A DNA stretch of 27,432 nucleotides, from the IMG/VR virus record IMGVR_UViG_2695420763_000018. One strand, written 5' to 3'. This document shows positions 1 through 27,432 of the stretch, piece after piece. Positions within the stretch are counted from its first letter, which is position 1; each line of letters begins with the position of its first letter. A program made the position numbers and the translations under genes. The notes under the pieces were generated by a model. That model had not been told where the DNA came from and did no database searches. It was given only the letters and a program-made list of their open reading frames with translations. The stretch is from a virus. Its lineage: Duplodnaviria; Heunggongvirae; Uroviricota; Caudoviricetes.

Positions 1-642
1 CTACATAGTGCCTTCGCTACGTCGATAAATTTCAACTCGACGGGGCATAATATGGCGGATCTGCTCCACCTTCTTCTGCCCGAAATCATCACCATCAATA
101 ATGATGACCTCTTTTATACGCAAATCAGTGAGAACAACTTTCCCTTTTTCAACTTTCGATTTCCATCCAATAACCTGGCGTGGATTCAGCATCGTAACGT
201 ACGGACGACCACCGGTCGCGTTTTCATCGGCTTTTGTCCGAATCTCTTTCATATCCGTTCGTGGATAGTCCACCAGCGCATGTGCCACACCATACTGAAA
301 TGCGAGGCTGAAAAATTGCTGCGCCCACACATCCAGTCGGCTCCCCTCCATGTCGATATTTTCTGCATATTCCCTGATTTTTGCCGGCGTTTCCTCACTC
401 AATACTGTCGGCTCTGCAAATATGCGCCCAATATTTTGCTTGATGCTTTCTTCATACACAGGAAGTAGCGTAGCCACAGACAGGCGTTTTTTATAAGCGT
501 CTTCATCTTCGTTAGGCCATTTTGGGAGATAATTTTCCCCCTGCCTGCGCATTTCAAGCGTACCGCCCATCAGTGCGTCGTTAATATCCCACGCCTCCAG
601 CATATCGTTATAGTCGAGGTTGGGTGTTGATATATCAGCCAT
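1..642 (-). CDS. putative portal protein, N-terminal 213 codons; gene runs off the 5' edge of the window
   Basis: Open minus-strand frame starting at ATG 642, 2 nt after the terminase large subunit stop; position immediately downstream of TerL is typical for portal. No motif-level confirmation. Confidence 0.45.
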   Translation of the reverse strand: MADISTPNLDYNDMLEAWDINDALMGGTLEMRRQGENYLPKWPNEDEDAYKKRLSVATLLPVYEESIKQNIGRIFAEPTVLSEETPAKIREYAENIDMEGSRLDVWAQQFFSLAFQYGVAHALVDYPRTDMKEIRTKADENATGGRPYVTMLNPRQVIGWKSKVEKGKVVLTDLRIKEVIIIDGDDFGQKKVEQIRHIMPRRVEIYRRSEGTM

Positions 643-644
643 AA

Positions 645-1955
645 TTAAATCCGAAGTGATGTGACTCTTCCGGTCGGTTTGACAATAGGGAATTGTTTAA
701 CGATGAAATAACCTCCGGCATCATTCGGGTGATCATTGCCAGATTTTTTATCAGGCTCCCCCTTCTCATCCCAGACCTGTTGCTCCAGAGATTCGGCATA
801 TAACGGGCAACGCTTCACATTAACTTTATAGCGACGCTCACCATTGGCATTGCAGAACATTGCATTCATTGAGTTAACGCGATCTTTTACTGGCGGGTTC
901 GAGCTGTTCACCACAACGTTAAAACCAGCCTGCTTAAGCTGGGCTATATCCGTCGTACTTGCGTTACTTGATTTTCTGGAATCCCCGGAAGCATCTGGAT
1001 AAATATAAATTTCCCTCACTTTCCGGTAATCATTCCCATCATACAGCCAGAAGCGTTCTTTAATGATGCGGATCATATCCGGCGTATCGTAGGCATTGAT
1101 GATTTCAGTTACCGCACATGGAAGCCCCAAACGCAGCACATGGACGATTCCCGCCATCTTTCCAACGTTAAAATCCATCCCAATATAAATCGGCTCCCCT
1201 GGCTGCTCCACTTCTTCGCAATTATTCAGTTTCCGGTCAAACTGATGGTAAACAGTACCACTTGTCAGGTTAGTAAACTGTCCTCGAAGATAGGCTTTAA
1301 TCAGCTCTGGAGGGTATGATTCAAGAAGCGAAGGAATGTAATCTGCTGGCAGGTTCTTTTCATTATCGAAAGTAGATGCCTGCACCAGACCATACAGTGA
1401 GGCCAGCTCTGTTTTTTCACGCACGGCTTTAACAAACTGCTCGTAGACAAATTTGAATCCTTCCGGCGTGGTTGTAACGTCAATACCGTTGCGAAGTCCA
1501 TCAATCTTATAACGCATACGTGCAATTATCTTGCGCCACGCCGTTCTGGCTTTTTCCTTCGGCAAAATGTCCAGTTCATCCACCAACGCATTACCAATTT
1601 TGAAACCGACGATCGTTTGTGGCTTCTCCATCGATCTGCAGATAGTGGTTCCCCGATACTGGCGTCCGTAATAAAAGTGAACCTCTTTATTTCCCTCATT
1701 AATTTTTACGTTCAATCCCCAGTCAGCAGCAACTTCTTCCACTGTAGGGTAAAAAATATCGCGAATTTGGGGATACGTTGGCGCAAAATATCCCTGATTT
1801 ATACCTGGATGCTCCCAAATCCCCTTGCATATGCCGCCACACCCAACCCATGTTTTGCCCGAGCCAAAACCAGCAATATAGGCTTTAAATTTATGGGGCA
1901 TTGAAAGAAATCGCGCCTGAGGCACATTAAGCGTCGGAGAGATCATCTTCATCAC
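645..1955 (-). CDS. terminase large subunit (ATPase/nuclease)
   Basis: 436-aa ORF with Walker A-like motif GFGSGKTW near the N-terminus and acidic motifs further on; overlaps the upstream small-subunit gene by about 29 nt. Exact start among the MMKM codons is uncertain. Confidence 0.8.
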   Translation of the reverse strand: MMKMISPTLNVPQARFLSMPHKFKAYIAGFGSGKTWVGCGGICKGIWEHPGINQGYFAPTYPQIRDIFYPTVEEVAADWGLNVKINEGNKEVHFYYGRQYRGTTICRSMEKPQTIVGFKIGNALVDELDILPKEKARTAWRKIIARMRYKIDGLRNGIDVTTTPEGFKFVYEQFVKAVREKTELASLYGLVQASTFDNEKNLPADYIPSLLESYPPELIKAYLRGQFTNLTSGTVYHQFDRKLNNCEEVEQPGEPIYIGMDFNVGKMAGIVHVLRLGLPCAVTEIINAYDTPDMIRIIKERFWLYDGNDYRKVREIYIYPDASGDSRKSSNASTTDIAQLKQAGFNVVVNSSNPPVKDRVNSMNAMFCNANGERRYKVNVKRCPLYAESLEQQVWDEKGEPDKKSGNDHPNDAGGYFIVKQFPIVKPTGRVTSLRI

Positions 1956-3021
1956 TCCTTACTCTGGCATCAACCACATTAATATTGATCGCCACAGGCT
2001 GGGGATGTTCATTATCTTCCACCGTTTCGATCTCTTTGCGCAGCTTCTGGTTTTCCATTCTGCGCCGTTCAATTTCCAGTTCCTGTAGCCGTTTATCTGC
2101 ACATAAAGCCCCGCCAGCAGAAAACAAACGCAACAATTCACGCCGGGCGGCAGCCTTATCCTCCAGCAGGATCTCAACGCCGAATTTTCCGAATTTTGCC
2201 CCTGCATATAATTGCCGCGCATCCCCATCAAGCAGAGTGGTATCAGCCATATAAAGCTGTCCCGTTCCCTCACCGCAGCACTTCGGGCAGTCCGGATTGG
2301 GTATGGCGTTATCAACAAAGCCGAGGCCTCCATATTCCGGTTCGGGTTTGCCATCTCTGGAAGCCTGCGCCGCTGCCTTGTCGAATTCTGCTATATCGCG
2401 CCACTGGTAGAGATGATTCTCGCCCCAGCAATAACGGCAGTTAACACGGCGAAATTGTGCAAGCTGATTGGGGTCGGCCAGGACAATAGCCATCAACTGA
2501 CTCACTAGTAAATCCAGGTCTGCGGTATAGCGTTTCTGGTACTGATTGCGGAAGTAGCTGATAGCGCGAAAAACCCTGGCATTTCTAAGCATACGACTGG
2601 CGTTGCTGTTAGCTGTCGCACCTTGCCCCTCATAACCGGCTAGTCGGTACGCCTCTGTCGGCTTTTTACCCTGAGCAACAAGCATCGCAAACTTAGCCTG
2701 CTGGTCAGAAATGCCGAATTCATCGGGACAGAACGAAAATTCCTCCGCGTCGCCCTCATTCAGGCCCGCATCGAATACTGGCTTTTTTTCCTGAGATTTT
2801 TCGTTCCGCTTTTGTGCAGTCTGCGCAGATTTTTTCTGCGCACTTTTTTGCGCAGTTTTGCACATTTCTGTCTGCGCATTTTTCGGAGTTTTTTTGATGT
2901 AACGACGGGCTGTTGCGTAATTCAGTCCCCTTGCTTCACACCATGCCACCGGAGATATACCGGAGCGGGTGTATTCAGCAATATACTCCTGCTGCAACGC
3001 CCCCCAGTCCGGTCTGCTCAT
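1927..3021 (-). CDS. terminase small subunit, unusually long (364 aa), with N-terminal HTH-like region and Cys-rich C-terminal region
   Basis: Central segment QQAKFAMLVAQGKKPTEAYRLAGYEGQGATANSNASRMLRN matches my recollection of the P27/Terminase_2 small-subunit signature; Cys cluster CRYCW...CPKCCGEG suggests a zinc ribbon; lies directly upstream of TerL. Confidence 0.6.
   Translation of the reverse strand: MSRPDWGALQQEYIAEYTRSGISPVAWCEARGLNYATARRYIKKTPKNAQTEMCKTAQKSAQKKSAQTAQKRNEKSQEKKPVFDAGLNEGDAEEFSFCPDEFGISDQQAKFAMLVAQGKKPTEAYRLAGYEGQGATANSNASRMLRNARVFRAISYFRNQYQKRYTADLDLLVSQLMAIVLADPNQLAQFRRVNCRYCWGENHLYQWRDIAEFDKAAAQASRDGKPEPEYGGLGFVDNAIPNPDCPKCCGEGTGQLYMADTTLLDGDARQLYAGAKFGKFGVEILLEDKAAARRELLRLFSAGGALCADKRLQELEIERRRMENQKLRKEIETVEDNEHPQPVAININVVDARVRSDEDDLSDA
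2813..2877. repeat. cluster of about six T-rich/GCGCA direct repeats inside the small terminase gene (candidate pac site)
   Basis: Plus strand reads tgtgcag, ctgcgcag, tctgcgcac, ttgcgcag, ttgcaca, tctgcgca within about 65 bp; encodes the low-complexity AQK-rich segment of TerS. Confidence 0.35.
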
Positions 3022-3024
3022 CAG

Positions 3025-3276
3025 TTAGTCCTGATTTTTATCCACCCTGAGTAGTTCGCGCAGAGCAAAGGCATCCCCTTTTCTGGCAAGCTTAAACAAT
3101 GCCGCTCGTAACTCGGCTTCACCCTTCGCTCTGCCCTTACGGATGGCCGCATAAAAATCTGTCATTGCTTCCCGATTTTCTTTCAGTCGGTTCAGATCAA
3201 CATCCAGAACGTCAGCGATTTGTTGTGCAGTCATCCGGCACGCTGCCAGAGACTCGACTTTCGAATACGGAATCAT
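3025..3276 (-). CDS. hypothetical small protein (83 aa), possible HTH DNA-binding protein
   Basis: ORF between the 402-aa gene and TerS; segment MTAQQIADVLDVDLNRL is HTH-like. Overlaps the stop of the upstream gene, so the start is uncertain. Confidence 0.4.
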   Translation of the reverse strand: MIPYSKVESLAACRMTAQQIADVLDVDLNRLKENREAMTDFYAAIRKGRAKGEAELRAALFKLARKGDAFALRELLRVDKNQD

Positions 3277-4420
3277 TTGTCACCCCCATTGATATGCAGG
3301 GTGTCTTCTTCCTGTATTTTTCGTGAAGGATTTTTACTGCAGCGTTGTTCCAGGTGACCTGATGGTGAATGCGTTTATGGCTGGCACCCATCAGTGAGAT
3401 TTTTACGCACGACGGCGCATACATGACGGAGTAAAAACTTTTAACGTAGGTTCCGGAATCCAAATACAGCTCGGTCATTCCGCCGCTGTTTTTCTGCGTC
3501 TGTTTCTGCCCTAACTGGACAGCACCGATCGTCATAAACAATTCACCACAGCGACCGAGATTCGTGTACGTATTCACATCCTCGTTAATGCGCCCCATGA
3601 ATGAGAACGGTCGATCAACCGAACAGATAAAGCTGTTCATTGCCTTGCGTTTCACCCACGAAGCATGGCCGCCATTGTCACCAAGAAAATCCCCGCCCTG
3701 CGACATAGCGATGGAAAGAGCAGGTATTGATTCGTAGTACGCCAGCATTTCAGAAAGGATCGCATCCAGTTTCCTTATCGGAAAATAGGCCTGGTCATAG
3801 TTGCGATCCACCCGAAACTGGAACTCGTGATAATCATCATCGAGCTGAATGAAGTATTTACACCCGACCAGTTTTGCCTGGTCGAAACAGGCATTACGGG
3901 CGTAAAAAATTGAGCGGCGGTCACAGAAATTATCGGCTTCGTCAAAACGACTGGCGATATCGGCTTTGGAAAACACCAGCACCTGTTCACCAAATTCAGC
4001 CATGTACTGATGCCGTGTCTTATCTTCATCATCAACAACGATAAAAATTTTCCCGGTATAGCCAGCACGACGCAACGTCCGGTAAGTCAGAACTTTGTCC
4101 GGTCGCCCGTGAGTCAGAATAAAGGCGCAAAAATCATCACGCATATTCTCCTCCTCACCACCATGCATGATCTCCACCATGCGCTGCGTCATCCGGACAA
4201 ATCCATTTTCAATAGCCTGCTGATAATCAATGATCACCAGCGCCGACTCCTCGAAAAAACACTGAATTTCAGCGGGGGCGTGAGCGTAATAGTCCGCAAT
4301 TCTGCTGAAATTAAACACCGTGTGACGTTCTGCCGCACACAGGAGGAATTTCTCAATATCAGGCTCAAGGGACGCCGAACGTATCCGGCTCCTCCTCATT
4401 TCCTGTACCGGGCAAAACAT
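3212..4420 (-). CDS. hypothetical protein with GT-A-like glycosyltransferase motif spacing (function unassigned)
   Basis: 402-aa ORF; segments THGRPDK, then VVDDED about 25 aa later, then QLDDDY about 55 aa later, resemble the GT-A nucleotide-sugar transferase pattern. No hydrophobic transmembrane-length segment seen. Start uncertain because the first 56 nt overlap the ParB-like gene. Confidence 0.5.
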   Translation of the reverse strand: MFCPVQEMRRSRIRSASLEPDIEKFLLCAAERHTVFNFSRIADYYAHAPAEIQCFFEESALVIIDYQQAIENGFVRMTQRMVEIMHGGEEENMRDDFCAFILTHGRPDKVLTYRTLRRAGYTGKIFIVVDDEDKTRHQYMAEFGEQVLVFSKADIASRFDEADNFCDRRSIFYARNACFDQAKLVGCKYFIQLDDDYHEFQFRVDRNYDQAYFPIRKLDAILSEMLAYYESIPALSIAMSQGGDFLGDNGGHASWVKRKAMNSFICSVDRPFSFMGRINEDVNTYTNLGRCGELFMTIGAVQLGQKQTQKNSGGMTELYLDSGTYVKSFYSVMYAPSCVKISLMGASHKRIHHQVTWNNAAVKILHEKYRKKTPCISMGVTNDSVFESRVSGSVPDDCTTNR

Positions 4421-4826
4421 CCGTCAACAGTTCATCAATTTCTGTCGGGATGAAGCCTGTCAGGGAGACATCAAAATCAGCATTGATTAGGTCCGACAGC
4501 TCCATCCGCAACAGATCTTCATCCCAGCCAGCATTCATCGGCAGGCGATTATCTGCCAGGCGGTACGCCTTTTTCTGCTCATCCGTCAGGCCAGACAGAA
4601 CAATGACCGGAACAGAATCCATTTTGAGCATTTCAGCCGCCATAACACGACCGTGACCCGCAATAATTTCGCCCTTTTCGTCAATCAGCACCGGATTAGT
4701 CCAGCCGAATTGCTTAATACTTTCTACCAGTTGTGCCACCTGCTCAGTACTGTGCGTCCTGGCGTTGTGCGCATTCGGTGACAATTCTTGTAATGGGCGA
4801 TAGACTATCTTTAATTTCTCGCTCAT
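4365..4826 (-). CDS. ParB-like nuclease-domain protein
   Basis: 153-aa ORF with ParB N-terminal-domain-like segment NPVLIDEKGEIIAGHGRVMAA. Sits at the position where I recall the short ynaK/ydaY remnants of K-12 Rac. Confidence 0.7.
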   Translation of the reverse strand: MSEKLKIVYRPLQELSPNAHNARTHSTEQVAQLVESIKQFGWTNPVLIDEKGEIIAGHGRVMAAEMLKMDSVPVIVLSGLTDEQKKAYRLADNRLPMNAGWDEDLLRMELSDLINADFDVSLTGFIPTEIDELLTDVLPGTGNEEEPDTFGVP

Positions 4827-4829
4827 ACA

Positions 4830-4867
4830 GCCTTGCTTTATGAATAAAACGCACCCCAGCAGCCAGT
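4830..4867 (-). terminator. candidate intrinsic terminator downstream of trkG
   Basis: Stem ccccag (4844-4849) pairs with ctgggg (4862-4867) around a 12-nt loop; on the minus strand it is followed by a U-rich run (plus-strand aataaaac at 4833-4840). Confidence 0.35.
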
Positions 4868-4963
4868 GCTACTGGGGACGGAGGTGTTGCTGGTAAAGTT
4901 AGGTATTGGATCAATGAGTGAGTCAACATAATATTAAACTCACAATTATAAATCAGCCATATA

Positions 4964-6439
4964 TTAGGAGCGCCAAAAAAAACCTGAAAACAATATAATA
5001 ACAGGATAAATTTCAAGGCGACCAAGAATCATAGCTATGCACATTAAACATTTTGCAATGTCATTAAGCACTCCGAATGACGATGCAGTAGCCCCAAAAC
5101 CTAATCCCATATTATTAATACATGCAGCCACTGTTGCAAATGATGTAAGAAAATCATATCCCATACCATTTAACACCAGTATAAAAAACACCGTGAAGAG
5201 AGTATAAAGAAAAAAGAAACTCCATACAGACCTCATTACACGATCTGTAACTATCTTCCCTCCTACATTTACACTCAACAACGCTCTGGGATGAGAAAGC
5301 TGATTTATCTCGTGTTTGCTTTGTTTGAAAAGTATAAGAAATCGAAGTGACTTAATTCCACCACAAGTTGAACCTATACATCCCCCAAAGAAACTTGACA
5401 ACAGCAAAAACACTATCGTGTGCGTGGGCCAACTTGCATAATCCTGCGTAGCTAAACCATTATCAGTGAGCATGGAGCTGGCAAGAAAAAACGAATGAAT
5501 AAAACTTCCATGCAAGTCATACATACCTATATGCCAGACCTGGAAAGAGGTAACAATGATCACCCCTAAGGCTATTAACAGAAAGAAACGAAGTTCAATA
5601 TCTCTGATTAAAGGTTTTATCGTTTTCCTGCTAATAACAATATACCAAAGAGTGAAGTTGAAAGCCGATAGCAGGGAAAAAGAACCAGCCACCAGCTCAA
5701 CCAAATAGTTATTAAAATATCCGATACTCTCGCTATGAGTTGAGAAACCACCAAGCGAAACTGTGGAAATCCCGTGACAAATAGCATCAAACAAAGGCAT
5801 TCCTGCAAGTCTATAACAGACAATACAAGCAATACCTAATAAAGAATAAGTTATCCACAGTGTCCGTGACGTATCGGCCAGGCGGGGAGTGAGTTTGTCA
5901 TCCTTAAATGGCCCCGGCATTTCTGACTGATAAAGCTTTGCACCACCAATACCCAATAATGGCAATACAGCAACCGCCAGAACAATAACTCCTAAACCAC
6001 CTATAAAATTTAACTGTGACCGATAGTACAAATATGCCCGAGGTAATGAACTAACATCATCAATTACAGTTGCTCCTGTTGTTGTTATTCCAGAAACCCC
6101 TTCAAACAGAGCATCAATGAACGTTAAATTAAGTTCTGAGTCAATCCATAAAGGGAATGCACTAATAACAGAAAACAAAATCCAAAACATTACAATTATA
6201 ATAAACCCATCACGGGTACGTAATTGAATGCCAGATTTCTTAGTTGTATACCACGCTCCGCCACCAATGCAAAAAAATATAACGAAAGTTATAAAGAAAA
6301 CGAACAGGCTTTTTTCTTTATAAAACAATGCTACAACCATTGGTGGCAACATTGAAAGACTATAGAGCCAAACCAGGAACCCACACATATGAGTAACAAC
6401 TCTTACATGAGATGTATTCATATCTAAATATTCTTTCAA
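4964..6439 (-). CDS. trkG: Trk-system K+ uptake protein TrkG
   Basis: 491-aa polytopic membrane protein with repeated GxGxxG-like pore segments, recognised as TrkG of Rac; gene and flanks are visibly AT-rich relative to the surrounding phage genes. Confidence 0.9.
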   Translation of the reverse strand: MKEYLDMNTSHVRVVTHMCGFLVWLYSLSMLPPMVVALFYKEKSLFVFFITFVIFFCIGGGAWYTTKKSGIQLRTRDGFIIIVMFWILFSVISAFPLWIDSELNLTFIDALFEGVSGITTTGATVIDDVSSLPRAYLYYRSQLNFIGGLGVIVLAVAVLPLLGIGGAKLYQSEMPGPFKDDKLTPRLADTSRTLWITYSLLGIACIVCYRLAGMPLFDAICHGISTVSLGGFSTHSESIGYFNNYLVELVAGSFSLLSAFNFTLWYIVISRKTIKPLIRDIELRFFLLIALGVIIVTSFQVWHIGMYDLHGSFIHSFFLASSMLTDNGLATQDYASWPTHTIVFLLLSSFFGGCIGSTCGGIKSLRFLILFKQSKHEINQLSHPRALLSVNVGGKIVTDRVMRSVWSFFFLYTLFTVFFILVLNGMGYDFLTSFATVAACINNMGLGFGATASSFGVLNDIAKCLMCIAMILGRLEIYPVIILFSGFFWRS

Positions 6440-6558
6440 TTATAACCACCTTGCTGCAATATTATGATTATACTGTATAAAATTTAACTCCTCTTAGATC
6501 TTACTTCACTGTTCCTTATGAAACAATCATCAAAATGAATCATATTGTAGTTAAGATT

Positions 6559-7023
6559 TTACTTTAAACACTGCTCGGTTATGTATTGCTGAGCACCTTC
6601 AAGTTGGGCCTGCATCATTACCAGTCGTTCCCGGAGGGTGAAATAATCCCGTTCAGCGGTGTCTGCCAGTCGGGGGGAGGCTGCATTATCCACGCCGGAG
6701 GCGGTGGTGGCTTCACGCACTGACTGACAGACTGCTTTGATGTGCAACCGACGACGACCAGCGGCAACATCATCACGCAGAGCATCATTTTCAGCTTTCG
6801 CATCAGCTAACTCCTTCGTGTATTTTGCATCGAGCGCAGCAACATCACGCTGACGCATCTGCATGTCAGTAATTGCCGCGTTCGCCAGCTTCAGTTCTCT
6901 GGCATTTTTGTCGCGCTGGGCTTTGTAGGTAATGGCGTTATCACGGTAATGATTAACAGCCCATGACAGGCAGACGATGATGCAGATAACCAGAGCGGAG
7001 ATAATCGCGGTTACTCTGTTCAT
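6559..7023 (-). CDS. rzpR: i-spanin Rz
   Basis: N-terminal TM segment then coiled-coil-like region. ATG at 7023 overlaps the endolysin TGA stop (ATGA). Intact here, whereas I recall it as truncated in K-12. Confidence 0.8.
6618..6803 (-). CDS. rzoR: o-spanin Rz1 lipoprotein, embedded in the +1 frame of Rz
   Basis: 61-aa ORF wholly inside Rz; signal peptide with lipobox VVVGC and proline-rich mature part (PPPPP, PPP). Confidence 0.8.
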
Positions 7024-7517
7024 TGCTGACCCCACAAACAGATTTCACGCTCAATCTCACGACGAGTCATGAGACCTTTCCATTGCTTACCGCCAGCATA
7101 TGTCCAGCGACGTAGCTGATCACATGCGCCTTTGATATCGCCCTGGTTTATTTTGCGAAGAAGCGTCGATGTTCTGAAATTGCCAGCACCCACGTTGTAA
7201 ACGAATGAGTAAAGAGCGCCGCGCGTTGTTTCCGGTATATCGACTTTGATGTACGTGTTAATTTGTCTGGCGACAGTGGCAAGGTCTTTATTCAAGAGTG
7301 TTTTGCATTCTGCTTTGGTATACGTTTTACCGAGCATGATGTCTTTTCCTGTATGCCCGTGACATACAGTCCATACACCAACAATATCTTTGTATGGTAT
7401 GTAGCTGACACCTTCCAGACCATCGTTACCACTTGGGCCAGTGATTAACACTGATGCTATAGCAATTGCTCCGCCACCAATAGCAGCAGCAACGACTTTT
7501 CGTAATGATGGAGGCAT
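7020..7517 (-). CDS. SAR endolysin (phage 21 R-type lysozyme)
   Basis: 165 aa; N-terminal Gly/Ala-rich signal-anchor-release segment [18 protein letters not shown] followed by a lysozyme catalytic region; closely matches my recollection of R21. Confidence 0.85.
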
Positions 7518-7732
7518 TATTCACCTCTCGCAGCCTTGCGCTTATCTTCTTTAATCTTGAAATAAAGGTTTGTCAGGTACGTCAGCAGGCCAAATACCAG
7601 ACTACCCAGCACACCGATTGCAGCCCACTGTGACGGAGTTACTCTATCGAGCAACTGTAAAAACCAGTAGCCAGCACTGCCTGCGGAGGTGCCGTAGGCA
7701 ATGCCTGTTGAAATTTTGTCCATGGATTTCAT
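7517..7732 (-). CDS. pinholin (phage 21 S-type) with dual-start motif MKSM
   Basis: Matches the S21 pinholin from [26 protein letters not shown] onward; M1 and M4 give the antiholin/holin pair. The 19 codons upstream in the tracked ORF (to 7789) are probably not translated. Confidence 0.8.
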
Positions 7733-7832
7733 AGCCTCACCTCCGCACGGAACGGATGGCATAGTTATTATGTGTAGGCTTTCAGACACATCTATCAGAG
7801 CCTTAATTGATATATATGCTGGAGACGATGCA

Positions 7833-7858
7833 ATATAAAAAGCTCGCCGTAGCGAGCT
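7833..7858 (-). terminator. intrinsic terminator downstream of lipoprotein gene 1, upstream of the holin
   Basis: Stem agctcgc (7841-7847), loop cgta, stem gcgagct (7852-7858); on the minus strand followed by a U-run (plus-strand ataaaa 7835-7840). Confidence 0.6.
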
Positions 7859-7983
7859 AATAAAATGTATTTCTCTGATATTATGTTTATTTGTATTAGC
7901 TCAGACTTGACATCACAGGTTTCGTATATAGAACATCATCAAATCTGTCAGTTTGCTATGAATGAGATATAGTAATTGAAGAG

Positions 7984-8379
7984 CTAACCTCGCATGTCAA
8001 AGCCAGATTTCTGAAAATCTCTGTAGACTTCCGGATTGTTGAAGGCCGGAAATTTGGCTTTATGAGCTGCGGACTTTATCGCTTCGCAATAGGCTTTATC
8101 ACCGTTACTGGTAGATATTTTTAACGCCGTGCCATCCTGAGAGAATTCCATATGCAACCTGCATTTTTTCCCTTTCCAGTTATGCGGCTCATCAAGTTTG
8201 GCATTAATTGCAGCTCTGATTCCCCGCGCTTGCGCCCCCCATTCATCCTGATCATCCCAGCGTCCTGAACTGCAACTACCTGTAGCAGTAGTTTTGTGGC
8301 AATCTGAAGGGTGTAAAGGTGTGCATCCCGCAACAAAACCGACCCAAAAAGTCAACATAACGATTTTCTTTAATCCCAC
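7984..8379 (-). CDS. lipoprotein with TolA-domain-III-like C-terminal domain (paralogue 1)
   Basis: 131 aa; signal peptide with lipobox FVAGC; GTG start at 8379 preceded by GAGGAG at 6-nt spacing. C-terminal half aligns with paralogue 2 (GKxCxLxM...G..L......GD...C.EA..A...A..PA...PEVY..FQ). Confidence 0.7.
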   Translation of the reverse strand: MGLKKIVMLTFWVGFVAGCTPLHPSDCHKTTATGSCSSGRWDDQDEWGAQARGIRAAINAKLDEPHNWKGKKCRLHMEFSQDGTALKISTSNGDKAYCEAIKSAAHKAKFPAFNNPEVYRDFQKSGFDMRG

Positions 8380-8529
8380 TTCTTGCTCCTCAATCCATTA
8401 AAATCTCAGCAATAGTAGTTGTTACGTCCGCCACTGGCTCAGAGCTGACTATCCGCTAAATTTAGCTCAGTGCCGTAGCTGTGTCAGAACAAACCTAAGC
8501 CGAAACCGTTTATTACAAAACAATAAATA

Positions 8530-8958
8530 TCAGGGTTTAAAATCCAGCACCCCATTTTGAAATACTTTATATACTTCCGGCGAAGGGGGGGCAGGTATAT
8601 CAGCATTCTTTATCGCATTCATCGCTTCACGACATAAATCGAGGTCTCCACTTTCTCTTTTAACCTCCAGTAGAAGGCCATTCGGGGCCATATGCATTCT
8701 CAGTGTACACTCTTTTCCTGAATACTTACTCGCATCCCCGAACTGTTTTTCGATGGCGCTCTTGATTTGATGGGCATACAGACGGATATCCTCACTAACA
8801 TCAGAAGTACGTTCAGATGAACTCACATACTGTGTCTCTATTGCTTTATCGGAGTAATATGATGTACGGTCATGATAATTTGTCGATACAGCATCAGTGC
8901 ACCCGATAATAATCCCACTAATAATCAACGTAAGAATTGATGCGCTACGAAAACCCAT
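8530..8958 (-). CDS. lipoprotein with TolA-domain-III-like C-terminal domain (paralogue 2)
   Basis: 142 aa; lipobox IIIGC. C-terminal segment QIKSAIEKQFGDASKYSGKECTLRMHMAPNGLLLEVKRESGDLDLCREAMNAIKNADIPAPPSPEVYKVFQNGVLDFKP closely resembles the TolA C-terminus as I remember it. Confidence 0.75.
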   Translation of the reverse strand: MGFRSASILTLIISGIIIGCTDAVSTNYHDRTSYYSDKAIETQYVSSSERTSDVSEDIRLYAHQIKSAIEKQFGDASKYSGKECTLRMHMAPNGLLLEVKRESGDLDLCREAMNAIKNADIPAPPSPEVYKVFQNGVLDFKP

Positions 8959-9534
8959 TTTTCCTCACATATGTCATATAGTAAAGGATTATATATACCG
9001 TTGTTTTGGACGCTCAAACAGCGAATCAGATCAAATAAAACGCACATTTGTTAACATTTACACAAAGTCTGCGTGGGATATTCTGAAAGAATATCCATAA
9101 TGTGGAGAGAATCTATTGAAGTGCATGGTGCCGGGTGCCTCCCGGTGAACAAAATGTTCGTGATACCTGTCGGCGACAGAAAAGGTTAATGGTATCACCC
9201 CACCGCACAGGGGGATTCACCATGCAGGAGTTTTCTTAGCAAACTCACTGCGCGCCCGGCAACTCCCAACCACATAAAATGCGGAGTTTGTGGCATTTGT
9301 GCATATAACTCGCAGGAATTATCTTAAAAAACTGATGTCGATCCGGATTAAAAAGAAGCAGGTCATCATCAGATGACTGGAAAAAAGGAAAACAAAAAAT
9401 ACTCATCATACAGTTTTGATTGCAGGGATGAGCCTGCTATGCACAATATAAGCAAGATAAAAATATGCAGGCATATTATTTCGGATTTTGTTATTAACAC
9501 AACCTTTTTAATAATCATTTGGCATACAATAAAC

Positions 9535-9566
9535 CAGCCCAAAAAGAACCGCCTAAACAGGCGGTT
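9535..9566 (-). terminator. intrinsic terminator within the late-gene leader
   Basis: Stem aaccgcc (9547-9553) and ggcggtt (9560-9566) around a 6-nt loop; on the minus strand followed by CTTTTTGGG. Confidence 0.6.
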
Positions 9567-9918
9567 GGTCAATACAAAGGATGCTTCGTCTTTATTATAG
9601 TAATCTGAGGCGTCGGGTGTCTTGTATCAGACAACATATTGTCCCGCTAAACAGCGAATTACAAACCACCCGGCGATGATCTCTCATCTCATTTTATATG
9701 AGTTGACGACATCAGGATAACGCATCATCATCCCCTGCCAAGGAATATCAAAACTCCCGCCAGCAATGTGTTATCACAATATTGTAAAAAAAACACAGCA
9801 CCGAAACTATAACTGGTCTCTGTTATAGTTTGGGGTAGCGATAAAGGAGCTCAGGAGACCTTTCCCCACGAAAAAACGCCAGTGCTGCAAAACCAGAGCC
9901 TCATCCACGTCATCAGCC

Positions 9919-9949
<31 letters not shown>

Positions 9950-10445
9950 ACCCGCATATGGTACCAACTATCGCGCTCGAACAAATAAACTACTGATTAG
10001 ATTTCAAATCATGAGCCATACCGACTAAACCAGATCTACATTAGTTCTTCGTGTCAGCTCTAATCAAACAATAAAAGCCGCTCTCCCCGGAACTGGCACC
10101 GATACTAAAAAGGAAGAAAAGGCACTTCAATCGTAATAATCCGAAAGTGGTTCCAGTTAGGTTAACTTATTTCCTGAGTTACATTTTTTATTAAAACAAA
10201 CCGTCCTGAATTCCATCCACCATTTATTTCTGTCATTACAACAGGATAAAGAGCCTTAACCAAGATTCAGGCCGTGAAAACTGATAATATGCTAAAATAA
10301 TCATAACAAGCCGCAGGATAAACTAACAAGTCGTGTAAAAGATGTGTATTCTGCGCAAGTTACACGCCAATATGCGAATTCTCCACTTAAGCAAACAGAA
10401 AGACCAGTTGCCCAACTAGCAGCATTCTCCCCTGCTTTCCTGACG

Positions 10446-10476
10446 TAAAAAAACCGCATTAAGCGGTTTTTTTACG
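10446..10476. terminator. bidirectional intrinsic terminator about 80-110 nt downstream of Q (tR'-like)
   Basis: aaaaaaaccgc-attaa-gcggttttttt: GC stem flanked by A7 and T7 runs, so a hairpin plus U-tract forms on either strand. Confidence 0.7.
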
Positions 10477-10553
10477 ATGTCCATGTCTGCAATCCGCCTC
10501 GCGATACAGCTTTGCGAAGCATAGCAAAATTGAAGCAGTTTATACGTAAGAAA

Positions 10554-11096
10554 TCAAGCCATTTTCTCAGCAAATGATTCACGCATGGGAATATATAGGG
10601 CATACTCAGCAACAGCTAACCAATTAGCAATCCGTTTTTCGCATGTGCTAAAACACCACTCTGGGTGTGCATCATTTAGCAATTCAGCCATTTTACGCTT
10701 AGTCATCCCCCGCCCTTCATAGCGTTGCCGGAGAATGCAAATCAATCCTGGATGCTCTGCCAGCACCTCACTTATGACTCGATCAATACATAACGCCTCT
10801 GCATCAGTACAATGCGCCAGCCAGCTCTTTTGCTTGCCGTTGATCATCTCTCGCAAAAACGCTTCCAGCTCAGCTTTCTCTATTCCCGCTTTTTTCATTC
10901 TGCGCAGGGCTTCATTGATGGCTGTTTTCGTCAATTTTTTGGATGCCAACAACTGATTGAACATATTTCCTGACCTGCCACCGCCAATATACGACCAGCG
11001 CCCCCACATACGCAGTTTGCCCTGAATCCAGACACTTTCCAGCGTGGCGAGACGAAGGTGTTCTCCGCTTTTTCCTGTATTCGTTGGGTAAATCAC
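10554..11096 (-). CDS. late-gene antiterminator Q
   Basis: Segment LRMWGRW and downstream region resemble the Q-antiterminator family as I recall it. Proposed start is GTG at 11096 (codon 41 of the tracked ORF), preceded by AGGAGG at 7-nt spacing and overlapping the upstream TGA (GTGA). Confidence 0.65.
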   Translation of the reverse strand: MIYPTNTGKSGEHLRLATLESVWIQGKLRMWGRWSYIGGGRSGNMFNQLLASKKLTKTAINEALRRMKKAGIEKAELEAFLREMINGKQKSWLAHCTDAEALCIDRVISEVLAEHPGLICILRQRYEGRGMTKRKMAELLNDAHPEWCFSTCEKRIANWLAVAEYALYIPMRESFAEKMA

Positions 11097-11383
11097 AAAT
11101 ATCCCTCCTTTCTCCAGATTTCTTGTGTGCGAAAAACACCTTCTGCATGCATCAGGCGTAATTCTTCTTTGGTGTAATCGCTGGTTTTTACCCGCCCGTC
11201 GATTAGATCGTGGCATGAGCTACAGGCAATCGCCGCCTGCATATCGTGTGGTTTTGTCGCTGTTCCGCACGTTCCCGCCAGTCGGTAATGCGCCAGCACA
11301 GACGTTTCCGGATCGTGATTGCAGTAGCCAGGAATTCTGACGGTGCACATCTGCCCCCGCGCCGCTTTACGTAAATCCACCAT
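11093..11383 (-). CDS. YbcO-like (DUF1364) putative nuclease
   Basis: 96 aa with Cys/His cluster (CNHDPETSVLAHYR...CSSCHDLIDG); GGAG 8 nt upstream of ATG 11383; the ATG overlaps the TAA of the upstream gene (TAATG). Confidence 0.65.
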   Translation of the reverse strand: MVDLRKAARGQMCTVRIPGYCNHDPETSVLAHYRLAGTCGTATKPHDMQAAIACSSCHDLIDGRVKTSDYTKEELRLMHAEGVFRTQEIWRKEGYL

Positions 11384-11982
11384 TACGCAAACTCCAGCAG
11401 CTGCGCGGTCACATTTTCGACTTGTTCCGGAGAGGAAAATTTACGGAACAGAATCCAGTTCCACAGCACATTCAGAACAGATTTATAAACCTGCTGAAAC
11501 TCGGTTTCGTCCATATTCGCAAAAGCGATGGATTTCGCCCGACGCCCATGGCTACCATCAGGATAAAGATGCTCGGTGTAAAATCCGGCCTGAATGGTTA
11601 CCCACTCGCGGAAAGCCTCAAACGACTATAGCAATGCCGTATCCCGGGTTCTGCGTGTCGCAACTGTATTCAGATATTGCTCTGCGGCTTCGCTCAGAGC
11701 TGGCGTATGTTCCCGGCCTACTGATTCACATAGGTAATCAACGAATCCTGAAACCAGCTTTCGTTCGCGAGGCGTGATCGCCCCACCGACCGGAGTCCAG
11801 TAATCGAATCCCAGTTGCAGGAGTTTGAAAAAACGCTTGTGGAATGCGTAGTTACGCACACGCTTAAAGTCTGCGTGTATCCACTCGCCTATTTTGATTT
11901 GATGCAAAAAATCGCAACTCTCCGGCGTCGCCGGGAGAAGTAGTCCAGAAGAGGTTTGTTTGACCAGTTGTATATGCGCCAT
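11383..11982 (-). pseudogene. nin-region gene (possibly DUF1367-like) interrupted by an in-frame amber codon at 11626-11628
   Basis: The 118-codon ORF ends at TAG (11628-11626); the same frame then stays open for 80 more codons (SFEAFREWVTIQAGFYTEHLYPDGSHGRRAKSIAFANMDETEFQQ...LLEFA) and ends at TAA 11385-11383, which overlaps the next gene's ATG. Confidence 0.6.
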
Positions 11983-12260
11983 TTCTCAATCTCTCGATGG
12001 CGCAGTGCAGCAGATGCCAGTTGTTCAGGCTGACGAATAAAGTATAAATAAACTGGCTATGGTGTAAAGCTCCACATAACATGAACAAACACTACATATC
12101 AAATAGCTGATACAAGGATAGAAATACAACACTTATTATTAAAAACGATTAGATAAATTACATTTTAATGTTATGAAAAAGTTCTTTTTTATCATAACAT
12201 TTCAACAAAAGCATTACAGATGCACATCCCGTCATCATCAATTATTTAAGGTGGTTAAAC

Positions 12261-12347
12261 ATGGAAAATAACAACTATGCACATCTCGCTCCTTTTTTAT
12301 CCGTAATCCTTTTCGCTGGCTGTTTTATATGGGCATTATTTTTATAA
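12261..12347 (+). CDS. candidate small hydrophobic protein (28 aa)
   Basis: ATG at 12261 preceded by AAGGTGG at about 7-nt spacing; product MENNNYAHLAPFLSVILFAGCFIWALFL has a single TM-like segment. Lies in AT-rich intergenic DNA, so unproven. Confidence 0.25.
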   Translation: MENNNYAHLAPFLSVILFAGCFIWALFL

Positions 12348-12420
12348 AGTAGCCGCATGATTAGTTTCTGGAATCATGTTTCCCACTCAAATCATTAACA
12401 TTTGATAAGATATATCTAAA

Positions 12421-12482
12421 AGGATGCCTTTACATTATTTGATGCGTATATGATTTATTTATATGCACAGTAAAGGCATCCT
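12421..12482. repeat. perfect 13-bp inverted repeat separated by 36 bp
   Basis: aggatgcctttac (12421-12433) and gtaaaggcatcct (12470-12482) are exact reverse complements; spacer is AT-rich. Confidence 0.5.
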
Positions 12483-12794
12483 GGAAATAATCAAGATTAA
12501 TGATATATTGCTTATCTCATCCCCCACTGTCTTTCACCCGGAAAACATTTATCGTTAAAAATATATCATAAGTAATTAAATTGAAATTTCAGAACACAAC
12601 TAATGCACACAATAAGATTCAGTAACAGTAATCTATGCGGACTATATCGAGATTTTTTAGTTAAACTTTAATAAGTTATTCCTAACACACAGAATGCACA
12701 AACTAAAAGTAAAACAAATAGTTATACGAAAAACAACCATATTGATTCTATCTTCTCCTCTAATCAACATATCAATTATGTGTTTCATAACAGC

Positions 12795-12827
12795 TTGACA
12801 TAACCCTCAAAAAGGTGCATTTATAAT
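12795..12827 (+). promoter_or_regulatory. candidate promoter of the DUF1971 moron (consensus hexamers, non-canonical spacing)
   Basis: TTGACA at 12795-12800 and TATAAT at 12822-12827, both exact consensus but 21 bp apart instead of 17. Confidence 0.3.
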
Positions 12828-12849
12828 GCATGTTTTATGGGAGGTGGTT

Positions 12850-13191
12850 ATGACACACAAGAGAATTCCTAAAGACTGGGTAATCAAACGCTCAACTCCG
12901 TTCTTCACAAAAGAGAACGTACCTTCAGCGTTATTAACACATCATAATACAGCAGCAGGTGTTTTTGGACAGTTAAGCGTGATGGAAGGTACTGTAACAT
13001 ATTATGGTTTTGCTGATGAGAATGCTACTGAACCGGAGATAAAAGTAGTCATTAATGCTGGCGCTTTTGCAACAAGCCCACCACAATACTGGCACCGTAT
13101 TGAACTAAGCGATGATGCTCAGTTTAATATTAACTTTTGGGTAGCTCCAGACTTCTCAGGCGAAAAAGTCTATACCGCAAAAAAAAAATAG
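12850..13191 (+). CDS. DUF1971 (YeaR/TehB-N-terminal-like) protein
   Basis: Pattern RSTPF...GV.GQLSVMEGTVTYYGFADE..EPE.......AG.FA..PP..WH.IE..DD..FNI.F.VAPDF matches my recollection of E. coli YeaR; ATG 12850 preceded by GGAGGTGG. Confidence 0.65.
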   Translation: MTHKRIPKDWVIKRSTPFFTKENVPSALLTHHNTAAGVFGQLSVMEGTVTYYGFADENATEPEIKVVINAGAFATSPPQYWHRIELSDDAQFNINFWVAPDFSGEKVYTAKKK

Positions 13192-13273
13192 CCACGCTAT
13201 AAATATCTTATTAACTAGTCCCGGCGTGGTTCTTTCCCCGCTGGGTCTTTTACTCAGATTAGTAGTCTACGAA

Positions 13274-13399
13274 TCACAGCCTCCGTCTGCCAGTTCGGAT
13301 TCGTACCTCGCAGAGGTCTTTCCTCGTTACCAGTGCCGTCACTATGACGGTTAAACAGATGACGATCAGGGCGATTAACATCGCCTTTTGCTGCTTCAT
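13274..13399 (-). CDS. hok: Hok-family type I toxin homologue with divergent, shortened C-terminus (41 codons); possibly decayed
   Basis: Product MKQQKAMLIALIVICLTVIVTALVTRKDLCEVRIRTG matches the RelF/HokD N-terminal 37 residues as I recall them, then reads RRRL-stop where canonical Hok continues QTEVAVF...; AGGAG SD upstream; a 19-codon upstream ORF ends on ATGA at the hok start (mok-like coupling). Confidence 0.6.
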   Translation of the reverse strand: MKQQKAMLIALIVICLTVIVTALVTRKDLCEVRIRTGRRRL

Positions 13400-13921
13400 A
13401 GCCTGCTTCTCCTTGACCTTTCGGTCCGTAAGAGGCTAATCTCTATGTGTCGCATAGATATGGCCTCAGATTAATGTTAAACGTCTTGCAGGACGCGTAA
13501 TGTTAACTGGGGCTTTTCTCTATCTACCTTTGGTGTTCATGCCCGAGGCAGATAGCCTCAAGCACCCACAGCAATTCTAACTATCCAATACATCACTGCC
13601 AACACTTTAAACTCTTACCCTTTAAAACAAGAACAAAATTCAACCAATCAGCATTGGGCGTATACTCATATCCTAGAGAAAACAACTCTTTCTGTACTAT
13701 TTATATCCATATGATTTATAAGCATTTGCCACTTGCCATAGCCGCACAATGACAGTTTGCCATTTGATGTCAATAGATAAAAATGATCGTTTTCAATGAG
13801 TTACATACTTGCAAGGCGTTGCACATCAGGCCCGATTACGTCAGTATCAAAAGATTACAGATGGTGCATTACTGCCACCTCGCCTTAATGTTCCAGAACT
13901 CTCCAACTTGAGGAATTTTCA

Positions 13922-14695
13922 ATGACATCCTTTCAATTATCTTTGATTTCTCGTGAAATTGACGGCGAAATAATACATTTACGTGCCAAAGATGGTTACA
14001 TAAACGCCACATCAATGTGTAGAACTGCGGGCAAACTGCTCTCTGATTACACTAGACTCAAAACTACTCAAGAGTTTTTTGACGAATTATCACGCGATAT
14101 GGGAATTCCCATATCGGAGTTAATTCAATCATTTAAAGGTGGAAGACCTGAAAACCAAGGGACATGGGTGCATCCTGACATCGCTATTAATCTAGCGCAG
14201 TGGCTATCGCCCAAATTTGCAGTCCAGGTTTCAAGATGGGTTCGTGAATGGATGTCAGGGGAAAGAACTACAGCAGAAATGCCTGTACATTTAAAACGGT
14301 ACATGGTTAATCGTAGTAGAATTCCTCACACGCACTTTTCTATTCTTAATGAACTGACATTCAACTTGGTTGCACCTCTTGAACAAGCAGGGTACACACT
14401 CCCAGAAAAAATGGTTCCTGACATTTCACAAGGAAGAGTATTTTCACAATGGTTAAGAGATAATAGAAACGTAGAACCCAAAACATTCCCTACCTATGAC
14501 CATGAATATCCCGATGGTCGCGTATACCCTGCAAGGCTGTACCCAAATGAATATTTAGCAGATTTCAAAGAACATTTTAACAATATTTGGTTGCCGCAAT
14601 ATGCCCCGAAATACTTCGCTGACCGGGACAAAAAGGCTCTCGCCTTGATTGAAAAAATTATGCTACCTAACCTCGATGGCAATGAACAGTTCTAA
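13922..14695 (+). CDS. KilA-N domain protein with uncharacterised C-terminal domain
   Basis: N-terminal segment LISREIDGEIIHLRAKDGYINATSMCRTAGKLLSDY...PDIAINLAQWL is KilA-N-like; GAGGAA SD 7 nt upstream; transcribed opposite to its neighbours. Confidence 0.7.
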   Translation: MTSFQLSLISREIDGEIIHLRAKDGYINATSMCRTAGKLLSDYTRLKTTQEFFDELSRDMGIPISELIQSFKGGRPENQGTWVHPDIAINLAQWLSPKFAVQVSRWVREWMSGERTTAEMPVHLKRYMVNRSRIPHTHFSILNELTFNLVAPLEQAGYTLPEKMVPDISQGRVFSQWLRDNRNVEPKTFPTYDHEYPDGRVYPARLYPNEYLADFKEHFNNIWLPQYAPKYFADRDKKALALIEKIMLPNLDGNEQF

Positions 14696-14703
14696 ATGAT
14701 TAG

Positions 14704-14734
14704 CCAGCCCCATAAGGGCTGGTTATTTAGTATT
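14704..14734 (+). terminator. intrinsic terminator after the KilA-N gene
   Basis: Stem ccagccc (14704-14710), loop cataa, stem gggctgg (14716-14722), followed by ttatttagtatt. Confidence 0.65.
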
Positions 14735-14735
14735 A

Positions 14736-14819
14736 TCAACCCCAGCGGCAAATCGAATACACCACCAGCGCCACCGCCATCGCAATTCCTACCGTTGTGA
14801 ATGCTTCAGGCCAGGTCAT
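14736..14819 (-). CDS. candidate 27-aa single-TM peptide translationally coupled to the upstream 167-aa gene
   Basis: ATG at 14819 overlaps the TGA of the 167-aa gene (ATGA); product MTWPEAFTTVGIAMAVALVVYSICRWG; ends right at the terminator hairpin. Confidence 0.3.
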   Translation of the reverse strand: MTWPEAFTTVGIAMAVALVVYSICRWG

Positions 14820-15319
14820 CGTAAAACATCCTCCACGCTTATAAGTCCGCTTCGCTCCAGGTAGTCCATCACTTTATCCGGCAATTTGCAGCCCGGTTTC
14901 GCTTTCTTCAGTTGACTAACCAATTGTTTAACCAGCATTGTCAATTCGCGAACTTGTTTCCCGGGCTCCCCTTTGCCCTGAAGCAGGGCAGCGCGGCAAG
15001 CGTTCCATCCCTCAGCATATGTTTCAGTTACACCATCGAGATGGCATGTAAGCAAATCCATTTCTTCCGGCACTACGGGCGCTGGAAAAACGGCATAGGG
15101 TGGCGTCCATTTTGGCGCTTTATCTCCAGCCGAACGCTGATACCAGTCATCCGGTTTGTATTCATAAAAATCACCAACTGGCTCTGCTTCCAGCGATGCC
15201 AGAGCAATTTTGAATAATTCGCCCTCTACCCGTGCCATCCCTGAATTGGGGTGGCATTTCTCAATCGCTATTTTTAATTTAGCTTCTTCGATTAATTGCT
15301 TTTTGGTTAATTCAGTCAT
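14816..15319 (-). CDS. hypothetical protein (167 aa)
   Basis: Uninterrupted ORF with ATG start in the nin-equivalent region; no family recognised. Confidence 0.5.
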   Translation of the reverse strand: MTELTKKQLIEEAKLKIAIEKCHPNSGMARVEGELFKIALASLEAEPVGDFYEYKPDDWYQRSAGDKAPKWTPPYAVFPAPVVPEEMDLLTCHLDGVTETYAEGWNACRAALLQGKGEPGKQVRELTMLVKQLVSQLKKAKPGCKLPDKVMDYLERSGLISVEDVLR

Positions 15320-15480
15320 TTTTCATTACCGCCCTTTCGGGCCGCCTCCTAATATTTTGAGGGTGCAGCCCCCCCCTCCGGTTAAGGATTAAATTTTATT
15401 TACAGTGCTAAATTTAATTATTCAGATTTGGATTATGATTTCTCTTTCAGTTCACGCAGTTCCCTGATTGTTAATTTGGC

Positions 15481-15918
15481 TCACAACAGCACATCCTGAA
15501 AATTACCCTGATAGAACGCCAGTACACGCTGCATGACTTCGCTCTTCCGGCACTCGCGACAGATTATATTCAGATGCCTGTCATAGCGGCGTATTTCTCC
15601 GTCTGGTAATGACCAGATAAGGTCCGGATCAACTACAGCAGGTTTCTTCACCTTTGCCCTCGATAGTTTTTTGCGGGCGTTTTGCCAGTCTTTACGCGTC
15701 TGTTCAGACGGGAATAACCCGTAACCAGAGTTGTATACATCGCCACTGGCAACCAGCTCACTGGCGAGAACACTCATCAGATATCTTGTCGCACCTGTCT
15801 TGGCTTCCAGTTGCCGTAACGTCTCGCGACCGCTCAGACGTACAAGTTCAACAACCTGCCCTTTAATTTTTTCCCGCTCTTCTGGTGTAAATACTTTTGC
15901 CATAGGTGCCTCCGGCAA
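15481..15918 (-). CDS. hypothetical protein (145 aa)
   Basis: ORF tightly packed against the upstream gene (stop/start adjacent at 15918/15919); no family recognised. Confidence 0.5.
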   Translation of the reverse strand: MPEAPMAKVFTPEEREKIKGQVVELVRLSGRETLRQLEAKTGATRYLMSVLASELVASGDVYNSGYGLFPSEQTRKDWQNARKKLSRAKVKKPAVVDPDLIWSLPDGEIRRYDRHLNIICRECRKSEVMQRVLAFYQGNFQDVLL

Positions 15919-16731
15919 TCACTTTTCCGATGCAACATGGCGGGAAGAATCAGTAATCTGTCGTACAATATCCCTGTGCTTGTTCAACTCACGCAGCGCG
16001 GCGCAGACACACTCCCACTTCTGGACATGATTTTTCGCCCGACGCAGTTCGCGGTTTGCCATATGCAGTGATGGTAAAACCAGGTCATCCGCTCGCGTTT
16101 CAGTAAACGATGGCAGCGACTGCACAATGTCCGCCACAGTTTCTGTTTTAATATCTTCCTGTGTTGCAGCCTCCTGTACTGGTATCGCAACACCTGCGGT
16201 CTGAGGAAAGGCCTTACCATCAGTTTCCGCTACCGATGCTGCTTTCGGCTCTGCTGGTAAATTATCGCCCAGTATGCAGTAACGAAATTTACCGCCCTGA
16301 TTTACGCGAATCAGACGACCTTTGCTGATTGCCATTGCCAGCGTTGAAGCCACTTTGCGTGATGTGGTACCAAACAATGTAGCCAGCTCATCAGCCGTTT
16401 GTGGTCCGCGTTGTTCAATCGTCGCGGTTAAATCGCACTCTGAGATTTTCGCTACTGTTGCTGTGGTGGTTTCTTCCGGCAGTTCTACTTGCGCTGGCTG
16501 TTCCTGCTGAACGTTGTTATCAGCCACACGCCAGGTGTACGCGCTTTTATCAACAAAACCAGCCTTTTTCAGTTCCCATAGTTCGTTCAGCACTTCTTCA
16601 CGACTGATATCAAGTCGCGCAGCAAGTTCTATGGATGTGGCTTTTCCCATTGCTTTCAGTGCGTCAAAAACAGTCTCCATTAAATTTTTCTCCCGGTAAA
16701 AATTACTTCGCAATTCCTGGCTGGACGACAT
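15919..16731 (-). CDS. hypothetical protein with two winged-helix-like segments (270 aa); possibly the intact counterpart of K-12 ydaW
   Basis: Two segments resembling winged-helix DNA-binding domains ([32 protein letters not shown] and [31 protein letters not shown]); overlaps the ydaV stop. The ydaW assignment is a guess from gene order. Confidence 0.5.
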
Positions 16732-17449
16732 TCGGACGCCAGCTCTCCCAGTTAAAATTCACCCATCGCCCGCCGTTCATGGTCATGCGATCCATAATCC
16801 GCTCGCCGAGCAATGTTTTCATGGCCTCATAGTTCAGGTTTGTCAGCATCCCCACGCAGCGCATCGACGCTGTCCGGCGATCAACAATCTGGTGCAGTAC
16901 CACCTGCTCGTTTTTCGTCTCGCGCTGAATGCCAATTTCATCAAGAACCAGCAGATCCACTTCGCACAGTTCCCGCAAAAATTTTTCGCCTGACTGCCCA
17001 TCGTCATAGCTGGCGTGCAGGGCACTCATAACATCAGCCACGGTAACCACAATCACTGTCTGACCGTCTTTCAGCAGGCGATTCCCGATAGCTGCCGCTA
17101 AGTGGTTCTTCCCGGTACCAGGTTTTCCGCTGAACGCAAAATTTGTACACCCGGTCATCAGTTCATCAGCGATGGATTTCGCCTGACTCAACGCGTATCG
17201 CTGCCCTTCGTTCTGCACCTGGTAATTCGAAAACGAGCATTTGCGGTGCAATGGCTGGATGCCAGAGCGATTCAGAATTTTTTCCACCCGCAACTGACGA
17301 TTCTGACGGTTGATCTCCTCACAACGTTTCTGGCCTTCGGAAAGTTGCCACTCGCGCCACTCCGCTACCGTCTTGAATGGCGCGGTTACATGTGACGGGG
17401 CCAGTCTGCGGATACGTTCAAGAACATCGCCTGTCGCAATATTTTTCAT
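16703..17449 (-). CDS. ydaV: DnaC-like helicase loader (IstB-type AAA+ ATPase)
   Basis: Walker [16 protein letters not shown] and Walker [10 protein letters not shown]; recognised as Rac YdaV. Confidence 0.85.
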
Positions 17450-17455
17450 GGTCAG

Positions 17456-18313
17456 TTACCCCCTGAAGCCTGGCGGGATCGCACTATCCGGTAACGAGAC
17501 GGTGTTAACCTGTCGGAATAACGTCTCAGGTCGAACACCTTTCGGCGCGAACAAGCCCTGGTATTCATTGGCGATGCTGTGTCGAATCACCTGCTCAGGT
17601 GAAAAACCCTGCTGGCGGAATTTTTCCAGCTCCCGTATCGCCCCGTTAGCGCCCTGCTCCGTTCGAATCGGTTTTCGCAATGCCTGGCGAAATTCAACCC
17701 ACTCACGCCAAAGCGAGACAGAAATCCAGTTCGGCAAAGTAATATCCAGAGGGTCAAACTTTTTGACACCTCGATTCCCCCGGGGGGGATTTAGGGGGGG
17801 ATCTGTTTTTAGATCTTTATCTGTATCTTTATTAGTTGCCTTTGTGTTGACATCATGTTCAAACACCACTTCAACATCTGTTTGAACACCTGTTAAATTT
17901 CTCTCTTGTTTTGTTTGAACATCTGCTTCCTTTCTGCTTCTTCTGGCCTGAACAGATGCTTTTCCTGCGGCTGATTTTTTGGTTAATTTTTCCCTGACTG
18001 ATGCCAGATCTTCCTCAATCCGAAGATGCACCCATTCCTCGCCGTTATCGCAAAAAAACTCCTGCAAGGATGGTTCAACATCAGCCCATCGCTCGTTAGT
18101 CAGACGGGCAATTTTTGCCAGCCTGTTTTTAGGTATTGGCTTTCCTGTTTGCCAGTAATTGAACATCAGCAACAAATACGCACCATGCTCCTCTGCTGAC
18201 AAATGCATGGTGTCAGCCAGGTAATCAGCTATGTACAGTTGCATGTATGGTAATGCGGCCATAATTGCCCCGTATGATGCTGCCCGGTGGCTTAGAATAA
18301 GCACAAACAGCAT
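17456..18313 (-). CDS. ydaU: replication initiation protein (lambda O-like role)
   Basis: 285-aa ORF recognised as Rac YdaU; sits directly upstream of the DnaC-like gene as O/P-type replication modules do. Confidence 0.8.
   Translation of the reverse strand: MLFVLILSHRAASYGAIMAALPYMQLYIADYLADTMHLSAEEHGAYLLLMFNYWQTGKPIPKNRLAKIARLTNERWADVEPSLQEFFCDNGEEWVHLRIEEDLASVREKLTKKSAAGKASVQARRSRKEADVQTKQERNLTGVQTDVEVVFEHDVNTKATNKDTDKDLKTDPPLNPPRGNRGVKKFDPLDITLPNWISVSLWREWVEFRQALRKPIRTEQGANGAIRELEKFRQQGFSPEQVIRHSIANEYQGLFAPKGVRPETLFRQVNTVSLPDSAIPPGFRG
17856..17921. repeat. three copies of a 10-bp quasi-palindrome TGTT(C/T)(A/G)AACA inside ydaU (iteron-like; candidate origin)
   Basis: tgttcaaaca 17856-17865, tgtttgaaca 17879-17888, tgtttgaaca 17912-17921; preceded by GGATCT...AGATCT (17800-17816) and two G7 runs (17782-17788, 17794-17800). 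Confidence 0.45.
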
Positions 18314-18325
18314 GGAAACTTTTGC

Positions 18326-18748
18326 TTAATGAACAATGACAGAATCGTCGGAAGAACCGCCGCCGCTGAAATGCGCTTTCCGGTAAACGGCTTGGACTGC
18401 ATCATCATGCGCATCAATTGCCGTACTTAACGCTTCCTGCGCCGCCAGTAATGCACGGCGTTCCAGGGTATCGAAGATGCAGAGTCGGTGACGCAGCTCG
18501 CGCGGAAGGATTGCCAGAATTGCTGGGATCAGCTTCTGAATTTTTTCTCTTTGCGTTTTCGTTTCACCTTTCAACCAACGGTGATAGATATTCTGCTGAT
18601 TGTTCCAGTCCTTGCCTGGAACCAGGGGCAATTCGCCGCCCCCCTGGCGCAGATATTCTTCAGTAATTGCATTGGCTACCCATGCCTGCCCTTTTTCGGC
18701 TGCTAGGGCAAACAACACTGATTCGATGTGCTCATGCTTGATTTTCAT
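18326..18748 (-). CDS. ydaT: YdaT (toxic Rac protein)
   Basis: 140-aa ORF recognised as Rac YdaT; immediately downstream of ydaS on the same strand. Confidence 0.85.
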   Translation of the reverse strand: MKIKHEHIESVLFALAAEKGQAWVANAITEEYLRQGGGELPLVPGKDWNNQQNIYHRWLKGETKTQREKIQKLIPAILAILPRELRHRLCIFDTLERRALLAAQEALSTAIDAHDDAVQAVYRKAHFSGGGSSDDSVIVH

Positions 18749-18770
18749 GAATCATTTGCCTCTTGATGTT

Positions 18771-19067
18771 TCAGGTATGATCAAATGAGGATTTGTTACT
18801 GTCATTTAGTTGCTTCACTGACATATTCTGCGAACAACATGCCGAACGTCGTAAATATGACCAGTCAATATCAGGACGAAGTTCTTCGCACAGAACCTCA
18901 CCTCTTGTTGCACGTTCAATTGCTGGACATCTCTCGGCAGGCAATTGACGTACCCCTTTGATCCATTGATTTACGCTTGGAGGTGATACACCTAAAAGCC
19001 TAGCCATTGCTGATTGCCCACCGACAACAGCACAAGCTTGCTTGAATGAATAGTTCTCTTTTTTCAT
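18771..19067 (-). CDS. ydaS: YdaS, Cro-like HTH protein
   Basis: 98-aa ORF with HTH segment QSAMARLLGVSPPSVNQWIKG; divergent from racR. Confidence 0.85.
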   Translation of the reverse strand: MKKENYSFKQACAVVGGQSAMARLLGVSPPSVNQWIKGVRQLPAERCPAIERATRGEVLCEELRPDIDWSYLRRSACCSQNMSVKQLNDSNKSSFDHT

Positions 19068-19096
19068 CGAATGAACTCCAAAAACACACAGAAATA

Positions 19097-19161
19097 TTAG
19101 GCGACGCCTAACGCAATTGTCAATAGGCTGTGCCTAATGCGGTAAGGGTAGGGATTGCCTA
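19097..19161. promoter_or_regulatory. three operator-like sites TAGGC-N3-GCCTA in the ydaS/racR divergent promoter region
   Basis: TTAGGCGACGCCTAA (19097-19111), ATAGGCTGTGCCTAA (19123-19137), TAGGGATTGCCTA (19149-19161, one mismatch); centre-to-centre spacing about 25-26 bp. Confidence 0.6.
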
Positions 19162-19190
19162 ATGTAATGCGCATAGGAGAATATTAAGCA

Positions 19191-19667
19191 ATGCTTAGTG
19201 GTAAAGACTTAGGCCGAGCGATAGAGCAGGCCATTAACAAAAAAATCGCATCGGGATCCGTCAAATCAAAGGCGGAGGTCGCACGCCACTTTAAAGTCCA
19301 ACCACCATCAATTTATGACTGGATTAAGAAAGGCTCTATAAGTAAAGATAAACTTCCAGAATTATGGCGTTTCTTTTCTGATGTTGTTGGTCCAGAGCAT
19401 TGGGGGCTTAACGAATACCCCATACCAACCCCCACCAATTCAGATACAAAAAGTGAACTTTTAGATATAAACAACCTTTATCAAGCAGCCTCTGATGAAA
19501 TAAGAGCGATTGTAGCTTTCCTGTTATCTGGAAATGCTACAGAACCAGATTGGGTTGACCACGATGTTCGCGCCTACATAGCAGCGATGGAAATGAAAGT
19601 GGGTAAGTATCTGAAAGCTCTTGAATCTGAACGGAAAAGCCAGAACATCACAAAAACTGGAACTTAA
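19191..19667 (+). CDS. racR: Rac prophage repressor RacR
   Basis: 158-aa ORF recognised as RacR; HTH near the N-terminus; divergent from ydaS. Confidence 0.9.
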   Translation: MLSGKDLGRAIEQAINKKIASGSVKSKAEVARHFKVQPPSIYDWIKKGSISKDKLPELWRFFSDVVGPEHWGLNEYPIPTPTNSDTKSELLDINNLYQAASDEIRAIVAFLLSGNATEPDWVDHDVRAYIAAMEMKVGKYLKALESERKSQNITKTGT

Positions 19668-19764
19668 ACTTATATGGTCTGACGGAAAACTCCTGGATTC
19701 CGTTATTTAACCCCCCCATCACTTTCTGCTGTCGCCATCACCTATTAGGTTACGCTCAAAACAT

Positions 19765-19802
19765 TAGGCATAGCCTATTGACAATCAATTAGGCATTACC
19801 TA
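19765..19802. promoter_or_regulatory. two further operator-like sites downstream of racR
   Basis: TAGGCATAGCCTA (19765-19777) and TAGGCATTACCTA (19790-19802), 25 bp apart; 19762-19784 is a 22/23 inverted copy of 19127-19149. Confidence 0.55.
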
Positions 19803-19975
19803 TAGTTCCAGCATACCACCCACCCCGCCCCACAGAACGCCGGGCAATACTTCGAGTTACCAGGCAGTGATAAGGGGTTAAGTAGCCAGCCCGAGGCGTA
19901 TGAACATGACGGCGGGATTCAAATTTTGCAGTGCAGCAGTTAGTTCCGCCACCCGGCGTTAAGGGGAGAGATAAG

Positions 19976-20110
19976 ATGGTGCATTACGAAGTAGTTCAGT
20001 ATTTGATGGATTGTTGCGGTATCACTTACAACCAGGCTGTGCAGGCTTTACGCAGCAACGACTGGGATCTCTGGCAGGCAGAAGTCGCTATACGTAGCAA
20101 CAAGATGTGA
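19976..20110 (+). CDS. ydaG: small protein YdaG (44 aa)
   Basis: ATG 19976 preceded by GGGGAGAG; product MVHYEVVQYLMDCCGITYNQAVQALRSNDWDLWQAEVAIRSNKM; matches the length and position of K-12 ydaG. Not in the supplied ORF track (under 60 aa). Confidence 0.6.
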   Translation: MVHYEVVQYLMDCCGITYNQAVQALRSNDWDLWQAEVAIRSNKM

Positions 20111-20120
20111 GATTCGCAAA

Positions 20121-20276
20121 ATGCAAAAAATCGACCTCGGCAACAACGAATCCCTGGTGTGCGGCGTGTTCCCCAACCAGGATGGAACGTTCACTGCCAT
20201 GACGTATACCAAAAGCAAAACATTTAAAACCGAAACTGGTGCGCGCCGATGGTTGGAGAAGCACACAGTAAGCTAA
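20121..20276 (+). CDS. ydaF: small protein YdaF (51 aa)
   Basis: ATG 20121 begins 10 nt after the ydaG stop; product MQKIDLGNNESLVCGVFPNQDGTFTAMTYTKSKTFKTETGARRWLEKHTVS. Confidence 0.6.
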   Translation: MQKIDLGNNESLVCGVFPNQDGTFTAMTYTKSKTFKTETGARRWLEKHTVS

Positions 20277-20761
20277 CGATTAAAACGTCTACTCCTGCTG
20301 TTCCAGAATAACTTCATAAAATGGGAGTATTTTTCGGTGACGAGATAATAAGAACAGTTTGCGCTATCACTCTGATGTTGAATGATGCCCTTCCGTTCTA
20401 ATTTTTTCATAACCGGGTTACGGCAAGGAGAAGTGATAATAAGATTTCCTGTTTTAAGGAAATCTTTAAATACAGCGATTTCTTTCTCAGATAAACGAAG
20501 CAATACTCGTTGCTCTGGTAGTAATGAATAATGCTTTTGAATATGTGCTCGCAATCTTGAGAAGGAAATGGCGACCACGAAAGAAAAGGCAAAAACGATA
20601 ATCTGAAAGAGCCAAGGTATTTCAGTATAAGCATTGAATGCGACAGTAAACTCTTTCGGTATCAGCCAGAGAGTGAGACCAAAAATGATAATCGTATACA
20701 TAAGTCTTTCGAGTGGCTCGTTAGCAAAAAGTTTCAACAATGGAGTAAATACATCCAACAT
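20273..20761 (-). CDS. sieB: superinfection exclusion protein SieB
   Basis: Membrane protein; start placed at the internal ATG 20761 (162 aa) because the 41 codons upstream in the tracked ORF are not SieB-like; convergent 4-nt overlap with ydaF. Confidence 0.75.
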   Translation of the reverse strand: MLDVFTPLLKLFANEPLERLMYTIIIFGLTLWLIPKEFTVAFNAYTEIPWLFQIIVFAFSFVVAISFSRLRAHIQKHYSLLPEQRVLLRLSEKEIAVFKDFLKTGNLIITSPCRNPVMKKLERKGIIQHQSDSANCSYYLVTEKYSHFMKLFWNSRSRRFNR

Positions 20762-21202
20762 ATCAATAACTCTCAACTGTAAGGGTATTGAAATGTTAAC
20801 ACAAGCTCTCGCTGTAGGGGTATAGCCGAGACCACCGAAGCCCGGAGGTGGTGAAATAAAACCGGGCACAACACGAAGGCGCATTTCCGATATCCATAAA
20901 GAGTCGGTCTTGTCTGTTAAATTTAAATGGTGGGAGTGCGCCTCCGGTTGTAAATAACGACATTGCTGTGTGTAGTCCTGGCGGCATCAGTTTTTTTCTT
21001 GAAGTTCGGCTGATGTCCGCCCTTTTTAAAGTGAATTTTGTGATGCGGTGAATGCGGCTAAGCGCACGTGGCACAGTTAAAAGTCATGTTAGTCCTTATT
21101 GGTTTGGGTGGGAAAGCCGACTGTAATTGTTAACTGGTTGCAGTCACCTGGAGGCACCAGACACCGCATCAACAAAGTTCATTTGTAAAAATGGAGATAA
21201 TT

Positions 21203-21424
21203 ATGATTGCACATCACTTCGGAACTGATGAAATACCACGTCAGTGTGTGACTCCTGGCGATTATGTTCTTCATGAAGGCCGGACATATATTGCCTCGGC
21301 AAACAATATTAAAAAGCGAAAACTATATATTCGTAACCTGACCACAAAAACATGCATTACTGACCGCATGATTAAAGTCTTCCTCGGTCGTGATGGTTTA
21401 CCTGTAAAGGCGGAGTCATGGTGA
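21203..21424 (+). CDS. kilR: KilR, FtsZ-targeting killing protein
   Basis: 73 aa from [26 protein letters not shown]...; GGAG 8 nt upstream of ATG 21203. Confidence 0.85.
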
Positions 21425-21594
21425 TGACTAAGAAAATAAAATGTGCTTACCACCTTTGCAAAAAAGACGTTGAAGAAAGCAAAGCTATTGAAAGAATGCT
21501 TCACTTCATGCACGGGATTTTATCAAAAGACGAACCGAGAAAATATTGCAGTGAAGCTTGTGCCGAAAAAGACCAGATGGCACATGAACTTTAA
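21424..21594 (+). CDS. ydaE: YdaE, small Cys-rich protein (56 aa)
   Basis: ATG 21424 overlaps the kilR TGA (TGATG); product [56 protein letters not shown]. Confidence 0.7.
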   Translation: MTKKIKCAYHLCKKDVEESKAIERMLHFMHGILSKDEPRKYCSEACAEKDQMAHEL

Positions 21595-21668
21595 TTAATT
21601 AACTATTCGAAACTGAATTTATGCCAGAAATGGCAGGTATTCGCTCAACCTTAATTAAGGAGAAAAAC

Positions 21669-21944
21669 ATGATTACCAATTATGAAGCCACTGTTGTAAC
21701 TACCGATGACATTGTTCACGAGGTGAATCTGGAAGGAAAGCGCATTGGCTACGTAATTAAAACAGAAAATAAAGAAACCCCATTCACTGTGGTTGATATC
21801 GATGGTCCATCAGGCAACGTAAAAACACTTGATGAAGGTGTCAAAAAAATGTGCCTGGTGCATATCGGAAAGAATCTGCCCGCAGAAAAAAAAGCCGAAT
21901 TTCTGGCAACTCTAATTGCAATGGAATTAAAAGGTGAAATCTGA
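21669..21944 (+). CDS. racC: RacC
   Basis: 91 aa from MITNYEATVVTTDD...; AAGGAG 7 nt upstream of ATG 21669. Confidence 0.8.
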   Translation: MITNYEATVVTTDDIVHEVNLEGKRIGYVIKTENKETPFTVVDIDGPSGNVKTLDEGVKKMCLVHIGKNLPAEKKAEFLATLIAMELKGEI

Positions 21945-22045
21945 AAGAAATAGCCTGCGTATGGCACAGGCTATGAACAGTGTGTATCCGGCAAGATCAT
22001 TCACTGAACAAAACGAATTTTAATCTGAGTTGAGGTTAAAAAACA

Positions 22046-24646
22046 ATGAGCACAAAACCACTCTTCCTGTTACGGAAAGCGAAAAAATCATCCGGTGAAC
22101 CTGACGTCGTCCTGTGGGCAAGCAACGATTTTGAATCGACCTGTGCCACTCTGGACTACCTGATCGTTAAGTCAGGTAAAAAACTGAGCAGCTATTTTAA
22201 AGCTGTTGCCACGAATTTTCCTGTCGTTAATGACCTGCCCGCTGAAGGTGAGATCGATTTTACCTGGAGTGAACGCTATCAACTCAGCAAAGACTCCATG
22301 ACATGGGAACTAAAACCGGGAGCAGCACCAGACAACGCTCACTATCAAGGCAATACCAACGTCAACGGCGAAGACATGACTGAGATTGAGGAGAATATGC
22401 TACTCCCAATTTCTGGCCAGGAACTGCCCATTCGTTGGCTTGCTCAACACGGCAGCGAAAAACCGGTAACGCACGTTTCACGCGACGGACTCCAGGCATT
22501 ACACATTGCTCGGGCTGAAGAACTACCGGCTGTTACTGCCCTGGCTGTTTCCCACAAAACCAGCCTGCTCGACCCGCTGGAAATTCGCGAACTCCACAAA
22601 CTGGTTCGTGACACTGACAAAGTTTTCCCTAATCCTGGTAATTCAAACCTGGGACTGATAACTGCTTTTTTCGAAGCATACCTGAACGCTGACTACACCG
22701 ATCGAGGACTGCTGACAAAAGAGTGGATGAAGGGTAATCGTGTTTCACACATCACTTGCACGGCTTCCGGTGCTAATGCTGGCGGCGGAAACCTCACCGA
22801 TCGCGGCGAAGGTTTCGTACACGATCTGACGTCACTGGCGCGCGACGTAGCCACTGGCGTACTGGCCCGTTCAATGGATCTGGACATCTATAACCTTCAT
22901 CCGGCACACGCTAAACGCATTGAGGAAATTATCGCTGAAAATAAACCGCCCTTTTCTGTTTTCCGCGACAAATTCATCACCATGCCTGGCGGGCTGGATT
23001 ATTCCCGCGCCATCGTGGTTGCGTCCGTAAAAGAAGCACCAATTGGGATCGAGGTCATCCCCGCGCACGTCACTGAATATCTGAACAAAGTACTGACTGA
23101 AACCGATCATGCCAACCCTGATCCGGAAATCGTGGATATTGCCTGCGGTCGCTCCTCTGCCCCGATGCCGCAGCGAGTAACAGAAGAAGGAAAACAGGAT
23201 GATGAAGAAAAACCGCAACCATCTGGAACAACGGCAGTTGAACAGGGAGAGGCTGAAACAATGGAACCGGACGCAACTGAACATCATCAGGACACGCAGC
23301 CGCTGGATGCTCAGTCACAGGTAAATTCTGTTGATGCGAAATATCAGGAACTGCGGGCAGAACTCCATGAAGCCCGGAAAAACATTCCATCAAAAAATCC
23401 TGTCGATGCCGATAAATTGCTTGCTGCATCACGTGGTGAATTTGTTGACGGAATTAGCGACCCGAACGATCCGAAATGGGTAAAGGGGATCCAGACTCGC
23501 GATTGTGTGTACCAGAACCAGCCAGAAACGGAAAAAACCAGCCCAGATATGAATCAACCTGAGCCAGTAGTGCAACAGGAACCGGAAATAGCCTGCAATG
23601 CCTGCGGCCAGACTGGCGGGGATAACTGCCCTGACTGTGGTGCGGTGATGGGCGACGCAACATACCAGGAAACATTCGATGAAGAGAGTCAGGTTGAAGC
23701 TAAGGAAAATGATCCGGAGGAAATGGAAGGCGCTGAACATCCGCACAATGAGAATGCTGGCAGCGATCCGCATCGCGATTGCAGTGATGAAACTGGCGAA
23801 GTCGCAGATCCCGTAATCGTAGAAGACATAGAGCCAGGTATTTATTACGGAATTTCGAATGAGAATTACCACGCGGGTCCCGGTATCAGTAAGTCTCAGC
23901 TCGATGACATTGCTGATACTCCGGCACTATATTTGTGGCGTAAAAATGCCCCCGTGGACACCACAAAGACAAAAACGCTCGATTTAGGAACTGCTTTCCA
24001 CTGCCGGGTACTTGAACCGGAAGAATTCAGTAACCGCTTTATCGTAGCACCTGAATTTAACCGCCGTACAAACGCCGGAAAAGAAGAAGAGAAAGCGTTT
24101 CTGATGGAATGCGCAAGCACAGGAAAAACGGTTATCACTGCGGAAGAAGGCCGGAAAATTGAACTCATGTATCAAAGCGTTATGGCTTTGCCGCTGGGGC
24201 AATGGCTTGTTGAAAGCGCCGGACACGCTGAATCATCAATTTACTGGGAAGATCCTGAAACAGGAATTTTGTGTCGGTGCCGTCCGGACAAAATTATCCC
24301 TGAATTTCACTGGATCATGGACGTGAAAACTACGGCGGATATTCAACGATTCAAAACCGCTTATTACGACTACCGCTATCACGTTCAGGATGCATTCTAC
24401 AGTGACGGTTATGAAGCACAGTTTGGAGTGCAGCCAACTTTCGTTTTTCTGGTTGCCAGCACAACTATTGAATGCGGACGTTATCCGGTTGAAATTTTCA
24501 TGATGGGCGAAGAAGCAAAACTGGCAGGTCAACAGGAATATCACCGCAATCTGCGAACCCTGTCTGACTGCCTGAATACCGATGAATGGCCAGCTATTAA
24601 GACATTATCACTGCCCCGCTGGGCTAAGGAATATGCAAATGACTAA
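22046..24646 (+). CDS. recE: exodeoxyribonuclease VIII (RecE)
   Basis: 866-aa ORF recognised as RecE, with the nuclease domain in the C-terminal third. Confidence 0.95.
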
Positions 24647-25448
24647 GCAACCACCAATCGCAAAAGCCGATCTGCAAAAAACTCAGGGAAACCGTGCACC
24701 AGCAGCAGTTAAAAATAGCGACGTGATTAGTTTTATTAACCAGCCATCAATGAAAGAGCAACTGGCAGCAGCTCTTCCACGCCATATGACGGCTGAACGT
24801 ATGATCCGTATCGCCACCACAGAAATTCGTAAAGTTCCGGCGTTAGGAAACTGTGACACTATGAGTTTTGTCAGTGCGATCGTTCAGTGTTCACAGCTCG
24901 GACTTGAGCCAGGTAGCGCCCTCGGTCATGCATATTTACTGCCTTTTGGTAATAAAAACGAAAAGAGCGGTAAAAAGAACGTTCAGCTAATCATTGGCTA
25001 TCGCGGCATGATTGATCTGGCTCGCCGTTCTGGTCAAATCGCCAGCCTGTCAGCCCGTGTTGTCCGTGAAGGTGACGAGTTTAGCTTCGAATTTGGCCTT
25101 GATGAAAAGTTAATACACCGCCCGGGAGAAAACGAAGATGCCCCGGTTACCCACGTCTATGCTGTCGCAAGACTGAAAGACGGAGGTACTCAGTTTGAAG
25201 TTATGACGCGCAAACAGATTGAGCTGGTGCGCAGCCTGAGTAAAGCTGGTAATAACGGGCCGTGGGTAACTCACTGGGAAGAAATGGCAAAGAAAACGGC
25301 TATTCGTCGCCTGTTCAAATATCTGCCCGTATCAATTGAGATCCAGCGTGCAGTATCAATGGATGAAAAGGAACCACTGACAATCGATCCTGCAGATTCC
25401 TCTGTATTAACCGGGGAATACAGTGTAATCGATAATTCAGAGGAATAA
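24639..25448 (+). CDS. recT: single-strand annealing protein RecT
   Basis: 269 aa from [16 protein letters not shown]...; its ATG overlaps the last codons of recE by 8 nt. Confidence 0.95.
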
Positions 25449-25504
25449 TTCAGCCTGGCGGTGTAATGCACCGCCAACTTGAAATATTTTTTATGAGAAA
25501 AATT

Positions 25505-25699
25505 ATGAGATATGACAATGTTAAACCATGTCCATTTTGTGGTTGTCCATCAGTAACGGTGAAAGCCATTTCAGGATATTACCGAGCGAAGTGTAACGGA
25601 TGCGAATCCCGAACCGGTTATGGTGGAAGTGAAAAAGAAGCACTCGAAAGATGGAATAAACGAACCACTGGAAATAATAATGGAGGTATTCATGTATAA
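25505..25699 (+). CDS. ralR: RalR (Lar), restriction alleviation protein and type I TA toxin
   Basis: 64 aa from MRYDNVKPCPFCGCPSVTVKAISGYYRAKCNGCES...; zinc-ribbon-like Cys pairs. Confidence 0.85.
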   Translation: MRYDNVKPCPFCGCPSVTVKAISGYYRAKCNGCESRTGYGGSEKEALERWNKRTTGNNNGGIHV

Positions 25700-25901
25700 A
25701 ATTACCGCCACTATTGAAAAGGAAGGTGGCACTCCTACTAACTGGACAAGATATTCAAAATCTAAACTAACGAAATCAGAATGCGAAAAAATGCTCTCAG
25801 GTAAAAAAGAAGCAGGCGTTTCCAGAGAGCAGAAAGTAAAACTGATAAATTTTAATTGCGAGAAACTTCAGTCCTCGAGAATTGCATTGTATTCAAATTA
25901 A
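25692..25901 (+). CDS. ydaC: YdaC
   Basis: 69 aa from MYKITATIEKEGG...; GGAGGT SD; its ATG overlaps the ralR stop region. Confidence 0.75.
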   Translation: MYKITATIEKEGGTPTNWTRYSKSKLTKSECEKMLSGKKEAGVSREQKVKLINFNCEKLQSSRIALYSN

Positions 25902-25913
25902 AACTTCATAGCT

Positions 25914-25927
25914 GATTATTAATAATC
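25914..25927. promoter_or_regulatory. perfect 14-bp palindrome GATTATTAATAATC upstream of xisR/intR
   Basis: Exact palindrome in the ydaC-xisR intergenic spacer. Confidence 0.4.
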
Positions 25928-25979
25928 AACATCGGGCGTCAATTTCAGTCTAACATTGGCGCCTGCCAGAGGTGATGCG

Positions 25980-26195
25980 ATGGCACAAGTAATCTTTAAT
26001 GAAGAGTGGATGGTTGAATACGGCCTGATGCTTCGCACTGGTCTGGGGGCCAGACAAATTGAAGCATACCGCCAGAACTGTTGGGTGGAGGGCTTCCACT
26101 TCAAACGAGTATCTCCTTTAGGTAAGCCAGACAGCAAACGAGGGATTATCTGGTACAACTATCCAAAGATAAATCAGTTTATCAAAGACTCATGA
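25980..26195 (+). CDS. xisR: excisionase XisR
   Basis: 71 aa from [32 protein letters not shown]...; GAGGTG SD; its TGA overlaps the intR start region (TGATATG). Confidence 0.85.
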
Positions 26196-26196
26196 T

Positions 26197-27432
26197 ATGT
26201 CTAAATTACCAACAGGTGTCGAGATTAGAGGTAGATACATTCGCATCTGGTTCATGTTTCGAGGAAAACGATGTCGGGAAACATTAAAAGGCTGGGAGAT
26301 TACAAACAGTAATATTAAAAAGGCCGGAAATTTAAGAGCGCTGATAGTTCATGAAATAAACTCCGGTGAATTTGAGTATTTAAGACGTTTTCCCCAGTCC
26401 AGCACTGGGGCAAAAATGGTGACAACGAGAGTCATAAAAACGTTCGGAGAGCTTTGTGATATCTGGACAAAAATTAAAGAGACAGAGTTAACAACAAACA
26501 CAATGAAGAAAACGAAATCACAATTAAAAACACTCAGAATAATAATTTGTGAAAGTACCCCGATATCACATATTCGTTATAGCGATATCTTAAACTACCG
26601 GAATGAACTGCTGCATGGAGAAACGCTTTACCTGGATAATCCAAGATCCAACAAAAAAGGAAGAACCGTGCGCACAGTTGATAACTATATCGCCCTGCTC
26701 TGTTCGCTGTTGCGTTTTGCGTATCAGTCGGGATTTATATCAACCAAACCATTTGAAGGAGTAAAAAAATTACAGCGAAACAGAATAAAGCCTGATCCGT
26801 TATCTAAAACAGAATTCAATGCATTAATGGAAAGTGAAAAAGGACAGAGCCAGAACTTGTGGAAATTTGCCGTTTACTCAGGACTTCGTCACGGGGAACT
26901 GGCAGCTCTGGCGTGGGAGGATGTGGATCTCGAAAAGGGAATAGTGAATGTCAGAAGAAACCTGACGATACTTGATATGTTCGGTCCCCCAAAAACAAAT
27001 GCCGGGATCCGAACAGTAACACTACTGCAGCCTGCTCTTGAAGCACTGAAGGAGCAATACAAACTGACCGGGCATCATCGCAAAAGCGAAATCACCTTTT
27101 ATCATCGGGAGTACGGCAGAACCGAAAAGCAAAAACTGCATTTTGTTTTCATGCCCAGGGTGTGTAACGGAAAACAAAAACCTTATTACTCGGTAAGCAG
27201 TTTGGGGGCAAGGTGGAATGCAGCAGTAAAACGTGCTGGTATTCGCCGCCGTAATCCGTACCATACGCGGCATACTTTTGCCTGCTGGCTGTTGACGGCA
27301 GGAGCGAACCCGGCATTTATAGCCAGCCAAATGGGGCATGAAACTGCGCAGATGGTGTATGAAATTTACGGTATGTGGATTGATGACATGAACGACGAAC
27401 AGATAGCCATGTTGAATGCGCGCTTATCGTAG
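26197..27432 (+). CDS. intR: tyrosine integrase IntR
   Basis: 411-aa ORF; C-terminal catalytic region with HTRHTFACWLL...GHETAQMVYEIYGMW (R...HxxR...Y arrangement); stop codon is the last triplet of the window. Confidence 0.95.
   Translation: MSKLPTGVEIRGRYIRIWFMFRGKRCRETLKGWEITNSNIKKAGNLRALIVHEINSGEFEYLRRFPQSSTGAKMVTTRVIKTFGELCDIWTKIKETELTTNTMKKTKSQLKTLRIIICESTPISHIRYSDILNYRNELLHGETLYLDNPRSNKKGRTVRTVDNYIALLCSLLRFAYQSGFISTKPFEGVKKLQRNRIKPDPLSKTEFNALMESEKGQSQNLWKFAVYSGLRHGELAALAWEDVDLEKGIVNVRRNLTILDMFGPPKTNAGIRTVTLLQPALEALKEQYKLTGHHRKSEITFYHREYGRTEKQKLHFVFMPRVCNGKQKPYYSVSSLGARWNAAVKRAGIRRRNPYHTRHTFACWLLTAGANPAFIASQMGHETAQMVYEIYGMWIDDMNDEQIAMLNARLS

What the first reader, a model, noticed from the sequence alone, without database searches (positions are those of the whole stretch)
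2813..2877. Direct-repeat cluster inside the small terminase gene: candidate pac site
About six T-rich/GCGCA repeats lie within 65 bp in the 5' third of TerS. From what I recall, pac sites of headful-packaging phages such as P22 and SPP1 lie within or next to the small terminase gene and are built from short repeats. The same bases encode an AQK-rich stretch, so this may only be coding low complexity.
Basis: inference. Interest (0 to 1): 0.45.

Follow-up and report, generated by a model that had tools for sequence, protein, structure and literature searches.

The report
Terminase recognition-site array inside terS
Inside the small-terminase gene of a Rac-like E. coli prophage lies a cluster of six TGCGCA hexamers that is conserved as DNA rather than as protein and that changes together with one residue of the terminase's own DNA-binding helix, so it is most likely the site where this phage's packaging enzyme recognises its genome.

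Summary
Window 2813-2878 holds four exact copies of the palindromic hexamer TGCGCA and two one-mismatch copies. All six are exact in the consensus of close relatives.

The cluster sits in the minus-strand small terminase gene (TerS, 1927-3021). It lies directly after an extra N-terminal helix-turn-helix (HTH) domain, in codons for a disordered linker.

It is not just AQK-rich coding:
- Synonymous resampling of the same peptide gives four or more copies with P = 1.3e-4.
- In 99 unique homologues the hexamer is kept in all three reading frames (xAQ, [LMV]R[TKNS], CA).
- 91% of linker xA[QH] tripeptides use NNT-GCG, against 33% elsewhere in the same genes.

The motif co-varies with one residue of the predicted recognition helix. 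R39 goes with TGCGCA in 98 of 98 cases and K39 with TGCGAA(TTCGCA) in 12 of 12. DNA-first scans of IMG/VR confirmed this: 73 of 73 R and 98 of 98 K. A second TerS N-domain family shows the same layout with GGTNNCCA motifs.

Best reading, at about 0.7: a cognate TerS binding-site array that forms the recognition part of a headful pac site, closest in concept to the P1 pac hexamers. Packaging initiation itself is untested. I found no prior description.

The parts
1927..3021 (-). Small terminase gene (TerS, 364 aa)
   Evidence: ORF. Pfam Terminase_2 on aa 122-321 (E 3.7e-8). PHROG 51 terminase small subunit (E 1.7e-75). Annotated as terminase small subunit in near-identical phage and E. coli records.
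2890..3021 (-). Codons for the extra N-terminal three-helix HTH-like domain (aa 1-44). Predicted recognition helix is aa 35-41 (YATARRY), with the specificity residue R39.
2813..2878 (.). The six-site TGCGCA array, proposed as the TerS recognition part of pac
2873..2878 (.). Site 1, exact TGCGCA (gene nt 144-149; codons AAT GCG CAG = NAQ)
2859..2864 (.). Site 2, degenerate (coding strand TGTGCA; ATG TGC AAA = MCK). Relatives have ATG CGC AAA = MRK, an exact site in another reading frame.
2849..2854 (.). Site 3, exact TGCGCA (ACT GCG CAA = TAQ)
2837..2842 (.). Site 4, exact TGCGCA (AGT GCG CAG = SAQ)
2822..2827 (.). Site 5, exact TGCGCA (TCT GCG CAG = SAQ)
2813..2818 (.). Site 6, degenerate (coding strand TGCACA; ACT GCA CAA = TAQ). 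It differs by a synonymous GCG>GCA change from the family consensus.
2728..2889 (-). Codons for the disordered linker (aa 45-98) between the N-terminal HTH and the Terminase_2 core. The array occupies its first half.
   Evidence: AF2 full-length model: pLDDT below 50 for aa 45-94. Linker sequence and length vary widely among homologues.
2059..2727 (-). Terminase_2 core (aa 99-321), including a second, canonical TerS HTH region (aa ~105-160)
   Evidence: Pfam. pLDDT 77-90 for aa 100-160. Weak match of aa 108-158 to the Pam5 small terminase chain 21di_E.
645..1955 (-). Large terminase (TerL, 436 aa), overlapping the TerS 3' end
   Evidence: Pfam Terminase_6N (3.7e-33) and Terminase_6C. Homologues are 40-51% identical in Kagunavirus, Jerseyvirus and Dhillonvirus siphophages.

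Best explanation
The cluster is an array of cognate binding sites for the N-terminal helix-turn-helix domain of the small terminase that is encoded immediately upstream in the same gene. It is the sequence-specific recognition part of the pac site of a headful-packaging Rac-like prophage.

Proposed mechanism:
- TerS assembles into a ring through its Terminase_2 core.
- The extra N-terminal HTH domains are tethered by about 50 disordered residues. Each docks on a TGCGCA hexamer, with helix 3 in the major groove.
- Residue 39 reads position 5 of the hexamer: Arg with the C:G pair, Lys with A:T.
- Four to six closely spaced sites (7-16 bp apart, flanked by A-tracts) give avidity and load the ring on phage DNA.
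- TerL is then recruited to make the first cut nearby, and headful packaging proceeds.

Shown here: the sites are selected at the DNA level, they are tightly localised, and they co-vary with residue 39.

Inferred: that TerS physically binds them, that residue 39 contacts position 5, and that binding initiates packaging.
For: 1. Chance is excluded. Four exact copies in 57 bp against 15 in 27.4 kb.
2. DNA-level selection in the window itself. Resampling synonymous codons for the same peptide gives four or more TGCGCA in 13 of 100,000 trials.
3. Conservation across reading frames. In 99 unique R39 homologues the hexamer is read as xAQ/xAH (386 times), [LMV]R[TKNS] (94) and CA (16). Klebsiella phages that are 39% identical in protein have six copies in three frames.
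4. Codon skew. 386 of 425 linker xA[QH] tripeptides use NNT-GCG, against 96 of 289 elsewhere in the same genes (Fisher 8e-61).
5. Localisation. 491 of 682 TGCGCA found within -600 to +1500 nt of the start codon fall in gene nt 100-249.
6. Covariation. R39 goes with TGCGCA arrays in 98 of 98 and K39 with TGCGAA/TTCGCA arrays in 12 of 12. K and R domains are otherwise interleaved: L034 (K) is 34 of 34 identical to L014 (R) over aa 1-34.
7. DNA-first confirmation. Triple TGCGCA arrays in IMG/VR lie next to this domain in 76 of the first 120 hits, and all 73 scorable ones are R39. All 99 TGCGAATTCGCA-type arrays in IMG/VR lie next to it: 98 are K39 and one is cut by the locus end.
8. Fold. The N-domain is predicted as a three-helix HTH with residue 39 in helix 3. 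The linker is predicted to be disordered.
9. Generality. A second TerS N-domain family has GGTAACCA, GGTTTCCA, GGTTACCA or GGTTGCCA arrays at the same position. These are also kept across frames and co-vary with helix residues.
10. Site decay. Rac-SA53, whose N-domain was lost by deletion, keeps two exact sites, and three others each carry one mutation.
11. Precedent. pac lies inside terS in P22, and in P1 it consists of hexamer repeats inside pacA (PMC9611059, PMC10028697).
Against: - No experimental or read-based evidence of TerS binding, of cleavage or of packaging start was available.
- The TerL relatives' packaging mode was not verified here.
- Within the close E. coli subgroup, site columns are not measurably less variable than inter-site columns (p = 1.0).
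- The window's own allele has lost two of six sites, so not every site is essential.
- No IHF-like site and no second flanking cluster occur in the window, unlike P1.
- In the best-studied Terminase_2-type TerS (SF6/SPP1), the HTH shows no in vitro specificity for pac repeats (PMC4737164).
- The covariation counts are not phylogenetically independent events, although the interleaving of K and R backgrounds argues for several switches or exchanges.
Confidence: 0.7

Rival explanations
1. Autoregulatory operator. The TerS N-terminal HTH does bind the array, but the purpose is feedback control of terS/terL expression (a transcriptional roadblock or cis-acting control) rather than packaging recognition.
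For: It explains the same DNA-level conservation and the R39/K39 covariation, because those results show only that the HTH and the sites are coupled. The sites lie inside the transcribed late operon.
Against: No promoter-like site was found around the array. Operators are normally at promoters, not 140 nt inside a coding region of a long late operon. Four to nine reiterated sites fit a ring-shaped multimer better than a repressor dimer. The protein is a bona fide terminase small subunit, whose known job is DNA recognition for packaging (PMC9611059).
Confidence: 0.1
2. The sites are read by some other factor, such as a host nucleoid protein, a DNA methyltransferase or restriction system targeting TGCGCA, or the 83-aa TerS-like ORF just upstream. 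On this reading the TerS HTH is not the reader.
For: TGCGCA is a palindrome of the kind recognised by type II enzymes, and P1 pac hexamers are methylation targets (PMC10028697). An 83-aa ORF with a TerS-like PHROG hit sits directly upstream.
Against: The motif changes with one residue of the adjacent HTH, even between otherwise identical domains. The 83-aa ORF is present only in the E. coli-type loci (31 of 111) and is absent from 80 loci that still have arrays. Arrays occur in at least 20 genera with different hosts. There is no GATC in the array.
Confidence: 0.07
3. A nucleic-acid structure element. The palindromes form hairpins that act as intrinsic terminators for antisense transcription, or as an mRNA structure that modulates terS translation.
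For: The RNA of the array folds at -29.8 kcal/mol against -17.1 for shuffles (z = -4.5). On the antisense (+) strand, two hairpin-plus-T-run terminator-like sites lie at 2811-2829 and 2822-2842. Such antisense hairpins occur in 86 of 98 R-class homologues.
Against: Hairpins follow automatically from palindromic hexamers 9-14 nt apart, and the T-runs from Lys codons. Only 3 of 12 K-class arrays have them. The second family uses mostly direct repeats. Structure cannot explain why TGCGCA becomes TGCGAA exactly when R39 becomes K39.
Confidence: 0.05
4. Coding low complexity only. An AQK-rich flexible linker arose by duplication of a short DNA unit, and the repeated hexamer is inherited codon choice with no DNA-level function.
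For: The stretch does encode a repetitive, predicted-disordered peptide. Tandem Repeats Finder sees 12-15 nt units. Unrelated proteins with AAQ or GAQ repeats also produce TGCGCA arrays.
Against: The hexamer is conserved in three reading frames while the peptide is not. Codon skew is extreme. The motif co-varies perfectly with residue 39.
Confidence: 0.03

Closest known systems
Bacteriophage P1 pac site (hexamers TGATCA/G within pacA)
   Same: Reiterated 6-bp, largely palindromic motifs lie inside the coding sequence of the DNA-recognition subunit of the packaging enzyme. Synonymous mutation of the hexamers lowers phage packaging (PMC10028697).
   Different: P1 has seven hexamers in two clusters (HEX4 and HEX3) flanking the cleavage site, an IHF site, and Dam (GATC) methylation control. 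The window has one cluster, no GATC and no IHF-like consensus. I saw no similarity to PacA, but I did not compare the two directly; TerS here is a Terminase_2 protein with an extra HTH.
Lambda and phage 21 cosB R-sites read by the gpNu1 winged HTH (from my own knowledge of the Feiss and Catalano literature)
   Same: Several copies of a short site are read by the N-terminal HTH of TerS. Packaging specificity differs between related phages through changes in the recognition helix and matching changes in the sites.
   Different: cosB lies outside and upstream of Nu1, works with IHF and a cos nick site, and serves unit-length packaging. Here the sites are inside the gene, after the HTH codons. The terminase resembles those of siphophage groups I believe to be headful packagers (packaging mode not verified here).
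SPP1/SF6 pac (boxA, boxB and boxC repeats; G1P, the archetypal Terminase_2-type TerS)
   Same: The TerS core family appears to be the same: the Pfam Terminase_2 match is, while G1P's membership of that family is from my own knowledge and was not tested. The pac region spans the 5' part of the TerS gene and contains repeats. A-tracts are interspersed with GC steps, which is proposed to favour wrapping around the ring (PMC4737164).
   Different: In SF6 the HTH shows no in vitro sequence preference for the boxes (PMC4737164). Here an additional N-terminal HTH, absent from G1P, co-varies with a sharply defined hexamer, which implies base-specific readout.
P22 pac (22-bp asymmetric site inside gene 3)
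   Same: pac is embedded in terS, and a wobble-mutant strategy is available (PMC11260489, PMC9611059).
   Different: P22 has a single asymmetric site, not a repeat array. Its TerS fold is unrelated.

Membership tests
pac site of a headful-packaging phage | Cis-acting sequence required for initiation of packaging, with the first terminase cut nearby | not testable with these tools
   Needs virion DNA ends or read-start data, or genetics. None was available.
pac site of a headful-packaging phage | Located in or next to the small terminase gene | tested here: met
   The array is at nt 144-209 of TerS.
pac site of a headful-packaging phage | Specifically recognised by the cognate TerS | tested here: inconclusive
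   No binding assay was possible. Indirect support is strong: the motif co-varies perfectly with residue 39 of the adjacent TerS HTH.
pac site of a headful-packaging phage | Terminase of headful (not cos) type | tested here: inconclusive
   TerL is Terminase_6N/6C. Its nearest named relatives are Kagunavirus, Jerseyvirus and Dhillonvirus siphophages, which I recall as circularly permuted headful packagers. This was not verified here.
P1-type pac (Dam-regulated hexamer clusters) | Hexamers contain GATC, and methylation controls cleavage | tested here: not met
   No GATC in 2780-2900. The motif is TGCGCA.
P1-type pac (Dam-regulated hexamer clusters) | Two hexamer clusters flanking a central cleavage region, with an IHF site | tested here: not met
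   The window has a single cluster and no WATCAANNNNTTR match in 2600-3150. The Klebsiella-type homologues do have a second cluster at gene nt 300-400.
Lambda-type cosB | R-sites lie upstream of the TerS gene, next to cosN | tested here: not met
   Only 13 TGCGCA occur in the 600 nt upstream of 99 homologous genes, against 491 inside nt 100-249.
Terminase_2 (PF03592) small terminase | Match to the family profile above the gathering score | tested here: met
   34.5 bits against a cut-off of 26.1, aa 122-321. Homologues all carry PF03592.
Helix-turn-helix DNA-binding domain (N-terminal aa 1-44) | Three-helix bundle with helix 2-turn-helix 3 geometry, and similarity to known HTH domains | tested here: inconclusive

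The most novel reading that the evidence does not exclude
Large TerS families of enterobacterial and other proteobacterial temperate phages carry a portable 'specificity cassette'. It consists of an accessory N-terminal HTH followed immediately, in the codons of its own disordered linker, by the array of sites that this HTH reads. Protein and target are therefore inherited and exchanged as one unit. Packaging specificity can be reprogrammed by a single helix residue (R39/K39 matched with TGCGCA/TGCGAA; HATIL, HTAIN, HVGIT and HQAIS matched with GGTAACCA, GGTTTCCA, GGTTACCA and GGTTGCCA). This would let pac sites be read directly from sequence for thousands of prophages.
Probability: 0.55. Interest if true: 0.7.

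Novelty: new member of a known kind. Interest (0 to 1): 0.6.

Why it matters
How small terminases pick out viral DNA is still unclear. The review read here says that pac binding has been weak or non-specific in vitro for P22, Sf6, SF6 and SPP1 (PMC9611059, PMC4737164).

This family offers a sharply defined hexamer, a one-residue specificity switch and natural swap variants. That makes the question directly testable by EMSA, by wobble mutants and by R39K with site swaps.

The prophage is common: its TerS 5' region occurs in 883 of 5,426 complete E. coli genomes. Knowing its pac site and orientation would predict which chromosomal flank is moved by lateral transduction. It would also allow the design of packageable plasmids (phagemids) for E. 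coli, Klebsiella, Enterobacter and related hosts.

Tried and rejected
- Column variability within 27 close E. coli-type sequences showed no difference between site and non-site columns (p = 1.0). This was uninformative because divergence is low and an indel variant adds noise.
- Sequence searches of the N-domain against PDB (single sequence and 26-sequence profile) and Pfam found nothing significant.
- The full-length AF2 model, built on a shallow alignment (23 sequences, at least 82% identical), had mean pLDDT 49.7. Foldseek against PDB gave no hit with E <= 0.001.
- Literature searches for TGCGCA with terminase, for Rac-SA53, for covariation between TerS and its own-gene binding sites, and for E. 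coli pac motifs found no description of this element. The library holds open-access papers only, so absence is weak evidence.
- No IHF consensus and no GATC were found in or near the array.
- A viral-contig scan for the pPE4-type N-domain as a single sequence returned only one identical locus. An alignment-based scan was needed instead.
- The upstream 83-aa ORF was rejected as the reader of the sites, because it is absent from 80 of 111 loci that have arrays.
- The + strand ORF 2812-3054 (80 aa) is an antisense artefact of the repeat.

Full report
**Setting.** The window is a Rac-like lambdoid prophage of E. coli.
- Rfam finds the Rac hallmark sRNA RalA at 25698-25876, plus sok and STnc100.
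- A trkG-like ORF (4964-6439) and a ParB_N ORF (4365-4826) sit between the lysis genes and the packaging genes. I recall that Rac carries trkG and ynaK in the same arrangement.
- Phage Rac-SA53 is a partial homologue.
- The finding lies in the minus-strand gene 1927-3021 (364 aa). This gene is a small terminase: Pfam Terminase_2 on aa 122-321 and PHROG 51.
- It is followed by TerL (645-1955; Terminase_6N/6C) and a portal fragment.
- The 5' part of this gene occurs in 883 of 5,426 complete E. coli genomes.

**The observation.** On the + strand, exact TGCGCA starts at 2822, 2837, 2849 and 2873.
- One-mismatch copies lie at 2813 and 2859.
- The hexamer is its own reverse complement.
- The window holds 15 copies in all. 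Four within 60 nt has Poisson P = 1.4e-8, or about 4e-4 over all positions.
- On the coding strand the stretch reads AAT GCG CAG ... ATG TGC AAA ACT GCG CAA AAA AGT GCG CAG AAA AAA TCT GCG CAG ACT GCA CAA. This translates to NAQTEMCKTAQKSAQKKSAQTAQ.
- In the consensus of 27 close relatives all six sites are exact, at gene nt 144, 158, 168, 180, 195 and 204. The window's allele has lost site 2 (ATG CGC AAA to ATG TGC AAA, R to C) and site 6 (GCG to GCA, synonymous).

**Is it only coding low complexity? No.**
- Keeping the peptide and resampling synonymous codons from the window's own usage gives four or more TGCGCA in 13 of 100,000 trials.
- Klebsiella prophages whose TerS is only about 39% identical have six TGCGCA at the same place, in three reading frames: ACT GCG CAA, C TGC GCA C (= LRT) and TGC GCA (= CA).
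- I fetched 160 loci that encode the N-terminal domain, 80 from species-representative genomes of more than 20 genera and 80 from IMG/VR. They gave 120 unique sequences.
- In the 99 intact R39-class genes, every one has 3-9 TGCGCA in gene nt 115-264. The frames are xT GCG CAx (386), xTG CGC Axx (94) and TGC GCA (16).
- 386 of 425 linker xA[QH] tripeptides are encoded NNT-GCG, against 96 of 289 in the rest of the same genes (Fisher 8e-61).
- Of 682 TGCGCA found between -600 and +1500 of the start codons, 491 lie in nt 100-249 and only 13 in the 600 nt upstream.
- The peptide itself is poorly conserved and varies in length. AF2 predicts aa 45-94 to be disordered (pLDDT below 50).
- The conserved entity is therefore the DNA hexamer. 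The linker peptide appears free to accommodate it.

**What reads it?** The array starts within a few codons of the end of a conserved 44-aa domain, M..PDWG...SP..WCEA.GLNY.TA[RK]RYIK.
- The domain has no significant Pfam or PDB sequence match.
- Residue 39 sits in helix 3.
- All 98 sequences with R39, and the one with H39, carry TGCGCA arrays. All 12 with K39 carry none. Instead they have 4-7 copies of TGCGAA(T)/ATTCGCA, often as the 12-bp palindrome TGCGAATTCGCA, again in several frames.
- The two classes are not separate clades of the domain. L034 (K) is 34 of 34 identical to L014 (R) over aa 1-34, and L008 (K) is 33 of 34 identical to L046 (R). Position 39 is the only perfectly discriminating residue.
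- The motifs differ at position 5: C with Arg, A with Lys. This fits, but does not prove, an Arg contact to the guanine opposite C5.

**DNA-first controls.**
- I scanned IMG/VR (2.9 million contigs) for TGCGCA-N1-10-TGCGCA-N1-10-TGCGCA. Of the first 120 loci, 73 lay directly 3' of this domain and 3 more were cut by a locus end. All 73 scorable ones had R39.
- The remaining hits were tandem-repeat proteins (AAQ, AAHD and GAQ repeats) or GC-rich chance matches. Two were TerS genes of another HTH class.
- I scanned for TGCGAATTCGCA followed by two TGCGAA. This returned 99 loci in the whole collection. 98 lay next to a K39 domain and one was cut by the locus end. None had R39.

**Generality.** TerS genes with a different N-terminal HTH (..DWE.I...YRAG..S.R.I....GV.H..I.KR..KEGW; Pfam HTH_50 for one member) show the same layout.
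- Three or four copies of an 8-mer lie just after the HTH, partly inverted and in different frames.
- The 8-mer co-varies with helix residues in 69 unique sequences:
  - HATILKR with GGTAACCA (read as VT or GNQ)
  - HT[AT]IN[NK]R with GGTTTCCA (VS or GFQ)
  - HVGI[TN]KR with GGTTACCA (VT or GYQ)
  - HQAISKR with GGTTGCCA (VA)
- C-terminal TerS cores differ within each motif class, with lengths of 180-260 or 320-365 aa. So the HTH plus its array travels as a module.
- In Rac-SA53, a deletion removed the N-domain (annotated as a gpO-terS fusion). There two sites remain exact and three carry one mutation each. This is anecdotal but fits relaxed selection.

**Most likely mechanism.**
- TerS has two DNA-binding regions: the accessory N-terminal HTH, and the canonical Terminase_2 HTH (aa ~105-160, pLDDT 77-90).
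- I propose that the ring formed by the core displays several tethered N-domains. These dock on the reiterated hexamers, which are spaced 7-16 bp apart with modes at 9, 12 and 14.
- This gives specificity by avidity. The core then engages flanking DNA non-specifically, as described for SF6 (PMC4737164), and TerL cuts nearby.
- A-tracts alternating with GCGC resemble the bendable pattern noted for SPP1 pac (PMC4737164).
- Shown: DNA-level selection, localisation, and covariation with residue 39.
- Inferred: binding, the residue-to-base contact, and packaging initiation.
- TerL's nearest named relatives are Kagunavirus, Jerseyvirus and Dhillonvirus siphophages. I recall these as headful packagers, but this was not verified here.

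**Rivals.**
- An autoregulatory operator explains the coupling equally well. However, the position (no promoter-like site) and the multiplicity of sites fit it poorly.
- A different reader is unlikely given the one-residue covariation. The upstream 83-aa TerS-like ORF is absent from 80 of 111 loci with arrays.
- Hairpin or antisense-terminator function: the RNA folds with z = -4.5. Terminator-like sites occur on the + strand at 2811-2829 and 2822-2842, and such sites are present in 86 of 98 R-class genes. But they follow automatically from palindromes plus Lys codons. They occur in only 3 of 12 K-class arrays and cannot explain the covariation.
- Pure low complexity is contradicted by the evidence above.

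**Comparison with known systems.**
- The closest analogue is P1 pac: seven TGATCA/G hexamers inside pacA, whose synonymous mutation lowers packaging (PMC10028697). Unlike P1, this array has no GATC, no IHF-like site and, in the window, a single cluster. Klebsiella-type genes do have a second cluster at nt 300-400.
- Lambda and phage 21 cosB R-sites share the logic of a TerS HTH reading reiterated sites with helix-determined specificity, but they lie outside the gene and serve cos packaging. This is from my own knowledge.
- P22 pac is a single 22-bp site in gene 3 (PMC9611059).
- I found no paper describing this motif or this TerS N-domain. The search covered an open-access library only.

**Verdict.** This is a real, non-random, DNA-level element. 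It is most likely the TerS recognition array of the prophage's pac site (confidence about 0.7). It is a new member of a known kind, and it comes with an unusually clean protein-DNA covariation that makes TerS specificity experimentally tractable.

Noticed in passing
window 3025-3276 (-): An 83-aa ORF directly upstream of TerS matches only the middle of a terminase-small-subunit PHROG (phrog_309, positions 145-218 of 319, E 8e-23). Its 3' end overlaps the TAGT ORF. It is conserved 100% in E. coli-type loci but absent from other genera. It could be a TerS fragment or an accessory packaging protein.
   Followed up: partly
window 3212-4420 (-) and 4365-4826 (-): A TET-associated glycosyltransferase family protein (Pfam TAGT, E 2.9e-34) overlaps a ParB_N-domain protein, and both sit between trkG and the terminase genes. 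This may be a DNA-modification module in a Rac-like prophage. No TET/JBP partner was looked for.
   Followed up: no
window 4964-6439 (-): A 491-aa, multi-pass-looking ORF sits between the lysis cassette and the packaging genes. By sequence appearance it is a TrkG/TrkH-like potassium transporter. This is consistent with the Rac identity.
   Followed up: no
window 25698-25876 (-), 13397-13567 (-), 9069-9255 (-): Rfam hits above gathering score: RalA (RalR antitoxin sRNA, 225 bits), sok antitoxin (101 bits) and STnc100 (87 bits). These are two toxin-antitoxin sRNAs and one sRNA in the prophage.
   Followed up: no
L004, L005, L007 gene nt 348-400 (Klebsiella phage TerS); histogram: Klebsiella-type TerS genes carry a second cluster of 2-3 TGCGCA about 170-200 bp downstream of the main array, in codons VAQAIAQQQKA of the Terminase_2 HTH region. 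This resembles the two-cluster layouts of P1 (HEX4/HEX3) and SPP1 (pacL/pacR). The window lacks it.
   Followed up: partly
L146, L058, L052, L027, L071, L128: Several homologues have truncated or frameshifted TerS ORFs (57-102 aa) but still carry 4-7 copies of their class motif (TGCGCA, or TGCGAA in the K39-class L052). In L146 the whole array is read in the CA frame (KKCAERNAQNCAKKCAKKNCADCAK). These may be pseudogenes, sequencing errors or programmed frameshifts at the A-runs.
   Followed up: no
L255, L276: Two TerS genes of the other N-terminal HTH class (..DWE...R.KA.Q..W.RDL) carry TGCGCA triplets read as LRK/LRT/LRS or VRK/VRS/VRT. This suggests independent use of the same hexamer by a different HTH class.
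   Followed up: no
window 2780-2900, coding strand: Runs of 6-7 A (for example ATC AAA AAA ACT, CAG AAA AAA TCT, GAA AAA AAG) flank the sites. These are potential transcriptional or translational slippage sites in the linker.
   Followed up: no
P0006, P0025, P0033: Some database proteins fuse this TerS to a tail-fibre domain or to the TAGT domain (565-616 aa). These are probably gene-calling or assembly artefacts.
   Followed up: no

Follow-up and report, generated by a model that had tools for sequence, protein, structure and literature searches.

A decayed ParB-like/glycosyltransferase gene pair beside the terminase genes of a Rac-like Escherichia coli prophage is a candidate phage DNA glycosylation module

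Two overlapping reading frames at the head of a packaging operon raise the question of what a ParB-like protein and a putative glycosyltransferase (GT) might do together. The frames lie in a 27,432-nucleotide stretch of tailed-virus DNA (IMG/VR record IMGVR_UViG_2695420763_000018, here called the window), for which a first-pass annotation proposed a ParB-like nuclease-domain protein co-translated with a 402-amino-acid GT-A-like protein that could modify phage DNA. The coordinates of that annotation held: a 402-aa open reading frame (3212..4420, minus strand) overlaps a 153-aa frame (4365..4826, minus strand) by 56 nt, and the pair sits directly upstream of genes for a terminase small subunit, TerS (364 aa; 1927..3021, minus strand; Pfam Terminase_2 and phrog_51), and a terminase large subunit, TerL (436 aa; 645..1955, minus strand; Pfam Terminase_6N and Terminase_6C). 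A small open reading frame, orf83, follows the GT gene (3025..3276, minus strand; 83 aa as the longest frame, 69 aa as annotated in relatives), matches positions 145-218 of phrog_309 (8e-23) and resembles the HTH part of a small terminase subunit. Its homologue is retained after the GT gene at 60-100% identity in enterobacterial ParB-GT loci, and a related 134-aa protein is the most frequent +1 neighbor among non-redundant loci. The order parB′, GT, orf83, TerS, TerL is co-directional. A terminator-like hairpin (4854..4877, minus strand; 10-bp stem, 7 G-C pairs and a T-rich tail, found by a consensus scan as a pattern match only) lies between a trkG moron and the start of parB′, and a Q-like gene is found at 10554-11216. 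The ParB-GT pair would presumably be read within a Q-antiterminated late transcript.

Profile comparison indicated that the 402-aa frame joins two families, with residues 14-81 corresponding to the C terminus of the ParB-like phrog_620 (positions 154-217) and residues 93-390 to a GT family. The 153-aa frame, parB′, contains a nucleotide-binding domain (NBD) and a helical pair, covers phrog_620 positions 3-147 and matches Pfam ParB_N (PF02195) at 32.4 bits against a cutoff of 26.3, in agreement with the ParB domain first read from the sequence. It is the N-terminal fragment of a ParB/Srx-fold gene that encodes 263 aa in relatives. When the window was searched by tblastn, ParB residues 1-149 fell in one frame and residues 180-260 in another, that of the GT, where they form a C-terminal domain (CTD) remnant (4145..4381, minus strand; equivalent to ParB residues ~180-260 and residues 14-92 of the 402-aa frame). 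A single-frame ParB of ~263 aa was present in 90 of the 90 related loci examined at that stage, and the native layout in relatives is a 263-aa ParB followed by a 310-aa GT, with an 8-nt ATG..TGA overlap that suggests translational coupling. Such intact pairs are carried, for example, by E. coli KN12-1 (NZ_AP041125, 2758349-2760065) and phage ON470609.

Alignment with phage vB_EcoS-473R12 and E. coli KN12-1 indicated that 101 nt of parB is absent from the window; the relatives used for this comparison are at least 99% identical to it. The junction lies in AGCCG at 4386..4391 (minus strand), between copies of the microhomology AGCCG(T/G)ATACG, and the deletion removes ParB residues ~150-179 together with the conserved motif PYT.KI.TP.YEP...EL.D..K and shifts the frame. 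A second lesion, 1 nt missing relative to relatives from a GAGGAGGAGG run ahead of the GT start codon, brings the ParB C-terminal remnant into the GT frame. The GAGGAGGAG run in the window, assigned as the GT Shine-Dalgarno sequence by sequence reading and alignment column 785 (4146..4156, minus strand), is 1 nt shorter than in all relatives. A 121-nt query across the 101-nt junction split into two pieces spanning 222 nt in the best-ranked complete E. coli genomes, and in a 15-billion-protein collection the exact 153-aa and 402-aa proteins occurred on only one or two contigs while the exact 310-aa GT occurred on at least 1000. Moreover, parB′ carries Y18N, a change at a residue that at least 90% of ParB family members conserve. 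Programmed frameshifting at the parB/GT overlap was rejected, as the frame change coincides with a 101-nt deletion absent from all relatives, and sequencing error is unlikely for a 101-nt loss located between microhomologies. For the 1-nt loss, which is in a GAG repeat, sequencing error is possible in principle. We conclude from the alignments that the 402-aa length and the 56-nt overlap, which had been taken as a sign of co-translation, are products of strain-specific deletions rather than native structure, and that the GT gene proper, read against its relatives, is intact and begins at position 4144 (3212..4144, minus strand; 310 aa; 933 nt in relatives). The GT could probably still be produced from its own ribosome-binding site in the source strain, but the ParB-GT module there is most likely inactive because the ParB-type partner is destroyed. 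Since that partner gene is broken, the copy in the window is itself of little functional interest.

The GT belongs to the TAGT family, members of which are also named "GREB1-related." It matched Pfam TAGT (PF20691) at 119.3 bits against a cutoff of 27.5 (2.9e-34; residues 100-314 of the 402-aa frame) and phrog_842 at 1.3e-103, the latter match beginning at residue 93. An AF2 model of moderate confidence overall (pLDDT 71.5, pTM 0.72), with the N-terminal 150 residues mostly above 90, was compared by Foldseek with the PDB, and the top matches were nearly all GT-A enzymes (E ~5e-5, TM 0.35-0.42), including SunS, SpsA, ColGalT1, TarS and glycogenin, with a few ADP-glucose pyrophosphorylase chains. 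Phage TAGT proteins in BFVD matched at E=1e-22 and TM 0.68. The sequences THGRPDK, VVDDED and QLDDDY, singled out by the first-pass annotation as GT-A-style motifs, are present at invariant family positions. The family-invariant residues are all retained, R14, D38/D41, D102-D104 and E188-D189 among them, and R14, D102-D103-D104 and E188-D189 are invariant in 29 aligned GT sequences; the third motif reads EDV, with an invariant Y193 three residues further on. The pattern R...DDD...ED(Y/F) is the GT-A motif found in phage DNA GTs whose activity has been demonstrated by experiment (Pyle et al., bioRxiv 10.1101/2023.12.21.572611). The maximum 19-residue Kyte-Doolittle mean of the GT frame is 1.08, and the GT is therefore not expected to contain a membrane helix. 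NCBIfam and PADLOC hold no model for the GT, and PDB sequence-profile searches with the GT, or with the linker-motif and CTD module of its partner, returned no relatives. We conclude that the GT, to judge by its family match and predicted structure, is a soluble GT-A-fold glycosyltransferase of the TAGT family.

Intact relatives of the ParB-like partner (263 aa) are predicted to consist of an NBD (residues 1-95), helices (103-134), a low-confidence stretch (136-165) and a helical CTD (166-255), in a model of moderate confidence (pLDDT 65). The nearest structures by Foldseek were Noc, MxParB-CTPgS, CcParB and KorB, the family shows no variation in the P-motif GHGR or in box III RxADN, and the N terminus is homologous to that of ParB-methyltransferase fusions (PADLOC profile, 1.5e-38). 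Within the predicted disordered stretch lies the near-invariant linker motif PYT.KI.TP.YEP...ELyD..K, including near-invariant Y148, T/S149 and Y157. The motif and CTD form a module that can exist without the NBD: in Vibrio phage pv27 a stand-alone 139-aa module precedes the GT (hhalign 1.4e-37), and NBD-less loci neighbor genes for PolA, beta-clamp, DnaB and primase. This module is not represented by any Pfam model; its family comprises 1264 representatives at 50% clustering. The pairing is conserved: ParB lies directly upstream of 222 of 231 GT ORFs, and the motif+CTD module lies directly upstream of 219 of 226 GT domains, the remaining 7 being second tandem GT copies. The ParB-like protein and the module are strongly acidic (pI ~4.3-4.9) and the GT ranges from pI 5.4 to 9.2 across relatives, and for these reasons neither resembles a generic DNA binder. 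Isoelectric points did not discriminate between a DNA and a protein target. We conclude that the constant partner of the GT is the acidic motif+CTD module and not the ParB nucleotide-binding domain.

The pair leads the terminase genes not only in phages of Proteobacteria, Firmicutes, Actinobacteria and Bacteroidota but also in a haloarchaeal virus. The order ParB-GT-terminase occurs in most of 85 non-redundant loci and is the same in Lactobacillus, Nocardia, Porphyromonas and Haloarcula viruses, and TerS, TerL and portal genes follow the pair in diverse loci even where the terminase types differ. Among 5426 complete E. coli genomes, 874 (about 1 in 6) carry the module intact or almost so. We conclude that the E. 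coli prophage locus, as far as gene content and order can tell, is Rac-like and is one instance of a strictly paired and very widespread module, which was already known computationally. With E. coli as the host and intact copies so frequent, what a TET-less TAGT enzyme glycosylates, and what its ParB-type partner contributes, can be tested directly. The outcome matters for phage anti-restriction, for the new roles of the ParB-CTPase fold and for annotating ynaK-type genes correctly.

One way in which a ParB-like protein could serve a GT is by activating it on DNA. The recurrence of such proteins as partners of phage DNA-modifying enzymes, pointed out in the first-pass annotation, is documented in the literature (PMC4738411, PMC8256090, PMC13229309, PMC12704722). 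ParB176 switches on its cognate thymine dioxygenase, 5mYOX176, on double-stranded DNA, and loss of either its NBD or its CTD abolishes activation (O'Toole et al. 2026, PMC13229309). Like the present family, ParB176 has an NBD, short helices, a disordered linker and a CTD, lacks an HTH domain, is encoded beside an enzyme that modifies DNA, frequently in the vicinity of terminase, and has MxParB and CcParB as nearest structures. In contrast to ParB176, the partner here is a GT rather than a dioxygenase, the linker contains a near-invariant motif and the motif+CTD module can stand alone. The complete NBD-linker-CTD architecture is present in intact relatives, whereas in the window the NBD (153 aa) has been severed from the CTD, with loss of the linker motif. 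By analogy, we infer that the intact partner may activate the GT much as ParB176 activates its dioxygenase. The order of ParB, modification enzyme and terminase in the window also matches that of the "ParB-Tls" (ParB-terminase large subunit) loci, for which Iyer et al. (2013), as relayed in PMC4738411 and PMC8256090, predicted that DNA is modified while it is packaged; relative to the loci as outlined there, the payload here is a GT without a precursor-making enzyme.

Comparison with characterized glycosyltransferases placed the enzyme within a known family. Family membership, fold, the R...DDD...ED motif, phage origin and solubility are shared with TAGT enzymes such as the beta-glucosyl-HMC-alpha-glucosyltransferase of T2/T6 and the GT-As of phage C5-MT/TET 5mYOX clusters, but the present GT comes without a hydroxymethylcytosine or hydroxymethyluracil pathway and without an alpha/beta-GT, and has an obligate ParB-module partner. 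The T2/T6 label that PHROG and RefSeq attach to it was rejected as a family-level transfer: in 50,697 phage records (tblastn, E<=1e-3) no T2/T6 protein matched and the nearest T4-like matches were Aeromonas phages at 22-24% identity, and there is no hmC pathway. The GT instead belongs to the "solitary TAGT" group, which accounts for 288 of 753 GT-bearing phage genomes and the function of which is stated to be undefined (PMC13216743). A paper on 5-hydroxycytosine glycosylation does not mention the ParB-GT family. We consider it somewhat probable that what survives here is the degraded form of a conserved pair of genes which, when intact, glycosylates phage DNA with the help of the ParB-like protein around the time of packaging. 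In a mechanism modeled on ParB176 and its thymine dioxygenase, the ParB-type partner would bind and activate the GT late in infection, and the GT would take a sugar from a nucleotide-sugar held at the DDD metal site and attach it to phage DNA that has been replicated or is being packaged. The likely benefit would be that the DNA is shielded from host nucleases.

Against a DNA target, canonical DNA presents no obvious O-nucleophile, and for characterized TAGT-type enzymes the acceptor must be a hydroxymethyl base or a sugar already in place. Neither the window nor a full-length relative prophage encodes a dioxygenase, a hydroxymethylase-type thymidylate synthase, a C5-methyltransferase or an alpha/beta-GT; the same enzymes are absent from the complete genomes of phages c5 and phi jlb1 and are not a recurrent neighbor in the 85 non-redundant ParB-GT loci. 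A tentative possibility is that the ParB-module/TAGT pair glycosylates without any hydroxymethyl-pyrimidine precursor, either canonical phage DNA directly or its own acidic module, which, once glycosylated, would act on DNA packaging, replication or host defenses. If so, precursor-free glycosylation would be a previously uncharacterized modification chemistry, and the core of the system would lie not in the ParB domain but in a previously undescribed motif+CTD module of ~110 aa.

The same shortage of a hydroxylated-base source, in the genomes and loci examined, is compatible with a rather doubtful alternative, that the acceptor is a protein: most likely the partner itself at its Tyr/Thr motif, or another DNA-transaction protein. 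Once glycosylated, this acidic protein would have its role in packaging, replication or counter-defense. The motif+CTD module is the sole universal partner of the GT and is very acidic, and Y148, T/S149 and Y157 lie in predicted disorder, as would be expected of a docking or modification site. Glycogenin, one of the GT-A fold matches, glucosylates itself on a tyrosine. Characterized prokaryotic, viral and kinetoplastid relatives, however, all act on DNA, and the N-terminal ParB module is common to DNA methyltransferase fusions. A protein acceptor has a precedent in the TAGT domain of GREB1, which is of the same Pfam family, the NCBI name of the E. coli protein being "GREB1-related"; GREB1, a cytoplasmic protein of 1949 aa with several domains, O-GlcNAcylates ER-alpha, and it has neither a ParB partner nor a phage context (PMC7968844). 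The tandem second GTs do not discriminate between the two targets, because glycan extension fits a DNA or a protein acceptor.

The conserved place of the pair next to terminase genes, and the historical annotation of the family as "ParB-like nuclease," could also mean that the ParB-like protein serves terminase in cos/pac processing, as a nuclease or by recognizing the site, or that it works in partition as in plasmids, in either case functionally independent of the GT. We regard this as very unlikely. The protein does not satisfy the definition of a canonical ParABS component: no HTH DNA-binding domain is present in the model, no ParA is encoded in the window or in the full-length relative prophage, and its TIGR00180 score is 38.1 bits against a cutoff of 58.45. 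Moreover, no locus lacks the downstream GT, and beside replication genes the module is retained even where the NBD is missing. The pair is also missing from most lambdoid phages that have the same terminase types, relatives being found in only 42 of the 50,697 phage records (tblastn, E<=1e-3).

Highly improbable is the reading that the 153-aa ParB-like protein and the 402-aa GT are both real and are co-translated via the 56-nt overlap, or, as a variant, that the 402-aa frame is a functional new CTD-GT fusion. Both ORFs are open, and the losses of 101 nt and 1 nt total 102 nt, which is divisible by three and brings the ParB C-terminal remnant into the GT reading frame; elsewhere, TAGT and ParB are naturally fused in one protein (P0308). 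Nevertheless, 0 of 249 related loci contain an in-frame CTD-GT fusion, and the ATGs at 4420 and 4399 lack a Shine-Dalgarno sequence while the native start at 4144 has GAGGAGGAG. The restriction of both exact proteins to one or two contigs, the deleted motif and the additional Y18N substitution point the same way.

Least probable of all is that the GT is a lysogenic-conversion enzyme acting on a host envelope polymer in the manner of Gtr or TarP with ParB merely adjacent. In its favor, trkG next to the pair is a moron, the fold matches include the teichoic-acid GT TarS, and in Pyle et al. phage GT-A enzymes had TarP as their best PDB match. Against it, the GT lacks a membrane segment, neither GtrA/B nor a flippase is encoded nearby, and coupling to the ParB module is strict. 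The GT gene is also positioned in a late packaging operon rather than at a site expressed in lysogeny, and the pair is conserved at 40-47% identity across viruses of Gram-negative, Gram-positive and archaeal hosts that share no envelope polymer. Gtr-type seroconversion GTs are membrane-embedded and are encoded with GtrA/GtrB beside an attachment site, features that the present GT does not have; GtrA/B genes were likewise not found near the GT in the full-length relative prophage. The expectation that this is no membrane-anchored Gtr enzyme is thereby upheld.

Remnants of the region had also been proposed in K-12 Rac, where ynaK and ydaY were taken as its fragments. We found no published function for ynaK or ydaY in the literature, and the Gifsy-1 genes STM14_3218-3220 were set aside as unrelated, as they concern a ParA-like ATPase in the immunity region. 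The proposal is correct for ynaK, an 87-aa N-terminal stump of the same ParB gene in the same position after trkG, in a prophage from which the remainder of ParB, the GT and the genes for terminase, head and tail tube have been lost. It does not apply to ydaY: YdaY has no similarity to the ORF (E=63) and is instead 98% identical to the product of the gene that follows the tail-tube gene in the full-length relative.

The first-pass annotation of the window described two overlapping genes, a 153-aa ParB-like ORF (4365..4826, minus strand) and a 402-aa GT-A-like ORF (3212..4420, minus strand). Both ORFs, their lengths, and their 56-nt overlap are present, but the 402-aa ORF is a chimera of a ParB C terminus and a glycosyltransferase. 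Comparison with PHROGs indicated that the 153-aa ORF corresponds to positions 3 to 147 of a 217-position ParB family, that residues 14 to 81 of the 402-aa ORF correspond to positions 154 to 217 of the same family, and that residues 93 to 390 match a glycosyltransferase family beginning at family position 1. In phage vB_EcoS-473R12, the annotated ParB and glycosyltransferase are 263 and 310 aa and overlap by 8 nt, and E. coli KN12-1 encodes the same 310-aa glycosyltransferase beside an intact 263-aa ParB ORF. Base-by-base alignment with relatives indicated that parB of the window lacks 101 nt between two AGCCG(T/G)ATACG copies and that 1 nt is missing from the GAGGAGGAGG run immediately ahead of the glycosyltransferase start codon. 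The 101-nt deletion ends ParB after 153 codons, and the 1-nt deletion puts the stranded ParB C terminus in the glycosyltransferase reading frame. Because the alignments, the PHROG split, and the relatives show the 402-aa ORF to be chimeric, we conclude that the real glycosyltransferase gene, here called GT, is 3212..4144 (minus strand), which encodes 310 aa and has its own strong Shine-Dalgarno sequence.

The lesion was rare. By tblastn, ParB was full length and in a single frame in each of the first 90 related loci compared, and the window alone was split. In a collection of 15 billion proteins, the exact 153-aa and 402-aa proteins were found on one or two contigs (CTV84198.1 and CTV84149.1) and the exact 310-aa GT on at least 1000. 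A 121-nt junction query matched every one of the best-ranked complete E. coli genomes as two pieces over 222 nt, and the in-frame fusion of the ParB C-terminal domain (CTD) to GT was found in no other of 249 collected loci. An additional change in the ParB fragment of the window is Y18N, which affects a residue shared by at least 90% of family members. We conclude that the window copy is a strain-specific pseudogenized variant. Its ParB-GT module is probably inactive, as the nucleotide-binding domain (NBD) of the partner is detached and a conserved motif between NBD and CTD is deleted; GT could still be expressed.

A GT-A fold, read earlier from motif spacing, was borne out by structure prediction. 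GT matched Pfam PF20691, the TET-associated glycosyltransferase (TAGT) family, with 119 bits (cutoff, 27.5), and NCBI names it a "GREB1-related protein." Its AlphaFold2 model (pLDDT, 71.5; pTM, 0.72) was a GT-A fold that matched SunS, SpsA, ColGalT1, TarS, K4CP, and glycogenin in the PDB, and the best viral fold matches were phage TAGT-domain proteins (E = 1e-22). A PDB search found no solved structure related to GT by sequence, and no membrane helix was predicted, in agreement with the soluble protein proposed previously. Alignment of 29 homologues (60 to 99% identity) indicated invariant residues that include R14, D38/D41, D68-E69, D102-D103-D104, and E188-D189, in agreement with the R...DDD...ED(Y/F) signature that has been reported from phage GT-A DNA glycosyltransferases with activity shown by experiment (bioRxiv 10.1101/2023.12.21.572611). 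TAGTs, their GT-A fold, their link with ParB and terminase, and solitary TAGTs are already in the literature; a literature search found no experimental work on this GT clade.

The intact 263-aa ParB comprises a ParB/Srx NBD (residues 1 to 95), a helical pair (103 to 134), a low-confidence segment (136 to 165), and a helical CTD (166 to 255), as judged from model and alignment, and no HTH was present in the model. The nearest structures were Noc, M. xanthus ParB-CTPgS, PadC, B. subtilis ParB-CDP, C. crescentus ParB, and KorB, and the N-terminal 144 residues resembled the N terminus of ParB-methyltransferase fusions (PADLOC, 1.5e-38; phrog_498). The same domain architecture has been described for ParB176, which turns on its cognate phage thymine dioxygenase on double-stranded DNA and no longer does so when the NBD or CTD is removed (PMC13229309). 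The apparent linker is not junk: it carries the motif PYT.KI.TP.YEP...P.vsELyD..K (residues ~150 to 179), which is nearly invariant in E. coli as well as in viruses of Lactobacillus, Nocardia, and Haloarcula and is exactly what the window deletion takes out. A profile of the motif plus CTD, here called the module, retrieved 1264 cluster representatives from 1.84 billion proteins; among the best 150 of these, the module was almost always C-terminal (P0314 continues ~120 residues beyond), and most proteins were 250 to 300 aa, with some stand-alone modules. The module has no Pfam family, and no PDB relative was found.

To follow the pair across viruses, 249 loci were collected from isolate phages and from IMG/VR contigs matched by E. 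coli, Lactobacillus, and haloviral GT queries. Of 231 GT ORFs whose upstream sequence was long enough to judge, 222 directly followed ParB. With separate profiles, the module lay directly upstream of the GT domain in 219 of 226 cases, and the other seven were second copies in GT tandems. The NBD was detected in 207 of the 226, and a stand-alone module of 121 to 156 aa was found in ~9 loci. For example, a 139-aa protein ahead of GT in Vibrio jumbo phage pv27 aligned to motif and CTD only (hhalign E = 1.4e-37, 50% identity). In P0308, TAGT, ParB NBD, and module are naturally fused into one chain. What may be new is that the invariant GT partner is the module, which can do without the ParB domain. 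Tandem TAGT paralogues with one module were seen in L004 to L006, L102, L107, L108, and L112; both GTs follow the module in most, and one of the two precedes it in L108. Such tandems recall the sequential glycosyltransferases that make disaccharides in TET-linked pathways.

Recurrent neighbors of the pair, in 85 nonredundant loci, were all downstream (a TerS-like HTH protein [phrog_309], TerS, TerL, portal, and MuF), with no conservation among the upstream genes. ParB, GT, and terminase also followed one another in Lactobacillus phages phi jlb1 and c5, Nocardia phage NTR1, a Porphyromonas phage, and haloarchaeal virus HHTV-2, and this order was kept where TerS was ~40% identical or TerL was of another type. 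Loci with an NBD-less module instead placed it among replication genes, for PolA, beta-clamp, DnaB, a DnaD-like protein, and primase. The shared context is DNA-transaction machinery and no particular virion protein or host envelope. In the window, an 83-aa ORF (3025-3276, minus strand) matched only the middle, HTH part of phrog_309, a 319-position small-terminase family, and may be a separate DNA recognition subunit; it accompanies ParB-GT also in loci whose main TerS falls to ~40% identity. In the related prophage contigs L050, L051, and L052, the TerL match (about 9190-11508) is broken after residue 31 by ~1 kb in the same frame, a pattern suggestive of an inserted intein, intron, or homing endonuclease.

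We are highly confident of how the genes are built, of their folds and families, of the obligate pairing, of the genomic context, and of the lesion. The adjacent position of the two genes, their 8-nt overlap, the P0308 fusion (a Rosetta stone), and the precedent of ParB176 suggest that GT would operate in complex with its ParB-type partner. Its target would be phage DNA, late in infection, as DNA modification during packaging has been predicted for "ParB-Tls" (ParB-terminase large subunit) loci (cited in PMC4738411 and PMC8256090). The weak point is the acceptor, as characterized TAGT relatives need a hydroxymethyl base or sugar (PMC13216743; bioRxiv 10.1101/2023.12.21.572611) that is not made here: the window, a full relative prophage, the genomes of c5 and phi jlb1 (both complete), and the recurrent neighbors yielded no dioxygenase, hydroxymethylase-type thymidylate synthase, or C5-methyltransferase. 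In three environmental viral contigs, a gene for a radical SAM protein lies directly next to the GT or module gene. It follows the GT(s) in L106 (7843-8796) and L107 (8709-9659) and precedes the module gene in L211 (3385-4236), and its product could be a candidate source of an acceptor group in these viruses. Alternatively, GT might glycosylate protein, most plausibly the conserved Tyr/Thr motif of its partner: the TAGT domain of GREB1 can glycosylate protein (PMC7968844), and the partner is strongly acidic (pI ~4.3 to 4.9), with GT pI variable. Given these points and the weak acceptor case, we lean only slightly toward the overall reading of a ParB-assisted GT module acting on phage DNA and consider protein glycosylation less likely; DNA as the GT target, by itself slightly below even odds, is the more tentative part of the preferred reading.

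The window, which matched Rac-like E. coli prophages at 99.4 to 99.8% identity, carries a minus-strand lambdoid late operon in the order Q-like gene (10554-11216), two TolA-C-terminal ORFs, holin/lysozyme/Rz (7789-6559), a trkG moron (6439-4964), the 153-aa and 402-aa ORFs, the 83-aa ORF, TerS (3021-1927), TerL (1955-645), and the start of the portal gene. The TolA-C-terminal ORFs (8530-8958, 142 aa; 7984-8379, 131 aa) lie side by side just upstream of the holin gene, and they may be phage-encoded TolA mimics. The moron encodes a potassium transporter and has a G+C content of 0.37 to 0.42 (~0.49 in the flanks), and a terminator-like hairpin (4854-4877) follows it, 28 nt ahead of the parB start. 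Elsewhere, positions 12000-13500 form an island of very low G+C (0.32) with a plus-strand DUF1971 ORF (12826-13191) oriented against the flanking phage genes, and a KilA-N ORF lies at 13922-14695.

Of the two K-12 Rac genes earlier taken as fragments of this region, ynaK is the N-terminal stump of ParB, and ydaY is unrelated. The K-12 match breaks off at query nucleotide 328; the length of ynaK is 264 nt. No similarity was found between ydaY and the 402-aa ORF (E = 63); ydaY is 98% identical to a gene following the tail-tube gene in a full-length relative and adjoins ynaK in K-12 solely as a result of the large deletion in Rac. PGAP labels the ParB gene of E. coli KN12-1 and NCTC9699 a 258-nt "ynaK" pseudogene "missing C-terminus" (L001, 3575-3832; L003, 20075-20332), but the ORF is intact in both (263 aa; tblastn 1-264, single frame), and the label is probably an artifact of using truncated K-12 YnaK as reference. 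Many E. coli proteins (P0193 to P0235) join the N-terminal ~160 residues of ParB to unrelated phage genes (Lom, the TerL C-terminal domain, tail-fiber assembly, and NlpC/P60). parB appears to be a recurrent deletion endpoint in decaying Rac-like prophages, K-12 ynaK included.

Follow-up and report, generated by a model that had tools for sequence, protein, structure and literature searches.

Two TolA domain III lipoproteins between the Q and holin genes of an Escherichia coli prophage are candidate co-receptor decoys

[quoted passage not shown] What would a mobile genetic element gain from a lipid-anchored copy of a host protein domain that filamentous phages and group A colicins exploit to enter the cell? 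A first-pass annotation of the window (the whole 27,432-nucleotide stretch of DNA that was analysed; IMG/VR record IMGVR_UViG_2695420763_000018) had proposed that the two proteins are periplasmic decoys. We examined this proposal using profile searches, structure prediction, evolutionary rates and genomic distribution.

The genes occupy the position that the annotation had given them, with a Q-like antiterminator upstream and a P21-type holin, a lysozyme and Rz downstream (Table 1). The antiterminator matches Pfam DUF1133 at 352.7 bits, together with a weak match to Phage_antitermQ, and PHROG 753 (‘anti-termination protein Q-like’, E=3e-78); the names essD and rrrD were assigned by PGAP in a 99.9% identical genome. 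tRNA genes are common after Q, and none was found in this locus. Approximately 110 nt upstream of the P1 start, a match to Rfam RF02076 (86.6 bits, gathering score 47, E=1.6e-17) points to an element of the STnc100 family; the only description of this family is as prophage sRNAs with a relationship to PasD (bioRxiv 10.64898/2026.05.13.724894).

Table 1. Coordinates of the P1–P2 locus within the window
Feature	Position	Strand	Remarks
Q-like late antiterminator gene	10554..11216	(-)	upstream edge of the P1–P2 slot
STnc100-family prophage sRNA or leader element	9069..9255	(-)	Rfam RF02076
Sigma-70-like promoter candidate for P1–P2	8988..9017	(-)	TTGAGC-18-TATAAT
P1, 142-aa lipoprotein precursor	8958..8530	(-)	ATG start, GAGG Shine-Dalgarno
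P1 signal peptide, residues 1-20	8958-8899	(-)	lipobox I-I-G-C, then T-D
P1 disordered linker	residues 21-54	(-)	low confidence in AF2
P1 TolAIII domain, residues 55-142	8796-8533	(-)	profile and AF2
Poly-C(7) tract inside P1	8585..8591	(-)	immediately precedes the codons for C-terminal strand beta3
P2, 131-aa lipoprotein precursor	8379..7984	(-)	GTG start, GAGGAG Shine-Dalgarno
P2 signal peptide	residues 1-19	(-)	lipobox V-A-G-C, then T-P
P2 linker, conserved, Cys-containing	between signal peptide and domain	(-)	PLHPSxCHKTTATGSCSSGRWDDQDEW
P2 TolAIII-fold domain, residues 45-131	8247-7987	(-)	profile and AF2
Intrinsic terminator closing P1–P2	7832..7858	(-)	upstream of the holin; stem 7858-7841 plus T-run
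P21-type class II holin (essD)	7517..7789	(-)	Phage_holin_2_1, E=4.5e-35; downstream edge of the slot
Lysozyme	7020-7517		after the holin; Pfam Phage_lysozyme
Rz/Rz1	6559-7035		after the lysozyme; Pfam Phage_lysis

Both proteins exceed the 25-bit gathering cut-off of the Pfam TolA C-terminal family (PF06519, TolA_C), P1 at 82.6 bits (E=2.4e-23, model positions 4-96 of 96) and P2 at 54.6 bits (E=1.3e-14, model positions 10-92 of 96). In phmmer searches against E. coli TolAIII structures, P1 matched 1S62, 3QDP and 1TOL at E~5e-28 and P2 reached E~5e-9. P1 is 59% identical to TolA over residues 334-421, and the TolA C-terminal sequence quoted in the annotation agrees with the PDB sequence. The predicted structures, the second of the two tests that the annotation had named, led to the same family. 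The domains were modelled by AF2 with pLDDT >90 for P1 and ~90 for P2, the top seven PDB matches found by Foldseek for each model were TolAIII entries, and the models superposed on 2x9a_B (P1; rmsd 0.7 Å, TMt 0.93) and 3qdp (P2; rmsd 1.2 Å, TMt 0.91, 31% identity). The TolAIII cysteine pair (equivalents of C363 and C388) is invariant in an alignment of family members. Matches to models of whole TolA covered only their ends, at positions 265-362 of 362 in TIGR02794 (cut-off 59.45; P1 above it with 75.6, P2 below it with 47.2) and 293-386 of 387 in NF007065 (cut-off 213; 107.8 bits for P1 and 53.7 bits for P2, both below it). P1 and P2 are TolAIII-only proteins and not full-length TolA: they have neither the domain I anchor nor the helical domain II and therefore cannot couple to the TolQR motor.

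The lipoprotein signal peptides first noted on both open reading frames are present, with the lipoboxes IIGC in P1 and VAGC in P2 conserved in homologues. Nearly all full-length homologues show the lipobox pattern ([LVI][ASTVI][GAS]C), and its Gly-Cys is invariant or nearly so among 18 aligned family members. The +2 residue is T, A or S in both families and never Asp, which implies sorting to the outer membrane, and P1 and P2 are predicted to be outer-membrane lipoproteins. Between signal peptide and domain, each has a linker of 26-34 residues that AF2 models with low confidence.

Are these functional genes? PGAP labels P1 a tolA pseudogene ‘missing N-terminus’. Moreover, database variants of P1 with 6 or 9 C in the poly-C tract (P0015 and P0010) carry a frameshift that replaces the last ~18 residues, and some copies are truncated, frameshifted at this tract or joined to seemingly unrelated N termini. 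These features, and residence in a Rac-type prophage, are what would be expected if P1 were a tolA fragment caught by a defective prophage and P2 a passenger open reading frame. However, neither frame is broken, and each has a start and a Shine-Dalgarno sequence of its own as well as a lipoprotein signal peptide that tolA does not have. The intact form is predominant (520+57 cluster members), and the P1–P2 block functions within a viable recombinant phage. P1 variants of down to 66% identity retain the frame, the lipobox and the domain, with a domain dN/dS of 0.24 against the variant of 66% identity; for P2, comparison with plasmid, Enterobacter, Serratia and Citrobacter copies gave dN/dS of 0.04-0.13 at dS of 0.5-1.0. 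We regard decay products as a highly improbable explanation, and the integrity of the frames, the signal peptides and the dN/dS values rule out a tolA pseudogene fragment. Conservation of P2 across genera is extreme and includes the Cys-containing N-terminal extension; by these measures, P2 is under strong purifying selection.

The two genes had also been described as paralogues, one being a diverged copy of the other. Both open reading frames lie where they had been placed, but the description of their kinship was overstated, since identity between P1 and P2 is only ~27% and their histories are separate. This low identity, the closer relationship of P1 to TolA and the occurrence of each gene alone elsewhere rule out a tandem duplication. 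On these comparisons, P1 and P2 are separate lineages and not the outcome of a recent duplication. Both fall in PHROG 5772 (E~1e-62 to 1e-65), the function entry of which is unknown, and PGAP names P2 a ‘cell envelope integrity TolA C-terminal domain-containing protein’.

Among 5,426 complete E. coli genomes, P1 is present in 888 and P2 in 1,269 (16-23%). In other lambdoid prophages, the interval from Q to a nanS-p-type esterase plus holin holds a variant of P1. P2 follows the nikB relaxase gene by ~70-100 bp in each of five sampled conjugative plasmids or contigs of the I-complex (MPF_I), and is also carried by the virulence plasmid pO157. Enterobacter, Serratia and Citrobacter have it as an orphan gene on the chromosome, with stable chromosomal loci in Enterobacter and Serratia; the Serratia gene adjoins genes for GmrSD- and HEPN-domain proteins. 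The block that plasmids and chromosomes have in common consists only of the P2 open reading frame and its ribosome-binding site (window positions 8414-7981). A third lineage of TolAIII lipoproteins, with a conserved lipobox, was found on Klebsiella IncF conjugative plasmids. When P1 and P2 were compared with 50,697 phage genomes by tblastn, the sole carrier was the recombinant mEp460_ev081, in which the block is the same as in E. coli prophages. More remote short TolAIII lipoproteins were seen mostly on short metagenomic contigs or as chromosomal orphans. The defence models of PADLOC-DB 2.0 contained no family matching P1 or P2 at E<=1, and a full-text literature search found no paper on either protein; two leads from that literature, PMC3210124 and PMC2948877, were set aside, as both deal with host tolA only.

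A terminator had been noted after the pair, and the hairpin there is strong: AGCTCGC-TACG-GCGAGCT followed by TTTTTAT, with dG of -13 kcal/mol (z=-4.2) and a stability equalled by 0/200 shuffled sequences. The promoter candidate, ~30 nt upstream of the P1 ATG, agrees with the consensus at 10/12 positions, a match that shuffled versions of the region give with similar frequency; the predicted transcription start would lie near 8980. The GC content of the P1–P2 unit is 0.39-0.46, compared with 0.46-0.55 in the flanking phage genes. Together, promoter-like site, genes and terminator between Q and holin suggest a moron-like unit.

To assess which TolAIII ligands the two proteins could bind, the interface residues of the g3p-N1/ColN/TolB site and of the ColA site were taken from PMC3365938 and PMC4339652, the ColA site being scored as K368, 375-380 and K396. 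In P1, 11/16 residues of alpha2 and 7/10 of beta3 are identical to those of TolA, with LDFKP intact and VLDFKP invariant among the aligned P1 variants; at the ColA site, 4/8 are identical and 7/8 similar, K379 and K396 being kept. The corresponding identities in P2 are 4/16, 2/10 and 2/8. Strand addition is mostly backbone-mediated, so residue identity alone cannot decide binding. As judged from the aligned residues, P1 keeps most of the g3p-N1/colicin N/TolB surface and part of the colicin A site; by the same measure, P2 does not mimic the TolAIII surface, as neither known ligand site is preserved. TolB, g3p and ColN share one site on TolA (PMC4339652), and the strand-augmentation complexes of the TolA–TolB type are weak, with Kd of 40-250 uM (PMC7066135). 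Tyr353 of TolA, which has been implicated in TolB binding (PMC2707214), is replaced by Gly, Lys or Arg in the P1 family and by Asp in P2.

These features suggest that P1 and P2 might act as uncoupled TolA co-receptor decoys that block entry, a reading that we rank first, at slightly less than even odds. Held by lipid on the periplasmic side of the outer membrane, the proteins would offer TolAIII-dependent ligands a docking site before these reach TolA, giving a dead-end complex. The ligands trapped would be the N1 domain of filamentous-phage g3p and the translocation domains of such group A colicins as N, A, K and E1; for the cell that carries the prophage or plasmid, the benefit would be exclusion or tolerance. 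PDB entry 2X9A is a domain of phage IF1 g3p in complex with TolAIII. P1, in which the known ligand surfaces are kept, would be better suited than P2 as a decoy for E. coli-specific ligands, whereas P2, the surface of which is remodelled yet strongly conserved, would probably bind another ligand in the same strand-addition mode. The terminator would allow the pair to be expressed in a lysogen without transcription entering the lysis genes, and Q-modified late transcription would pass through it. Filamentous phages that depend on TolA use conjugative pili as their primary receptors. Carriage on prophages and conjugative plasmids, the usual home of exclusion genes, fits the decoy idea, as does the neighbourhood of Serratia P2, with its GmrSD- and HEPN-domain genes. 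A laboratory precedent is the work of Levengood-Freyermuth, Click and Webster, who in 1993 reportedly obtained colicin tolerance by exporting TolAIII to the periplasm.

Several observations fit it less well. P1 keeps the TolB-binding strand, and the 1993 export of TolAIII reportedly also made the outer membrane leaky, so that a decoy should carry a cost. PADLOC gave no match, the one carrier among 50,697 phage genomes is a recombinant, and the promoter candidate is no more than a consensus match. With affinities as weak as those of strand-augmentation complexes, a decoy may need a high local concentration. Simple decoy logic suits P2 less than P1, because its ligand sites are replaced; moreover, a dN/dS as low as that of P2, together with its stable positions on Enterobacter and Serratia chromosomes, looks more like a housekeeping partner interaction than an arms-race decoy.

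Alternatively, P1 and P2 could modulate Tol-Pal. Competing with TolA at the outer membrane for the TolA box at the N terminus of TolB (or for Pal), they would weaken Tol-Pal locally or temporarily. High-level synthesis from a Q-dependent late transcript could loosen the outer membrane and aid lysis and the release of virions or toxin; low-level synthesis in lysogens or plasmid hosts could yield more vesicles or easier assembly of pili or type IV secretion systems (T4SS). The position of the pair immediately ahead of the holin gene among the late genes, the P1 variant between Q and a nanS-p-type esterase and the presence of P2 on pO157 agree with such a role, as do the leaky tol phenotype reported for the 1993 experiment and the strong purifying selection on P2, which suits a conserved host partner. 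A further point of agreement is that P1 retains beta3 (LDFKP) together with most of alpha2, which form the site where TolB, g3p and ColN all bind (PMC4339652). For the same reason, the earlier assertion that the proteins would act without disturbing Tol-Pal is doubtful; the sole hint in its favour is the replacement of Tyr353, the TolB-linked residue (PMC2707214), in the P1 family and P2, which speaks against modulation of Tol-Pal. The terminator and promoter-like site, moreover, suggest expression apart from lysis, P2 also occurs on plasmids and at chromosomal loci without lysis genes, and although a constitutive block of Tol-Pal should exact a cost, the genes are present in 16-23% of E. coli genomes. 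We consider modulation of Tol-Pal unlikely, though well short of negligible.

P2 raises a further alternative. Its fold is that of TolAIII (1.2 Å), but at 31% identity and with both known ligand sites replaced it might have kept a TolA/TonB-type scaffold while its specificity moved to another periplasm-exposed peptide, such as the TonB box of an outer-membrane transporter or part of another bacteriocin or phage protein. In that case, the protein would close off another route into the cell, much as Cor or Llp does. The C-terminal domains of TolA and TonB are structural homologues and both act by strand augmentation (PMC7066135), P1 has a weak match to Pfam TonB_2 (E=5.6e-5), and the extreme conservation of P2 across genera, Cys-containing extension included, also speaks for this alternative. 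However, no TonB-family Pfam match was found for P2, and Foldseek ranks TonB C-terminal domains far below TolAIII for this protein (E>7e-3, TM<0.5). Retargeting, proposed mainly for P2, appears rather improbable.

Returning to the decoy reading, a more general version of it would hold that lipid-anchored TolAIII-only proteins form a widespread natural class of co-receptor decoys on mobile elements, recruited independently in at least three lineages (P1, P2 and that of Klebsiella IncF plasmids). In prophages, they would counter colicins and competing phages; on plasmids, where the gene lies beside the relaxase gene and is possibly co-transcribed with it, they would shield pilus-bearing donors from pilus-specific, TolA-dependent filamentous phages. 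This generalization is tentative and on the doubtful side.

If P1 and P2 are decoys, they would represent a natural defence that imitates a periplasmic co-receptor instead of masking a surface receptor. Approximately one-fifth of sequenced E. coli would have it, as would pO157 and the epidemic resistance plasmids of the I-complex and Klebsiella IncF types. Such a defence would bear on colicin and bacteriocin therapeutics, on plasmid curing by filamentous phages or other pilus-targeted means and on surveys of colicin tolerance, and would explain how conjugative plasmids expose pili despite pilus-specific phages. If they instead damp Tol-Pal, mobile elements would be supplying pathogens with regulators of vesiculation and of the stability of the outer membrane. 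In either case, a systematic misannotation is corrected, in which intact lipoprotein genes are named ‘tolA pseudogene’ or ‘TolA’, and a large uncharacterized family of lipid-anchored TolAIII proteins is defined.

Among known systems, the closest relative is E. coli TolA domain III (1S62, 3QDP, 1TOL, 2X9A and 3QDR), the fold and disulfide pair of which are common to P1 and P2. TolA, however, is anchored by an inner-membrane helix and linked to TolQR and the proton motive force, whereas P1 and P2 have a predicted outer-membrane lipid anchor and no such link; P2 is only 31% identical to TolA, with its ligand sites replaced, and Tyr353 is replaced in both. The PHROG 5772 and NCBI TolA C-terminal names are labels only; like the GO term ‘bacteriocin transport’, the NCBI name is inherited from the TolA domain. 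A free periplasmic C-terminal domain of TolA (as in the 1993 experiment) or TonB reportedly acts as a dominant-negative competitor that confers colicin tolerance or blocks transport. The mechanism of these artificial fragments is the one proposed here for P1 and P2, but the fragments were laboratory-made, soluble and overproduced and reportedly caused leakiness, whereas P1 and P2 are natural, lipid-anchored, borne by mobile elements and diverged from TolA. Cor (phi80, N15 and HK022), Llp (T5) and TraT are likewise small, moron-type outer-membrane lipoproteins of mobile elements, and they block the entry of competitors; we know of no sequence or fold relationship between them and P1 or P2. Cor and Llp bind and close FhuA, whereas P1 and P2 would mimic a periplasmic co-receptor and titrate the invader. 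Finally, exclusion mediated by filamentous-phage g3p targets the same g3p–TolAIII interaction and is the mirror image of the mechanism suggested here: there a ligand occupies the receptor, whereas with P1 and P2 a copy of the receptor would block the ligand.

The proposal that two minus-strand genes of the window, P1 and P2, encode proteins resembling domain III of TolA (TolAIII), its C-terminal docking domain, was confirmed by both profile search and structure prediction. The products scored 82.6 bits (P1) and 54.6 bits (P2) against the Pfam family TolA_C (cut-off 25), and phmmer against PDB sequences retrieved E. coli TolAIII (1S62, 3QDP, 2X9A and 1TOL) with E values of ~5e-28 for P1 and ~5e-9 for P2. 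AlphaFold2 modelled the C-terminal ~88 residues with a pLDDT of ~90–95 and the N-terminal 45–52 residues as disordered. Foldseek ranked TolAIII structures top for both models, with P1 superposing on 2x9a_B, from the complex of IF1 g3p with TolAIII, at an rmsd of 0.7 Å (TMt 0.93, 60% identity), and P2 superposing on 3qdp at an rmsd of 1.2 Å (TMt 0.91, 31% identity). Alignments of P1 and P2 to NCBIfam equivalog models span only the last ~95 model positions, and the transmembrane domain I and helical domain II of TolA are absent from both. Neither protein is TolA itself.

PGAP labels the P1 equivalent of NZ_CP087290.1 (L002, 14831–15091) as 'tolA, pseudogene, missing N-terminus', a feature of just 261 nt within an intact P1 gene. 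The call is probably due to the TolA equivalog HMM matching on the domain by itself, P1 scoring above the TIGR02794 cut-off, and we regard the label as a systematic annotation artefact. P1 was rejected as a tolA pseudogene because the gene is intact, it encodes a signal peptide, it is under purifying selection and, although some database copies are truncated or frameshifted, the intact form dominates. By the Nei–Gojobori method, dN/dS for P1 against a 66%-identical variant is 0.36 overall, falling to 0.24 within the TolAIII domain and rising to 0.59 within the linker; for P2 it is 0.04–0.13 at dS of 0.5–1.0 against copies from an IncK plasmid, Enterobacter, Serratia and Citrobacter. Both are functional genes. 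P1 also contains a poly-C(7) tract, and variants with 6 or 9 C (157–158 amino acids, for example, the database entries P0015 and P0010) are frameshifted, with the last ~18 residues replaced. These length variants could be sequencing errors, or could reflect slipped-strand switching by which the ligand-binding strand is shut off.

The lipoprotein signal peptide claimed for each gene holds at the level of pattern: both N-termini carry a lipobox with Asp absent at +2, and nearly all full-length homologues show a lipobox pattern. Under the established Lol-avoidance rule, a lipobox without Asp at +2 directs sorting to the outer membrane. Such sorting is predicted for P1 and P2, and the pattern-level evidence is strengthened because the lipobox Gly-Cys is nearly invariant or invariant wherever members of the two families were aligned. 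The reading with most support is that the two proteins act as decoys. On this reading they are TolAIII domains without a connection to the TolQR motor, anchored at the periplasmic face of the outer membrane through a 26–34-residue linker, where they would encounter a colicin translocation domain or g3p-N1 ahead of the real TolA. The latter must span the periplasm to reach such a ligand; the decoy would therefore bind it first, hold it in a dead-end complex and thereby protect the cell. In a laboratory study, TolAIII exported to the periplasm reportedly conferred colicin tolerance and also a leaky outer membrane.

Conservation of the ligand-binding surfaces was scored at residues defined by the colicin A–TolAIII structure (contacts L375–P380, K368, K379 and K396; PMC3365938) and by mutational work that assigns g3p-N1, colicin N and TolB a common site, helix α2 (334–349) and strand β3 (412–421), with hydrogen bonds through the β3 backbone at D418 and K420 (PMC4339652). 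P1 is identical to TolA at 11 of 16 positions in α2, 7 of 10 in β3 (VLDFKP being invariant in aligned P1 variants) and 4 of 8 in the colicin A site, where 7 are similar and K368 is His; the corresponding identities for P2 are 4, 2 (FDMRG) and 2. These scores make P1, but not P2, a credible mimic of the TolA docking surfaces. The conserved surface of P2 probably serves a partner other than the TolA ligands and, because this surface is remodelled, retargeted specificity is a third option. The main rival to the decoy reading is that P1 and P2 modulate Tol–Pal and would help lysis or vesiculation, which is kept alive by the leaky-membrane precedent and by retention of the TolB-binding strand in P1. 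Tyr353, numbered Tyr352 in a study of a TolB-interaction mutant (PMC2707214), gives way to Gly, Lys or Arg in P1-family members and to Asp in P2, a weak hint of reduced TolB binding.

The two genes had been described as paralogues, one a diverged copy; this relationship did not hold. Tandem duplication was rejected, as P1 and P2 are only ~27% identical whereas P1 is 59% identical (52/88) to E. coli TolA 334–421, and P2 belongs to a different lineage. When 1.84 billion representatives were searched exhaustively, the closest full-length-type matches to P1 were 41–57% identical, which fits capture of an enterobacterial TolAIII. The P2 lineage is distributed much more widely, with 370 clusters at 78–89% identity in E. 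coli, Shigella, Citrobacter, Enterobacter, Klebsiella, Raoultella and Serratia. These share the mature N-terminus C-(A/T)PLHPSxCHKTTATGSCSSGRWDDQDEW, with an extra Cys pair. P2 residues 20–45 (window ~8322–8245) are conserved across genera as strongly as the folded domain, and this extension is modelled as a short hairpin at low confidence (pLDDT ~50). DNA homology between the window and plasmid or chromosomal P2 copies is limited to 8414..7981, the ribosome-binding site and open reading frame.

As the first-pass annotation had it, the pair sits between Q and the holin and is followed by a terminator, which proved strong. Scans of the ~1.6-kb interval between the Q-like gene and P1 found no convincing open reading frames and no tRNAs. 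The family consensus has a U-tail that the 3′ hairpin of the STnc100 match is missing, and the transcript may therefore read through into P1; STnc100 is related to the PasD sRNAs (2026 preprint, bioRxiv 10.64898/2026.05.13.724894). The isrK-like match may form part of a late-promoter leader. An APEC chromosome 98.6–99.9% identical to the window carries racR, ydaS/T, sieB, recE, intR and trkG. The hok/sok and RalR/RalA toxin–antitoxin modules are typical of Rac-type prophages, and the sok and RalA RNAs, together with these Rac genes, indicate that the whole window is a Rac-type prophage.

Features of the P1–P2 locus and other elements of the window
Feature	Coordinates	Strand	Details
RalA antitoxin RNA (RalR/RalA)	25698-25876	minus	Rfam match
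sok antitoxin RNA (hok/sok)	13397-13567	minus	Rfam match
Q-like antiterminator	10554-11216		upstream of P1; Pfam DUF1133, PHROG 753
isrK-like match	10447-10520	minus	Rfam, weak: 21.6 bits, below gathering score 50; immediately downstream of Q-like gene
STnc100 (RF02076) prophage sRNA match	9255..9069	minus	Rfam, 86.6 bits; between Q-like gene and P1
Sigma-70-like site TTGAGC-18-TATAAT	9017..8988	minus	consensus match, candidate promoter
P1	8958..8530	minus	142 aa; ATG start, GAGG before start; N-terminus MGFRSASILTLIISGIIIGC followed by TD
Poly-C(7) tract	8585-8591	minus	inside P1, directly before codons of C-terminal β3 strand
P2	8379..7984	minus	131 aa; GTG start, GAGGAG before start; N-terminus MGLKKIVMLTFWVGFVAGC followed by TP
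Intrinsic terminator	7858-7832	minus	downstream of P2; dG -13 kcal/mol, z -4.2
P21-type holin, lysozyme, Rz/Rz1			after the terminator downstream of P2; profile matches

Near-identical P1–P2 tandem pairs occur in ~760–785 of 5426 complete E. coli genomes; P1 is present in 888 of them, essentially always on the chromosome, and P2 in 1269, with 825 of its places on chromosomes and 525 on plasmids. Of the 50,697 deposited phage genomes, mEp460_ev081 alone carries the two genes, and its Q-to-lysis block is that of E. coli prophages. The 66%-identical P1 variant occurs alone, without P2, in lambdoid prophages (L013, 5001–5429), in the order Q(Antiterm)–TfpB–AraC-like regulator–P1 variant–SASA/DUF1737 esterase–DUF1378–DUF826–holin, the position that stx genes occupy in Stx phages.

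P2 is found at 88% identity on ~600 PLSDB plasmids. In all five I-complex contexts sampled (IncK2/Z and IncI1/B/O; MOBP, MPF_I; L015, L018, L021, L022 and L023), it follows the nikB relaxase gene at a distance of 68–104 bp, in the same orientation, and a scan of this gap found neither a promoter nor a GC-rich terminator; in L021, a strong terminator lies ~285 nt past the stop of the P2-type gene. On pO157, the E. coli O157:H7 virulence plasmid (L017, 5965–6396; L020, 3465–3896), a P2-type gene is located between the psiB–psiA–hok leading-region genes and toxB. A third TolAIII lineage, 35% identical, is carried by ~310 plasmids, mostly Klebsiella IncF; the copy on a Klebsiella pneumoniae IncFIB/FII plasmid (L019, 4812–5246) encodes 144 amino acids with lipobox LITAC followed by S and C-terminus ALDFRL, and adjoins a thioredoxin-fold gene. 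P2 occurs as a chromosomal orphan in Enterobacter and Serratia. The Serratia marcescens homologue (L007, 6957–8736) has as neighbours one gene with a GmrSD_N (DUF262) domain and one with a HEPN domain, a setting that looks like a defence island. Among the best 146 new representative matches to P1, 83 are ≤170 amino acids and 47 have a recognizable lipobox; TolAIII-only lipoproteins therefore constitute a large uncharacterized class.

TolA-dependent filamentous phages use conjugative pili as their primary receptors, and carriage on conjugative plasmids is suggestive of a decoy role. Domain identity, the lack of coupling domains, the lipobox, selection and mobile-element carriage are the established steps of the mechanism; location in the outer membrane, ligand binding and protection are inferred. 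Automatic annotation already shows the TolA resemblance, through the names 'TolA C-terminal domain-containing protein' and 'tolA family protein' and through PHROG 5772, whose function is listed as unknown. Full-text literature searches found no study of P1/P2-type proteins or natural TolA decoys, and PADLOC has no model matching P1 or P2. P1 and P2, with decoy action as their proposed function, would belong to the same general kind as the exclusion lipoproteins known from mobile elements.

Follow-up and report, generated by a model that had tools for sequence, protein, structure and literature searches.

The window analysed here, a stretch of 27,432 nucleotides (IMG/VR virus record IMGVR_UViG_2695420763_000018), comes from an E. 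coli isolate and is a lambdoid prophage of the Rac type. We are highly confident that one of its genes, a member of the DUF1367 family, carries a real, recent and rare nonsense mutation: the lysine codon AAG at position 119 has become the amber codon TAG, with probable loss of function. The event itself, a gene-inactivating mutation, is of an ordinary kind.

A split reading frame

The split gene is read from the minus strand and consists of these parts:

11626..11982, minus strand: 5' part of the DUF1367 gene, from the ATG at 11982-11980 through 118 sense codons to the premature TAG, as given by the list of open reading frames and their translation
11626..11628, minus strand: the premature amber TAG, codon 119; the plus strand reads 'cta'
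11628, minus strand: the mutated base, gene nucleotide 355, an A>T change on the coding strand that turns AAG (Lys119) into TAG
11383..11625, minus strand: 3' part of the DUF1367 gene, now untranslated, with 80 in-frame codons and the original TAA at 11385-11383

An earlier note on this DNA had described an open reading frame that stops at the TAG of positions 11626-11628, while the same frame goes on for 80 codons without another stop, for a total of 199. The coordinates are right, for a gene on the minus strand, and translation of the frame gives the announced sum: 118 + 1 + 80 = 199. The note also took the motif TAATG, at the end of the longer frame, as the mark of a genuine C-terminus. Indeed, the original TAA of the DUF1367 gene has one base in common with the ATG of the minus-strand YbcO/DUF1364 gene (11383-11093), and the read-through product spans the DUF1367 domain from end to end: with the TAG read as X, it matches positions 1-198 of the 198 of the Pfam family PF07105 (DUF1367) with 321.9 bits, for a cut-off of 25, and E 2e-96. 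Each half of the split gene exceeds the Pfam gathering score by itself: taken alone, the 118-aa product matches positions 1-113 of PF07105 (E 1.7e-53), and the 80 residues beyond the TAG match 120-198 (E 7e-38).

Such a long open stretch beyond a stop would seldom arise by chance: when the window is read in its six frames, 3.2% of the inter-stop intervals have at least 80 codons, and of shuffled versions of the 240 downstream bases 1.7% remain open. A chance origin of the stretch is excluded by another observation, namely that the downstream residues show DUF1367 homology. Where an uninterrupted reading frame of ~199-200 aa is expected of a member of the family, the copy in the window has a TAG at codon 119; judged by its sequence, it is a disrupted member of DUF1367, that is, a pseudogene. 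To call it a nin-region gene, as the note does, is fair as regards position: the replication genes lie on one side and a Q-like gene on the other.

Comparison with intact alleles

The earlier note proposed to align the gene with intact homologues in order to see which codon replaces the TAG, and the answer is AAG (Lys). The comparison with the allele of strain 7/2 (WP_000940344.1) is simple: the sole difference in 600 nucleotides is at gene nucleotide 355, and the 80 codons of the 3' part are the same, with no further change. In terms of proteins, the allele of the window is identical to WP_000940344.1 (PF07105) save for codon 119, but it yields only residues 1-118.

Among more distant relatives, the region that is now untranslated is well conserved. 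Alignment A1, which brings together 28 full-length homologues from seven genera, has 32 invariant columns; residues L117, L118 and K119 are among them, and 15 lie beyond position 119. Position 119 is still a lysine in 89 of the 110 distant homologues of a second alignment (A2), in which identity goes down to ~28%. Intact alleles taken from metagenomes show a pN/pS of ~0.1-0.3 over the C-terminal 80 codons, with mostly synonymous changes. By these sequence measures, the 80 downstream codons are conserved and under purifying selection. The note had named, as evidence that would speak against a disrupted gene, homologues that naturally end at the position of the TAG, with downstream codons showing no conservation. 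We observe the reverse: the length of the homologues is almost fixed at 199-200 aa in Escherichia, Citrobacter, Salmonella, Serratia, Klebsiella, Pantoea and Erwinia, and the 80 codons are strongly conserved.

Among the explanations that the note put forward, the one that agrees with these comparisons is a recent nonsense mutation that creates a pseudogene: a single A>T substitution, from AAG to TAG, at an invariant lysine, in a gene that is otherwise identical to intact alleles. The mutation must be recent, since no secondary decay has accumulated downstream.

One more allele deserves mention. The metagenome contig ERZ779880.19538 (L021) carries a divergent DUF1367 allele with an extra stop within its first 11 codons, in a naive in-register comparison; an indel or a different start may explain this disrupted N-terminus, or the allele may be a pseudogene as well.

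Occurrence of the amber allele

The window is identical to contig CYCV01000009.1 of the NCBI assembly GCA_001286025.1, over 20,357 bases out of 20,357. The same TAG, with flanks that are 100% identical, is found in the Logan assembly of run ERR178158 (3,403 bp), and again in an unrelated ENA metagenome scaffold, ERZ28628763 (1,147 bp). Since ERR178158 and GCA_001286025.1 may come from one isolate, the only clearly independent confirmation is the single metagenome scaffold of 1,147 bp.

An error of sequencing or assembly, in which the true codon is AAG and the DUF1367 gene is intact, was another explanation offered by the note. It could draw on the facts that the allele differs by a single base from a very common one, and that its source is a draft assembly. 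However, the identical TAG and flanks appear in both the Logan assembly and the unrelated ENA scaffold, and the substitution sits outside any homopolymer, where a substitution is atypical of Illumina or assembly artefacts. The recurrence of the TAG in these two assemblies disfavours an error, and we hold it to be extremely unlikely.

How common is the allele? Of 5,426 complete E. coli genomes, 1,329 have the gene and not one has this allele: the best match is at 99.8%, and none is at 100%. In a scan that permitted A or T at the mutated base, none of 14 metagenome contigs has the TAG allele, and all of them read AAG. At least 1,000 contigs are on record with the intact DUF1367 protein, and 6 with the 118-aa product; three of these 6 have the TAG. 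The TAG allele is thus real but rare.

The remaining three contigs with the 118 residues just end there, and are not amber alleles. These contigs (L004, L005 and L007) differ in sample of origin and in prophage context, with Fic and Rem neighbours; the last base of each is gene nucleotide 354, immediately before the site that is mutated in the window. We considered that they might share an assembly break or a mosaic junction and rejected this, the members of the cluster ending at many other positions; the common end of the three contigs probably comes from the look-up itself, which selects for exact matches to the protein.

What the truncated protein lacks

An exhaustive profile search yields 2,065 relatives. 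Some of them (P0173, P0209, P0218, P0222 and others) have a short form of ~155 aa that matches residues 1-64 and ~117-198 of the long form, and lacks residues ~66-105. A confident AlphaFold2 model computed with the alignment of 110 sequences (pLDDT 93.1, pTM 0.78) places the following elements along the protein:

residues 6-8 and 15-17: strands, N-terminal
residues 20-27 and 45-61: helices, N-terminal
residues 71-88/90-112: helical hairpin insert
residues 121-131: helix, C-terminal core
residues 135-139/145-149: beta-hairpin, C-terminal core
residues 159-176 and 185-198: helices, C-terminal core

As modelled, the 199-aa form shows a core of ~155 aa to which a helical hairpin of ~40 residues (~66-105) is added. 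The TAG sits where the conserved C-terminal core begins. Truncated at 118 aa, the product retains the N-terminal part of the core and the helical hairpin insert, and is deprived of all the elements from helix 121-131 on; the near-invariant residues G133, G143, S151, F154, M157, F162 and Y166 are lost with them. Because the product lacks the conserved C-terminal core, we infer that the gene is almost certainly inactivated, and is a nascent pseudogene.

The consequence for annotation is immediate: the entry that fits is a DUF1367 pseudogene with an internal stop, and not a 118-aa protein as in NCBI CTV84659.1. Beyond annotation, the importance of the mutation is small. It offers a clean example of a very young lesion in a prophage, in which one base has changed and all else that was compared is intact.

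A possible relation to NinB/Orf

The literature that we searched contains no functional or biochemical study of DUF1367/ydfU. In the PHROGs collection, the protein belongs to phrog_319 (E 9e-70), labelled 'NinB/Orf homologous recombination mediator', while the NinB of phage lambda belongs to another family, phrog_72. A Foldseek comparison with the viral models of BFVD returns several proteins named NinB, at marginal E-values, and the predicted fold appears to support the PHROG label that ties DUF1367 to lambda NinB/Orf.

Sequence comparisons give a more reserved answer. Neither the protein of the window nor 10 short relatives have a Pfam match to PF05772 (NinB); a search of PDB sequences with the family profiles by hmmsearch does not recover 1PC6; and hhalign finds no significant match between the DUF1367 family profiles and lambda NinB alone. 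When the 110 DUF1367 sequences of alignment A2 are compared with an alignment of the NinB family (A3), hhalign reports a local match of 37 columns with probability 11.8%, around a common motif R-N/S-x3-H/N-R/K-K-x-F/W-x2-L. DUF1367 thus differs from lambda NinB/Orf (PF05772, PDB 1PC6) in having no significant sequence homology with it, and the 199-aa form differs also by its helical hairpin, which is missing from the DUF1367 members of ~155 aa. All in all, the balance tips slightly towards DUF1367 being an accessory protein of recombination, similar to NinB/Orf and bearing a hairpin insert, a prediction that falls short of demonstrated family membership. The activity lost with the mutation would then be a NinB/Orf-like accessory function in recombination.

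Suppression, read-through and re-initiation

A third explanation in the earlier note was that the gene is conditional: the full-length protein would be made by amber suppression, with a supE/glnV-like tRNA of the host, or by natural read-through of the TAG. The downstream frame is indeed intact, and the same as in functional alleles; but a very recent mutation predicts this equally. We looked for tRNA genes in the 27.4-kb window and found none. The stop lies in the context UAG-U, and a 3' U reportedly promotes termination in E. coli, amber suppression being best before a purine, as Poole, Brown and Tate are said to have found in 1995. Moreover, no homologue bears a stop at codon 119, and amber suppressor alleles, which typify laboratory strains, are seldom met in natural isolates. 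Expression that depends on a suppressor is unlikely, and we consider a conditional gene, by either route, very unlikely.

The production of a split protein by re-initiation was also considered, and rejected. The only in-frame ATG after the TAG is codon 157, which has no Shine-Dalgarno sequence, and a product that starts there would lack residues 119-156. As far as the sequence can tell, rescue by re-initiation is unlikely.

Downstream genes and possible polarity

We return to the nonsense mutation, and turn to its surroundings. The DUF1367 gene is the first of a chain of three overlapping genes, of which the other two are:

11093..11383, minus strand: homologue of the YbcO/DUF1364 His-Me (HNH) nuclease (PF07102, E 2.9e-45; phrog_131, HNH endonuclease)
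10554..11096, minus strand: homologue of a Q-like antiterminator (DUF1133), 180 aa (PF06576, E 3e-106; phrog_753, 'anti-termination protein Q-like')

The YbcO/DUF1364 nuclease has been placed among the His-Me fingers (PMC5714182). The Q-like gene starts with the GTG at 11096, which overlaps the stop of ybcO (GTGA); its product has 100% identity over residues 1-180 in a tblastn comparison, and an identical gene is annotated likewise in RefSeq. A mechanical list of reading frames gives it as 220 aa (10554-11216, minus strand), which over-extends the gene with respect to the annotated form of 180 aa from GTG 11096. The same order of genes, DUF1367, DUF1364/YbcO and DUF1133/Q-like, is found in the E. 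coli Rac-like prophages that have an allele of the WP_000940344.1 type.

With the TAG, 243 nucleotides are left untranslated ahead of the start of ybcO. Ribosomes would quit the mRNA 243 nucleotides before this gene, and translational coupling to ybcO and to the Q-like gene would be lost; the expression of both might be reduced by this decoupling. Rho-dependent polarity on the two genes is conceivable, though speculative.

One can go further and imagine that the TAG has been kept by selection: polarity on the YbcO and Q-like genes would lower the expression of late genes and so tame the prophage. Such a selected attenuation is in keeping with the layout, in which genes are chained by the overlaps TAATG and then GTGA and a gap of this length opens before ybcO, and with the presence of the allele in more than one sample. 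On the other hand, ybcO has its own GGAG at a good spacing, 8 nucleotides ahead of its ATG; no rut-like bias of C over G marks the untranslated stretch, which is neither C-rich nor G-poor (C/G 0.6-0.95); the allele is very rare; and no other degradation is visible in the prophage. We regard selected attenuation as quite improbable. A broader conjecture has the TAG polar on YbcO and Q, as a first step in the taming of an otherwise intact Rac-type prophage, and makes DUF1367 a divergent mediator of the NinB/Orf type with a hairpin insert; this combination is improbable as well, and we would give it a small chance at best.

A scan for promoters and terminators around the DUF1367 gene yields counts that are no higher than in shuffled sequence. 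This includes a terminator-like hairpin at 11465-11442, inside the untranslated stretch, which does not stand above the yield of the scan in shuffled sequence. A sigma-70-like site lies on the minus strand at 12041-12068, with TTTACA, a 16-nucleotide spacer and TATACT, or 10 matches out of 12, about 60 nucleotides upstream of the start of DUF1367, at the edge of an AT-rich gap of 840 bp that follows oppositely oriented genes. This putative site could be the own promoter of the DUF1367-ybcO-Q chain; such sites are, however, no commoner here than in shuffled sequence.

As a single-step change from AAG to TAG inside an operon of translationally overlapping genes, the mutation resembles the classical amber mutations of phages with downstream polarity. 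It differs from them in being a natural allele of a wild isolate instead of a conditional-lethal one selected in the laboratory, and both suppression and polarity are hypothetical here. Together with its AAG counterpart, the TAG allele could provide a naturally occurring isogenic pair with which to probe what DUF1367 does, or whether Q is subject to polarity.

The prophage and its other elements

The window carries the following genes:

intR, xisR, ralR, recT, recE, kilR, sieB, racR, ydaS/T/U/V
DUF1627, DUF977, a KilA-N gene, the hok/sok locus, DUF1971
followed by DUF1367, YbcO/DUF1364 and the DUF1133 Q-like gene
two TolA-like ORFs, a lysis cassette, trkG, ynaK, terminase and DUF4055

The window has 30 coding sequences in common with a related prophage of strain APEC 102026. 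Only DUF1367 has an internal stop; the others are full length in the window. The mutation is thus a single lesion in an otherwise intact-looking prophage.

The gene of the potassium transporter trkG (4967-6421, minus strand) lies between the lysis cassette and the ynaK and terminase genes. It has the same placement in the Rac prophage of E. coli K-12, which is not known to carry the nin-like, Q-like and holin/lysozyme genes found here.

The window also contains several small elements. Between the Q-like gene and two ORFs with a TolA C-terminal domain there is a region of 1.6 kb without any ORF of at least 80 aa; it contains an STnc100 small RNA (RF02076, 86.6 bits). The coordinates are:

9069-9255, minus strand: STnc100 small RNA
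7984-8379, minus strand: ORF with a TolA C-terminal domain
8530-8958, minus strand: ORF with a TolA C-terminal domain

The RalA antitoxin small RNA (RF02694, 225 bits) follows directly after the ralR toxin gene and is encoded on the other strand. Together they form the known type I toxin-antitoxin pair of Rac:

25698-25876, minus strand: RalA small RNA
25505-25696, plus strand: ralR toxin gene

Finally, the hok/sok locus extends over 13274-13567 on the minus strand, and its sok antisense RNA is a confident Rfam match (RF01794, 101.5 bits). The hok ORF has only 41 aa, ending in ...RIRTGRRRL*, with a continuation 'QTEAV...' in another frame. Compared with the canonical HokD, the sequence suggests that the Hok toxin is frameshifted; the 41-aa form is annotated in strain 7/2 too.

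What the first reader, a model, noticed from the sequence alone, without database searches (positions are those of the whole stretch)
13268..13560. hok/sok-type type I toxin-antitoxin locus with a shortened Hok
The first 37 codons match RelF/HokD as I recall it, but after RIRTG the reading frame gives RRRL-stop; inserting one base would restore a GQTE... continuation, and the DNA further on still ends ...AATCTGAGTAA like a canonical hok 3' end. A 19-codon upstream ORF ends on ATGA at the hok start (mok-like coupling). On the opposite strand, TTGACC at 13413-13418 could be a Sok promoter. The locus looks like a recently inactivated hok, although a 41-aa Hok that is still toxic cannot be excluded.
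Basis: partly seen in the sequence, partly recalled or inferred. Interest (0 to 1): 0.5.

Follow-up and report, generated by a model that had tools for sequence, protein, structure and literature searches.

The report
Decayed hok/sok toxin-antitoxin locus in prophage
This is a real copy of the well-known hok/sok toxin-antitoxin module inside a Rac-type lambdoid prophage; its RNA control half is intact, but its toxin gene and the 3' end of its mRNA are damaged, so it is an ordinary, probably disarmed, family member.

Summary
On the minus strand, 13399..13274 encodes a 41-aa Hok/Gef peptide (Pfam 3.2e-16).

The locus is 91.5% identical in DNA to the experimentally validated hokW-sokW of Stx phages. 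It lies in a Rac-type prophage between a BstA-like gene and a DUF1971 gene.

"Recently inactivated by one indel" is only partly right:
- A rare 48-aa allele (3 contigs) shows that the 1-bp deletion (GGCCAG to GGCAG) was the last step.
- That 48-aa allele already carried a 2-bp frameshift, a GAA-to-TAA change and a 3-bp deletion.
- Homology to hok ends just after the first 3' hairpin, so the fbi element and the terminator are missing.

The 41-aa allele is not private. It is in at least 1000 contigs and 104 of 5426 complete E. coli genomes, all nearly identical, and RefSeq annotates it as a Hok/Gef family protein.

Published R1 Hok mutagenesis makes a non-toxic product most likely; Sok looks functional. 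Interest is low.

The parts
13574..13602 (-). hok mRNA promoter: TTGGCA, 17-nt spacer, TAGAAT
   Evidence: The consensus scan matches 10 of 12 positions and this is the only site found in 13050-13750. It lies 6 nt upstream of the mRNA 5' end inferred from the Rfam model start at 13567. The -10 TAGAAT is conserved in 933W and U1.
13397..13567 (-). hok mRNA 5' leader. The 5' end (tac, nt 1-14 = 13567-13554) pairs with ucb (nt 53-59 = 13515-13509). The leader also contains the Sok target, the mok and hok Shine-Dalgarno sequences, and the hok AUG.
   Evidence: Rfam RF01794 'sok' scores 101.5 bits, E 3e-22, over the full model 1-157. The hit is on the hok-sense strand and its last three positions are the hok AUG. 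The minimum-free-energy fold pairs nt 1-8 with nt 53-59.
13396..13455 (-). mok-like leader ORF: 19 codons (MRHIEISLLRTERSRRSRL) plus a TGA that overlaps the hok ATG (ATGA)
   Evidence: Translation. The arrangement is the same in intact hokD of strain U1. In R1 hok, mok translation is needed only up to the hok start, and 19 mok codons lie upstream of it (PMC9841398).
13274..13399 (-). Truncated hok ORF, 41 aa: Hok residues 1-37 plus an out-of-frame RRRL tail and a TGA stop
   Evidence: Pfam PF01848 at 3.2e-16, profile positions 1-34 of 42 only. RefSeq WP_001445775.1, 'Hok/Gef family protein'. The 1-bp deletion relative to hokD, hokW and the 48-aa allele is shown.
13250..13273 (-). Vestige of the hok 3' coding end (TTCGTAGACTAC TAA TCTG AGTAA). 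It is back in the original frame after the 2-bp deletion, but carries GAA-to-TAA and a 3-bp deletion.
   Evidence: Alignments A1 and A2. Translation reads *FVDY*SE*, against HokW ...VFVDYESEK*.
13217..13248 (.). Hairpin just after the old hok stop. It is the last segment homologous to hokD/hokW. Read on the plus strand, it is followed by TCTTTT and looks like the terminator of the convergent DUF1971 gene.
   Evidence: Fold of the minus strand gives -13.0 kcal/mol. Fold of the plus strand gives -17.5 kcal/mol, z -3.6. Homology to hokW/hokD ends after ...CACGCC at about 13222.
13179..13200 (-). Weak hairpin (AUAGC/GCUAU) followed by U10. This is the only terminator-like feature downstream of hok, and it overlaps the DUF1971 stop and its KKK codons.
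   Evidence: Fold energy is -3.4 kcal/mol, no better than shuffled sequence. The terminator scan does not detect it. hokD of U1 instead has fbi followed by a strong terminator, AACCCGCTTCGGCGGGTTTT.
13413..13442 (+). Sok promoter: -35 TTGACC (13413-13418), 18-nt spacer, -10 TAATCT (13437-13442)
   Evidence: It aligns with the region upstream of the annotated sokW of 933W (TTGCCT ... TAACCT). The sokW promoter is functionally supported in PMC8621323. The -10 matches only 3 of 6 positions, so the consensus scan did not report it.
13449..13517 (+). Sok-like antisense RNA, 69 nt: a short 5' hairpin and linker (about 13 nt), a long hairpin, and a UUUU tail
   Evidence: Ends are mapped from the annotated sokW. 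The fold gives -25.8 kcal/mol, z -4.6. It is 68 of 69 nt identical to the Sok region of intact hokD in strain U1.
13138..13154 (-). Segment complementary to tac (AAGTCTGGAGCTACCCA), antisense to DUF1971 codons WVAPDF. It is probably coincidental and is listed because it could act as a substitute fbi if transcription reads through.
   Evidence: Duplex energy is -20.9 kcal/mol against -14.5 +/- 2.0 for shuffles, with 0 of 200 shuffles reaching it. The minimum-free-energy fold of transcripts of 430 nt or more pairs nt 1-13 with nt 416-429. However, a hok-less DUF1971 copy in Shigella gives the same energy (-20.9), with one base different in this segment.

Best explanation
[quoted passage not shown] It is carried in the nin region of a Rac-type lambdoid prophage. 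Its 5' regulatory half is intact and its 3' half has decayed.

Shown:
- A strong hok promoter, a leader that can form the tac/ucb stem, a 19-codon mok ORF coupled to hok by ATGA, and an antisense Sok gene with promoter and terminator hairpin are all present and close to functional relatives.
- The hok ORF is cut to 37 native residues plus RRRL. This followed a series of lesions: a 2-bp deletion, a TAA change and a 3-bp deletion, and last a 1-bp deletion.
- A mosaic junction with a DUF1971 gene removed the fbi element and the native terminator.

Inferred:
- Without fbi the hok mRNA cannot be stored in the closed, inert form. It should fold directly into the open tac-stem form, which Sok binds and which ribosomes can translate.
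- The 41-aa product lacks the C-terminal periplasmic tail, including the conserved Glu and the Tyr/Cys position. Its tail charge changes from -2 to +5.
- The product is therefore most likely non-toxic or strongly attenuated, and the locus no longer works as a killing or addiction module.
- Sok is probably still made. The damaged allele persists because it is neutral and rides on a successful prophage.
For: Family identity:
- Pfam HOK_GEF at 3.2e-16 and Rfam RF01794 at 101.5 bits.
- 91.5% nucleotide identity to hokW-sokW, which is a validated toxin-antitoxin pair (PMC8621323).
- 96.7% identity to hokD loci.

Intact 5' half:
- Promoter match of 10 of 12 and the mok ORF.
- Sok fold at z -4.6.
- Sok is 68 of 69 nt identical to that of an intact hokD.

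Decay of the 3' half:
- Three indels (1, 2 and 3 bp) and a TAA change.
- Divergence from hokD is 18 mismatches plus 3 gaps in 66 nt in the 3' part, against 5 mismatches plus 2 gaps in 279 nt in the 5' part. Functional hokW and hokD differ from each other by no indel in the 3' part.
- The 48-aa intermediate allele fixes the order of events.

Loss of fbi:
- In the hokW and hokD controls, the minimum-free-energy fold pairs nt 1-12 with nt 375-387.
- The window's 387-nt transcript instead pairs its 5' end with ucb.
- Homology ends at about 13222.
- No credible terminator follows.

Toxicity, by inference from R1 Hok (PMC9841398):
- 18 of the 20 possible premature stops were loss-of-function.
- M46I and Y48N were loss-of-function.
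- C-terminal tags or extensions abolish toxicity.

Further support:
- bioRxiv 10.1101/2025.08.07.668861 treats CDS under 40 aa as degenerate, found a truncated R1 Hok non-toxic, and reports that the Cys29-Cys46 disulfide is essential in HokB, with Tyr-to-Cys46 editing also in hokC/D/E.
- PMC8509063 reports that the C-terminus lies in the periplasm and that replacing the C-terminal region with PhoA gave a non-toxic protein.
- The tail charge goes from -2 to +5.
- Other hokD alleles with a stop at codon 38 exist independently, so hokD decay of this type recurs.
Against: - No experiment on this allele exists.
- Hok toxicity tolerates many changes. 42 of 45 diverse homologues were toxic, and E41A and E49A were still toxic. 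The transmembrane segment also contributes to toxicity (PMC8509063). Many type I toxins are shorter than 41 aa (my own knowledge).
- The 41-aa allele is almost fixed: 104 of 104 complete genomes with this 3' end, and at least 1000 contigs against 3 for the 48-aa allele. This could reflect selection rather than hitch-hiking.
- All 5' control elements are perfectly preserved. If the toxin were dead they should eventually decay, although the allele may simply be too young for that.
- A tac-complementary segment 42 nt beyond the usual fbi position could restore fold-back inhibition if the mRNA reads through the weak U10 hairpin.
Confidence: 0.65

Rival explanations
1. The locus is a working toxin-antitoxin system with a naturally short toxin. 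In this reading the 41-aa peptide (the transmembrane helix plus RKDLCEVRIRTG plus a polybasic RRRL tail) still damages the inner membrane. Sok restrains it, and, as with HokW in Sp5, it helps lysis and phage release on induction or stabilises the prophage.
For: - Every element needed for expression and for Sok control is intact.
- The transmembrane segment and the conserved LCE motif are retained.
- The transmembrane region contributes to HokC toxicity (PMC8509063).
- Most tested Hok variants are toxic, and single changes of conserved residues are tolerated.
- The allele is widespread and predominates over the 48-aa form.
- HokW has a role that benefits the phage (PMC8621323).
Against: - In R1 Hok, premature stops, M46I, Y48N and any C-terminal tag or extension all abolish toxicity (PMC9841398).
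- The product has lost the Tyr/Cys position needed for the disulfide reported as essential in HokB.
- The tail charge of +5 argues against export of the C-terminus (this is inference from the positive-inside rule).
- The RRRL tail is an out-of-frame by-product of serial indels, not a conserved sequence.
- The copies are clonal, so their number is not evidence of selection.
- Without fbi a toxic product would be poorly controlled.
Confidence: 0.17
2. The locus is kept for its RNA rather than its toxin. The disarmed copy acts as a constitutive source of Sok (and of a decoy hok leader). This Sok cross-neutralises hokD-type hok mRNAs from other prophages or plasmids in the same cell, working as an anti-addiction or immunity function.
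For: - The Sok gene and promoter are intact while the toxin is damaged.
- This Sok is 68 of 69 nt identical to that of an intact hokD locus.
- Most E. coli genomes carry several hokD-like leaders: 4718 of 5426 genomes have a match, with a median of 2 and up to 9 places.
Against: - This is purely inferential. No covariation or selection signal can be extracted from near-identical copies.
- Sok differs from sokW in the 5' tail, so cross-reaction with hokW-type loci is uncertain.
- Chromosomal hok loci are often regarded as inactive anyway, which leaves little to protect against.
Confidence: 0.12
3. The frameshift is a sequencing or assembly error, or is bypassed by programmed frameshifting, and the real product is a normal Hok.
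For: - The deletion lies in a short CC run, GGCCAG to GGCAG.
- Three rare Arg codons (AGA CGG AGG) follow the deletion.
Against: - The same deletion is present in 104 complete genomes, in phage record ON470614 and 5 IMG/VR contigs (records ON470616 and ON470590 match at 99.8%), and in at least 1000 contigs.
- Even with the base restored, the product is the non-canonical 48-aa ...GQTEA(V/L)IRRLLI, because of the 2-bp deletion.
- A -1 shift would be needed and there is no slippery heptamer at the site (sequence).
Confidence: 0.01

Closest known systems
hokW-sokW (with mokW) of Stx phages 933W and Sp5/VT2-Sakai
   Same: - 91.5% nucleotide identity over 344 nt.
- Identical first 37 Hok codons, and the same -10 TAGAAT, leader fold and Sok position.
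- Also carried by a lambdoid prophage.
- Experimentally shown to be a type I toxin-antitoxin pair that promotes phage release (PMC8621323).
   Different: - HokW is 51 aa (...GQTEVAVFVDYESEK); here the product is 41 aa ending in RRRL.
- In 933W, mokW is in frame with hokW as an N-terminal extension; here mok stops at the hok ATG.
- hokW keeps fbi (TCCTCAACGCACCCG, nt 375-387), which pairs with the 5' end; here fbi is absent.
- The 5' tail of Sok differs.
hokD (relF) loci of E. coli, in the intact form with leader, as in strain U1 (WP_000813254.1)
   Same: - 96.7% identity over the leader and the ORF as far as GGAGG, query positions 62-361.
- The same 19-codon mok ending in ATGA, the same TTGACC Sok -35, and Sok 68 of 69 nt identical.
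   Different: - hokD encodes 51 aa and has fbi followed by a strong intrinsic terminator.
- The window has 3 indels, a TAA change, and a replaced 3' flank.
- K-12 hokD matches only query positions 228-361, from 13 nt upstream of the hok ATG to codon 40, and not the leader, so K-12 shows a different kind of decay.
hok/sok of plasmid R1 (the reference system)
   Same: The architecture matches: promoter, tac/ucb leader, mok with 19 codons upstream of hok, hok, and an antisense Sok whose promoter overlaps the hok Shine-Dalgarno region (PMC9841398).
   Different: - R1 Hok is 52 aa, and HokW is only 44% identical to it (PMC8621323).
- R1 relies on tac/fbi fold-back and 3' processing for post-segregational killing. 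The window lacks fbi and a defined 3' end.
Degenerate chromosomal hok loci: inactivated K-12 hokA/B/C/E copies, and the Q38-stop hokD alleles seen here
   Same: The toxin half is lost while the leader and Sok are retained. Independent hokD alleles with a stop at codon 38 (CAG to TAG, or GGCTAAG) occur in other prophage contexts. The Hok catalogue preprint discards such short CDS as degenerate.
   Different: Those alleles carry one lesion and keep fbi and the terminator. The window allele carries serial indels and a recombinational replacement of the 3' UTR. It is also the fixed form in a widespread prophage lineage.

Membership tests
[quoted passage not shown] | A toxin ORF belonging to the Hok/Gef family (Pfam PF01848), with an N-terminal transmembrane helix and the conserved LCE motif | tested here: met
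   PF01848 at E 3.2e-16, 59.1 bits against a cut-off of 22. Residues 1-37 are identical to HokD and HokW.
[quoted passage not shown] | A full-length Hok of about 48-55 aa with the C-terminal periplasmic tail, including the conserved Glu41 and the Tyr/Cys at 46-48 | tested here: not met
   The ORF ends after G37 plus RRRL, and only Pfam profile positions 1-34 of 42 are matched. Conserved positions and the 40-aa degeneracy threshold are taken from bioRxiv 10.1101/2025.08.07.668861.
[quoted passage not shown] | A conserved hok mRNA leader able to form the tac/ucb stem, with the Sok target hairpin | tested here: met
   Rfam RF01794 at 101.5 bits (gathering score 59) over the full model. The fold pairs nt 1-8 with nt 53-59.
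[quoted passage not shown] | A mok leader ORF whose translation is coupled to hok | tested here: met
   A 19-codon ORF, 13455..13396, ends in a TGA that overlaps the hok ATG. The arrangement is the same in intact hokD of U1. Coupling itself cannot be tested here.
[quoted passage not shown] | A cis-encoded antisense Sok RNA gene with its own promoter and terminator | tested here: met
   Homology to the annotated sokW and its promoter. The 69-nt RNA folds at -25.8 kcal/mol, z -4.6, with a U tail. Transcription was not measured.
[quoted passage not shown] | An fbi element near the mRNA 3' end that pairs with the 5' tac and keeps full-length mRNA closed, followed by a terminator | tested here: not met
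   In the hokW and hokD controls nt 1-12 pair with nt 375-387. The window has no homologous segment, because homology ends at about 13222. A tac-complementary stretch at 13138-13154 exists, but a hok-less Shigella DUF1971 copy gives the same duplex energy. No credible terminator is present.
[quoted passage not shown] | The toxin kills or arrests the cell, and Sok neutralises it | not testable with these tools
   This needs expression assays. The literature on R1 Hok predicts loss of toxicity for C-terminal truncations (PMC9841398).
Rac-type lambdoid prophage (genomic context) | Gene order int - ydaQ - ralR/RalA - recT - recE - racC - kilR - sieB ... replication genes ... nin region ... lysis genes - trkG | tested here: met
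   The window is 98.7-99.7% identical to prophage record ON470614, which carries these annotated genes. The RalA sRNA scores 225 bits at 25698-25876.

The most novel reading that the evidence does not exclude
The Hok(1-37)+RRRL peptide and the fbi-less, constitutively open hok mRNA might be a selected derivative rather than debris. Two forms of this reading are possible. One is an attenuated membrane peptide that the Rac-type phage uses at induction, in the way HokW helps Sp5 release. The other is a disarmed locus retained as a Sok donor or hok-leader decoy that gives the lysogen immunity to hokD-type killing by other mobile elements. Three observations fit this reading but do not establish it: the near-fixation of the 41-aa allele over the 48-aa one, independent stops at codon 38 in other hokD loci, and the fortuitous tac-complementary stretch in the DUF1971 gene.
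Probability: 0.15. Interest if true: 0.45.

Novelty: already known. Interest (0 to 1): 0.2.

Why it matters
Practical value:
- The RefSeq protein WP_001445775.1 is labelled "Hok/Gef family protein" with no flag that it is truncated. It is better read as a truncated remnant.
- Automated toxin-antitoxin or defence counts that include this allele over-count functional toxins. At 41 aa it sits just above the 40-aa cut-off used in the recent Hok catalogue.
- The Rfam "sok" hit lies on the hok-sense strand. It marks the hok leader, not the antisense RNA.

Biological value: the locus is a clean natural example of how a type I toxin-antitoxin module decays on a mosaic phage genome. The 3' regulatory end was lost by recombination, the toxin was knocked out by serial indels, and the antitoxin half has been preserved so far.

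If the minority reading were true (a functional short Hok, or a Sok-only immunity module), the locus would give a ready-made natural variant for dissecting the role of the Hok C-terminal tail and of fold-back inhibition.

Tried and rejected
(1) A substitute fbi. A duplex search found a tac-complementary 17-mer at 13138-13154. Its energy is -20.9 kcal/mol, no shuffle of 200 reached it, and folds of transcripts of 430 nt or more use it. I do not count it as a designed element, for these reasons:
- It lies beyond the U10 tract.
- It is antisense to conserved DUF1971 codons (WVAPDF).
- A Shigella DUF1971 copy with no hok beside it gives the same duplex energy, -20.9.
- Other DUF1971 genes reach -19.7.

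(2) An ancestral pairing of hok with DUF1971. Eighty species-level DUF1971 loci (Kluyvera, Leclercia, Klebsiella, Citrobacter, Vibrio and others) contain no hok ORF or leader. The junction is specific to this prophage lineage.

(3) An exact-pattern scan of GTDB species representatives for the variant 3' end found nothing. IMG/VR gave 7 contigs. The 5 that could be read all carry the 41-aa allele.

(4) Recoding. A -1 shift would be required and there is no slippery site. A +1 shift would give an unrelated ...DGGCDS tail. Even the repaired frame is non-canonical.

(5) Sequencing error. Rejected on population data.

(6) A selection test (dN/dS or covariation) within the allele is not possible. 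Nearly all listed copies are 100% identical, and all are at least 99%.

(7) The apparent hotspot at codon 38. Other truncated alleles end there, but I retrieved them by searching for the 37-aa protein, so the coincidence is built into the search and is not evidence of a hotspot.

(8) The simple promoter scan did not report the Sok promoter because its -10 matches only 3 of 6 positions. Its assignment rests on homology to sokW. The supplementary tables of PMC9841398, which list the exact stop positions, are not held.
Full report
WHAT IS THERE

The feature lies on the minus strand. A sigma-70 promoter (TTGGCA, 17-nt spacer, TAGAAT; 13602..13574) matches the consensus at 10 of 12 positions and is the only such site in 13050-13750. 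It sits just upstream of 13567. From 13567 to 13397 the sequence matches Rfam RF01794 over the model's full length, at 101.5 bits against a gathering score of 59, E 3e-22.

That hit is on the hok-sense strand and ends with the hok AUG. It therefore describes the hok mRNA leader, not the antisense RNA. Within the leader, a 19-codon ORF (13455..13396, MRHIEISLLRTERSRRSRL) ends in a TGA that overlaps the hok ATG.

The hok ORF (13399..13274) gives MKQQKAMLIALIVICLTVIVTALVTRKDLCEVRIRTGRRRL. It hits Pfam HOK_GEF at E 3.2e-16, but only over profile positions 1-34 of 42.

On the plus strand, TTGACC (13413-13418) and TAATCT (13437-13442) align with the promoter region of the annotated sokW RNA of phage 933W. 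The homologous RNA would span 13449..13517. This 69-nt RNA folds into a short 5' hairpin and linker, a long hairpin and a U tail, at -25.8 kcal/mol and z -4.6.

RELATIVES

- The 451-nt locus matches 4718 of 5426 complete E. coli genomes in part, with a median of 2 places per genome.
- It is 96.7% identical to intact hokD loci over the leader and the ORF as far as GGAGG, query positions 62-361.
- It is 91.5% identical to hokW-sokW of Stx phages over 344 nt.
- hokW-sokW is an experimentally validated type I toxin-antitoxin pair. Its toxin rises on prophage induction and roughly doubles Sp5 release (PMC8621323).

CONTEXT

The window is 98.7-99.7% identical to the PHASTER-predicted prophage record vB_EcoS-666R9, apart from two mosaic replacements. 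That record is a complete Rac-type lambdoid element carrying int, ydaQ, ralR, recT, recE, racC, kil, sieB, replication genes, a nin region, lysis genes and trkG; the window additionally scores for the RalA sRNA.

The hok locus sits in the nin region. On one side, transcribed divergently, is a KilA-N/BstA-like gene at 13922-14695 (PADLOC BstA 3.2e-21). On the other side, convergent with hok, is a DUF1971 gene at 12826-13191.

THE 3' HALF IS DAMAGED IN SEVERAL WAYS

Alignment with hokW and hokD shows identical nucleotides through codon 37. After that come four lesions:
- a 1-bp deletion (GG-CAG);
- a 2-bp deletion;
- a GAA-to-TAA change;
- a 3-bp deletion.

The 1-bp and 2-bp deletions together return to the original frame, but the out-of-frame stretch between them contains a TGA. 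The old frame now reads G-RRRL*-FVDY*-SE*.

Divergence from hokD is 5 mismatches plus 2 gaps in the 279 nt of leader and codons 1-37. It is 18 mismatches plus 3 gaps in the next 66 nt. Functional hokW and hokD differ from each other in that 3' part by 11 substitutions and no indel.

Homology to hok ends after the first 3' hairpin, at about 13222. Beyond it lie a short unique junction and then the DUF1971 module. A Shigella copy of that module is 90.6% identical up to the DUF1971 stop and has different DNA, with no hok, after it.

The fbi element and the native terminator are consequently absent. As a positive control, minimum-free-energy folds of the hokW and hokD mRNAs pair nt 1-12 with nt 375-387, the known tac/fbi interaction. 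The window transcript ending at the U10 tract instead pairs its 5' end with ucb, which is the open form.

The only terminator-like feature is a 5-bp hairpin plus U10 at -3.4 kcal/mol, no better than shuffled sequence.

ORDER OF EVENTS AND DISTRIBUTION

A 48-aa protein, MKQQ...RIRTGQTEALIRRLLI, occurs in 3 contigs. It is encoded by loci in the same context with the same aberrant 3' end, but they keep GGCCAG as in hokD. One of them already carries the window's neighbouring T (CTGGCC). The 1-bp deletion is therefore the most recent lesion, on a background that was already non-canonical.

The 41-aa allele is found as follows:
- at least 1000 contigs (the counting cap), including E. marmotae;
- RefSeq WP_001445775.1, annotated "Hok/Gef family protein";
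- 104 of 5426 complete E. coli genomes. All 104 are at least 99% identical over 103 nt, nearly all of the 60 listed rows are 100% identical, and none carries the 48-aa form;
- three GenBank prophage records at 99.8% identity, one of which was translated here, and 5 IMG/VR contigs.

It is thus not an error and not private to this genome. The copies are clonal, so their number says nothing about selection. The window itself carries two private substitutions: G at 13277 (a synonymous CTG/CTC change in the 41-aa frame) and A at 13186.

LIKELY MECHANISM

The following are shown by sequence and homology: the promoter, the leader, mok coupling, the Sok gene, the truncated ORF and the loss of fbi.

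The following are inferred:
- Without fbi the mRNA cannot be held in the closed, Sok-resistant, untranslatable form that R1 hok uses to build a stable reservoir (PMC9841398).
- The mRNA should therefore fold directly into the tac-stem form. Sok would bind and destroy it, or it would be translated into Mok and the 41-aa peptide.

The peptide lacks the last 14 residues. Evidence that such a product is non-toxic:
- In R1 Hok, 18 of the 20 possible premature stops, M46I, Y48N, read-through extensions and a C-terminal FLAG tag all abolish toxicity (PMC9841398).
- A truncated R1 Hok is non-toxic, and the Cys29-Cys46 disulfide is reported as essential in HokB, with the equivalent Tyr-to-Cys editing site in hokC/D/E (bioRxiv 10.1101/2025.08.07.668861).
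- The Gef/HokC C-terminus is periplasmic, and replacing the C-terminal region with PhoA gave a non-toxic protein (PMC8509063).
- The tail's net charge changes from -2 to +5. By the positive-inside rule this should hinder export (inference).

I therefore rate [quoted passage not shown] at about 0.65.

RIVALS

- A still-toxic short Hok (0.17) is not excluded. The transmembrane segment contributes to toxicity, and Hok tolerates much sequence change: 42 of 45 homologues were toxic, and E41A and E49A were still toxic.
- A Sok-only or anti-addiction role (0.12) is suggested by Sok being 68 of 69 nt identical to that of an intact hokD, and by the frequent co-residence of hokD-like loci. There is no direct support.
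- Artefact or recoding is rejected (0.01).

A LEAD THAT DID NOT HOLD

A 17-nt stretch at 13138-13154, antisense to DUF1971 codons WVAPDF, pairs with the mRNA 5' end as well as the true fbi does in hokW: -20.9 against -21.5 kcal/mol, with no shuffle of 200 reaching it. Folds of transcripts of 430 nt or more adopt this pairing.

However, the hok-less Shigella DUF1971 copy gives the same duplex energy, and other DUF1971 genes come close. The element also lies beyond the U10 tract. I treat it as coincidence that could still be exploited. Only 3' end mapping can decide.

COMPARISON AND NOVELTY

The locus meets the family features for the toxin N-terminal domain, the leader, mok and Sok. It fails two features: a full-length Hok tail, and fbi with a terminator. 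It is therefore a degenerate member of the hokD/hokW clade, not a new kind of system.

hok genes are known to be enriched in prophages, and CDS shorter than 40 aa are routinely discarded as degenerate. At 41 aa, this one just escapes that filter. Other hokD alleles with stops at codon 38 but intact 3' ends also exist.

Noticed in passing
window 25698-25876 (-): A complete RalA sRNA (Rfam RF02694, 225 bits), the antitoxin of the RalR DNase type I toxin-antitoxin pair of Rac prophage. A second type I system therefore sits in the same prophage. The ralR-homologous ORF lies next to it, by comparison with record ON470614.
   Followed up: partly
window 9069-9255 (-): A hit to the sRNA family STnc100 (RF02076, 86.6 bits). 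It lies inside the 7023-10495 segment, which shows no megablast match to prophage vB_EcoS-666R9 (a mosaic replacement covering the Q/lysis-proximal region).
   Followed up: no
window 13922-14695 (+): The gene transcribed divergently from hok encodes a KilA-N protein (Pfam 4.3e-27). Its C-terminal half matches PADLOC BstA (3.2e-21), and homologues carry Pfam BstA_C. It is a likely prophage-borne abortive-infection defence gene right beside the hok remnant.
   Followed up: partly
window 12826-13191 (+); L015-L094: The DUF1971 (TehB/YeaR-like) gene convergent with hok has chromosomal homologues at 71-82% amino-acid identity in Kluyvera, Leclercia, Klebsiella, Citrobacter, Vibrio, Photobacterium and others. 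None of them has a neighbouring hok. It looks like a moron captured from a bacterial chromosome. Its apparent terminator (13217-13248, plus strand, -17.5 kcal/mol) is the reverse complement of the retained hok 3' hairpin.
   Followed up: partly
L095, L096, L097 (other E. coli contigs), positions 1501-1614: Other hokD loci, in different prophage contexts, carry a stop exactly at codon 38 (CAG to TAG in L096 and L097; GGCTAAG in L095) while keeping the downstream coding sequence, fbi and terminator. Several further variants in the protein search diverge right after RIRTG(Q): P0001, P0003, P0009 and P0018. Whether codon 37/38 is a true breakpoint or mutation hotspot, or only an effect of how I searched, was not resolved.
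   Followed up: partly
window 13138-13154 (-): The antisense of DUF1971 codons WVAPDF is complementary to the hok mRNA 5' end (-20.9 kcal/mol, as strong as the real fbi of hokW). A hok-less Shigella copy gives the same energy, so this is probably coincidence.
   Followed up: yes
window 13277 and 13186: The window has two private differences from the common allele seen in the complete genomes and prophage records. One is CTG instead of CTC in the last sense codon before the TGA. The other is an uninterrupted A10 run where the others have AAAAAAAGAA, which changes the penultimate DUF1971 residue from E to K.
   Followed up: partly
window 17713-19814: The immunity region (repressor/cro) is largely unrelated to that of the otherwise 99%-identical prophage vB_EcoS-666R9. 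Only a 428-nt stretch matches, at 92.8% identity. This is the usual lambdoid immunity swap.
   Followed up: no

Follow-up and report, generated by a model that had tools for sequence, protein, structure and literature searches.

The plus-strand gene at 13922-14695 of the window, the whole stretch of 27,432 nucleotides (IMG/VR record IMGVR_UViG_2695420763_000018, class Caudoviricetes), is probably a BstA-type single-protein abortive-infection defence gene that would be expressed in the lysogen from a self-contained moron. Its 257-aa product (WP_000200358.1), labelled 'KilA-N domain-containing protein' in RefSeq, joins a KilA-N DNA-binding domain to a C-terminal half that is, as judged by sequence and profile comparison, the BstA C-terminal domain (BstA_C). 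Homology and position are the basis for predicting that the gene is expressed in the lysogen, gives a defence phenotype, blocks replication and has self-immunity, whereas the domain assignments, the N-domain fold, the cassette boundaries, the equivalence of position with known moron slots and the purifying selection on the gene were observed directly. Three other functions, namely an anti-repressor, a host-killing toxin and a replication accessory factor, have less support than BstA-type defence.

An inserted cassette in a Rac-like prophage

A Rac-like E. coli prophage with ttcA as its integration site makes up the window, and intR, xisR, recET, kilR, sieB, racR, ydaS/T/U/V, the lysis genes, trkG and terminase were identified in it. 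The genes flanking the KilA-N + BstA_C coding sequence on both sides lie on the minus strand, with hok/sok as the left neighbour of the cassette and, on the right, a 167-aa ORF and the ydaW/ydaV/ydaU replication genes. The features of the cassette and its immediate surroundings are as follows.

13274-13567, minus strand: hok/sok type I toxin-antitoxin locus, directly adjoining the cassette on its left
13274-13399, minus strand: hok ORF
13397-13567, minus strand: sok (Rfam match, 101 bits)
13602-13574, minus strand: promoter-like site of the hok/sok locus
13580-14739, plus strand: whole moron cassette of upstream region, gene and terminator (1,160 bp)
13580-13849, plus strand: upstream module, common to the slot of E. 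coli A30 with other cargo
13850-13921, plus strand: cargo-specific 5' leader, with a Shine-Dalgarno sequence (GAGGA) at 13910-13914, read from the sequence
13893-13955, unstranded: putative aba-like zone, set by analogy with its placement in BTP1 (the 29 bp before the gene and the gene's first 34 bp; PMC8585504)
13922-14695, plus strand: coding sequence of the KilA-N + BstA_C protein (257 aa; WP_000200358.1)
13961-14257, plus strand: KilA-N DNA-binding domain (residues 14-112)
14276-14674, plus strand: BstA-like C-terminal domain, the presumed effector (residues ~119-251)
14697-14739, plus strand: intrinsic terminator, made up of a hairpin (14697-14729) and a U-rich tail after it

The first-pass annotation had described a KilA-N protein with its own Shine-Dalgarno sequence and a clean terminator, carried as a self-contained moron oriented against its surroundings, and each of these points was borne out. 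Pfam KilA-N matches residues 14-112 at E=4.3e-27, the GAGGA motif lies 7 nt 5' of the ATG, and the hairpin after the stop codon has a predicted energy of -18.6 kcal/mol (z=-4.45), with none of 200 shuffled sequences equally stable. In two related prophages (L085 and L086) only ~33 bp separate the equivalents of 13236-13579 and 14740-14947, and 13580-14739 is therefore an insertion. The GC content of the cassette is 0.40, compared with 0.45 for the whole window and 0.50 for the replication genes on its right. The sole sigma-70-like site in the cassette is TTGCCA-16-AAAAAT at 13757-13784 (9 of 12 positions matching), which in a promoter scan was weak and no better than chance.

Together with its 342-bp upstream region, the cassette is found as one unit at ≥99% identity in 117 of 5,426 complete E. 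coli genomes, so that about 2% of these genomes have it, and around 20 more have the cI-linked allele described below. E. coli A30 (L089) matches the window at 13236-13849 and at 14740-14819 with a different 437-bp insert between, and the leader at 13850-13921 is missing from this version of the slot. This comparison delimits the gene-specific part of the cassette to 13850-14739, and since the upstream 270 bp are shared while the cargo is another, the slot is a cargo hot spot. The A30 insert (L089 3271-3707, corresponding to window 13850-14739) holds a 51-aa Cys-rich, zinc-ribbon-like ORF beginning MEKTVNKKICSKCGEPCEILF..., with its own terminator.

The gene is intact and under strong purifying selection. 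Comparison with an allele of 86% protein identity gave pN 0.088 and pS 0.735, the synonymous sites being saturated. The possibility that it is a degraded remnant was ruled out, as all family-invariant residues are kept and pN/pS is ~0.1 or lower. Two phage records, vB_EcoS-673R7 and vB_EcoS-666R9, carry an identical protein; they originate from work on the phages that clinical isolates of E. coli contain, and a reading of them as plaque-forming phages showing lytic tolerance of the gene was rejected in favour of treating them as prophage sequences.

Several further features of the window were recorded in passing. A DUF1971 / TehB-like protein of 121 aa is encoded at 12826-13191 on the plus strand, a second plus-strand gene amid minus-strand genes, and is probably another moron. 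On the minus strand, the RalA antitoxin sRNA (25698-25876; Rfam, 225 bits) adjoins ralR, the sRNA STnc100 (9069-9255; Rfam, 87 bits) lies in the lysis-proximal region, and the potassium transporter gene trkG (4964-6439) is a prophage gene with lysis genes on one side and packaging genes on the other, an arrangement also seen in K-12 Rac.

A BstA C-terminal domain behind a canonical KilA-N domain

The C-terminal half of the protein, said in the first-pass annotation to match nothing recognisable, is related to BstA by several measures. The PADLOC BstA model (PDLC02356) matches residues 119-238 at E=3.2e-21, and the full-length protein hits PHROG 6287, named 'BstA abortive infection system, replication inhibitor', at E=2.7e-89 with 300 bits, on a scale on which BstA(BTP1) scores 501 bits and the BstA(Ec)-like protein 444 bits. 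By BLASTP, residues 125-251 align with residues 164-302 of BstA(BTP1) at 32% identity over 142 columns (E=3e-16), and profile-profile alignment of the window subfamily with BstA-proper by hhalign gave a probability of 98% (E=1.4e-13), confined to the C-domain. Precomputed Pfam assignments place PF04383 and PF26567 on all close homologues and PF26567 alone on the BstA-proper relatives, which UniRef names 'BstA-like C-terminal domain-containing protein'. Sixteen alignment columns are invariant in both subfamilies, corresponding to R126, N130, P135, F139, S140, E144, D167, I168, S169, G171, W177, H194, Y207, P208, F215 and Y231 of the window protein. The predicted C-domain is compact and confident (pLDDT 91). 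A search of NCBIfam with the window protein matched no family, and PHROG 129, 'transcriptional regulator', matched the N-domain.

BstA proteins are constitutively expressed, prophage-encoded abortive-infection proteins that localise to the DNA of incoming phages and stop it from replicating, and three have been tested, namely BstA(BTP1) of the Salmonella phage BTP1, BstA(Ec) of E. coli NCTC10963 and BstA(Kp) of Klebsiella Kp52.145 (PMC8585504). The window gene shares with these a single-gene, prophage-borne organisation with its own terminator, membership of PHROG 6287 and a two-domain architecture of a KilA-N or KilA-N-like N-terminal domain and a PF26567 C-terminal domain. The differences lie mainly in the N-terminal half, which is a canonical Pfam KilA-N domain in the window protein but has no Pfam match in BstA of the tested type, and no alignment between the two kinds of N-domain was obtained by BLASTP or hhalign. 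The window protein is also shorter (257 aa against 299-307 aa), its C-domain is 23-32% identical to those of the tested proteins, and it matches the PADLOC BstA model with 74 bits over positions 148-272 of 292 (43%), whereas the tested proteins match over the full length with 351-412 bits. The other E. coli homologues fetched from Table S1 of PMC8585504 are likewise of the ~300-aa type. Because the N-domains do not align, the PADLOC match is partial and the tested type is ~300 aa long, the window protein represents a distinct subfamily, and at 43% coverage of the model this subfamily may be missed by routine defence-system scans.

This subfamily is probably the one that Owen et al. (2021) noted as a small group of homologues similar in the C-terminal region only and left untested (PMC8585504), judging from hit lengths and taxa. 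The last rows of Table S1 of that study list C-terminal-only homologues, for example from Hafnia alvei, with hits of ~350-440 bp (PMC8585504). A tblastn search of BstA(BTP1) against the window gene covers residues 125-251, a length like that of those rows, and a Hafnia relative of the window protein (L007) is 81% identical to it. The literature searched gave no phenotype data for the canonical-KilA-N + BstA_C subfamily.

Moron slots and the search for a self-immunity element

The window copy has hok/sok on one side and the end of the early replication operon on the other, ~4.5 kb from racR and not directly downstream of the repressor, whereas the BstA(BTP1) gene follows cI. A repressor-adjacent location is frequent in the BstA family, though not universal. 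Two BstA-proper homologues from the list of Owen et al., in E. coli O103:H2 12009 (L090) and NCTC9022 (L091), are also not downstream of cI, and are neighboured by integrase, DEAD-box/SNF2 helicase, VRR-NUC and DNA methyltransferase or polymerase genes.

The canonical-KilA-N subfamily also occurs in the repressor-adjacent position. In E. coli D5, and likewise in phage PhiR5_2, cI is immediately followed by the allele WP_000191544, with 86% protein and 78% DNA identity to the window gene, and N comes after it; an Enterobacter relative (L005) is directly preceded by a Peptidase_S24 repressor. The cI (WP_001274755) and cro (WP_000437875) products of E. coli D5 are identical to those preceding a BstA(Ec)-like gene in E. 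coli O178:H19, the product of which is 42% identical to BstA(BTP1); BstA(Ec) itself is 41.7% identical to BstA(BTP1) (PMC8585504). Given the shared cI and cro, WP_000191544 and the BstA(Ec)-like gene are alternative occupants of one slot behind a single immunity region. The same cI-N slot contains bstA in BTP1 and rexAB in lambda, and this equivalence of position speaks for an equivalent function. In the window the gene has moved to another moron slot, where the sequence upstream differs, so that one presumed defence gene is seen in two moron slots of lambdoid prophages. RexAB and other cI-N morons are likewise prophage-encoded abortive-infection functions expressed in the lysogen, but RexAB is a two-protein membrane-depolarising system with no kinship to the window protein in sequence or architecture.

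In BTP1, prophage self-immunity depends on aba, a 63-bp DNA element spanning the start codon of bstA, which when present on a replicating element suppresses BstA in a homologue-specific manner; it has been mapped for this one BstA only, and those of BstA(Ec) and BstA(Kp) have never been mapped (PMC8585504). Transferring its placement to the window gene gives the putative zone at 13893-13955. No terminal direct repeats of at least 6 nt framing the start codon, comparable to the CCCGCC pair of BTP1, were found, in a test without power given that ~60% of shuffled sequences share a 6-mer. Aligned upstream regions of relatives with 60-86% identity revealed no conservation except for the 3' end of cI in the cI-linked copies. 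The first 12 codons differ from the 86% allele with pN 0.23, compared with 0.09 for the rest of the gene; this higher 5' divergence is compatible with a homologue-specific element without being evidence for one. A search of the window for a second copy of the 5' zone returned only a 14-mer, AGATGGTGCATTAC, present exactly at 13858-13871 in the 5' leader and at 19974-19987, where it lies at the translation start of a 45-aa 'phage protein' (MVHYEVVQ...) close to racR. With a chance probability of ~0.03, this shared 14-mer is probably a coincidence.

By analogy with the tested BstA proteins, defence would proceed as follows. In the lysogen, transcription of the cassette would run counter to the early operon and be independent of it, with the cassette's own terminator as insulation. 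The KilA-N domain would bind DNA and bring the protein to the replicating DNA of an incoming phage, a role modelled on that of BstA, whereupon the BstA_C domain may block phage DNA replication, as its homology suggests, such that an infected cell would die before any progeny is released, which would protect the population. During replication of the prophage itself, a cognate putative aba, probably located at the gene's 5' end or close to it, would suppress the protein.

Alternative functions and the family-wide picture

At 90% identity the subfamily comprises 2,652 clusters (E≤1e-3), and 52-60% identity is maintained across Proteobacteria, Verrucomicrobiota, Planctomycetota, Nitrospirota, Armatimonadota and CPR genomes. 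All-against-all clustering of neighbours at 80 loci from many phyla identified no conserved partner gene; the largest neighbour clusters reflected Stenotrophomonas synteny only, and the Pfam families of the immediate neighbours were heterogeneous. Because neighbour conservation is absent across these 80 loci, the window protein appears to act as a single gene. In about nine Stenotrophomonas loci (L023, L027, L028, L030, L033, L037, L038, L040 and L052) the gene adjoins aceK, its chromosomal surroundings are conserved, and none of its immediate neighbours is an obvious prophage gene. The high conservation across phyla is unusual for a defence gene, and the Stenotrophomonas synteny could indicate another role.

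A profile of the C-domain alone recovered 923 clusters at 50% identity. BstA_C is the C-terminal domain in 124 representatives, where it follows KilA-N (24), Bro-N (12), Rha (12), AntA (8) and, more rarely, YdaS/Cro-type HTH (3), P22_AR_N (1) or ORF6N (1) domains, the remainder having no N-terminal Pfam match. Iyer, Koonin and Aravind (2002), as cited in PMC8585504, described a domain-shuffling network of modular phage proteins. In the KilA-N / Bro-N / Rha / AntA network the same interchangeable N-terminal DNA-binding modules are combined with C-terminal modules that vary, and each of the four also occurs in front of BstA_C. Many of its members are anti-repressors or regulators rather than defence proteins, and the classical C-terminal partners are ANT, KilA-C and Bro-C, none of which is the C-domain of the window protein.

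These heads raise the possibility that the window gene encodes an anti-repressor or transcription regulator of this class, switching a resident or competing phage between lysogeny and lytic growth. Such a function would fit the occurrence of BstA_C behind domains typical of phage anti-repressors and regulators among the 124 representatives, the PHROG 129 match on the N-domain and the high conservation of the subfamily across phyla, but it appears unlikely on the evidence from the C-domain and from gene position. ANT (PF03374), KilA-C and Bro-C are absent, a Pfam scan at E≤1 having returned only KilA-N and a sub-threshold RHH_3, and the best match to an antirepressor C-domain fold in BFVD (E=0.24, probability 0.30) gives no indication that the C-domain is a known anti-repressor domain. 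Abortive infection has been demonstrated for relatives that share this C-domain (PMC8585504), and the window gene faces the opposite way to lytic transcription, from which it is insulated. Further, lysogens express the cI operon, of which the 86% allele is part, and an anti-repressor of the resident phage at that location would therefore destroy lysogeny. Of the two kinds of function offered by the first-pass annotation, a defence or exclusion effector was thus rightly listed, in view of the BstA_C homology, and the anti-repressor was left without support.

The KilA-N domain is named after kilA of P1, which is lethal when expressed. A phage-independent host-killing or exclusion toxin acting in the manner of P1 KilA, serving prophage maintenance or competition through toxic expression, would accord with that origin and with the adjacent hok/sok toxin-antitoxin locus. 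It is nevertheless very unlikely, as the gene persists intact at ≥99% identity in 117 genomes with no adjacent antitoxin-like partner, and the BstA proteins studied are expressed constitutively without killing uninfected cells (PMC8585504).

Two unusual fusions were observed among the BstA_C proteins. P0265 (1,230 aa) joins a PriCT_2 + DUF3987 primase-helicase to a complete KilA-N + BstA_C, and P0318 combines Rha and BstA_C with a DUF559/REase-like endonuclease; these may hint at a link of BstA_C to replication or nuclease functions, or may be gene-calling artefacts. The least probable alternative, a DNA-binding accessory factor for the replication or recombination of mobile elements with no part in defence, draws on P0265 and on the window gene abutting the replication module, but P0265 is a single fusion that could be an assembly or gene-calling artefact, and the cassette is dispensable, being missing from related prophages, and is oriented opposite to the replication operon.

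Abortive-infection defence of the BstA type is therefore retained as the preferred reading of the window gene. If confirmed, it would extend BstA-type defence to a subfamily annotated merely as 'KilA-N domain-containing protein' or 'DNA-binding protein'. The combination of a textbook DNA-binding fold and a compact C-domain would be convenient for studying how BstA stops replication and how aba DNA silences BstA. The distribution of heads fits a constant effector with exchangeable DNA-binding heads, and a possible, though rather doubtful, generalisation is that BstA_C is a general anti-replication effector carried on interchangeable heads, with the head setting the cognate aba and perhaps the phage DNA that is attacked. 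If this is true, defence by abortive infection would be the function of many entries named 'antirepressor', 'Rha regulator' or 'KilA-N domain protein', and the canonical-KilA-N subfamily, as the best conserved and most widespread form, would be the most tractable model for the mechanism of BstA.

Follow-up and report, generated by a model that had tools for sequence, protein, structure and literature searches.

Where in its own sequence does the Rac prophage begin to replicate? Rac is among the most studied of the cryptic prophages (recET, the toxicity of racR/ydaST, excision), and its origin, oriJ, was reportedly defined genetically by cloning, in work credited to Diaz and Pritchard in the late 1970s and to Potrykus et al. 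in 2000. A self-replicating Rac fragment must hold the initiator genes together with their cis site. In the accessible literature on Rac, however, we found neither a base-level map nor a sequence-level description of oriJ. The locus considered here, a short cluster of repeats within the putative initiator gene ydaU, raises the question of whether the cis site lies inside the initiator gene itself. The reading that we consider most likely, with a probability of roughly 70%, is that positions 17777-17955 constitute the replication origin of a Rac-type prophage, the sequence behind oriJ, and that this origin is carried in the DNA for the linker of YdaU.

All positions refer to the window, by which we mean the whole stretch of 27,432 nucleotides that was analyzed. 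Taking the window for E. coli K-12 proved to be wrong: identity with the K-12 Rac prophage is high (99.6-99.8%) but limited to 16231-27313 and 4573-7003, and the parts without a K-12 Rac match hold terminase, lysis and Q-like genes. The window is therefore a more complete Rac-type prophage, with a replication module that is essentially that of K-12 (99.8% identical). Its ydaU gene is 99.9% identical to that of the K-12 Rac prophage, and the single base change, at 17518, falls outside the candidate origin. The Rac of K-12 has been described as replication-deficient in a 2026 preprint. Within the module, ydaV lies downstream of ydaU, and ydaT, ydaS and the divergent racR lie upstream. The coding features on which the analysis draws are as follows.

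17456-18313, minus strand: ydaU, putative replication initiator of 285 aa (open reading frame; Pfam, PHROG and PDB matches; AlphaFold model)
18002-18250, minus strand: DNA encoding the DUF1376 domain, the presumed origin-binding domain and a predicted winged helix (Pfam; AlphaFold model)
16703-17449, minus strand: ydaV, DnaC/IstB-like helicase loader and presumed partner of the YdaU C-domain (Pfam IstB_IS21, E 2e-19; PHROG DnaC-like helicase loader, E 5e-85)

YdaU is laid out as a DUF1376 N-domain, a long helix, a disordered linker, and a C-domain that resembles DnaT and the C-domains of O-like initiators. Pfam reports DUF1376 alone (aa 22-104, E 2.7e-26), PHROG profiles for 'replication initiation O-like' proteins match aa 112-259, and aa 210-285 align weakly with the C-terminal domain of DnaT (PDB 2ru8, E 0.003; 9zbt, E 0.011). 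An AlphaFold model was built from a 47-sequence alignment, with residues counted from MAALPYMQ (17 is added to reach the 285-aa numbering). In this model the N-domain is confident (pLDDT ∼90) and consists of three helices and a beta hairpin, followed by the long helix; the C-domain is also confident. The DUF1376 N-domain is predicted to adopt a winged-helix fold. Residues 127-164 (144-181 in the 285-aa numbering), which correspond to 17771-17884 of the window, have a pLDDT below 50. A Foldseek search with YdaU returned matches below significance. Homology of YdaU to lambda O was considered and rejected, as BLASTP between the two gave an E value of 0.75 and no detectable similarity. Membership of YdaU in Phage_rep_O (PF04492) was rejected as well: lambda O matches this family, whereas Pfam gives only DUF1376 for YdaU. 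The possibility that DUF1376 is a plasmid Rep domain was also looked into, and the mere 15 plasmid records that carry it, mostly megaplasmids, were uninformative.

The initial annotation had pointed to three copies of TGTT(C/T)(A/G)AACA within 66 bp, in the middle of ydaU and in a low-complexity stretch with the look of a linker. Both observations hold. The three copies are present at 17856-17921, corresponding to nt 393-458 of the 858-nt gene, and the linker is the part of the protein for which the model has pLDDT values below 50. The sites in and near the cluster are listed below.

17856-17865, plus strand: repeat copy 1, TGTTCAAACA, in the opposite orientation to copies 2 and 3, with V-F-E-H as its reading in the other frame (sequence)
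17879-17888, plus strand: repeat copy 2, TGTTTGAACA, read as G-V-Q-T (sequence)
17912-17921, plus strand: repeat copy 3, TGTTTGAACA, the first in the coding direction, read as D-V-Q-T (sequence)
17867-17876, plus strand: degenerate copy CACTTCAACA, with the half-site TTCAACA, 11-12 bp from its neighbors (repeat scan)
17945-17954, plus strand: weak half-site GGCCTGAACA, in the DNA for the conserved KASVQ peptide, assigned with low confidence (12-mer family, match at gene nt 354)

TGTTTGAACA is the reverse complement of TGTTCAAACA; that is, a single 10-mer with TGTT/AACA arms and an asymmetric 2-bp center is present in both orientations. When the repeats are treated as the family CAGATGTTCA, four copies are found at no more than one mismatch, the degenerate copy at 17867-17876 included, and the longer unit common to the repeat copies is TTSAACAYCTG. 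The candidate sites comprise three exact quasi-palindromes of 10 bp plus the two degenerate copies, with a phasing of 11, 12 and 33 bp and a mixture of orientations. TGTTYRAACA occurs three times in the whole 27.4-kb window, against an expectation of 0.35, and nowhere else in the window are three or more exact copies of a 9- or 10-mer packed into 100 bp. Mononucleotide shuffling of ydaU and permutation of its synonymous codons with the protein kept never placed three copies inside 70 bp (0 of 5000 trials for each). Because the copies stand in two orientations and in two frames (DVQT, GVQT and VFEH), a peptide repeat does not explain them.

In the coding direction, the repeats are followed by an AT-rich tract with two Dam sites at its edge.

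17801-17855, no strand assigned: AT-rich tract, candidate DNA-unwinding element, encodes TNKDTDKDLK (GC content, duplex stability, codon conservation)
17799-17816, no strand assigned: two Dam (GATC) sites, 12 bp from start to start, at the edge of the AT-rich tract (sequence)

GC content is 30-35% across 17800-17940, compared with 50-58% in the flanks. The least stable 40-mer of the region 16700-19200 lies at 17799-17838; it is at the 98.75th percentile of the window, and the tract is outside the ten least stable segments of the window as a whole. The DNA of the tract is conserved across genera, with ACTAATAAAGATACAGATACAGATCTAAAAGA kept in relatives. GGATCT and AGATCT, noted earlier as preceding the repeats, are found at 17799-17804 and 17811-17816, respectively, and one or two GATC sites are present at the equivalent place in relatives, too. 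Several other signals were searched for. GATCTGTTTTTAG (17800-17812) fits the oriC-type 13-mer GATCTnTTnTTTT at 11 of 13 positions, yet there are 16 such matches in the window against 15.8 expected, and the candidate was discarded. No DnaA box (TTWTNCACA) was found in 16700-19200, and the two that occur elsewhere in the window compare with 3.6 expected. An intragenic promoter with operators was rejected as well, as no sigma-70-like promoter was found in 17400-18400.

The third component of the segment is a pair of G7 runs at the edge of the tract that faces away from the repeats.

17777-17800, no strand assigned: C5G7-ATTTA-G7, the twin G7 runs together with the CCCCCGGGGG palindrome, encodes PPLNPPRG at the start of the C-module (sequence, codon usage)

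The runs, at 17782-17788 and 17794-17800, do code for PPLNPP on the minus strand as had been proposed, each supplying CCC CCC (codons 172-173 and 176-177). They had also been described as preceding the repeats. This is correct as to position, but the runs do more than precede, since they open the C-module and encode a conserved proline motif: PPLNPP(R/K)G is found at the start of the C-module behind all three types of N-domain (see below) and in a Bordetella phage. In nine genes, CCC is the codon for 26 of 31 motif prolines (84%) versus 17 of 117 prolines elsewhere (15%), and in the ydaU gene of the window the corresponding counts are 4/4 and 0/13. This preference argues that the C/G-runs are also maintained as DNA. 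In most of the nine genes a G-run follows the motif, such that a GC palindrome is formed (CCCCCGGGGG in the window). The GC palindrome takes the form CCCCCGCAAGCGGGGG in the Bordetella gene and in one Achromobacter gene, and no such GC palindrome is present in phage 673R7 or in the other Achromobacter gene. Our guess is that the runs either form the GC-rich border of the origin or act as a site associated with the C-domain. A G-quadruplex was considered, and on paper G7-ATTTA-G7 fits G3N1G3N5G3N1G3. The relatives carry just C5 or C6 runs, however, and a quadruplex is therefore not the conserved property.

The initial annotation further suggested that the runs are prone to slippage and could inactivate ydaU by frameshift. 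Given 7-nt homopolymers inside the reading frame, slippage by a single base ends YdaU ahead of its C-domain, which would inactivate the replicon. Across E. coli, 17762-17830 is identical in 629 of 704 genomes. Four variants were sampled; the first run is lengthened to G8 in one of them and the second is shortened to G6 in another, and both genes are annotated as frameshifted, with assembly errors in the homopolymers being possible in such cases. In a laboratory strain evolved under heat, ydaU is frameshifted at codon 178 of 285 (PMC10044804). This codon corresponds to 17780-17782, at the C7/G5 junction. The suggestion is thus in keeping with the alleles observed.

Relatives of ydaU were gathered from phage records, from one genome per species (Escherichia, Citrobacter, Enterobacter, Kluyvera, Pantoea, Rahnella, Klebsiella and others) and from the Betaproteobacteria. 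The YdaU protein as query returned near-identical E. coli entries only, and the diversity in the alignment was supplied by a query with the Bordetella phage homologue. In all DUF1376-type relatives, repeats sharing a GTT(C/G)AAC core cluster at the same position in the gene, and the GC minimum of the gene comes next, in an AT-rich or simple-sequence tract. This layout was found in Escherichia, Citrobacter, Enterobacter, Kluyvera, Pantoea, Rahnella, Klebsiella, Pseudomonas phages and Bordetella/Achromobacter, and it starts right after a conserved AAGKAS peptide irrespective of several unrelated C-terminal modules. For example, Rahnella has three exact copies of CGACCGTTCAACG at 11- and 22-bp spacing in different frames (DRST, TVQR), and Pantoea has six consecutive 11-bp units. 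In Bordetella/Achromobacter, copies of the GTTCAAC/GTTGAAC type are followed by AACCAR repeats with a period of 6 or 7 bp. Rac-SA53 has two of the three exact repeat copies left, and most enterobacterial relatives retain a single exact GTTSAAC with degenerate neighbors. The GC minimum recurs in distant lineages with unrelated simple sequences, including (GATACA)n, (AACCAG)n and 7-bp AACCAAG repeats.

The spacing and codon usage of the linker DNA were analyzed quantitatively. Autocorrelation of 4-mers over linker nt 336-435 of 13 genes has peaks at lags of 11, 22 and 33/34, which are not multiples of 3. Judging from these peaks, the period of the linker repeats is the helical repeat and not a codon repeat. 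The compared genes are homologous and hence non-independent samples for the enrichment and codon statistics; with this in mind, the density of GTTSAAC is 11.6/kb in the linker versus 0.35/kb elsewhere. Codon choice was compared in an alignment of 11 genes, drawn from different genera: where two sequences shared an amino acid, the codon was identical in 51% of cases for the N-domain, as opposed to 87% for the repeat zone and 86% for the AT tract. This higher codon identity is found despite an amino acid sequence that is far more variable in the linker than in the N-domain. As measured in this alignment, the codon statistics point in the direction opposite to ordinary coding constraint. Taken with the CCC preference described above, these comparisons show that repeats, AT tract and C-runs alike are conserved at the DNA level to a degree exceeding the needs of the protein. 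The conservation of the element as DNA rather than protein, combined with a layout like that of lambda, is what makes a prophage replication origin its most likely function.

Two further N-domains, neither assigned to a Pfam family and designated here as types B and C, also precede the C-module of YdaU. Genes with the type B N-domain (MASNWIKLEVITPDKPE...; phage 673R7, Mixta, Erwinia, Shigella) have copies of GTAACGCT/AGCGTTAC at the equivalent place, and those with type C (Superficieibacter) have GGTCACGA, AGTCACGA and GGTCACAA at 10-bp spacing. In both types, a purine- or AT-rich tract containing GATC sites comes after the repeats, and the C-runs come after that tract. That other N-domains carry other repeats with the same C-module indicates that the sequence of the repeats goes with the N-domain and the C-runs with the C-domain. 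A DnaC-like loader gene comes next after the genes with the YdaU-type C-module, whereas the Rac-SA53 allele, in which a Pfam DnaT domain stands in place of the YdaU C-module, is followed by a different gene (the sample is small).

The element could be real at the level of DNA and yet have a purpose other than initiation, either as a joint for the exchange of modules or as a set of binding sites with another role, such as YdaU autoregulation or sites for a host nucleoid protein. We consider this unlikely, although a joint does account for one further feature of the segment.

17805-17819, no strand assigned: mosaic junction (megablast breaks; comparisons with Rac-SA53 and 673R7)

The break in homology between the N- and C-modules falls exactly in the AT tract. 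In E. coli genomes, megablast matches break at query positions 362-365, or 17817-17820 of the window; Rac-SA53 diverges right after GATCTAAAA, and phage 673R7 is similar from ATCYCCCCCTAAATCCCCC on. A joint would also fit the near-identical ACTAATAAAGATACAGATACAGATCTAAAAGA shared by genes that are otherwise 45-70% identical, and the AT tract that follows the iterons in the lambda record likewise has two annotated recombination points. From these alignments, the N-domain, repeats and AT tract form one travelling module, and the C/G-runs and C-domain another. What a recombination joint would not predict is that the repeats are phased at 11 bp, that they change with the type of N-domain, or that the GC minimum recurs in distant lineages with unrelated simple sequences. 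The absence of a promoter-like site from 17400-18400 also argues against a role outside initiation. The roles of joint and origin are compatible with one another, lambda ori being a crossover site as well.

It is quite unlikely that oriJ lies elsewhere, for example in ydaV or in an intergenic region, with the ydaU repeats as relics or a coincidence. This explanation derives from the primers described as 'framing oriJ' by De Paepe et al. 2014, which map to 17038-17192 inside ydaV and give a 155-bp amplicon 0.6-0.9 kb from the ydaU cluster. We rejected the amplicon as a candidate for oriJ given that it has no origin-like features: it is Walker-A coding DNA with an ordinary GC content of ∼50%, and it contains no repeat cluster. 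Moreover, there is no second cluster of at least three 9- or 10-mers in the window, and the replication module is without a DnaA box. Any Rac amplicon is suitable for copy-number PCR, and the wording used for the primers may therefore be loose. The ydaV amplicon is the sole published position for oriJ that we located, and it differs from the ydaU segment.

Finally, it is highly improbable that the segment has no function as DNA, with the repeats arising from a repetitive linker peptide (DVQT/GVQT) and the G-runs from proline codons: the linker encoded here is indeed disordered and of low complexity, two of the three copies are translated into similar tetrapeptides and PPLNPP is conserved as protein, but the third copy is inverted and in the other frame (VFEH), none of the 5000 synonymous recodings retains three copies, the period in relatives is 11 or 7 bp and no multiple of 3, synonymous sites of the linker are better conserved than those of the structured domain, and the motif prolines differ from those elsewhere in their use of CCC (84% vs 15%).

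Returning to the segment as a replication origin, we infer that it would function through YdaU binding, unwinding and helicase loading, and that it is identical with oriJ. In the proposed mechanism, drawn throughout from analogy with lambda, transcription from the RacR-repressed ydaS promoter would yield YdaU and YdaV and would traverse the origin. YdaU, probably as a dimer, would then bind the TGTTYRAACA quasi-palindromes by means of its winged-helix DUF1376 N-domain, the targets being the three exact copies and one or two of the degenerate ones, spaced at 11, 12 and 33 bp. The resulting complex would strain the adjoining AT-rich tract (17801-17855), causing it to open, and the DnaT-like C-domain of YdaU would recruit the complex of the DnaC-like YdaV with DnaB, leading to helicase loading. 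The twin C/G-runs and the CCCCCGGGGG palindrome could form the GC-rich far edge of the opening, or else a site linked to the C-domain.

A broader reading, on which we are evenly divided, is that DUF1376 marks a widespread class of winged-helix phage initiators in the Gamma- and Betaproteobacteria, that the origins of this class are a three-part element in linker DNA, that new combinations arise by recombination in the unwinding tract, and that the homopolymers act as a reversible off-switch for replication. The parts in question may be repeats built on a GTT(C/G)AAC core with a phase of ∼11 bp, an unwinding tract of AT-rich or simple sequence, and a C-run/GC palindrome accompanying a DnaT-like C-module. 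With the candidate origin narrowed to a segment of 180 bp, the function of YdaU as initiator, the role of DUF1376 and the loss of excised Rac become testable. The comparison across genera also provides a rule for annotating origins in phages with initiators of the DUF1376 type and of the two unnamed types. If the segment is indeed the origin, a single stretch of DNA may serve as protein linker, origin and recombination joint together.

The arrangement had been likened at the outset to that of lambda, in which ori lies inside gene O. As far as sequence analysis goes, the likeness is a good one: the order of elements is the same, with repeats and then an AT tract, and their position in the gene is similar. 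As a positive control, our scan recovered the four annotated lambda iterons at nt 349-433 of gene O (900 nt), compared with nt 393-458 for the repeats in ydaU, and placed the lambda GC minimum at nt 441; the AT tract is promoter-distal in both. As in ori-lambda and the origins of lambdoid and Stx phages, the candidate origin lies in the linker DNA of the initiator gene, between the parts for the N- and C-domains. Further points in common with ori-lambda are the dyad-like symmetry of the putative iterons, a repeat type tied to the N-domain, crossover points in the AT tract, and a helicase-loader gene coming next. On the other hand, the N-domain of YdaU is DUF1376, unlike that of lambda O (Phage_rep_O), and the loader is DnaC/IstB-like rather than lambda P. 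The lambda iterons are 18-19 bp long, whereas the ydaU sites are 10-14 bp, occur in both orientations and differ in sequence. The twin C/G-run and GC palindrome after the AT tract have no lambda counterpart in the stretch read.

The iterons of plasmids (RepA, pi, TrfA, pSK41-type Rep) are usually direct repeats of 17-22 bp located outside the rep gene, often with DnaA boxes. Unlike in these origins, the ydaU sites are inside an open reading frame and the module has no DnaA box, and DUF1376 genes are rare on plasmids, where they are found mostly on megaplasmids. The C-terminal domain of E. coli DnaT (primosomal protein I) is weakly similar to the C-terminus of YdaU; the N-domains of the two are unrelated, and YdaU is part of a phage replication module. 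With no PF04492 match and a BLASTP E value of 0.75 against lambda O, the analysis places the ydaU element outside the lambda O/ori sequence family, although it would work like ori-lambda. Taken as a whole, the ydaU element is most likely a fresh example of a known design, a lambda-style origin within the initiator gene, built with another initiator family and with shorter repeats.

The ydaU gene (17456-18313, minus strand), encoding a putative replication initiator, carries further copies of the TGTTYRAACA repeat family at 18071-18085 and 18156-18170 (TGGTTCAACATCAGC and TAATTGAACATCAGC), within the DNA coding for its DUF1376 N-terminal domain. At the equivalent place in the homologous genes of Rahnella and a Pseudomonas phage, a pair of GTTGAAC motifs is found with a spacing of 11 bp (L003, L025 and L026, gene nt 184/195). 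Judged by sequence, the copies in DUF1376-coding DNA may form a second, weaker candidate binding cluster.

In-gene repeats also accompany other N-terminal domains. Two N-domain types fused to the YdaU-type C-terminal module have no Pfam family: type B (L004, L027, L028 and L033) and type C (L032), one of which begins MASNWIKLEVITPDKPE and the other MANSWLRLWHDMPNDPKW. The repeats inside the gene are particular to each type: GTAACGCT/AGCGTTAC in one and GGTCACGA in the other. The betaproteobacterial ydaU genes (L006, L038, L039 and L040) contain AACCAAG/AACCAAT repeats with a 7-bp period or AACCAG repeats with a 6-bp period, and these coincide with the GC minimum of the linker (about gene nt 375-415 in L038 and L040). 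A repeat with a 7-bp period within an open reading frame is clearly a feature of the DNA level. A C5..C5-GCAAGC-G5 palindrome follows the linker repeats in L006, L039 and L040, with a degenerate form in L038. The twin C-runs that follow the AT tract in the window are absent from alleles with other C-terminal modules, of the DnaT-domain type among others (L002, which is Rac-SA53, and L013-L018), where (AG)n and alternating GCGCGC stretches replace them. The AT tract is therefore invariably followed by a GC-rich element of some kind.

Besides the ydaU repeats, the sole 8-mer cluster in the window lies at 2820-2871, where three copies of TCTGCGCA and TGCGCA/TGCACA variants are separated by T5-T7 runs. 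It occupies the 5' part of ORF 1927-3021 (minus strand), whose small-terminase domain starts only from residue 122. One possibility is that the cluster serves as a pac site or is bound by terminase; another is that the true start codon of this ORF lies further downstream.

Identification of the window with K-12 Rac was rejected, as the K-12 match is limited to 16231-27313 and 4573-7003, with 99.6-99.8% identity. The closest relatives are phage records vB_EcoS-666R9/673R7 and APEC genomes. The window is a more complete Rac-type prophage, and its genes include the following:

645-3021, small and large terminase genes (outside the K-12-matching parts)
3212-4420, minus strand, TET-associated glycosyltransferase ORF (PF20691, E 3e-34)
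4365-4826, ParB_N-domain ORF, adjoining the glycosyltransferase ORF
6559-7517, lysozyme and Rz (partly outside the K-12-matching parts)
7984-8379 and 8530-8958, minus strand, two neighbouring ORFs with TolA C-terminal domains
10554-11216, Q-like gene, DUF1133 (outside the K-12-matching parts)
13922-14695, KilA-N gene (outside the K-12-matching parts)
15919-16731, ydaW homologue, 270 aa (DUF1627, E 3e-96)

Together, the glycosyltransferase and ParB_N ORFs (3212-4826) may represent a module for DNA modification carried by a Rac-type prophage. The TolA C-terminal domain pair (7984-8958) is uncommon cargo for a phage. Finally, the ydaW homologue of the window is intact, whereas ydaW of K-12 is annotated as a truncated pseudogene.

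Follow-up and report, generated by a model that had tools for sequence, protein, structure and literature searches.

The pair of TAGGC-N3-GCCTA sites lying immediately 3' of racR (19765 and 19790), together with a near-consensus promoter interleaved with them, is predicted from sequence to be the OL/PL region of the Rac prophage. It is very likely that, with the sites of the racR-ydaS intergenic region, this pair makes up the operators of the Rac immunity region, in which two inverted, RacR-controlled promoter cassettes flank the repressor gene. The right-hand half of this arrangement, comprising the sites at 19098, 19124, 19149 and 19185 as RacR operators and the repression of PydaS, is already known from published work. 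As far as the searchable literature shows, the left-hand half has not been described, and it is what the lambda paradigm would lead one to expect. The comparisons set out below indicate that the PL promoter and the OL pair exist, are conserved and form part of the immunity module; from these we infer direct binding of RacR to OL and repression of PL.

[quoted passage not shown] Rac is a defective, cryptic prophage. RacR belongs to the small number of essential transcription factors in E. coli K-12, and when it is lost the toxic YdaS/YdaT and KilR are released and Rac is excised. The racR (plus strand) and ydaS (minus strand) genes are separated by a gap of 123 bp that holds four TAGGC-N3-GCCTA sites and PydaS. 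Beyond ydaG the plus strand carries ydaF, kilR, ydaE, racC, recE, recT, ralR, rcbA, xisR and intR, with sieB on the opposite strand. RacR (158 aa) scores above the curated equivalog cut-off of NCBIfam NF049929 (200 bits); a Pfam search detected no S24 peptidase domain in it, and no solved structure was matched at an E-value of 1 or below. The features of the region are as follows.

18326-18748, minus strand: ydaT (MG1655 annotation)
18771-19067, minus strand: ydaS, Cro-like gene driven by PydaS (Pfam matches YdaS_toxin and P22_Cro)
19094-19123, minus strand: PydaS, PR analogue; TTGACA (19123-19118), 18-nt spacer, TAATAT (19099-19094), from the promoter scan
19098-19110, no strand: operator TAGGCGACGCCTA, 0 mismatches, racR-ydaS side; spans the PydaS spacer and the first two -10 bases
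19117-19139, no strand: inverted-repeat arm; PydaS -35 hexamer, adjacent operator and flank
19124-19136, no strand: operator TAGGCTGTGCCTA, 0 mismatches, racR-ydaS side; adjoins the PydaS -35 hexamer on its upstream side
19149-19161, no strand: operator TAGGGATTGCCTA, 1 mismatch, over the racR promoter region; centre 36 bp 5' of the racR ATG
19185-19197, no strand: weak operator TAAGCAATGCTTA, 2 mismatches, over the racR start codon; the ATG lies in and beside the N3 spacer
19191-19667, plus strand: racR, repressor gene between both operator sets (NCBIfam RacR equivalog, 244.6 bits)
19762-19784, no strand: inverted-repeat arm; OL2 and PL -35 hexamer
19765-19777, no strand: OL2-like operator TAGGCATAGCCTA, 0 mismatches; adjoins the predicted PL -35 on its upstream side, 97 nt past the racR stop codon
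19778-19806, plus strand: predicted PL analogue; TTGACA (19778-19783), 17-nt spacer, TATAGT (19801-19806), 11/12 to consensus, from the promoter scan
19790-19802, no strand: OL1-like operator TAGGCATTACCTA, 1 mismatch; spans the predicted PL spacer and the first two -10 bases
19813-19975, plus strand: predicted PL transcript leader; 85-98% identity with thousands of E. coli prophages having other immunity modules
19976-20110, plus strand: ydaG (MG1655 annotation)

With at most one mismatch the motif occurs six times in the 27.4-kb window, against 0.36 expected, a count reached in none of 100 shuffles, and five of the six matches fall inside the 705 bp between 19097 and 19802. The sixth, at 7695-7707 inside the tail-fibre gene stfR, fits the chance expectation of 0.36. 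When two mismatches are allowed, the total for the whole window is seven compared with 7.4 expected, which is not significant by count alone; the signal therefore resides in the clustering of the sites and the quality of the matches. Start-to-start spacings are 26 bp (19098/19124) and 25 bp (19124/19149) on the racR-ydaS side, and 25 bp (19765/19790) downstream of racR. An earlier note on this DNA had proposed three sites at steps of about 25 bp in the ydaS/racR divergent region, two more just 3' of racR and a distance of about 640 bp between the sets, and all three proposals are borne out, the last by centres at 19130 and 19771 that lie 641 bp apart. The fourth site at 19185-19197 and the promoter hexamers between the sites are absent from its list. 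Read with their flanks, the 19765 site (aTTAGGCATAGCCTAtt) shows no mismatch and the 19790 site (aTTAGGCATTACCTAta) one mismatch to the published consensus T/A-TAGGC-n3-GCCTA-T/A. No third OL site with up to two mismatches is found about 25 bp 5' of 19765, and the 25 nt upstream of this site are of random identity among relatives.

A 23-bp inverted copy shared by the two sets had also been reported. The repeat is real, the reverse complement of 19762-19784 matching at 22 of 23 positions, but its partner is 19117-19139 and not the arm originally assigned, 19127-19149, which is 10 nt off and matches at 1 of 23; a repeat search extends the inverted arms to 19116-19150 and 19751-19785 (35 nt, 83%). 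A scan of 18900-20150 for the sigma-70 consensus returns exactly two strong promoters, PydaS and the predicted PL, both facing outwards from racR. The latter would start transcription near A19813 and, by gene order, reads into ydaG-ydaF-(sieB opposite)-kilR-ydaE-racC-recE-recT-ralR-rcbA-xisR-intR. In both promoters one operator adjoins TTGACA and the next, 25-26 bp further on, extends over most of the spacer into the first bases of the -10 element, and alignment of PydaS (reverse complement) to the PL region reveals a common cassette in which the spacer length differs by one base. Since the inverted copy combines an operator with a -35 hexamer, each set mirrors the other as an operator-promoter cassette facing away from racR. 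Sequence inspection for a YdaT box at PL finds just the half-site AATCAA (19783-19788), with no partner at N6.

The racR-ydaS set is an established target of RacR. Three variant GCCTAA/TTAGGC repeats were described in this intergenic region by Krishnamurthi et al. (2017), and binding of RacR was demonstrated by EMSA (three complexes), thermal shift and ChIP-qPCR (PMC5700373). According to a subsequent study from the Mruk group (PMC9638921), a RacR DNase I footprint extends over the racR-ydaS region, with the ydaST promoter covered at the lowest protein concentration; the consensus cited above was derived and the operators named, one coinciding with PydaS and one overlapping the racR ATG. The same study reports that PydaS (TTGACA/TAATAT) was mapped by primer extension and mutagenesis, that racR has three promoters and that its mRNA is leaderless. 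Later papers of the group count four inverted repeats in the region (PMC11014345, PMC11879457). The assignment of the sites to RacR in the earlier note is thus well founded for the racR-ydaS set, on the basis of the EMSA and ChIP-qPCR (PMC5700373) and the DNase I footprinting (PMC9638921). Sites or a promoter 3' of racR, ydaG or sieB as a target, and looping, go unmentioned in the accessible parts of PMC5700373, PMC9638921, PMC11014345 and PMC11879457. Searches of open-access papers and preprints, EcoCyc and RegulonDB, where the element may be on record already, being outside their scope, returned no description of a Rac OL/PL, of looping by RacR or of genome-wide RacR binding, and a search of open-access papers and preprints found no published experiment on RacR at 19765/19790 or on a transcription start near 19813.

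In the proposed scheme, the operator unit would be the 17-bp ATTAGGC-N3-GCCTAAT, recognized by RacR dimers. The right cassette (19098 and 19124) is PydaS, the analogue of PR, whilst the left cassette (19765 and 19790) would be an unnamed PL analogue driving ydaG-ydaF-kilR-ydaE-racC-recET-ralR-rcbA-xisR-intR. RacR dimers on both operators of a cassette would occlude RNA polymerase from the -35 and -10 elements, as shown for the right-hand cassette and by extension expected of the left, so that a single repressor would silence the two divergent early operons. Negative autoregulation would come from the sites 19149 and 19185, which lie over the racR promoters and start codon.

The downstream cassette recurs in diverged relatives. 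RacR homologues are widespread; their N-terminal domain hardly changes from one to the next, whereas the C-terminal part varies. Species-representative genomes were scanned, yielding 29 loci, 25 of them non-Escherichia loci with a RacR-like DNA-binding domain, and flanks of 3 kb were searched. Thirteen of these 25 (Mixta, Morganella, Proteus, Erwinia, two Achromobacter, Burkholderia, Sphaerotilus, Comamonas, Rhodoferax, Herbaspirillum and two MAGs) possess a pair of sites 24-26 bp apart, located 68-2490 bp past the repressor stop codon; such a pair was found in none of 5800 shuffled control loci. All 13 pairs share one layout in the sense of the repressor gene, namely a site, TTGACA, about six bases, and a second site running into the -10 element (e.g. 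TAATAT). Five further loci have divergent-side sites but no downstream pair within the 3-kb flank, so that the pair is either not universal or lies farther away in these five. The cassette is also carried by Escherichia phage vB_EcoS-683R6 and by the isolated Klebsiella phage KpF5, whose order is fully lambda-like: three operators, one of which covers the ATG, are followed by the repressor gene, by a DUF450 gene as cargo, by a strong intrinsic terminator and finally by the cassette at 5374/5399. Among loci with clearly readable open reading frames, co-directional cargo genes lie between repressor and pair in L017, L030 and phage KpF5. Over 15 loci the mean pairwise identity is 0.86 for the first site with its -35 hexamer and 0.76 for the second site with its -10 element, compared with 0.27 for the flanks (19-24 nt on either side of the cassette), and the promoter hexamers are conserved as strongly as the half-sites.

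The divergent-side sites are also retained. E. ruysiae, ETEC1746 and phage vB_EcoS-683R6 all carry TAGGCTATGCCTA as the counterpart of the 19124 site; that of the 19149 site is TAGGAATTGCCTA, centred at -34 to -36 (mostly -35) in 16 diverged loci; and relatives have TAGGCAATGCTTA at the 19185 position, over the repressor start codon. Some relatives with the same N-terminal domain match the Pfam S24 family (L030, 1.3e-24; L025, 9.2e-18; L012, 1.2e-13), and the operators and cassette of these S24-fused repressors are the same as those of the RacR type. The DNA-binding domain and the site/-35/site/-10 cassette may form a portable unit, ranging from Enterobacterales to Burkholderiales, with the C-terminal domain swapped between the non-cleavable RacR type and the S24 type.

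Variation within E. coli places the pair inside an exchangeable module. When the racR-ydaG spacer is used as a query, matches in about 3000 E. coli genomes are confined to the part running from query positions 142-154, equivalent to 19809-19821 of the window, to 19975, so that homology breaks off at the predicted PL start. The 5' edge of the PL leader, at about 19813, is on this evidence the left boundary of the immunity module. Two heteroimmune prophages of this kind (L033 and L034) share ydaT and the left operon with Rac, but their repressor is a different, DicA-like one and their cro differs too. Their divergent region and their PL position alike carry another motif, TGaAC-N5-GTaCA. The operator pair thus swaps together with the repressor, which makes it part of the exchangeable immunity module, as expected of OL. 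In heteroimmune relatives ydaS is replaced and ydaT kept, and the far end of ydaS lies near the right edge of the module. An Rfam search found no family in the PL leader or the operators, the only matches being DicF-like and STnc100-like and further downstream, and the fold of the PL leader is not significant (z = -1.69).

The earlier note had regarded the downstream pair as an OL analogue serving mainly as a looping partner of the racR-ydaS operators. The first part of that reading survived all the sequence and comparative tests run; the second overlooked the interleaved promoter. Because a near-consensus promoter directed at kilR/recET runs through the pair, the first-order role of the two sites would be local repression of that promoter. 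That the pair acts mainly through a repressor-mediated loop, with local promoter control secondary or absent, is consistent with the octameric state of RacR in solution reported in PMC11014345, with the cassettes being inverted copies at 22/23 over 23 bp, and with precedents in lambda, 186 and CP-933P (PMC8630535), but we consider it unlikely. The hexamers of the interleaved promoter are as well conserved as the half-sites, the distance to the divergent region varies among relatives from about 0.6 to 3 kb with no preferred value, and homology breaks at the start site, which links the pair to the promoter. Moreover, looping and local repression are not mutually exclusive.

Looping in addition to local repression is another matter. 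By analogy, an octamer of RacR might bridge both cassettes and loop out the 640 bp that contain racR, a suggestion to which we would give slightly less than even weight. It is plausible because RacR is reported to be an octamer by size-exclusion chromatography (PMC11014345), and lambda and CP-933P provide precedents. The authors of that work read the octamer as four dimers on the four contiguous racR-ydaS sites, a reading that needs no loop, and the word 'loop' does not occur in the text available. Somewhat more tentatively still, the octamer may act as two tetramers placed on OL and OR, such that silencing of ydaST and kilR and autoregulation of racR depend on the OL pair; if so, reporter constructs that lack OL would understate repression. 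As OL has two sites, the OL3-OR3 contact of lambda cannot apply as such.

The preferred reading, local repression of PL by RacR, also has to be set against the view that the pair has no function and is left over in a cryptic prophage undergoing decay, either as a relic or through recent duplication of the PydaS cassette. Rac is indeed defective, and the 23-bp identity reaches into the N3 spacer and 3 nt past the -35 hexamer, as duplication or gene conversion could produce. However, the cassette occupies the same position in the 13 distant loci, whose flanks are at the level of chance-like identity given above (0.27), and in two phage records, and it is invariant in an E. coli variant that has diverged by 15%: across the racR-ydaG spacer of ETEC1746, positions 19757-19808 are the same save a single base in the gap that separates the -35 hexamer from the second site, whilst the DNA just upstream is heavily substituted. 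The left operon is, furthermore, de-repressed when RacR falls, and a relic is accordingly very improbable. In published reports (PMC6765115; PMC11014345; bioRxiv 10.64898/2026.09.06.749655), lowering RacR by C.Csp231I or CRISPRi strongly raises the genes of the left operon, ydaC among them, together with ydaST, and ydaG, ydaF, kilR, ydaE, racC, recE, recT, ralR, xisR and intR rise by 40-fold to >70-fold on RacR depletion. This induction fits direct repression of PL and is no proof of it, as the de-repression could be partly indirect, through YdaS/YdaT or prophage excision.

The palindromes could alternatively be RNA hairpin terminators, of racR or antisense transcripts, or sites of a RacR roadblock against read-through from racR into kilR. 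Two minus-strand segments, 19777-19765 and 19112-19096, are picked out by a terminator scan, and read-through from the racR promoters into kilR is dangerous and limited by Rho (PMC4150792). Nevertheless, the stems are of 4-7 bp with loops of 3-5 nt (-2.4 to -7.3 kcal/mol), the sense strand of racR has no T-run after the palindromes, and the half-site bases are 92-100% conserved across 15 loci with no compensatory changes, a pattern that points to recognition by protein and not to RNA structure. The published Rho terminator trac, a candidate for the region 3' of racR, sits inside racR and concerns transcripts from a promoter inside ydaS (PMC4150792). We rate this explanation as highly improbable, whilst a roadblock role besides promoter occlusion may exist. 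An intrinsic terminator for racR was considered at 19680-19708 and discarded, its fold being no better than those of shuffled sequences (z = -1.17).

That the sites are primarily operators of the Cro-like YdaS and not of RacR is barely credible. In its favour, YdaS autorepresses PydaS (PMC9638921), the footprints of YdaS and PaaR2 overlap in CP-933P, where both repress PL933P (PMC8630535), and ydaS is exchanged with racR and the operators in heteroimmune prophages. Against it, RacR footprints directly on the motifs and YdaS is reported not to repress racR (both PMC9638921), and the motif goes with the RacR-type DNA-binding domain, including in proteins that join this domain to an S24 peptidase C-terminus. 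By analogy with CI and Cro of lambda, the sites are probably shared by RacR and YdaS, which is the likeliest arrangement and complements the assignment to RacR more than it rivals it; no experiment on YdaS bound to these sites in Rac was found in open-access papers and preprints.

Published work, in the parts available, takes only the racR-ydaS region as a target of RacR. A defined PL/OL would explain directly how ydaG-kilR-recET-xisR-intR are induced 40-fold to >70-fold upon a fall in RacR, and would add a second binding locus that octamer models must include. With only 0.64 kb from one set to the other, it would also provide a very compact system for a direct test of looping. For a widespread family of repressors, the comparison across loci establishes what the operator-promoter cassette looks like, which helps to annotate immunity regions and to predict heteroimmunity in prophages of many Proteobacteria. 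Conceptually there is nothing new in this arrangement, which is the lambda paradigm again, half of it already known and half expected.

The Rac region has the organization of a lambdoid immunity region in several respects. On the OR side, the repressor and cro-like genes are divergent, as in lambda, and an operator array overlaps the promoters of both; on the OL side, a second operator set lies on an outward-facing early promoter beyond the repressor gene. As in lambda, 17-bp pseudo-palindromic operators about 25 bp apart cover the -35 and -10 elements of two outward early promoters, and the repressor gene, joined by cargo genes in Rac relatives, lies between the operator sets. Operators, repressor and cro are exchanged as a module with edges at the early promoters, as is typical of heteroimmunity, the boundary of the Rac module being located at the PL start. 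The racR mRNA is leaderless like that of cI (PMC9638921). In contrast to lambda CI and LexA, RacR lacks the S24 self-cleavage domain and, beyond the helix-turn-helix fold, bears no sequence relationship to CI. Rac OL has two sites compared with three in lambda, whereas four make up the right-hand set of E. coli Rac; the distance from one set to the other is 0.64 kb compared with 2.4 kb; and YdaS is reported not to repress racR. The published RacR operators have a motif identical to that of the downstream pair and are likewise compared with lambda OR, and there the octamer is placed on four contiguous sites.

A closer counterpart is the PaaR2/YdaS/YdaT system of CP-933P from E. coli O157:H7, with its promoters PR933P, PRM933P and PL933P (Jurenas et al. 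2021, PMC8630535). It resembles Rac in gene layout, in its YdaS and YdaT homologues and in its octameric repressor PaaR2, and a PL with OL operators was predicted beyond the repressor operon, PaaR2 and YdaS repressing PL by reporter assay (PMC8630535). It differs in its operator consensus, which consists of GTTTAGTAA repeats, in the toxin-antitoxin pair between the repressor gene and PL, in the proposal of three OL operators and in that its PL is experimentally shown, that of Rac being predicted. The Qin prophage offers a further parallel: its repressor DicA is short and, like RacR, has no cleavage site (Bejar et al. 1986, cited after bioRxiv 10.1101/2023.04.14.536235), and operator sets lie in the dicA-dicC and dicA-dicBp intergenic regions (same source). 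According to the preprint, dicBp drives a DUF1391 gene, the DicF RNA and a division inhibitor; in Rac, the predicted PL precedes ydaF (DUF1391), a DicF-like sequence and kilR. Qin differs from Rac in repressor family and operator motif, and repression of dicBp by DicA is experimentally established (same preprint).

In diverged relatives (comparison loci L006-L030), three TAGGC-N3-GCCTA operators lie on the divergent side, with centres at approximately 0, -35 and -60 from the repressor start, and the PR promoter is made by the -35 and -60 sites. In this comparison, which covered 19098-19161 of the window, Escherichia Rac carries a fourth operator unit on this side, centred at -87; its PR is shifted outward by one operator and the -35 hexamer adjoining the 19149 site has been lost. 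This extra unit has almost the same sequence as the OL cassette at the predicted early-left promoter, PL (22 of 23 positions in K-12), which suggests that PL and PR are related by duplication or gene conversion. In E. ruysiae, the diverged E. coli variant ETEC1746 and phage vB_EcoS-683R6, which were compared at the K-12 mismatch position alone, the single mismatch is absent because the middle site reads TAGGCTATGCCTA. At the site over the repressor ATG, equivalent to 19185-19197, almost all relatives carry TAGGCAATGCTTA; E. coli Rac carries TAAGCAATGCTTA, with both halves symmetrically weakened. This same stretch is the published off-target site of C.Csp231I, a restriction-modification regulator.

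Betaproteobacteria prophages (L012, L014, L025, L030 and others) encode repressors in which a RacR-type N-terminal DNA-binding domain is joined to a peptidase domain of the S24 (LexA/CI) type, and these repressors are presumably cleaved during the SOS response. In their loci the operators are again TAGGC-N3-GCCTA and the PL cassette is the same as in Rac, and the operator-recognition module is therefore common to presumably SOS-cleavable and non-cleavable repressors. Assigned to a 'Candidatus Nanosynbacter' bin, the 5.2-kb contig JARKOR010000130.1 (L004) encodes a RacR 100% identical to that of K-12 and harbours the same five operator sites as K-12 Rac; this contig is almost certainly an E. 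coli contaminant in the metagenome-assembled genome. Within the tail-fibre gene stfR, a lone one-mismatch match to the motif (7695-7707, TAGGCAATGCCTG) was rejected as an operator, as a single match of this quality is compatible with chance.

Although the repressor C-termini are only ~50% identical across genera, the ~20 nt directly 3' of the racR stop codon (19668-19690, ACTTATATGGTCTGACGGAAA) are conserved between them, and are found just past the repressor stop in L007, L008, L010, L017 and L032. In the Burkholderia locus, L017, the next gene begins with this sequence (ATGGTCAAACGGAAA...); it runs ATG GTC stop in K-12 and the Klebsiella phage KpF5. A coupled cargo gene downstream may have left it behind as a vestige, or it may be a conserved 3' element.

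Transcription from PL would begin with a leader preceding ydaG:

19813-19975, leader from the predicted PL start to ydaG, ~160 nt
19976-20107, ydaG, encoding the 44-aa product YdaG

The leader is 85-98% conserved in thousands of E. coli prophages with differing immunity modules. Its 5' ~40 nt are C-rich and G-poor (ACCACCCACCCCGCCCCACAG), a composition that looks like a Rho loading site. The fold of 19813-19975 falls short of significance (z = -1.69), and Rfam gave no match there. YdaG has a UBA-like Pfam match (UBA_4, E = 3e-5; 24.1 bits, above the cut-off of 21.8).

Further along the predicted PL transcript, two adjoining RNA family matches occupy the sieB-kilR interval:

20967-21022, + strand, DicF-like RNA match, E = 3e-6, 39.1 bits where the gathering score is 48
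21024-21210, + strand, STnc100-like match immediately 3' of the DicF-like match, 28 bits, E = 0.002

The placement of the two matches between sieB and kilR parallels the order ydfA-dicF-dicB in the Qin prophage. YdaF of Rac, like YdfA of Qin, is a DUF1391 protein.
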